Below are positions 1 through 32,779 of a DNA stretch of 32,779 bases, piece by piece. The notes beneath the pieces were generated by a model that saw nothing but the letters and a program-made list of their open reading frames with translations, was not told where the DNA came from and made no database searches. The stretch's first letter is position 1, and each line of letters begins with the position of its first letter. A program made the translations under genes and the position numbers. Origin of the DNA: Octopus bimaculoides (taxonomy: Eukaryota); contig NC_068983.1 of assembly GCF_001194135.2 (NCBI RefSeq), forward strand, positions 30,103,168 to 30,135,946, in the 5' to 3' direction.

Positions 1-35
1 TATATATATATGAAATTTTAAATTTAGCTCACAAA

Positions 36-76
36 CCCCCTCAGTAGATCTGTGGACCCCAGGTTGGGAACCACTG
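36..76. mobile_element. Terminal fragment of a hAT(Charlie)-like element
   Basis: Minus strand begins CAGTGGTTCCCAACCTGGGGTCC, resembling hAT-Charlie termini; only one end is visible. Confidence 0.45.
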
Positions 77-793
77 TTCCAGACTATGTAAGCCTAAAAC
101 ACATTGACAATCATACAAAGACTCAATAACAACCTCCACAAAGGATCACTGTTCAAAGTACAAAATGCAAGTGTCAGGACATTGCAACAGTATCACTACT
201 GCTAACCATGTGTGTGTAAATATTGATCTGGTATAGAGCCAAATCAAACTGGTATTGAATACTAAACACATGTACTCCTACCAAATGTGTTGAATGCCTC
301 TTTCTTTCATTTGTTAGCTCACTAATGTATATATGTGCATAGACACACATTTACATGTTCAAATTTTAACTTCCCAAAGCAAATACCCATGCAACAACAG
401 TATTGTCTCTAATGTGCCCTCCACATTAAGTAACCAATGGGGAAAAAAACATCACAGTTACTTAGACCAGTAGGAAGTGTTTTTCCATGCTTGCATACGT
501 TTTCTCCAACAGCATCCTACTACTTGCTGCATTTCTTTGAGATCCAATGCCCAGATTTCCCTTTCTCACAAATCTACTACCTTTTCACCCACCTGTCATT
601 GTTCCCACTAATCCACACTAGCTTATTTCTACCTTGACCAACATTCAGAAGATGAATCCCAGCGTTGTCAGTAAAGGCAATAGCTCTCTGGGTCGTTTCA
701 ATCCCAATTATTATGCGTTCAGACTCCACCCCACAAGCAACATGTTTGATTTACAGGGCCCTAAGGGAAATTAAGTTACAAATGTCTAAACAA

Positions 794-867
794 GCAAAGG
801 TCAGTATATTGTAACAATATCATTACTTTCAGCAACACCGACCAATATAGAATCATCATTCCTTTGC
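794..867 (-). ncRNA. SNORD18: Box C/D snoRNA U18 (SNORD18), copy A (guide variant)
   Basis: Stem and C, D', D boxes intact; guide reads AUUGGUCGGUGUU (C>G at window position 839). Confidence 0.85.
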
Positions 868-1521
868 AAGAGTAATCATATACAAAAGCAGAGGCTTCAA
901 TACTCCAATGACTTAGTTATCAGGCTTATCCGTACCAAAATGAAATTACACAAACCCATAACTGACAAATGAGTTTCCCTTGTCACACACAAGCTGAAAG
1001 AGCTAAACTTCATCACAGTAATAATTCTTGGCTTAGCTGTACTTCCCAGCTCATGCTTGCTTTATTTCTTTAGAGTCTAATGCATGCACATCTCACTCTC
1101 ATGCAAACGTGTAACTGACAAATGAGTTTCCCTCATCACATGCCAGTCCACCAGAGCTAAACTTCATTACAATAATGACTCTTGGCCATACTTGATCCAT
1201 ACACACATTGGGGGCCTCGTTAGATCTAATTACTTTAGTTCTGCTCCAACCCAATTTCTGCCCGATCACATTCAGCTCATCATGCTTGATTACTTTACCG
1301 TCCGATGTGCACACACCCCACTCATGCAAAGGTAACACTTTTACCTAGTTCTAATTCCAATTATGATCTCAGCCTCCCCTACCCCAAATCTGCTGTAATT
1401 TATGCACACAACAACAAATATAGAATCACTGTACCTTGTTGCAGCTAGCACTACAATTTGCTAAAACACAACACTGAATTTGAGGTACTTATAGGGCTCT
1501 AAGATACAAATCTTTATATAA

Positions 1522-1595
1522 GCAAAGGTCAGCATATTGTAACAATATCATTGCTTTCAGCAACACGGACCAATATAGAATCATCATTCCCTTGC
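1522..1595 (-). ncRNA. SNORD18: Box C/D snoRNA U18 (SNORD18), copy B
   Basis: Identical to copy C over the 74 nt by eye; all boxes and guide intact. Confidence 0.92.
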
Positions 1596-2092
1596 ATTAG
1601 TAATTATATACAAAAGCAGAGGCTTTAATACACCAACCACTTAGTTATCAGGCTTATCTATACCAAAATGAAATTACACAAACCCATAACCGACAGATAC
1701 TTTTCCCTTGTCACATGCTAGCGCAAAGAGCTAAACTTCATCACAGTAATATGACTCTTGGCTTAGCTGTACTTCCCAGCTCATTTCTGCCTGATTATGC
1801 TTGCTTTATTTCTTTAGAGTCTGATGTGTGCACACATCTCACTCTCATGCAAAGCTAACAGCTCCCTAGACCATTTATACCTAGTTCTAATTCCAATTAT
1901 GATCTCGGCCTCCCCTATCCCAAATCTGCTGCTGAACCCAAGTAACAATGTATTAGCTTCTACTACAAAAGCTCATGAGGGGGAAGGTAATTTATGCACA
2001 CAACAAATACAGAATCACTGTACTCTGTTGCAGCTAGCACAACACTGAATTTGAGGTACTTATCGGGCTCTAAGATACAAATCTTTATATAA

Positions 2093-2166
2093 GCAAAGGT
2101 CAGCATATTGTAACAATATCATTGCTTTCAGCAACACGGACCAATATAGAATCATCATTCCCTTGC
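2093..2166 (-). ncRNA. SNORD18: Box C/D snoRNA U18 (SNORD18), copy C
   Basis: All boxes and guide intact; terminal stem has one G-U pair. Confidence 0.92.
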
Positions 2167-2740
2167 ATTAGTAATTATATACAAAAGCAGAGGCTTTAAT
2201 ACATCAACCACTTAATTATCAGGCTTATCTATACCAAAATAAAATTACACAAACCTGTAACTGATAAATGAGTTTCCCTCATCACAAACCAGTCCAGAGC
2301 TAAACTTCATTAGAATAATGACTTTTGCTTGGCCATACTTGATCCATACACACATTGGGGGGCTCATTAGATCTAATTACCATACCCCAACTCAATTTCT
2401 GCCTGATCGTAATTGATTACTTTACCATCTGAAGTGCACACACATTAGCATTCAGTGCCCACACCCCACTCATGCAAAGGTAACACCTCTACCTAGTTCT
2501 AATTCCAATTATGATCTCGGCCTCCCCTACCCCAAATCTGTTGCTGATTAATATCCAAGTAACAAAGTATTAGCAACTACTATGAAACCTCATGAGACTG
2601 AAGGTAATTTATGCACACAACAATGAATATAGAATCACCGTACCTTGTTGCAGCTAGCACCACAATTTGCTAAAACACAACACTGAATTTGAGGTACTTA
2701 TAGGGCTCTAAGTGAAATTAAGATACAAATCTTTAAATAA

Positions 2741-2814
2741 GCAAAGGTCAGTATATTGTAACAATATCATTGCTTTCAGCAACACGGACCAATATAGAAT
2801 CATCATTCCTTTGC
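2741..2814 (-). ncRNA. SNORD18: Box C/D snoRNA U18 (SNORD18), copy D
   Basis: GCAAAGGAAUGAUGAUUCUAUAUUGGUCCGUGUUGCUGAAAGCAAUGAUAUUGUUACAAUAUACUGACCUUUGC: stem, C, 12-nt 28S guide, D', C', D all intact. Confidence 0.93.
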
Positions 2815-3377
2815 AAGAGTAATTATATACAAAAGCAGAGGCTTCAATATTCCAAACCACTGAGTTATCAGGCTTATCAGTACCAAAATGAAATTACACA
2901 AACCCGTAACTGTTAAATGATTTTCCCTCATCACATGCTAGCCCATCAAAGAGCAAAACTTCACTACAATAATAACTCCTAGCTTGACCAGACTTGTTTT
3001 TACAATCCAGCTTGCATAGTTCTTCTTTAACAGTATCTTACCATTTACCACATTCCTTTGTGAGACCCAATGCTCAGGTTTCCCCACTTCTCAAATCTAC
3101 TGCACTTTGATCTGCACACACACATTTGGGCCTCATTAAATCTAATAACTTCACCTCCACCCCAACTGATTTCTGGCCTTATTACATTCAGCAGATCATG
3201 CTTGCTCTATTTCTTTACAATTGAGGTTTATTATTTAAGCTTACATTGATTCCCTTGTGGTGTTGTTTTGCATTTATAAATAGAATAAATATATACAAAT
3301 TATAACACACTCAAAACCACCCGCACAGACAGCCTGACTAATGGAGCTCTAACGGAAATTAAGCTACAGATCTTTAA

Positions 3378-3451
3378 GCAAAGGTCAGAATATTGTAACA
3401 CTATCATTGCTTTCAACAACACGGACCAATATAGAATCATCATTCCTTTGC
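3378..3451 (-). ncRNA. SNORD18: Box C/D snoRNA U18 (SNORD18), copy E (D' box variant UUGA)
   Basis: Terminal stem GCAAAGG/CCUUUGC, C box AUGAUGA, guide AUUGGUCCGUGUU complementary to conserved 28S AACACGGACCAA, D' UUGA, D CUGA. Confidence 0.88.
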
Positions 3452-3641
3452 ATAAAAACATACTGAAGGACATTGAAACTGGCACAAACAACAGATCCTT
3501 TGAACCACAACAGCAGCCAAATTCCTTCAAACACTAAATAAAGCAGGGTCAAATATTAAAAATAGTCAGAATGAATCACACCAAGACTCAGAACCCGGTA
3601 CAAGCAAATCAGCAAAAAAAAAACAAAAAACAAAAACATAC

Positions 3642-3725
3642 AGGGGTGATCTCAACACAGACTGAACTTGATGGCTCTTCAAAATTCTTGTCAAATCCGA
3701 ATTGGACATCTTTGGCATTGGGAGA
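3642..3725 (-). CDS. RPL4: RPL4 exon 7
   Basis: tttttcag|T CTC CCA ATG CCA AAG ATG..TCA CCC CT|gtatgt; [28 protein letters not shown]. Confidence 0.93.
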
Positions 3726-4445
3726 CTGAAAAATTAAAACCAACATTCAGACAATGAAGTGTAGATCAATTCAAATGGAATCAATAATAATGATTAAGAA
3801 GAAATAATTTCAATTTATGAATTTGTAATCTTCAATAGCTACATTAAAGGAAGAAATATTCTTCCCATAATGACATTGTAGGATGTGAGGAGTTGGACCT
3901 GGTCGGTGTGAAAATGTATTTTGGCCGGACCCCACAATCTGCAGCACAAATTGAGAAAATAATTCTCAAGTCATACAACACTTACCACCCCCTTATATTA
4001 AGTTTTTGAAATGAATTAAATAGAATTCTTAGCCAAGCAAAATAACACTTTATTCATCACTCAGCCAAGAGAAAGTGTTGGCAGGCTACAGCTAGCAGCC
4101 TCATTTCATCCATCCAATTGACATCAGCAAACATATGATGTATAAAATTTCAGTATTGAAACATACATTGAGTCTTACTTCATTTTTTGTATGTAACAGG
4201 CCATAAAAAGAAAAAAAGAAAAACACAACTGTCTTGTATGTTTATGGCCAGTTAAGACAAAAAGCACCCCTAACCAACCCTGCCCATCAAAAAGTTTACC
4301 AACTTTAAGTCAAGAGGAAGGACACCATGACCAGTAAGGAATTTATCATTAGACTAGCGACCTAGTTGAAAAACCTGCGATGGAATGAACCCTATACCAC
4401 CCCTAAAATATGAATGCTGCCTAACCCTCACCTACAACTACAGTT

Positions 4446-4500
<55 letters not shown>

Positions 4501-7500
4501 AAGAGAGACAGAGACAGAAAGCCTGCCAACAGTACTTACTTGTAATCAACCTTTTCCTTGGATGGAGTTGTCCATGTTCCGTAGATGTTATCAAGCCTCC
4601 TAAAGGCAGACTCTGTCCATATACAGAAACGACCCACATGACCACCAGGGGCAATTTTCCTGAGGTTCAGATGCTTCACATTAAGCGTTGTGATACCTAC
4701 AAAGACAAATCATTATAATATAGAGGTCATGCAATTAGTGATACTAACCAGACGATATTGCTCAGTCAAGTATTACAAAAGAATGAACTCCCCACCACCA
4801 CCACAATATCAACTTTCTTATGCCAGTATGATTGCTTAATGACTTTACACTTACTGCGAAGCACAACCTAATGAGAATAGGCTTTACCATTGCTTTCTGT
4901 AACTCTCAGGCCATTTCCACATATATCAATTGGCATGTCTTTATCAAACACCCACAGGTTCATACAAGTTCAACTTATTCGCCCGCAGAGAAAGCTTCTT
5001 TCACACACTCTAGTGCCACTATCATGCAACATTACACCTCATTTGCAGAAAAAAACTCAAGATAATTAGTTTCCAAGTCAGTGTTAAAGACTTATTAGGG
5101 CCTAGGAAACTATAATGAAAAGACTCCATAACAACTGAACCTGGACAGACACCTACCCTTAAGGTAAATTCTTTGCTGATAATACATCCAGGACATATCA
5201 TTTAATGTCCACCTTCCATGCTAGCATGGGTCGGACGATTTGACTGAGGACTGGTGAACCAGAAGGCTGCACCAGGCTCCAATCTGATCTGGTTCTCACA
5301 ATTCTAGTGATCACCAAAAGGACACCACTGACATGGTTTTGTGAAGAGGAATACTAAATCAGGATATTGAATCAATATCACTACTGTTAAGAACACAAAC
5401 TGAATATAAAATTTCTTTGCAGTAGGAAGAGCCTCTCCAAATACTTAGTAAAGAAGATGCTACTGTATCTTTATTTCAACTCAACATTTCCTGCTCCACA
5501 TAACCATTCAGTTCAACATGCTACATTTACAGAGATAGAGACAAGGCACAGATTACAACTCTTGTAGAATGTCAACTTACCAGGAATGTTACGGAAAGCC
5601 CTCACAATTCCATTGTCCTTCTCATAGATAAGAACTGGTCCTTTACGCATAATCCTACGACGATTTCTCATCTTACCCTTTCCAGCCCTGAAGCGCTTGG
5701 ATTTATAGACCTGAAAGAAAAAGATGAATAAAATAAAAAAGACACTGAAATCAAACTATTTAGCAATACTTGAAATTACTAACAAACTACCGACACAAAG
5801 CAAAAACTAGGATATTATAGTGGTATCATTGCTGTGAAGAACACAGACCGAATATAAAATCATTAACAAACCTTTTCAATGTCACTCCAAGCCTTCAAAC
5901 GCCGCAACAAAGTTACAGCATCCTTAGTCTTCTTGTACTCCTGCACTTTATCAGTGATCACCAACGGAATTTCAGGAACCTCTTGAATTTGATGACCTAA
6001 AACATAAATATGCAAAAATAGCCATTTGAGATAATCCTGTGTCAACAGCACTAAATTCAAGCAAGAATAATGCCCTATCATACCCCATACTTATATAGCA
6101 GATAATCTAAACTAGATTAAGGAAGCAGTAAAAACATATAAGAAAGAAAAAAAAATTCGGCACTATCATGCTATTAGCTGTCAGAAGTGAAAGTGCTCAC
6201 TGCCTGCTAGTGAAGTATCTGTCTGTCTGCCTGCATGCCTGTTGCTGGCCTGTCAAAGAATCGACAGACCAGCAACAGGCATGCAGGCAGATACTTCACT
6301 AGCAGTGAGCACTTTCACTTCTGACAGCATGATAGTGCCAAAAATTCAGCCAGCTGACATGCGCCATGAGACTCAGCCAACACTAAGTACCAAAATTGAA
6401 AAGAAAGAACCCCACCCCACCACCAAAGAACATACTCTTCTATGACGGTTGAGAGAGAAATGGTCATAAAAATGTTCCTTTATGAAGAACTGTAGATGTT
6501 ATTGCAAAGAAACACTGACTATATTTCGCAACCACAAGACCATGAAATCTTCCTTGCACTAACTGACACACACCCCAAATAATATATTACTTAACAAATA
6601 CTCTATTCAAGAAATAGCAATATATCTCAATTATCTGTAGAAAAGGATACGTAACACTTACCCTTCGATTGAACCAAGGAAGTGATACCGCTAGCAGCAA
6701 CAGCAGAACACATAGCGTACCTCTTCTGATTGATGTTTATCTTTCTATGCCAGCGCCTCCAAACTTTGGTAGGAGCGAACATACGACCACCACGACACAT
6801 GTTACCGAATGCACCCTGACCTGATCTGTGAGTACCACCACCGCGTACACGAGGAATACGAGCGACAGCACGACCGGTACCCCAAGACTCAGCAGAAGTC
6901 TGATGACCTGAAAAACAAAACAGATTGAGATATGAAAATCAGTTATAACACAGAACAGATTGGAAGGTAAAACAAGCAATAATAATAATAATAACAACAA
7001 ACCTGCATATTTGGAAACAGCATAAGGATGACGAGAGTTCTTCATCATCTGGTCATGCACAAAGCTGACAATATCAGGCCGAATAGGGGCACTGAAAACA
7101 GCCGGCATTTTCACGTTGGAGGGCGTAGACTCACCCTTATCATTGTAGACCGACACAAGCGGGCGGATTGCCTGAAAAAATATATAATAGATAGCTTACA
7201 ACCAATTCAACAGTAATGATGTGTGTGTGTGTGCGTATATATATAGCTGTAAGGGACGTTTGTCAATTTTCAAAATTATTGGTGCACATTGGGATTAGAC
7301 ACTGAGGGTCGCCAAAAATAAAAAGGTTACAGCCGTTTCCCCTCGGTGTCTAATCCCAATGTGCACCTAATAATTTATTAATTACCTCTCTATTTTCTTA
7401 TATATATACATGCATATATATTAGAGAGACTTCCGAAGTTGTCTCAAGTGTATTAAAATGCAAAATATGTAATTGTTTATAAGCTTTCGCTGGATTTAAT

Positions 7501-8803
7501 AATTTAAACCCGGTGGAAGAGATGAACTTCATGTAGTTTCACTTAATTCAGCGCCCATTCCATTTATCACGTGCCAAGACCGAGATTCATACTCATGGAT
7601 TTATAAAAAGCACTACATAAATTTATAGTTGCAAATCATCATTTGTAGGCATTATATGAATGTGACCCATCGATCATCACATTTCAATCTAAACAGTGAA
7701 CGACGAAGCAGTAACTACAAGAAACGGCAGGCAAATCTTCCTCACCTCACACTCTACCGAGGGGAAAAGAAACCCCGACTCGATAGCATTCCATATATGC
7801 ATGCTGGTTCAAAGATGACAGAGGCACAATTATATAAACCAACGTAACCGTTTTAATTGAAGGCAACACTGATCGATCTTAGCACAACTTTCATATCACT
7901 TACGACTTATCAAAGACAAATCACCATAAACTAAAGCTACCACTACGATAAGCAGTCTAAAAATACTAAACTTAAACCCTCCATATCATAAAACGTTAAG
8001 TTATAATACTAAAGGATTTAAGGTTTTAATTAAAAGCTAAGCATTTTGAAATACGATATCGTACCCTAAAGGTTTATTAGTCTCACATCATCATATTCAA
8101 ACTAAACTATTATCAAATGTCTTCCAGCTATGACAATTCAAGCATTTTCTACATCTAGGCGATTCTATTAAATCTATCCTTGCTTTATTTCAACAAGGTA
8201 GAGAGAGAACGACTTGAAGGTAATCTGTTACTTGAAGTAAGACCAAAGACCGGCTTCAATAAAGTTTGGTTTAAAGTCGTCAAAAGCCTATTTTAAATAC
8301 TAATTAAATTGGATTCTACAACACTTTCAATTATTCTAATTCTTTTTAAAAAGCAAGCGCTTCAACACACATTAACATTCATAAAATAATTCCAATTAAA
8401 TGACACGTGTTACAGAAATTGCATTATTTAGAAGGGGACTAAGTAATTTACTTATGGAATTACTTTCTAAAAAATGATATTGGTAATTGAAATAACATTT
8501 AAATTATAACCTACGTTTCGATCTCAAAGGAATATGAAGAAAATATCAACGTAGACAAAGGCTGAAAAGAAATGTTCCTGCTTCACGTGGGTCTTTCTTG
8601 AGAGTATCGCCATATTGCTGCAGCAAGCGAGGGCAAGAGTGCGACAAATTAACATCAAAAACGGTAAATATTAACGTGATTAGTCGCAAAATTAATAACA
8701 ATTAACGATAGATGTCAACTTTAATGAAATAAAGTAAGTGTGAAATTATTTGGTTGCTTTAAAATTCGATAATATCGACTGAAACACTTACCGCCTTCGA
8801 CAT
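3642..8803 (-). CDS. RPL4: 60S ribosomal protein L4 (uL4), spliced, 3'-partial (exons 1-7; remaining exons left of window)
   Basis: Exons 8792-8803, 7003-7171, 6662-6907, 5872-5996, 5581-5710, 4540-4696, 3642-3725. All introns are GT..AG with consistent phases (0,1,1,0,1,2; exon 7 ends in phase 2). They join to [127 protein letters not shown]. No KKNP-containing next exon was found in 1-3641. Confidence 0.97.
4447..4520. repeat. (GA)n microsatellite in RPL4 intron 6
   Basis: Direct inspection. Confidence 0.95.
4540..4696 (-). CDS. RPL4: RPL4 exon 6
   Basis: [42 protein letters not shown]..; donor gtaagt. Confidence 0.96.
5353..5420 (-). pseudogene. Decayed U18 relic in RPL4 intron 5
   Basis: + strand tcaggatattgaatcaatatcactactgttaagaacacaaactgaatataaaatttctttgc aligns to U18; D box retained, C box and guide degraded. 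Confidence 0.7.
5581..5710 (-). CDS. RPL4: RPL4 exon 5
   Basis: [43 protein letters not shown]; donor gtaagt. Confidence 0.96.
5800..5864 (-). pseudogene. Decayed U18 relic in RPL4 intron 4
   Basis: + strand gcaaaaactaggatattatagtggtatcattgctgtgaagaacacagaccgaatataaaatcatt aligns colinearly to U18; C, D' and D boxes are mutated. Confidence 0.75.
5872..5996 (-). CDS. RPL4: RPL4 exon 4
   Basis: [42 protein letters not shown]. Confidence 0.96.
6159..6339. repeat. Long inverted repeat / hairpin (about 75-bp stem) in RPL4 intron 3
   Basis: Arms 6159-6254 and 6263-6339, loop aaagaatc; the left arm carries three small extra insertions. Confidence 0.9.
6662..6907 (-). CDS. RPL4: RPL4 exon 3
   Basis: [52 protein letters not shown]; donor gtaagt. 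Confidence 0.97.
7003..7171 (-). CDS. RPL4: RPL4 exon 2
   Basis: ttttcag|GCA ATC CGC CCG..TAT GCA G|gt; [17 protein letters not shown]. Confidence 0.95.
7273..7376. repeat. Near-perfect 36-bp hairpin in RPL4 intron 1
   Basis: Arms 7273-7308 and 7340-7376, 31-nt loop, one mismatch and one bulge. Confidence 0.9.
8792..8803 (-). CDS. RPL4: RPL4 exon 1 coding part (MSKA)
   Basis: ATG TCG AAG GCG|gtaagt, just downstream of a pyrimidine TOP tract; phase 0 matches exon 2. Confidence 0.85.
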
Positions 8804-9231
8804 AGCTGGTGACTTGGAGTAGTCCTAATTAGAAAAGAGGAAGACGGGAAGTCATTATAACACACATAGCTCAGCTTAGGTTTTGTATTCATCCGCGCGT
8901 GTCGTAAAAATAAAATTACCGGCTTTATTGAAGGATTTTTAATCGTATAACAAAATATTATATTTTAAAGTTCAAATATTTTATTATTAATTTGAAAAAC
9001 TAAAGTAAATAACGTAAAATTGATTATTTTTGCTACGGTTTATTTTGTTAGCGTAAGTATTTGTGTGTTTAATAGTGACATCATACGGCGAAAATTGAAA
9101 CTACAAACGGGAGATAACTCTTATCGTAAATTTATTTGACCCCCGCCAAATTGTTTTCAAATGACGGGAGTCTCGATGTTGTCAATTGACTTCGATTTGT
9201 ATATTTGAAATATTGTACCATAATCGGAGAA
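8804..9231. promoter_or_regulatory. Bidirectional promoter region shared by RPL4 and TUBGCP4
   Basis: Divergent ATGs at 8803 (-) and 9232 (+). CpG-richer than its surroundings and repeat-free. E2F-like TTTGGCGG on the minus strand at 9143-9150. Confidence 0.7.
8831..8843 (-). promoter_or_regulatory. 5' TOP / TCT-type initiator of RPL4
   Basis: Minus strand CTTCCTCTTTTCT about 30-40 nt upstream of the ATG, as typical for ribosomal protein gene start sites. Confidence 0.75.
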
Positions 9232-9306
9232 ATGTTACATGAACTTTTATTCGCCTTATCCGGTTACCCTGGAAACATATTTGTCGATAATGGTGATAAA
9301 ATACAG
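9232..9306 (+). CDS. TUBGCP4: TUBGCP4 exon 1
   Basis: MLHELLFALSGYPGNIFVDNGDKIQ|gtacac. Confidence 0.93.
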
Positions 9307-11920
9307 GTACACTATATCACAATTTCCTTTGTTATTGAACTTATATCAAGACAAACTGACGTAGTCTTTGTGGACGATCGGCGTGCTGAAAATACCAGCC
9401 AAATGTCTTTAAAATCTCACCCTATCTTCTTAAATAAGGAAATGATTGGATGGTCATGGCTAGTTTGTCTTTGATCATGGGTTATACAGCTATAATTGTC
9501 TAAGAATTTACGCGTGTCTCTTAACAGTTCATTGTAATAGAGGGAAAAGTAAAAGATTGTGCACTTGCCATAAATAAATGAAGTGAAATGAGAAATGCTG
9601 GCAACGAAATGTTTACTTTTGTGACAAGTGTTTTATGTTTGCATAATTTTAAGATTTTTGTCAATGAGTTTTTGTTGTTTAGCTAGAGATCTACTTTGAT
9701 TGTACAGCATTTAAAATAACAGAAATCGACTTATGTCGTGAAGAAGGTGCAACATTCTAAGGCTGATACACTGTATAACATACATTTGACAATTCCATAT
9801 CAGAATGTACCAAATAGTGATCAACTAGACACATATGGCATATCTGAAACTATAGACCTGTGGCTCTTGCTTGGCCGATTTCGAACGTGACAAAGATCGG
9901 TTCGATCACTGCTGACCGGAGTTACGTAGCAACGGCATTCACCTCTTTAGGTCAGAATGTGCAGTATCGTTGTCAAATGAACAAAAGTACATATCCCATA
10001 GCTTTGGATCGTGTTCGTCATTCGGCTGCTTATTAACGGACGGAATTCTGGTTTAAGCATCCCATATAACTTCTCATAACTTTTTTCACTTTTTGGAATT
10101 TTTTTCAGGGACGGGATTTAAAAAAAAATTTTTTTTTTGCCTAACTATGGATTTCTGTGTGTAGGATACAAATTCGCAAAACTTTTTGAAAATTGTCCCA
10201 AAATAAGGTTATGAGAGGTTATATAGGGTACTTAAACTTGAATACCGCCTATTAACATACCATAGGTTTCCTTGATCAGGACTGACTAGGGGGGGGGGCA
10301 TCATAACTTTTTTCAACTTGAGGGTGGACAGTCGATATACAACAGGTTACATGCGTTCTTGTATTTTCTTTTGCAACCATTAAATGTGAAACCAATAAAG
10401 TTACACACTGTTTCGTAACAATAAGAAATGTTGGTATCAAAAAAGGTTAACTCTTTTGATACCGACCTGCTTGAGACTGTCCCCTGGGACTGTGAGACAA
10501 ACCTTGAAATTGATTTAATTTTAAACCTCCTATCAAAGTTTCATATTAGTTTATGTTTCAAAATAATGGCAAAGTTATTTGACTAAATTCTTCTTTATTT
10601 TTGAAGTTAATTAAAGCGAAGGTAGTTTATTTCAACAGCAATATGGTAATGAAAGGGTTGGATGTTTTTTTAATGAAATTCTTATGCTATTAATGGGAAC
10701 CTCTGCCTTGTAACTGGGTTTGGTACGATAATGCTTTGCCTGACAGTCCCTGTAACAGAGCAACAATGGTAAGCTGTTAACCAATCAACCAGACAAAGGT
10801 GGCATCCCAGCATGGTCACGGCTTAGTGGTTACCACCAGGTAAAACAATCATATAACTTCTATAATCATCATTTAACGTCCGTTGTCCATGCTGGCATAG
10901 GCTGGACAGTTTGATCAGGGCTGGCAAGCTGAATGGTGGCGGGCTGCACCAGAGTCAAGGCTGGTTTGGCATGGTTTCTACAGCTTGATGCCCTTTCTAA
11001 CGCTAAACACTTTACAGAGTGTGTTGGGTGCTTTTATGTGGCACCGCCACGTTTACCTTTGTTGAAATGCATGTTTTTTGTCTCAAACTTTTGTAGATAA
11101 TTCTAACCTCAGCCAAATGATACATGATAAAAGTGTGTGGGGAGACTCGTTAGTACTACCTCAGACAACATCACTGGAACCCATGCCATTATAAAATATC
11201 TAGTCCATGCTGTAGATCTGTTGGCTAGGTAGGGTATCCAGTTGTGAAAATCTTGTAACATACCCAACAGTAAAGATTTCTTATTGTGCATGCGATAGTG
11301 AATGCCCATGGCAAGTGACAAGTCACTGTACTGGAACAGACTACCCAACCATGCCAACGCAAAAAGAAAACAGATACAAGCATGGCTGTGTGGTTAGAAG
11401 CTTGCTTTCCAAACACGGAACAGGTTCAATTCCACTGCATGGCACCTTGGGTAAGTGTCTTTTAACTATAGCCCTTGGGCCGACCAAAGCCTTTGAATGG
11501 ATTTGGTAGACAGAAACTGAAAGAAGCCTGTTGTGTGTATATTTAGGTATGTACACACAAACATACACACACATATATATATATCTGATGATATCTATAA
11601 AGTTTAAAATAATGTTCATTACATATTTTTCCTTTATTGGAGCAAATATGGCTTACAGCTGTTTCTAGTAGTCATTATAGGTACATGACAGACAGGTTTA
11701 CTCACTTGGTCTATTGATCAATTGAGAAAAATTGAACGACTTAAGAAAATTAATGCTACTTTCATCAGAGCCATTTCTGGTTATAACAAGCAGAGAATTG
11801 AAGGGATGGCTAAGATCACCTGGAGTTCTTCACTAATCTAAGTATTATTGTTGGTATGGTGTACAAACAGAGAGCTTATGAAGTATTTTGCCCATATTGA
11901 TAACCCCTCACTATTAACTC

Positions 11921-11965
<45 letters not shown>

Positions 11966-12302
11966 AAATAAGCAGAAATCAAACTTTTGTTTATTCTGTT
12001 ATTACCTGTACCCTATGAGCATAATGTGCTTGCATACCCATGCCCAGTGATAACATAGGCAAATGATACTGGTAGTAAGAACGGATATTCTTATTCCTTA
12101 GATGGTTATTCCAACTGCTAACTCTACTTGCATGGCTGTGTGGCTAGGAAGCTTGCTTCCCAGCTACATGGTTTCGGGTTCAGTCTTCTGCTATAGCCCC
12201 GGGCCGACCGAAACTTTGTGATTGAATTTGGTTGGCGGAAGTTACTGCCGCGTGTGTATATGTCTGTGTATGTACCTGTGCCTCTCCGAAAGAGAGAGAG
12301 GG

Positions 12303-12337
<35 letters not shown>

Positions 12338-15300
12338 TATATATGTGTGTGTGTAGATCTGTGTGTCTTTATGTCTGTGTTTGTCTCCCTTCCCCACTGC
12401 TTGACAATTGGTGTTGGTGTGTTTACATCCCTGTAAATCATCAGGTAAAGTTACTGATAGAATAAGTACAAGGCTTCAAAAAATAAAGCACTAAGGTTGA
12501 TTCATTCAAGTAAAAATTCTTCAAGGTGGTGCCCTAGCATGGCTACAATCAAATGACTGAAATAAATGAAAGATAAAATGAGGTAAAATTATTTATATAT
12601 TATAGGTTCAAAAAGGACTTCCCTTTTTACATTCTGCTGAGGAAAAAGCTCTGAATCGTCTCTGTCAGTTGGCCACCCATTTTAAGATGTTTAAAGGATT
12701 CATAAACAAATACTGTAAGTTTGCATTTAGATGTTCCTATCTCTTTAGAATTTTAATTATTTTGTTGTTATATCCGTGGAGGCGCAATGGCCCAGTGGTT
12801 AGGGCAGCAGACTCGCGGTCATAGGATCGCGGTTTTGATTCCCAGACCGGGCGTTGTGAGTGTTTATTGAGCGAAAACACCTAAAAGCTCCACAAGGCTC
12901 TGGCAGGGGATGGTGGCGAACCCTGCTGTACTCTTCCACCACAACTTTCTCTCACTCTTACTTCCTGTTTCTGTTGTGCCTGTAATTCAAAGGGTCAGCC
13001 TTGTTACACTGTGTCACGCTGAATATCCCCGAGAACTACGTTAAGGGTACACGTATCTGTGGAGTGCTCAGCCACTTGCACGTTAACTTCCCGAGCAGGC
13101 TGTTCCATTGATCGGATCAACTGGAACCCTCATCGTCGTAAGCGACAAAGTGCCAACAAAAAAAAAATGTTTACAAGGGGGAGACAAGCACCTCCACCCA
13201 GCTAAGCCTGCATCCAGAGACATGTTTCTGAGTCTTTGCTCGTCATCAGTCTGGAGTAGCATGACTTGCTAGTCAAAGATGCCTATCAAGCTCTTGTAAA
13301 CATATAATAATTCTAGTGAAATACATTCACTGATTTCAAATTTATTATTTCTAAATGTGTAAATGTATATGTCATCTTTTATTTTTCAGCTTTCTGCAAT
13401 TTTCATCCAGATAGTGCTGGTTCAACAACTGGTGAAATGCATGGTATCTACCTGATGTTTTTATGTAGTGGATTAAATACTTTGCTAGAGGACTACCAGA
13501 ATGACATTTTGGAACTTGAGAAATCTGCCTTAGCTGATCCACACCTTCCTGTCAGTGAAGTCCTTCTCAAACTTCAACATGTAAGATGTTTTTTAGACAT
13601 TTAATTATTGAGTTAGTTGAGTGGTTATTGTGTATGGGGATACTTCCTTGCATATCTTCTGTTCAAACCCTAAACAAACAAAGACAATGATTTCATGTTG
13701 CTGTTTAACCCCTGCCATGTAAAAATCGCCTGTGCAGGTGTCATGTAAATCATCATCATCATCATCGTTTAACGTCCGCTTCCCATGCTAGCATGGGTTG
13801 GACGATTTGACTGGAGACTGGCGAACCAGATGGCTACACCAGGCTCCAATCTGATTTGGCAGAATTTCTACAGCTGGATGCCCTTCCTAACGCCAACCAC
13901 TCAGAGAGTGTAGTGGGTGCTTTTACGTGTCACCCGCACGAAGGCCAGTCAAGCGGTACTGGCAACGGCCACGCTCAAAATGGTGTATTTTATGTGCCAC
14001 CCGCACAAGAGCCAGTCCAGGGGCACTGGCAACGATCTCTCTCAAAAATCCTTACACATGTCACGGGCACAAGTGCCAGAAAGGTGACGCTGGGCACAGG
14101 TGCTATCCCGATTTTGCTTTCGCTTGCCCCAATAAGCAGCTGAAAAGCATCCATGCTGGTGTCACATGTGAAGTACCTGTGCTAGTGCAATATAAAGAGC
14201 ACCCACTACACTGTAAAGTGGTTGGTGTTAGGAAGGGCATCTGGCCATAGAAACCATGTTAAAACAGACAATTGGAGCCCGGTGCAGCTGTTCTGCTAGC
14301 CAGCTCCTGTCAAACCATCCAACCCATGCCAGCAAGGAAAATGGATGTTAAATGATGATAATGAATCTAGGATGAATGTGTCTTTCCTTTTTCCACTCAG
14401 GCACAGGCATCATCATCATCATCATCATCGTCGTTTAACGTCCGCTTTCCATGCTAGCATGGGTTGGACGATTTGACTGAGGACTGGTGAAACCGGATGG
14501 CAACACCAGGCTCCAATCTAATTTGGCAGAGTTTCTACAGCTGGATGCCCTTCCTAACGCCAACCACTCAGAGAGTGTAGTGGGTGCTTTTACGTGTCAC
14601 CCGCACGAAAACGGCCACGCTCGAAATGGTGTCTTTTATGTGCCNNNNNNNNNNNNNNNNNNNNNNNNNNNNNNNNNNNNNNNNNNNNNNNNNNNNNNNN
14701 NNNNNNNNNNNNNNNNNNNNNNNNNNNNNNNNNNNNNNNNNNNNNNNNNNNNNNNNNNNNNNNNNNNNNNNNNNNNNNNNNNNNNNNNNNNNNNNNNNNN
14801 NNNNNNNNNNNNNNNNNNNNNNNNNNNNNNNNNNNNNNNNNNNNNNNNNNNNNNNNNNNNNNNNNNNNNNNNNNNNNNNNNNNNNNNNNNNNNNNNNNNN
14901 NNNNNNNNNNNNNNNNNNNNNNNNNNNNNNNNNNNNNNNNNNNNTTCACGCAGCTATCCTCCTCCATTCTCACCACATGTCCATACCAGCGCAATCGTCT
15001 CTCTTGCACGCCACAACTGATGCTTCTAATGTTCAGCTTTTCTCTCAAGATACTTACACTCTGACGGGTATTCACATTGACATTACACATCCAACGGAGC
15101 ATACTGGCTTCATTCCTTGCGAGCTTACGTATGTCCTCAGCAGTTACAGCCCATGTTTCACTGCCATGTAGCATGGCTGTTCGTACGCATGCGTCATACA
15201 GTCTGCCTTTTACTCTGAGTGAGAGTCCCTTTGTCGCCAGCAGGGCTAAGAGCTCTCTAAACTTTGCCCAGGCTATTGGCTGTGTGATTAAGAAGTTTGC

Positions 15301-16089
15301 TTCTAAACCTCTTGGTTTCAGGTTCAGTCCTACTGTGTGCTACTTTAGTTTCAAGTGTCTTCTACTATAACCCTGGATTAGCCAAAACTCAGAATGTAAA
15401 GGCAGACGAAATACTGCTAAGCATTTCGCCCAGCATTCTAACGTTTCTTATTTCTTTATTGCCCACAAGGGGCTAAATACAGAGGGGACAAACAAGGACA
15501 GTCAAAGGGATTAAGTCGATTACATTGGCCCCAGTGCGTAACTGGTACTTAATTTATCAACCCTGAAAGGATGAAAGGCAAAGTTGACCTCGGCGGAATT
15601 TGAACTCAGAATGTAACGGCAGACAAAATACCACTAAGCATTTCGCCTGGCATGCTAGCGCTTCTGCCAGCTCACCGCCTTTCACACACCACATATTAGT
15701 TGGCCCATAACTACAGCAGAAGATACTTTCTAAAAGTACTTCACTGACTGAACTATATGATAACAAAATGAAGTCTGTATCCTCACAGGCATGCGTGTGC
15801 TTCCATATTTTATTAATATATTTGAATGATAATAAAATGTCTAAATAATATTGATGTTTTTATATATTTGATTTTTTTCAGTATGAACTGCTGTTTCCTG
15901 CATTGTCCTCTTTCTTGACAGAACTTAAACAACATGAGGTACAACTTTCATTATATAACATCATCATCTTCACAATTATCATTGTTTTAACATTGCAGAC
16001 TATTGGAAATAAACAACATTGCTTGTGTGACAGTGGCACCCATTTACAAATATCACATGATATCAAGACAAGGAAACCCAAACCTTCAT

Positions 16090-16132
<43 letters not shown>

Positions 16133-16179
16133 TACACATAGACACAAATACACACACACATACACACATACAGACACAC

Positions 16180-16216
<37 letters not shown>

Positions 16217-19200
16217 GCTTCTTTCAGTTTCTATCTACCAAACCCACTCATAAGGCTTCAATCAGCCAGGATCTATAGTAGAAGACATTTGCTCAAAGTA
16301 CCACACAGAGGAACTGAGCCTAAAACCATTTGGTTAGAAAGCAAGCTACTTAACCACACAGCCTGCACCTCTGTATAATACCTGTGTCTCTGTGAATCAT
16401 CTCAATGTGCCACTTGGTTGCCTCCTTTATGCCACATGTGTGTATACTGTGATTGGGAATGGGTAAAATTGCAATTGTTGGTGTAATTTGTTGAGGCAGA
16501 TTTTCTATGACTGCATGCCTTTTCTAACAACAACCCTCACTTGTTTCAAAGCAAGGTAATATTTCCCCATTACCAGACATGCTTTCATTTAAGTTTAGAA
16601 GTGCGTGACACTATTTGTATGATGAGGATATTCATTTATAATGATTTTGTGATGTCAAGACAAGGAGACTTCCTCCTTTGTTCTGTCCGCATATGCATTT
16701 GTCTATTTTGATCTCCATTTTATTACCAATTGAGCAAGACAGTGGTGATGTTTACATTCTTTGTTGGCATTACATTCTTTGTAGACACAGGAGTGGCTGT
16801 GTGGTAAGTAGCTCGCTTACCAACCACATGGTTCTGGGTTCAGTCCCACTGCGTTGCACCTTGGGCAAGTGTCTCCTACTATAGCCTCGGGCCAACCAAA
16901 GCCTTGTGAGCGGATTTGGTAGACGGAAACTGAAAGAAGCCCGTCGTATATATATATATATATATACCGGAGTAAGCACATGAAATGTGCAACAAGGTGG
17001 AAAAAAGAGTACTCAAATACCAGAGGTAGAGTAATATGCTTTATTTAAAAGCAGCATAAATATAACAAAAAAACCGTTACTCTGAGTTTCACGTTCCCGT
17101 TCATCGGACAGTTTTGTTAGNNNNNNNNNNNNNNNNNNNNNNNNNNNNNNNNNNNNNNNNNNNNNNNNNNNNNNNNNNNNNNNNNNNNNNNNNNNNNNNN
17201 NNNNNNNNNNNNNNNNNNNNNNNNNNNNNNNNNNNNNNNNNNNNNNNNNNNNNNNNNNNNNNNNNNNNNNNNNNNNNNNNNNNNNNNNNNNNNNNNNNNN
17301 NNNNNNNNNNNNNNNNNNNNNNNNNNNNNNNNNNNNNNNNNNNNNNNNNNNNNNNNNNNNNNNNNNNNNNNNNNNNNNNNNNNNNNNNNNNNNNNNNNNN
17401 NNNNNNNNNNNNNNNNNNNNNNNNNNNNNNNNNNNNNNNNNNNNNNNNNNNNNNNNNNNNNNNNNNNNNNNNNNNNNNNNNNNNNNNNNNNNNNNNNNNN
17501 NNNNNNNNNNNNNNNNNNNNNNNNNNNNNNNNNNNNNNNNNNNNNNNNNNNNNNNNNNNNNNNNNNNNNNNNNNNNNNNNNNNNNNNNNNNNNNNNNNNN
17601 NNNNNNNNNNNNNNNNNNNNNNNNNNNNNNNNNNNNNNNNNNNNNNNNNNNNNNNNNNNNNNNNNNNNNNNNNNNNNNNNNNNNNNNNNNNNNNNNNNNN
17701 NNNNNNNNNNNNNNNNNNNNNNNNNNNNNNNNNNNNNNNNNNNNNNNNNNNNNNNNNNNNNNNNNNNNNNNNNNNNNNNNNNNNNNNNNNNNNNNNNNNN
17801 NNNNNNNNNNNNNNNNNNNNNNNNNNNNNNNNNNNNNNNNNNNNCATCGAAATACACAGTTGCATACGCACAAACAATCTACGTATATAGGCCTATATTT
17901 ACAAGGCACAGATATATACATAAGTACAAATCTACACACATATACACACACACGCATTTAAGTTTGCGCGTGAAAAACCTATGTGCTGGTAACGAAAATT
18001 GTATCTTAAGCTATGGAGTGGAGGAGTAAAGAGTAACGTATCTATAATAACGTTAAATATAGGANNNNNNNNNNATCATAACAGCATATGCACAAGTGCA
18101 AACCCAGGCCCTATATGTAAGCGCAGGTACATGCATATGAATACTTAAGTGCTGTAACTATACAGACATCTACATAAAGAAACCATTAGATCTCGGTGTA
18201 TATATGCAGCCAACTTCTTAAATAAACCGCTGGGTGTATAAAAGTTAAAACCAGGCGAAAGTACATGCATAAAAGAATACAAAGCGTTTTTTTTTTTAAA
18301 TAAATAGAATAGAATGAAGTAAAAAGTAAAAACAAGGGAGAAGAAAAATTATGTATATAACAGACGAAGGTTTTCTTAAAATGATGCAGGGGTCTTTACA
18401 AAATTCTTACAACGCTAAATAAATCATTTATAATTTGGTACCAATCCAATAGCCAGATTGCACAATGGTTATAAGGATTCGATCATAGTCAAAAATTACC
18501 CATATGGAATATTACATGCAGACATTTTAAATTTGGATGCATGCCTACATGTGTTTAAAAGTTCGCGTCTTTGGTTTAGCGCCTTCTTATCCTGGAACAA
18601 GATATTCATTTTTTCCAATAAACAAAGATCACATTTCAATGGTCTCTTATGGGCACCGTGTCTGTAAGGCGATGCTTTGCCTAAAATCCTCCATGTCACG
18701 TTGAAAGGCTGGGCTTCATTCTCCTTTAAATGCCAGATGTATTTTGCCAGGCTCGTCTTTGTCCTATTTTCAGGGTACCTAAAAAAATTTTTATGCGAAT
18801 ACAGTCTGGTTTTGAAAGAATTTTCTGTAGCCCCTGTATATGTTCTATAATCATGCGAGCCNNNNNNNNNNNNNNNNNNNNNNNNNNNNNNNNNNNNNNN
18901 NNNNNNNNNNNNNNNNNNNNNNNNNNNNNNNNNNNNNNNNNNNNNNNNNNNNNNNNNNNNNNNNNNNNNNNNNNNNNNNNNNNNNNNNNNNNNNNNNNNN
19001 NNNNNNNNNNNNNNNNNNNNNNNNNNNNNNNNNNNNNNNNNNNNNNNNNNNNNNNNNNNNNNNNNNNNNNNNNNNNNNNNNNNNNNNNNNNNNNNNNNNN
19101 NNNNNNNNNNNNNNNNNNNNNNNNNNNNNNNNNNNNNNNNNNNNNNNNNNNNNNNNNNNNNNNNNNNNNNNNNNNNNNNNNNNNNNNNNNNNNNNNNNNN

Positions 19201-22200
19201 GCGAAGTTTATATATATGTATGTGTGTGTATATGTTTGTGTGTCTATGTTTGTCCCACCAACATCGCTTGACAACCAATGCTGGTGTGTTTACGTCCCCG
19301 TAACTTAGCGGTTCGGCAAAAGAGATCAATAGAATAAGTACTAGGCTTACAAAGAGTAAGTCCTGGGGTTGATTTGCTTGACTAAAGGCGGCGCCCCAGC
19401 ATGGCCGCAGTTAAATGACTGAAACAAGTAAAAGAGTATTATGACCCTTTTCAAGAACTCTGGAATAAAACAAAAAAAAAAAAAAGAAAATTCCTTATTT
19501 GAAAACATTTAATGGTTGGTAACAAGAAGAAAATCTGTCTGTCAAACCCTGTTTCAGATAACTCCTCATCCAAATCCTTATTAGCATGGCAAAAATAGAC
19601 TTTAAACAAACAAGCAGTATTACTTTAACTTAGTCATACTAACTTAATATTTAATTTTTATGTTCTGAGGTCGATAAAATAAGTACCAGTTGAGTACTAG
19701 GGGTCATTGTAATGACTTACCTCTTCTCCTGAACTTGCTGGCCTTGTGCCAAAATTTGAAACAAATTTAATAAACGTTACTTATTACATTAATAAATTAA
19801 CATTAATTATTACTTCTAGGCTCATGGTTGTTATATCTTGGACAGAATTCATAAAGCTTCCATCTCTGGTATACCAGTTGTGAAGCAGACTTTTGAAAGG
19901 TAAGTGTACTTTTACCATTTGCCAAGCACTTTTGACAGCTAAGTGTACTTATTTGAAAATTATAGAACTGAGAAAATTATATTTGATGGTTTTATATTCT
20001 GAATTCCCCACCATGAGTGTTCAGATGTTTGAGCAAATGAACATCTAAACTTGATGAATTAGCATGTAAGTGGCTGAGTATTCCACAGACGTGTACTTGT
20101 CATGAAAACCCACAGCTTAGTGGTTAGGATATTTGGCTCGATTTCTGGCAGAGTGTTGTGTTCTTAAGCAAGACACTTTACTGTGTGTTTGATTGTGATT
20201 CCTTGTCTTAGCATTGCATGCTAGTTGTAAACAAACATCACTGTTACCAAAGCAGTCATTCATTTGCAATCTTCTATGAATACATGTCTGGCCATTGTGG
20301 TGGCCTAGGGGAAATATTACCTTACTTAGAAACAGGTGAGGTTTGGTTACAGAAGGGCTGTCAACCAAAGAAATGTGCCTTGACAAATTTCATCTGATCC
20401 ATAGAAGCGCAAAATAATAGACATTAAAATGATAATGATGAGGTTGATTATATATATATATGAGGGGCACTGAAAAGTTACTGACTTTAAGGGTATCGTG
20501 AGAAGCCTGGTTGGGGGGCTCAACCTTCTGAGTTCTTTTACAGGGCTCAGAAAAACTGAAGGACTGCTGTAGTAAGTGTGTGAGTCTGAGAGGGGAATAT
20601 GTTCAATAAAATCATAATTAACTGATCCTCTTGTATTTTCTTTTGCCTAAAGCCAAGAACTTTACAGCACCCCATCATGTATGTACATACATCACACACA
20701 CACGCATACACACACATGCGCGCACTGGTTTCAGTAGTCAATTTCGATTTAAAATTCTTAGTCTGTGGTTGTGAAATAAGTATTCTGTTTCTGTTGTGAA
20801 TGGGTATTAGTGCTGCTATCACCATTTATGTTACAAGCATAGTGATGTATTAGCTAGAAATCTCTATATATCCAGATACATCTAAATATCCCTCAAACTA
20901 TACTCTCATCTGAAGTCAGGCTGTATTAGATGAGTTGGTCATGACTGGAACTATAGTGGTGGCTGCTGTTGCTTTGTAGATGACTTGAGTTTTATTTCTA
21001 TTTCAGTTTACTTTCAACCTGTCATGGACCATTGTTTAAACATCTTTGTGCTTGGATGTTGTATGGCAAACTAATGGATCCATATAAGGAATTCTTCATC
21101 CAGGAGAGCCATGAAGCCAATGCTAGAAGTTGTGAACAGGAAGAAAATAATCAAGATGCCAAGGTAATTGCTATAGTTCCAGGAAGACATGGGAAAAAGT
21201 GGTGAGAAAGGATCTACAGGCGTTGGGACTCACAGAGGGGTTGACGGAGGACCGAAACTCCTGGTGGTTTGCTGTGCTTGAAAAGACACATCATCATCAT
21301 CGTTTAATGTCCGCTTTCCATGCTAGCATGGGTTGGACGATTTGACTGAGGACTGGTGAAACCAGATGGCTACACCAGGCTCCAATCTGATTTGGCAGAG
21401 TTTCTACAGCTGGATGCCCTTCCTACCGCCAACCACTCAGAGAGTGTAGTGGGTGCTTTTACGTGTCACCCGCACGAAGGCCAGTCAGGTGGTACTGGCA
21501 ACGGCCATGCTCAAAATGGTGTATTTTATGTGCCACCTGCACAGGAGCCAGTCCAGCGGCACTGGCAACGATCTCGCTCGAAAATCCTTACACATGTCAC
21601 GGGCACAAGTGCCAGAAAGGCGACGCTGGGCACAGAAGCATGGTTGCCCTTGCATACAGGCTGTTCCCTGCATCCCTTTCCAGCTGAGAATCCCTAATCT
21701 TGTGGGCTCATAGATGCTGGTACCATGTAAAAAGCACCTGAACTGGTATCATGTAAATGCACCTGTGCCATGCTGTGTAAAAGCACCCATTATACCTTGT
21801 AAAGTGGTTGGCGTTTGTAAGGGCATCCAGCTGTAGAAACCATGCTTAACCCTTTAGTGTTCAGATTATTCTATCAAACATAATGCTTATTGATTCACAT
21901 TGATTTGAATTAATCATGCATTATCTCATATTTTCAAGATCTTGATGGTGTAATTACTTAATGTAGAATAACATTGTAGGGTAGGTGTGATAGGCTGAAT
22001 CTGGCCAGTTTGAACATAAAACAGATTAAATATTTTGGCCGGATAAGGGTTAAACATAATTGGAGCCTGGGCGGCTCTTCAGCTGGCCAGCTCCGTCAAA
22101 CTGCCCAACCTATGCTTGCATGGAAAACAGTCAATTGATGACGATGATGCTTAGATTTTATTGTGCATGATTAAACATTCATTATGAACATTAATTTGAG

Positions 22201-25200
22201 ACAGAAGAAAGACTGATAGATCCACTGAAGGAATTTAACCCTTTAGTGTTCAGATTACTCTGTTAAATGTAATATTTTCCGTTCAAATTGTTTTGAGTTA
22301 ATCATGCATTATGTTATAGCTTTGAGGTTTCAATGATGTGATTGTTTCTTTTTAGAATGTCACTGTAGGTTAGGTGTGAGGGGCTGGATCTGGCCAGTTT
22401 GAATATGAAACATGTAGAATATTTGGGCCGGATATGGCCGGTTCAAACACTAAAGGGTTAAACCATGTATTTATTGCTTACAGGATTCTTGTTGTAACCT
22501 CTGCTAAGAATAATTTGCTTGACGAAAATCAGAGATATCAAGGAGAAAATTAATAGATACTGGAATATAAAGGCGGGGAAACAGAATGTATAGACATAGG
22601 TGTGTGGTTGTGATGCTTACTTCCTAACTGTGTGGTCTTGGGTTTAGTCCCACTATACAGCAACTTTGACAAGTGTTTTCTACTACAACCTTAGACTGGC
22701 CAAAGCCTTGTGACTGGATTTGGTAGACAGAAACTAAAATAAGCCCATTGTAATACATGTGCTTGTGTTTGTGAGTATTCTTGCGTAGATATTGTGTGAG
22801 CATCATCATCGTGTAAATATAATTGTTTGTTTCAATCTTCTGTGCAAAACACATTTGTACAATCACCAAAACTTTATCCATCCATTTTCTCAGCCCATTA
22901 TTCTTGGGAGGGTTGTGAAGATAGAGTCCTCATGTACCGCCTCCATAGGGTCTTATCACAAGCCACTGTGATTACACTTTCCTGCTGGATTCCCAAGCAT
23001 GACCAACTGAGGATTATGGTTATTACCCAACCATCACATTCTTGGTCTACTCTGAAGCTCAACTAGAAGAATCCATTTTGCAGTCCTTCTTGTGACATTC
23101 TTATCACATGTCCATAGTATGAGAGTTGTGGCCTCTCAATGCAGAGAATTAGTGGCTTGACCTGGAGAGCCTTCTTGATCTCTGAGTTACACATTTTGTC
23201 AAGTTGTTGGCACTCCGTCGCTTATGATGTCGAGGGTTCCAGTTGATCCGATCAACAGAACAGCCTACTTGTGAAATTAACGTGCAAGTGGCTGAGCACT
23301 CCACAGACACGTGTATGCTTAATGTAGTTTTCGGGGATATTCAGCGTGACACAGTGTGACAAGGCTGGCCCTTTGAATTACAGGCATAACAGAAACAGGA
23401 AGTAAGAGTGAGAGAAAGTTGTGGTGAAAGAGTACAGCAGGGTTCGCCACTACCCCCTGCCGGAGCCTCGTGGAGCTTTAGGTGTTTTTGCTCAATAAAC
23501 ACTCACAACGCCTGGTCTGGGAATCGAAACCGCGATCCTATGACCGCGAGTCTGCTGCCCTAACCACTGGGCCATTGCGCTTCCTTTGTCAAGTAACATT
23601 ACTACAAATATTCTTCAAAGAAAATCCCATTTTGGTTGCTTGTATTTGTGATTTGTATTCTTTCGATTATTACCCAACATTCATGATGATGGGTTGGGAA
23701 AGGCATAGAAACCTGAATTAATATCAATTTGTTTAAAGACGGCGAGCTGGAAGAAGCGTTAGCACACCAGGCAAAATGCTAAGCGGCATTTCGTCCATCC
23801 TTATATTCTGAGTTCAAATGCTGTTAAGGTCAGTTTTACTTTTACATCGGATTTGATAAAATAAGTATAAGTTGAACACTGGGGTCAATATAATCAACTT
23901 ACCCTGCCCCCAAAATTGCTGGCCTGGTGCCAAAATTTGAAACCAATATTTGTTTAAATTTCTGTTTAACATTTTGTAACAGAAACATAACAAGATCTTT
24001 CAATGTTTCATATATCATTGGGTTCTATCTATTCAATATGAATATTTCACATGTTAAGTCTTTAGTATCTATTCTCTCTGAGAAATTGTTGAGCCAATGA
24101 GGGAACCACAAATTGGTTACTTATTATGCTAGAAACAGCAGTCAAATCTCTCTCATGCCAAATTTGCCGTCTTAAAAAACAAAACAGAAGGACATTGGAT
24201 ACAAAAAAACAAGAGGGCCATGTCTGGAATATCATTCACCTTAGGTTTACTTAATTAGGGCTGACCTAAGGTTAAACAGCAACAGAACTATTTCCGAAAT
24301 GTTAAAGGGTCAAAATGTAATTGCAAACTTTATATGTAAGGGATTTTTCAATGTTGCTTTATACTTTCTTTTATTGATTAGAAACAGGTAGTTTATGTTA
24401 TCCGTGCTGACCTCCTACCATCGTATATTGGATACCAAGTGGCCAAAAAAATTCTGTTTGTTGGAGAGTCCATTAAAATGTTTGATACTCAAAAGTTAAC
24501 ACCAGAAATTAAGAAACTAGGTGAGTCTTTTAACTAATCTAATTAACTTCCTGAATCTAAATATTTGAAATGAGATGTTAATATGATTATTTTTCAGGTT
24601 ATTAATTAATCCTACCACATAAAAAGCGTTGGTGCTGGTTCCATGTAAAAATATTGGTACTGGTGCCACATGAAAAGCACTGGTGCTGATGCCACATGAA
24701 CGGCACTGATGCTGGTGTCATGTAAAAAGCATTGATGATCTGGCTCCCGTGCCGGTGGCACGTAAATAGCACCATTTGAGCGTGATCGTTACCAGCGTCG
24801 CCTTCCTGGCACTAGTGCCGGTGGCACAGGAAAAGACATTTGAGCGAGATCGTTTCCAGTGCCGCTGGACTGGCTCCTGTGCAGGTGGCACGTAAAATAC
24901 ACCATTTTGAGCGTGGCCGTTTCCAGTACCGCCTGACTGGCCTTCGTGCCGGTGGCACATAAAAGCACCCACTACACTCTCGGAGTGGTTGGTGTTAGGA
25001 AAGGCATCCAGCTGTAGAAACTTTGCCAAATCAGGTTAGAGCCTGGTGTAGCCATCTGGTTCACCAGTCCTCAGTCAAATCGTCCAACCCATGCTAGCAT
25101 AGAAAGCGGACGTTAAACGATGATGATAATGATGGTGCCACATAAAATGCACTGATGCTAGTGCCATGTAAAAATCACCCACTACACTCTGTAAAGTGGT

Positions 25201-27485
25201 TGGTGTTAGAAAGGGCATCTTGCTGCAGAAACCAAGCCAAAGCAGATTATGGAATCTGGTGCAGCCCCTGGCCTTGTCAGTTCCTGTTAAGCTGTCCAAC
25301 ATATGCCAGCATGAAAAGCAGACATTAAATGAGGATGATGATTTCAGTTGGTTTGTTCTCTGATCATTAAAAAAATGATAACCGTTGCCCTTTCAAAGCC
25401 TAGCCAGGCTCATGGGCCCGGTTTCCCGGTTTCTATGGCGTATATGTTCCCCCCAGCTGGATGGGACGCCAGTCCTTCGCAGCGTTACTCAAGAAACAGG
25501 AAGAAAGAGTGAGAGAAAGTTGGGGCGAAAGAGTACAACAGGGGTCACCCCCCCCCCCCCTGCCGGAGCCTCATGGAGCTTAGGTGTTTTCGCTCAATAA
25601 ACACTCACAACGCCCGGTCTGGGAATTGAAACCGTGATCCTCTGATCGTGAGTCCGCTGCCCTAACCACTGGNNNNNNNNNNCCCCCCTGCCGGAGCCTC
25701 ATGGAGCTTAGGTGTTTTCGCTCAATAAACACTCACAACGCCCGGTCTGGGAATTGAAACCGTGATCCTCTGATCGTGAGTCCGCTGCCCTAACCACTGG
25801 GCCATTGCGCCTCCACTCTCTGATCATTATCAAGTGTTTAATTCCTGAATATCTACATTGTCCCTGACTGAATTCAGACTAAGACACTTTCTTTCTAAAG
25901 TATGAATAATAATATTTTCATCCACCAAGGTATTAACTAGACATGTGTCATTATCCTTTAGTGTAGAAATAAAGGTTTCTAGTTGGAATAGGGTTTGGTA
26001 CAGATGCTAACTTTTTATTTGATTTTCTACAGCTGGATACCCTTCTTGTCTCCAGCTGTCACCAGTTTTTAAGTAAGGTAATATTTTCCCATGGGCATAC
26101 GTTTTATATGGAAGACTAGAAATGAACAACCTCGCTGGTATGACAGTGATGCTCATTTACAACCATCCCATGATATTTAGACAAGGGTGCACCCCCCACA
26201 CACATGCACACACAATCACACACATGAACACACTCACACACGAACACACCCACATACAAATACCCACACAAATGCACTCACACAAACACACACACACACA
26301 CACACACTCACACAAACACACACTCACACAAACACACACTCACACTCACTCACATACAAGCACTCACTCAAACACACACACAAACATACTTACACACAAG
26401 CACACTCACACACAAGCACTCTCACACACAAGCACTCTCACACACAAACACACTCACACACAAACATACAAACACTCTCACACACAAACATACTCGCACA
26501 CAAACGCTCAAACACTCACACACAAATATACACACACACACTCAAAACACGTGCGCACGCACACACACACATACACACACACGTATATATGTATATAACA
26601 AGCTTCTTTAAGTTTCCGCCTACGAAATCTGCTCACAAGACTTTGGTTGGCCTGAGGCTGTAGCAGAAGACACTTGCCTAAAGTACCACGCATATGCCTC
26701 TCTTAAAATAGCAGCCAAATCTCCTTCAGCTACCTTACTGTGTTAAAAAGAGGAAGCACACAGAATAATGTAGCTCAGTACACAAAAACATGGGATTAGT
26801 CATGGCTGGAGTGCCTTAAACTGCAGGTCTGCTTAATCAACACACACTTTCATTGTATTTTTGTTATTCAATCAGTTTATTCTCTGTTAATATGCTTTCT
26901 CCATTGCACTTTTAATTTTTTTTGATGTAATATATCTTTTAGTATTAAATATTTAAACTTTAAGAAAACATTCTATGATTTTTTGACGAATTTTTTTTTC
27001 TTTTTTTGTCATTAGAAAACTCTTTGAGAAAAGGACAAGAAAATTTTTCTAAAGACCTCTTCAGACTGTCACAGGAAAAGAATTTTAATCAAATCAACTT
27101 CAGAGAAACTGTCAATGCCGTCCGAGGATTTGTTGCTGAAGTAAGATTTTTTTGAAATAGGTTGTTGCCAGTGCCACTGGACTGGCTCCTGTGCAGGTGA
27201 CACGTAAAAAAAACCCACTTGAGCGTGGCTGTTGCCAGTACCACCTGACTGGCCCTTGTGCCGGTGGCACGTAAAAGCACCCACTACACTCTCGGAGTGG
27301 TTGGTGTTAGTAAGGGCATCCAGCTGTAGAAACTCTACCAGATCAGATTGGAGCCTGGTGCAGCCATCTGGTTCGCCAGTCCCCAGTCAAATTGTCCAAC
27401 CCATGCTAGCATGGAAAGTGGATGTTAAACGATGATGATGATGATGGTGATGATGATGATCATGATCATCATCATCATCATCACC

Positions 27486-27519
<34 letters not shown>

Positions 27520-30286
27520 TCATCACCATCATTGCTTTGCAAAGTATTTTACTTATCTAAGGTGGCAAGTTGGCAGAATTATTAACATGCCAAGTAAAAA
27601 TGCTTAGTGGTATTTCGTCTGTCTTTATGTTCTGAGTTCAAATTTTGCTGAGGTTGATTTTTACCAGTCATCCTTTCAGGGTCAATAAAATACCAGCTGA
27701 GTACTGGGGTGCTGATGTAATTGACTTAACCCTCTCCTGAACTTGCTGGCCTTATGCCAAAAATTTGGAAGCATTATTAAGGCAGCATTAATGTGGCAAG
27801 GTGGTAGAATCGCGTTAGCACACCGGGCAAAATCCTTTGCAGCATTTCATCTGTCTTTTATGTTCTGAGTTCAAATTCCGGTTGAGGTTGACCTTTGCCT
27901 TTCATCCTTTCAGAGTTGAAGAAATAAGAACCAGTTGAGCACTGGCATCAATGTCATCCACTTACCTCCTCCCCCAAAATTGGTGACCTGGTGCCAAAAT
28001 TTGAAACCAACATTATTACACTTATGTCAGCTTGATAATATACAATACCAGTGATGTAGTGGGGAAGATGTAATCTATAACTGTACCAGCCCTTTTTCCA
28101 AAATGTGTGACCTTGTGCTTGTCTTGAAAATCAGTATTATGCTTAATATAATATGTAATGGAATCAGTATAGTATTCTTTTCTTTTCTACTCAAGGCACA
28201 AGGCCCAAAATTCTTGGGGAGGGGTGTCAGTCGATTAAATCGACCCAGCACGCAACTGGTACTTAATTTATCGACCCCAAAAGGATGAAAGGCAAAGTCA
28301 ACCTTGGCGGAATTTGAACTCAGAAAGTAAAGACAGACGAAATACCGCTAAGCATTTCGCCTGGCGTGCTAACGTTTCTGCCAGCTCACAGCCTTGGAAT
28401 CAGTAGAACATTGAACCAAATCTGTTGTTTATTTTTTAACTTGTTTCAGTCATTGGACTGCGGCCATGCTAGCACACCATCTTGAAGGGTTTAGTTGAAC
28501 AAATTAACCCCAGTATTTATTCTTGTTGAGCCTGGTACTCTTCTATTAATCACTTTTGTTGAACTGTTAAGTTACGGAGATGTAAACAAACACCAGTTGT
28601 GAAGCAGTGTAGGGTCAAACACACGCACACACACACACACACATACACACACGCACACACACACACACACACACACGATGGATTTCCACATCTATCAAAT
28701 TCGCTTGCAAGCTATTGCTTGGCTTTATGTCCGTTCCTTCATGGTCTGATACCAAATCGTGTCAGGCATGGTTTATAGTGTGTAGTTGTCTCCCTTTATT
28801 TTCTGAGCTTGAATTTTGTGAGATTACTTCTGCATTTCGTCCTTTCAAGGATTGATAAAATGCAGCACCAGTCAAATACTGGAGTTGATTTAATAGATAG
28901 TTCCCTGCCCCTAATCTTGTAACCTTGTATCTAGGTTTTGAAATAAAAATTGTATTCAACTTAAGGTGGTGAACTGCAAAAAATGGTAGAATGTTGGACA
29001 AAATGCTTTGTGGTATTTAGGTATGTCCTTTTACATCCAAATTTCAGATCTGGCCCTGGTTGAATTTTGCCTTTCATCTTTCTGGGGGTCAGTAGGTAAG
29101 TGTGTGTGTGTTGGCACTCCGTCGCTTATGACGTCGAGGGTTCCAGTTGATCTGATCAACAGAACAGCCTGCTCGTGAAATTAACGTGCAAGTGGCTGAG
29201 CACTCCACAGACACGTGTACCTTTAATGTAGTTCTCGGGGATATTCAGCGTGACACAGTGTGACAAGGCTGACCCTTTGAATTACAGGCACAACAGAAAC
29301 CAGAAGTAAGAGTGAGAGAAAGTTGTGGCGGAAGAGTACAGCAGGGTTCACCACCATCCCCTGCCGGAGCCTCGTGGAGCTTTAAGTGTTTTCGCTCAAT
29401 AAACACTCACAATGCCCGGTCTGGGAATTGAAACCGCGATCCTATGACCACGAGTCCACTGCCCTAACCACTGGGCTATTGCGCCTCCACCAGTAGGTAA
29501 GTAGGAGTCAAGAAATAGGGTCGATATGTTTGATTGTTCCATCATTGTTCTTTTATGTCCATTTTCTCGTAAGTTGGACAAGCTGGCTCTAATTGTGTTC
29601 AAATTTGGAGTTATATACATACACATATATTTATATCTGACAGGTGCTTACAAAGTTCTTGTGTACCAAATTTCACTCACAGCACTTAGATTGACTAAAG
29701 TTGCTCAGTGTACCAGGCATTAAGATAAAGCCCAGAGCCACAGGATTTTCAATTGAACTTCTTAAATCCCATGTCACATGCTTGTACCTTTGGTTAATTT
29801 TTTAAAATTTATAATTGTTTTCTATGTACTGATTCAAAGTAATGATTTTTTTTTCTATTATGTAGCAACTCTGGTTGTTAGTTGTCGAAGACTCTGATAT
29901 ATTTGGACAGTTGAAACTCTTAAAGGACATCTTTTTATTTGGTCGAGGTGACCTTTACCAGTCCTTTATAGACACAGCTCATTCATTACTCATCTCAATT
30001 CCTCAGTACAACACTGAGCATGGTAAGTTCTGTAAATATTCTCTCAATTTTAACTGTGTAATTTAAATCTTTTAAGACCATAGTCTGTGTCAATTGATTG
30101 TGAAAAATATTCATAGGCGCAGGAGTGGCTGTGTGGTAAGTAGCTTGCTTACCAACCACATGGTTCCGGGTTCAGTCCCACTGCGTGGCACCTTGGGCAA
30201 GTGTCTTCTACTATAGCCTCGGGCCGACCAAAGCCTTGTGAGTGGATTTGGTAGACGGAAACTGAAAGAAGCCCGTCGTATATATG

Positions 30287-30321
<35 letters not shown>

Positions 30322-32209
30322 TTGTCTGTGTTTGTCCCCCCACCATTGCTTGACAACCGATGCTGGTGTGTTTACGTCCCCGTAACTTAGCGGTTCGGCA
30401 AAAGAGACCGATAGAATAAGTACTAGGCTTACAAAGAATAAGTCCTGGCGTTGATTTATTCAACTAAAGGTGGTGCTCCAGCATGGCCGCAGTCAAATGA
30501 CTGTAACAAGTAAAAGAGTAAAAGTTAAGAGGAATTTAGTAAAATAACTAGCAACTGTTTGGAATGTGACTTATCTGAAGGTATCTCTATGAAATTTGGT
30601 TTGAAAGTTTAAATTTAAATATTATCACTTCAAAATGGATGTTTTATTTATAAAAACTGCAGACTCAGGCAGGTTGCAATCAAGAGGGGTTAAAATATTT
30701 TTCTTTTTTAATGTTTTTTTTTGTAAGGAACTCTGATTTAAACACTGCATCTGTTTTACTGGAATTCTTTAGATAATAACACTTGCAGCGTGGAAGGTGT
30801 TTATAAACCATTTAAAAACACACAGAAACCCATTAGATTCACTTCAACATTTAAATTTAATTTGTCAGAATATTTTCGTCACTTTGAAACCATGATTTGT
30901 TTGCTGACAAAATTCCATGCAGCATGGAATTTTATCAGTGAACAGGTCTAACAGTTTTTGTTTGTTTTTAAATGGCTTACAAACACCTTCCACACTCCAA
31001 TTGTTTTTGTTTCAGCACACGATCTTGGATCAGGTCACTTGCTATGCAAGTACATCTCCGTAAATCTTTAGATAATATTCTTTCAAATTTTGGCTCAAAT
31101 CCAGAAATTTTAGGGGAGGGTTAGTCCATTACATCACCTCCAGTACTTGACTGGTACTTTATTTCATCAACCCAGAAAGGACAACAGGCAAAGTTGACCT
31201 TAGCAGGATTTGAACTCAGAATGTAAAGAGCCATCAAACATTTTGTCTGGCTTGGAATGATTCAATTCTTTAAACAATATTATCAGAGATTGTAGTGTTG
31301 AGTTCTTCCTCAGGCAACAACTGAATAAACCTGAAAAAGTGTGGAGGCATGTGGCTTAGTGGTTAGAGTGGTGGACTCCTGATTGTAAGATTATGGATTT
31401 GATTCCAGGACTGGACAACATGCTGTGTTCTTGAGCAAAACACTTCATTTCTTGTTGCTCCAGTGCACTCAGCTGGCAAAAATGAGTAATCTTATGATGA
31501 ACCAGTGTCCCATCGAGGTGGGGAGCATGTATGCCATAAAACTGGGAAACCAGCCTTTATGAGTCAGTATGACTCGAGAAGGTAATTTTACTTTTTACTG
31601 AAAAAGTACAATTGTTATGATTGCAAATACAAATGGCCAAAATATGGTTCCTTTGAAGGTTCTCTTGAGTAATGTTACTTGACAGGGTGTGTAGCTGGAG
31701 ACTAGGTAGTCTCACCAGGTCAAATCAATACTTTTCTGCATTGAGAAGTTATAGCCCTGGTGCTACAGACATGTGGTTAGAGAGTTGCTAGAAAGAATGG
31801 ATTCTTTAAAGCAGAGCCAACCAGCTGGAGATATATATGGGTAGACCAAGAATGAGATGGTTGGATAACATCCATAGTCTCAGTGTGCCATACTTGGAAA
31901 TCCAGCTGGTAAGTCTAATGATGATTCCTTCTGATAGAACCCTATAGAAGAGCTACCTGAAAACTCAACTCCCATGATTCTCCTCGGAATAGTTGGCAGA
32001 GAAAATGGGTGAATAGATAGTTGTATTTAATACTAATTAACTATATTTAAATAATCAATTAGTATTTATATTAAAATCAAAACTGTTTTTTTTTTGTAAA
32101 TAATTTTCAGAATTGAACACCGTATTTCGATCTGTTATCCGTAATACACTCTGGGAAAATGACAGTTATTTGCACAATTTCCAGCTCACTTGTAAAACTG
32201 GTACTGGCG
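9232..32209 (+). CDS. TUBGCP4: Gamma-tubulin complex component 4 (GCP4), spliced, 3'-partial (exons 1-10)
   Basis: Exons 9232-9306, 12606-12714, 13390-13580, 15882-15938, 19820-19899, 21007-21163, 24382-24520, 27016-27140, 29866-30022, 32111-32209. All introns are GT..AG with consistent phases. Motifs MLHELLFALSGYPG, PFLHSAEEKALNRLC, HGIYL, LLFP, CHG..WMLYGKL..EFFI, LLPSYI..VAKKILFVGES, LWLLVVEDSD..GQLKLLKDIFLFGRGDLYQSFID follow GCP4 order. Confidence 0.95.
11926..11960. repeat. (TA)n microsatellite
   Basis: Direct inspection. Confidence 0.95.
12129..12575 (+). mobile_element. SINE family C copy
   Basis: Same head, microsatellite and tail as the 30115 copy. Confidence 0.8.
12606..12714 (+). 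CDS. TUBGCP4: TUBGCP4 exon 2
   Basis: VQKGLPFLHSAEEKALNRLCQLATHFKMFKGFINKY|gtaagt. Confidence 0.92.
12778..13167 (+). mobile_element. tRNA-derived SINE family B, full length
   Basis: Head GGAGGCGCAATGGCCCAGTGGTTAGGGC (A box) ..GGTTTTGATTCC (B box), A-rich tail; antisense copies at 23204-23584, 25385-25812 and 29110-29488. Confidence 0.85.
13390..13580 (+). CDS. TUBGCP4: TUBGCP4 exon 3
   Basis: ..GEMHGIYLMFLCSGLNTLLEDYQNDILELEKSALADPHLPVSEVLLKLQH|gtaaga. Confidence 0.92.
13759..14100 (-). mobile_element. (GAT)n-tailed RTE-3'-end repeat, young copy nested antisense in an older copy (13690-14365)
   Basis: catcatcatcgtttaacgtccgcttcccatgctagcatgggttggacg..; other copies at about 5198-5292, 10866-11050, 21289-21606, 24690-25130, 25130-25340, 27160-27431 and 32396-32579. 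Confidence 0.85.
14408..15275 (-). mobile_element. 5'-truncated RTE-clade LINE (ORF C-terminus, gap, 3' UTR with (GAT)n tail)
   Basis: WAKFRELLALLATKGLSLRVKGRLYDACVRTAMLHGSETWAV..RWMC..LREKL..RRLRWYGHVVRM at 15275-14946. Same-strand (GAT)n-tailed repeat at 14644-14408 across the gap. Confidence 0.8.
15882..15938 (+). CDS. TUBGCP4: TUBGCP4 exon 4
   Basis: tttttcag|YELLFPALSSFLTELKQHE|gtacaa. Confidence 0.88.
16091..16214. repeat. (CA)n microsatellite inside an antisense SINE C
   Basis: Direct inspection. Confidence 0.95.
16967..19208 (-). mobile_element. Penelope-like retroelement (PLE), 5'-truncated, partly in N gaps
   Basis: Minus-strand 18861-18496 encodes a GIY-YIG endonuclease C-terminus (TYTGATENSFKTRLYSHK..SLAKYIWHLK..CDLCLLEK..LNQRRELLNTCRH). 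Hammerhead at the 3' end; flanked on both sides by (TA)n of a split SINE. Confidence 0.85.
17063..17119 (-). ncRNA. Minimal type I hammerhead ribozyme in PLE pseudo-LTR
   Basis: UAACAAAACUGU-CCGAUGA-ACG GGAA CGU-GAAAC-UCAGA-GUA-ACGGUUUUUUUGUUA. Stem I pairs, 3-bp stem II with GNRA loop, short stem III, cleavage triplet GUA at 17080-17078; core U4>C. Confidence 0.8.
19820..19899 (+). CDS. TUBGCP4: TUBGCP4 exon 5
   Basis: AHGCYILDRIHKASISGIPVVKQTFE|gtaagt. Confidence 0.92.
21007..21163 (+). CDS. TUBGCP4: TUBGCP4 exon 6
   Basis: LLSTCHGPLFKHLCAWMLYGKLMDPYKEFFIQE..DAK|gtaatt. Confidence 0.92.
21179..22150 (+). mobile_element. Old RTE 3' end (ORF terminus plus 3' UTR) with two nested insertions
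   Basis: RKTWEKVVRKDLQALGLTEGLTGDRNSWWFAVLEKT at 21181-21288. Then a younger antisense copy (about 21289-21606), UTR continuation, a TTAA MITE (21850-22049) and the gatgacgatgatg tail. Confidence 0.7.
22239..22457. mobile_element. piggyBac-type MITE
   Basis: TTAA|CCCTTTAGTGTT...AACACTAAAGGG|TTAA: 12-bp TIR, TTAA target duplication. Second copy at 21850-22049 (right TIR deleted); faint relic near 3860-3930. Confidence 0.85.
22885..23202 (-). mobile_element. Degenerate RTE-like LINE 3' fragment
   Basis: Broken frame NSEIKKALQVKPLILCIERPQLSYYGHVIRM..RPRM*WL; cut off by a SINE at about 23204. Confidence 0.65.
23204..23584 (-). mobile_element. tRNA-derived SINE family B
   Basis: Reverse complement of 12778-13160 at high identity. 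Confidence 0.85.
24382..24520 (+). CDS. TUBGCP4: TUBGCP4 exon 7 (acceptor could alternatively be 24388)
   Basis: KQVVYVIRADLLPSYIGYQVAKKILFVGESIKMFDTQ..|gtgagt. Confidence 0.88.
24690..25340 (+). mobile_element. Two tandem (GAT)n-tailed RTE-3'-end repeats
   Basis: ..aaaagcacccactacactctcggagtggttggtgttaggaaaggcatccagctgtagaaac..gttaaacgatgatgat, followed by a second, more diverged copy. Confidence 0.8.
25385..25812 (-). mobile_element. tRNA-derived SINE family B variant (contains an apparent assembly duplication across an N gap)
   Basis: Head ends at ccattgcgcctcc 25812; 25553-25672 is repeated at 25682-25800. Confidence 0.75.
26195..26595. repeat. Degenerate (CA)n-rich tract
   Basis: Direct inspection; source of the HT-rich ORFs. 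Confidence 0.95.
27016..27140 (+). CDS. TUBGCP4: TUBGCP4 exon 8
   Basis: NSLRKGQENFSKDLFRLSQEKNFNQINFRETVNAVRGFVAE|gtaaga. Confidence 0.9.
27160..27531 (+). mobile_element. (GAT)n-tailed repeat with expanded (GAT)/(CAT)/(CAC) tail
   Basis: Same family; tail 27430-27531 yields the spurious poly-His ORF. Confidence 0.8.
28190..28395 (-). mobile_element. tRNA-like SINE family D
   Basis: Minus strand ..gagctggcagaaacgttagcacgccaggcgaaatgcttagcgg..ctgagttcaaattccgcc..; related copies at about 15455-15680, 23738-23945, 27560-28010 and 31110-31230. Confidence 0.75.
29110..29488 (-). mobile_element. tRNA-derived SINE family B
   Basis: Reverse complement of the 12778 copy. Confidence 0.85.
29866..30022 (+). 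CDS. TUBGCP4: TUBGCP4 exon 9
   Basis: QLWLLVVEDSDIFGQLKLLKDIFLFGRGDLYQSFIDTAH..TEH|gtaagt. Confidence 0.94.
30115..30522 (+). mobile_element. tRNA-derived SINE family C (internal (TA)/(TG) microsatellite), full length
   Basis: ggcgcaggagtggctgtgtggtaag (A box)..gggttcagtccc (B box)..gcaccttgggcaagtgtc..microsatellite..aaatgactg.aacaagtaaaagag. Other copies at 11377-11585, 12129-12575, 16082-16365(-), 16785-16966 plus 19209-19437, 22595-22760 and 26590-26690(-). Confidence 0.85.
30786..30997. mobile_element. Fold-back MITE with about 31-bp TIRs and central palindrome
   Basis: gtggaaggtgtttataaaccatttaaaaaca / tgtttttaaatggcttacaaacaccttccac; 17-bp central palindrome at 30904-30938. Confidence 0.7.
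31680..32015 (+). mobile_element. Degenerate RTE-like LINE 3' fragment related to 22885-23202
   Basis: Shared strings ctgcattgag, gacatgtg, gtagaccaagaatg.gatggttgg, gaatccagc and gagaaaatgg. Confidence 0.6.
32111..32209 (+). CDS. TUBGCP4: TUBGCP4 exon 10
   Basis: ttttcag|..LNTVFRSVIRNTLWENDSYLHNFQLTCKTGTG|gtatgt; phase 1 matches exon 9. Confidence 0.85.
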
Positions 32210-32395
32210 GTATGTATAAAATCATTGTTTTAGAAATTGTTTTATCAACTGGGTTACTGATGAGAAAATGCTTTTTAAAGTGTTAAACACTTGATAGACC
32301 TGACAACAGTCTATTGCACTTTATATTCTTTTTGCGTTTTGACGGGGTTATTGGCAGAAAGGGCATCAAATTCTAAAACAATGTCTCAATAATAT

Positions 32396-32579
32396 ATCAT
32401 CATCATCATCATCGTTTAACGTCCACTTTCCATGCTAGCATGGGTTGGACGATTTGACTGAGGACTGGTGAAACCGGATGGCAACACCAGGCTCCAATCT
32501 AATTTGGCAGAGTTTCTACAGCTGGATGCCCTTCCTAATGCCAACCACTCAGAGAGTGTAGTGGGTGCTTTTACGTGTC
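32396..32579 (-). mobile_element. (GAT)n-tailed repeat, truncated
   Basis: Near-identical to 14408-14600; ends in (TA)n. Confidence 0.85.
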
Positions 32580-32610
<31 letters not shown>

Positions 32611-32779
32611 GGTTTTTAAACTTTTAAATTTTCATATTCAAATGTCTAAATCCAATGGACCAGTCACTGGATAAGTTTGGCACAGAAATGTTAACATAGA
32701 GTGGTGAATAAATCGATATATCGAATTTGAAGTCTCTGTCTCTTTTGAATATGAAAATTTAAAAGTTTAAAAGCCTTAT

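Follow-up and report, generated by a model that had tools for sequence, protein, structure and literature searches.

Five tandem U18 (SNORD18) copies within a single RPL4 intron of Octopus bimaculoides

A stretch of 32,779 nucleotides of the Octopus bimaculoides genome (contig NC_068983.1, positions 30,103,168 to 30,135,946; here called the window) was scanned with Rfam cmscan. The scan of the whole window returned exactly five matches at or above the gathering score, all of them to SNORD18 (RF00093) and all on the minus strand (Table 1). Every match spans the full model (positions 1-71 of 71) at 41.1-47.3 bits, the gathering cut-off of this family being 41 bits. Five tandem U18 copies had been placed at 794-3451 by the original prediction, made from the letters of the DNA, and the coordinates of the matches agree with it. 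Each copy forms a 74-nt unit including a 7-bp terminal stem (GCAAAGG/CCUUUGC), and the SNORD18 hallmarks of a C box ((A)UGAUGA), a D box (CUGA) and the stem are present in all five, as is the C' box (UGAUAU). The D' box reads CUGA in four of the five copies and UUGA in copy 1. The guide is AUAUUGGUCCGUGUU, and its rRNA-pairing part UUGGUCCGUGUU lies directly upstream of D' in copies 1-4; copy 5 carries one mismatch, a C-to-G change inside the guide (GGUCGGUGUU) that predicts a G-G mismatch in the guide-rRNA duplex. This copy is probably impaired, or else the change is a sequencing error; copy 5 of Octopus vulgaris is intact. The spacers are long, about 500-650 nt, and their sequences differ from copy to copy. 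An assembly artefact was ruled out, as the spacers differ and other octopods show the array again in two independent assemblies; the array stretch is also free of N gaps.

Table 1. Positions of the U18 copies, their decayed relatives and the surrounding RPL4 features in the window
Feature	Position	Strand	Rfam SNORD18 match	Score	Remarks
RPL4 exons	7171-7001, 6914-6660, 5997-5869, 5713-5549, 4697-4542, 3725-3642	-			tblastn
RPL4 exon 7, 84 nt	3642..3725	-			tblastn with O. vulgaris and Argonauta RPL4; encodes 28 residues
RPL4 intron 7, 5' part	1..3641	-			no RPL4 coding match; leaves the window at its start
U18 copy 1	3378..3451	-	3381-3448	44.1 bits	guide intact, D' UUGA, unique flanks
U18 copy 2	2741..2814	-	2744-2811	47.3 bits, E 4e-6	fully canonical
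Decayed U18, 5' half	2608..2646	-		32 (alignment)	no intact C box (ACGGUGA); copy 2 lies about 97 nt upstream
U18 copy 3	2093..2166	-	2096-2163	46.5 bits	stem G-U pair (GCAAGGG); identical to copy 4
Decayed U18	1991..2017	-		26 (alignment; null maximum 30)	downstream of copy 3; homologous to the other remnants; family D8
U18 copy 4	1522..1595	-	1525-1592	46.5 bits	identical to copy 3
Decayed U18	1399..1437	-		32 (alignment)	downstream of copy 4
U18 copy 5	794..867	-	797-864	41.1 bits	barely at the cut-off; boxes and stem intact, guide GGUCGGUGUU
Decayed 3' half of a sixth U18	167..200	-		36 (alignment)	C'-like box, CUGA and 3' stem arm; downstream of copy 5

The exons recovered by tblastn bear out the strand, the host gene RPL4 and the location past exon 7 that had been proposed, with all copies sense to the host. 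The junctions of exon 7 were read directly (a slash marking the junction) as ttttcag/TCTCCC at the acceptor and CACCCCT/GTATGT at the donor, and the orthologous exon 7 (L001, 16150-16233) has exact junctions. Intron 7 begins after the codon for residue 323 (O. vulgaris numbering), and copy 1 starts 190 nt past its 5' splice site. According to orthology and colinearity with O. vulgaris, the intron continues for about 750 nt beyond the start of the window before the next exon is reached. The predicted lack of coding exons between the copies was upheld by tblastn with octopod RPL4 residues 324 onward, which gave no match in 1-3641. It had also been proposed that the copies share one intron, and this holds for O. 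vulgaris (16234-23210) and Argonauta hians (13504-15825), where exact junctions enclose all copies. The RPL4 protein is continuous over this junction in octopods, squid-like transcripts and human, so that no residues are left for a hidden coding exon. The array thus has the layout of an intronic snoRNA cluster, two or more snoRNA genes in one intron with no coding exon between them, although non-coding cassette exons might still separate some copies. In octopods, U18 is absent from the other RPL4 introns, all copies being housed in this one in host-sense orientation.

Such non-coding mini-exons, or recursive splice sites, could put each U18 into a lariat of its own, and at the level of RNA each intron would then again hold a single snoRNA. 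Pyrimidine-rich AG motifs were indeed seen by eye about 60-70 nt past the copies, reading GTGTTTTAG in Octopus and TTTCTCGTCAG in Argonauta. In addition, some copies are followed at 97 nt by a donor-like AAG/GTACGG. However, on a splice-site matrix built on 40 real RPL4 junctions these acceptors score 1.8-3.9 bits. Such values do not exceed the 7th percentile of the real sites and are usual for random intronic windows. The donor-like motif belongs to a decayed U18, being its stem and C-box region. Among acceptors 30-130 nt past the copies, the best reach 0.5-7.4 bits, which is no improvement on random intronic windows (median 2.6 bits, 90th percentile 6.4), and the matrix scan found no recurrent internal pair of donor and acceptor. 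In Argonauta, no acceptor within the repeat units reaches even the lower quartile of the real sites, and the inclusion of an exon would in any case disrupt the reading frame. Hidden splicing is thus considered very unlikely. One specific candidate, a 26-nt mini-exon past copy 2 (GTGTTTTAG at 71 nt, followed by AAG/GTACGG), was rejected, with its acceptor at background level and its donor inside a decayed U18.

The comparison with other octopus RPL4 loci that the original prediction had proposed revealed five copies in the same intron of O. vulgaris (6977 nt) and four in that of Argonauta hians (2322 nt). Colinearity between the two Octopus species extends over window sense positions 15-1272 (O. 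vulgaris 29-1242) and 3027-3725 (O. vulgaris 5802-6327), and spacers are rearranged even between these two. Copy 1 is orthologous to O. vulgaris copy 1, UUGA and AUAGUG being common to both. Copy 2 matches copies 2 and 5 of O. vulgaris at 74 of 74 positions, in an intron with 86% identity overall. As had been predicted, bodies are better conserved than spacers: they are 91-100% identical in all Octopus pairs, and the flanks of copy 1 cannot be aligned with those of the others. Because the bodies of copy 1 and copies 2-5 are 93-96% identical despite these unalignable flanks, at least two copy lineages appear to be old and constrained. Between Octopus and Argonauta, the snoRNA bodies alone align within the intron. 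They differ at 16 of 74 positions, none of which falls in the C, C' or D boxes or in UUGGUCCGUGUU; two differences lie just 3' of the latter (N1 and the first D' base), and one stem change still allows a G-U pair. The similarity among paralogues appears to be explained in part by recent duplication or gene conversion (within-species homogenisation), with the flanks of O. vulgaris copies 2-5 being 97-100% identical and the Argonauta repeat units matching at 419-422 of 424 positions.

The intron was also searched for remnants by local alignment to the U18 body, for which the null maximum score was 30, and the four that were retained (Table 1) provide a picture of neutral decay within the same intron. 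Since these decayed remnants adjoin intact copies, the intact ones are under purifying selection that keeps the 74-nt bodies functional. Given the guide mutation of copy 5 and the degenerate D' box of copy 1, not all five copies may need to be functional.

Lophotrochozoans carry one U18 per RPL4 intron in some cases and two to five in others. One copy per intron, spread over different introns, was found in chiton (whose orthologous intron holds a single U18), oyster, Lingula and Owenia, and introns with several copies also occur in Gigantopelta, Haliotis and Mercenaria. Spacer lengths in the multi-copy molluscs vary widely, the shortest being about 100 nt and the longest exceeding 1 kb. From this comparison the ancestral state appears to be a lone U18 in that intron, from which the array would have been built by repeated local duplication, and the multi-copy state seems to have arisen independently in three other mollusc lineages. 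In every species examined, all copies are sense to the host. The guide core is invariant in at least 40 copies from ten taxa. Covariation of the terminal stem was analyzed in 22 distinct lophotrochozoan U18 sequences. These were selected for pairing in this register, which two oyster copies and those of chiton lack. Of all cells, 89.6% are paired; shuffling lowers this share to 56.5% and sliding the register to 36-51%. Compensatory changes occur at all seven stem pairs. The Rfam scan at the gathering score detected nothing in the squid-like transcript or in the Gigantopelta and chiton loci. A motif search recovered U18 copies where that scan gave none, so the negative result reflects a sensitivity problem; as the SNORD18 model misses non-cephalopod mollusc copies, snoRNA annotation is incomplete in these genomes. 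The squid-like RPL4 sequence (Logan contig L003) is a spliced transcript and provides no decapodiform intron. The recurrence in other mollusc classes had gone unnoticed in the original prediction, as had the guide mutation of copy 5 and the decayed U18 in the spacers. A literature search found no published account of cephalopod or mollusc snoRNA organisation, and one for 'SNORD18 A1313' found nothing.

This distribution also bears on whether the extra copies matter. One or two copies might be processed efficiently and the remainder be young by-products of unequal crossing-over that are still undecayed and bring no dosage benefit. The remnants, the guide mutation of copy 5, the near-identical Argonauta units and the homogenised O. 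vulgaris flanks speak for fast turnover of this kind, and the copy number differs between the genera (5 versus 4). Nevertheless, the divergence of copy 1 from copies 2-5 is confined largely to the flanks, and the multi-copy state has been kept in both Octopus species and Argonauta besides its apparent origins in the other molluscs, which makes mere redundancy unlikely.

The reading that we favor, with somewhat better than even confidence, is a tandem array of five U18 in RPL4 intron 7 that is co-transcribed, separated endonucleolytically and guides rRNA methylation. The guide upstream of D' would direct 2'-O-methylation of the A in the LSU rRNA motif GAAAC[A]CGGACCAA. We take the target to be ...AACACGGACCAA of LSU rRNA, a conserved motif that is general knowledge and was not obtained from the octopus genome, in which this A is opposite the fifth nucleotide from D'. 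The copies would be transcribed as part of the RPL4 pre-mRNA, with the core C/D proteins assembling on each of them. An endonuclease would then cut the spacers of the spliced or unspliced intron, and 5'-3' and 3'-5' exonucleases would trim the fragments to the protected snoRNP ends, so that each host transcript could yield as many as four or five U18.

The sequence holds no pointer to a specific nuclease. A sliding-window fold of three octopod introns detected no spacer hairpins shared by the Octopus and Argonauta units, and the hairpins of the Argonauta unit have z scores of about 0 to -1. A polycistronic unit of the RNase III type, as in yeast and plants, was rejected in the absence of a stable spacer hairpin common to both genera.

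Each unit could alternatively be an independent gene with its own promoter that is merely housed in the intron, and a TATA-like TGTATATAATTAC is found about 10-20 nt upstream of the stem in window copies 2-5. Copies 2-5 of O. vulgaris lack this motif and read AGCAATTAATCTT, neither copy 1 of the two species nor Argonauta has it, and the uniform host-sense orientation likewise argues against separate transcription. Independent promoters are accordingly regarded as extremely unlikely, and the TATA-like motif was dismissed as unconserved. A second candidate snoRNA in the spacers, a GUGAUGAGGGAAA...CUGA-like element of family D3 that precedes copies 2-5 by about 130 nt, was dismissed as well: Rfam gave no match to it even at E = 5, its D-box-like CUGA and significant folding are each found in one copy only, and two of the window copies have lost its C-box-like motif.

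Exonucleases might also act alone. The intron would then be spliced, debranched and trimmed to the outermost snoRNPs, leaving long RNAs that end in U18, either sno-lncRNAs of about 0.6-0.7 kb or chains of greater length, instead of, or besides, five free U18. In mammals, sno-lncRNAs arise by exactly this route from two snoRNAs in one intron (PMC11028025; see also PMC4234469), and no endonuclease signal was seen in the octopus spacers. The locus has the genomic precondition, at least two snoRNAs in one intron. Against a function of the internal sequence, the spacers are unconserved between Octopus and Argonauta and rearranged within Octopus, and the recurrence of the layout in molluscs with such different spacer lengths is better explained by snoRNA dosage than by a specific lncRNA. 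We give this outcome a small chance.

Endonucleolytic separation, as favored here, finds its counterparts in known systems. The octopus layout appears to work in the manner of fly and plant intronic snoRNA clusters, in which several snoRNAs likewise share a host intron and need to be separated after transcription; the octopus array belongs to the phylum Mollusca and consists of copies of one snoRNA. Plant cluster spacers are typically shorter than those of the octopus. The vertebrate SNORD18A/B/C genes in RPL4 (Xenopus L1) have the same family, guide, predicted target, host and sense orientation, and several paralogues per gene, but are found one copy per intron in different introns, whereas octopods pack all into one. 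For the frog, references 1, 4 and 5 in PMC5282483 describe XendoU as the endoribonuclease that serves intron-encoded snoRNAs, the cases studied being U16 and U18. According to references in PMC5282483 and to PMC11028025, release from Xenopus L1, which concerns the same host gene and U18 along with U16, is endonucleolytic and independent of splicing, which is what a multi-copy intron needs. The octopus layout fits this frog route by analogy; the route is known only from frog oocytes and extracts. Mammalian sno-lncRNAs (Prader-Willi region, SLERT) also come from introns with at least two snoRNAs, and their intervening sequence can escape exonucleases (PMC11028025); unlike them, the octopus array resides in a highly expressed ribosomal protein gene and its spacers show no sign of conservation between Octopus and Argonauta.

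The original prediction of an undescribed system of snoRNA dosage amplification and processing was not supported, since several snoRNAs per intron form a recognised class, the intronic snoRNA clusters (PMC11028025, PMC12205218). They are common in flies (PMC6619189), and the mammalian form of this layout gives rise to sno-lncRNAs (PMC11028025). The octopus array is a further case of this already described organisation. More tentatively, molluscs including octopods might possess an efficient, splicing-independent endonuclease release of box C/D snoRNAs from RPL4 pre-mRNA that relaxes the rule of one snoRNA per intron and has permitted at least four separate amplifications (octopods, Gigantopelta, Haliotis and Mercenaria), or the arrays might give rise to long RNAs with U18 ends that have a separate function. 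If true, the endonuclease route would uncouple U18 output from host mRNA output. Release of all copies would show how the dosage of a snoRNA can go up while host transcription stays the same, and would suggest that an endonucleolytic pathway exists beyond flies, plants and frog oocytes. In this array nature provides a clean test case for the processing of two or more snoRNAs from a single intron in animals, in which the octopus copies are individually traceable by SNPs: these tell apart copy 1 (UUGA/AUAGUG), copy 2, copies 3/4 (GCAAGGG...AUAUGCUGA) and copy 5 (GGUCGG/AAAGUAAUG).

Scanned against Rfam, the entire 32.8-kb window yielded exactly five matches that reach or exceed the gathering score, all of them full-length SNORD18 (RF00093) hits on the minus strand with scores of 41.1-47.3 bits. 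The five-copy U18 array that the original prediction had read from the sequence was thereby confirmed, and the units, as delimited by their stem boundaries, match the predicted span. A permissive scan (positions 1-3760, E up to 5) recovered no additional loci, and other C/D families matched the same five copies more weakly. The octopus copies are bona fide SNORD18 members in the expected host gene. All five are built in the order 7-bp terminal stem, C box (AUGAUGA), guide (AUAUUGGUCCGUGUUG), D' box, C' box (UGAUAU) and D box (CUGA). The stem is GCAAAGG/CCUUUGC; in copies 3 and 4 its 5' arm reads GCAAGGG and includes a G-U pair. The D' box of copy 1 reads UUGA in place of CUGA, and the guide region of copy 5 (GGUCGGUGUU) carries a mid-guide C-to-G change; neither had been part of the earlier account. 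Assembly gaps (1383 N in total) are located at ~14640-15000 and ~25640, away from the array.

U18 copies, U18 remnants and RPL4 exons in the window, and U18 copies in RPL4 of other lophotrochozoans
Feature	Position	Strand	Remark
U18 copy 1	3451-3378	-	74 nt incl. terminal stem
U18 copy 2	2814-2741	-	74 nt incl. terminal stem
U18 copy 3	2166-2093	-	74 nt incl. terminal stem
U18 copy 4	1595-1522	-	74 nt incl. terminal stem
U18 copy 5	867-794	-	74 nt incl. terminal stem
Decayed U18 5' half	2646-2608	-	spacer; C box destroyed
Decayed U18 5' half	2017-1991	-	spacer; C box destroyed
Decayed U18 5' half	1437-1399	-	spacer; C box destroyed
Decayed U18 3' half	200-167	-	spacer
RPL4 exons	7171-7001, 6914-6660, 5997-5869, 5713-5549, 4697-4542, 3730-3641	-	tblastn
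Lingula			3 copies, one per intron
Chiton Liolophura			4 copies, one per intron; one of them in the orthologue of the octopus array intron
Oyster Saccostrea			3 copies, one per intron
Annelid Owenia			3 copies, one per intron
Gastropod Gigantopelta aegis	L004 (RPL4 locus) 15186-20130		5 copies in a single 13.2-kb intron; last without D box
Gastropod Haliotis asinina	L008 (RPL4 locus) 3557-5169		3 copies in a single intron; one with mutated C box
Bivalve Mercenaria mercenaria	L006 (RPL4 locus) 8670-8914, 12249-15173		2 copies in one intron, 4 in another

The host gene RPL4 is encoded on the minus strand, with O. vulgaris RPL4 as the top protein match (97% identity) and Argonauta hians as the next (90%). 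Junctions read from the sequence place exon 7 at 3725-3642 with the donor CACCCCT/GTATGT and, since residues 324 onward gave no tblastn match in positions 1-3641, intron 7 extends past the window edge. Exact junctions in the orthologous loci were set such that translating the spliced exons reproduced the annotated protein. The orthologous intron of O. vulgaris (locus L001, 16234-23210) spans 6977 nt and holds five U18 copies, the first slightly below the Rfam cut-off; that of Argonauta (locus L002, 13504-15825) spans 2322 nt and holds four, repeating every 424 nt exactly. At either end the window intron aligns colinearly with that of O. vulgaris, which places the absent exon 8 ~750 nt past coordinate 1. 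The protein is unbroken over the exon 7-8 junction (octopus ...LRSP/LVRLNRYKLKKNPL), with equal spacing in Argonauta, squid-like transcripts and human RPL4, so that no room is left for a hidden coding exon between copies. All five window copies lie inside a single RPL4 intron. About 2.6 kb of extra sequence between O. vulgaris copies 2 and 3 (L001 ~17100-19600) has no counterpart in the window species; this sequence, probably an inserted transposable element, explains much of the intron-length difference. The O. vulgaris protein model (P0001, L001 10001-10294) has a 15-residue N-terminal extension relative to the Argonauta start MSKAAIRPL, which looks like an annotation artefact, and a (GA)n microsatellite lies inside RPL4 intron 6 (4448-4518).

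Donor and acceptor matrices derived from 40 verified RPL4 junctions of six lophotrochozoans were scanned over three octopod introns. Sites scoring higher than the lower quartile of the real junctions were scattered in these introns and did not recur at a fixed unit position, and the Argonauta repeat units held no acceptor above this level. In the interval 30-130 nt downstream of the copies, the top acceptor per copy scored 0.5-7.4 bits, comparable to random 100-nt intronic windows (median 2.6 bits, 90th percentile 6.4), and an apparent cryptic 3' splice site with a 26-nt mini-exon, picked out by eye, was therefore rejected as background. The donor-like AAG/GTACGG was rejected as well, since it corresponds to the stem and C box of a decayed U18. 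Weak non-coding cassette exons between the copies are conceivable but have no support.

When the ten Octopus copies are compared in all 45 combinations, the snoRNA bodies are 91-100% identical, a paralogue similarity that stems partly from recent duplication rather than constraint, whereas their 150-nt flanks range from about 30-50%, the level for unrelated sequence under forced global alignment, up to 60-100% in related units. Copy 1 has flanks unrelated to those of copies 2-5 and a body 93-96% identical to theirs; it is orthologous in both Octopus species, with a common UUGA D' box and AUAGUG and 78-80% identical flanks. Window copy 2 matches O. vulgaris copy 2 at 74/74 positions, in a stretch of intron with an overall identity of 86%. 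When the window was compared with Argonauta across the gene, the ~80-nt snoRNA bodies were the only alignable pieces of intron 7. Octopus and Argonauta bodies agree at 58/74 positions. No change affects the C, C' or D box or the portion of the guide that pairs with rRNA (UUGGUCCGUGUU); the differences lie in the C box-guide interval, adjacent to D', in the stretch preceding the D box and at two bases directly 3' of the paired portion, namely N1 and the D' box's first base. One stem difference keeps its pairing as G-U. Within-species homogenisation was seen in O. vulgaris, where the upstream flanks of copies 2-5 are 97-100% identical, and in the Argonauta units (419-422 of 424 positions). The contrast of bodies and flanks, the decayed pieces in the spacers and the homogenised flanks together show that the array evolves through ongoing duplication, conversion and decay, with purifying selection evident on the intact bodies.

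A repeated element (2899-2951, 2250-2302, 1679-1731, 1104-1156 and 951-1003, minus-strand sense) is found ~130 nt upstream of copies 2-5 and also in O. vulgaris. Its consensus, GUGAUGAGGGAAA(A/C)UCAUUU..GUUAYGGGUUUGUGUAAUUUCAUUUUGGUA, contains a C-box-like motif and a small hairpin but lacks a conserved D box and matches nothing in Rfam; the element is possibly a decayed snoRNA, or merely a piece of the duplicated unit. Some 40 nt immediately 3' of every Octopus copy (3340-3377, 2700-2740, 755-793 and equivalents) are likewise conserved as UUAAAGAUYUGUARCUUAAUUUCNCUUAGAGC, including copy 1, whose other flanks are unique, and only a faint resemblance is seen in Argonauta. This stretch may serve in processing or assembly, or it may just mark the edge of the duplicated unit.

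U18-like copies were present in all lophotrochozoan RPL4 loci fetched when the guide core and flanking boxes were used as the search pattern. In the two non-cephalopod loci scanned with Rfam, those of Gigantopelta and Liolophura (L004 and L005), SNORD18 gave no match at the gathering score; the copies missed by the model carry canonical boxes and the invariant guide, so that snoRNA annotation in these genomes is likely incomplete. Copies in the remaining taxa were identified by motif search only, and exon maps, exact or nearly so, served to assign all copies to introns. The amplified intron is not the same from lineage to lineage, and the amplifications are therefore independent. The terminal stem varies by taxon and covaries (GCAAAGG/CCUUUGC, GUUGAAG/CUUCAAC, UGACAAG/CUUGUCA, CAGUAAA/UUUACUG and others). 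Among 22 distinct sequences, picked as those pairing in the tested register, 89.6% of 154 cells were paired versus 56.5% in shuffles and 36-51% in slid registers, with double changes at 7/7 stem pairs.

U18 is predicted to guide 2'-O-methylation of LSU rRNA at the bracketed A of GAAAC[A]CGGACCAA, a universally conserved motif. This prediction combines the guide sequence of the octopus copies, the fifth-nucleotide rule that holds for box C/D guides, the LSU motif and what is known of vertebrate and yeast U18/snR18. As for release of the snoRNAs, exonucleases alone free at most the outer ends of a multi-snoRNP intron, so that full release requires cuts in the spacers. Folding of the octopod introns revealed no stable hairpins common to Octopus and Argonauta, which counts against a yeast/plant RNase III-type signal, and neither a conserved per-unit promoter nor, in the matrix scan of three octopod introns, recurrent cryptic splice sites were found. 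The family membership, single-intron location, conservation and turnover of the copies are established; for their release we infer, as the most economical model, that U18 would be co-transcribed with RPL4, a snoRNP would assemble on every copy, the A/U-rich spacers would be cut endonucleolytically with loose specificity and exonucleolytic trimming would complete the release. The main rival is that trimming halts at the snoRNPs and leaves U18-ended long RNAs like mammalian sno-lncRNAs (PMC11028025); the unconserved spacers argue against a function of such RNAs, which may nevertheless form.

Intronic snoRNA clusters are a recognised class (PMC11028025, PMC12205218), common in flies (PMC6619189), whereas mammals mostly carry one snoRNA per intron. 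Fly and plant clusters are thought to work by the same scheme of co-transcription, cleavage and trimming as proposed here for octopus. Frog U16 and U18, whose host gene is likewise RPL4, are the classic examples of snoRNAs set free by an endonuclease, XendoU (references 1, 4 and 5 in PMC5282483; also PMC11028025). The layout of the octopod array falls within the class of intronic snoRNA clusters. The original prediction was right about SNORD18 in one RPL4 intron, and its proposal of an undescribed amplification and processing system was not borne out, the arrays being instances of the known class. A literature search found no published work on snoRNA organisation in cephalopods or other molluscs, and the octopod array and the recurrent single-intron U18 amplification in mollusc RPL4 therefore appear undescribed. 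The octopod array would hold no great surprise for a snoRNA specialist; it provides a tidy comparative case and a good substrate on which to test how animals handle clustered intronic snoRNAs.

Head-to-head with RPL4 sits a gene for a gamma-tubulin complex protein (GCP) (9190-9471 and 13320-13601, plus strand), a neighbourhood common to Octopus, Argonauta, Haliotis and Saccostrea (flanks of RPL4 loci L001, L002, L008 and L009), and in both octopods RPL4 is followed by a TPK gene. RPL4 intron 1 contains a 33-nt island (8384-8416, minus strand) with a CACGTG E-box that is 88% identical between Octopus and Argonauta and is, besides the snoRNAs and the promoter region, the sole conserved non-exonic piece of RPL4 in this comparison. 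An interspersed repeat family occurs on both strands (13811-14140, 14481-14640, 21350-21694, 24721-25035, 27072-27386 and 32419-32671); many copies yield the same pseudo-ORF (…GLVKPDGYTRLQSDLAEFLQLDALPNANHSESVVGAFTCHPHEGQS…), and the family probably represents a SINE or another transposable element of octopus.
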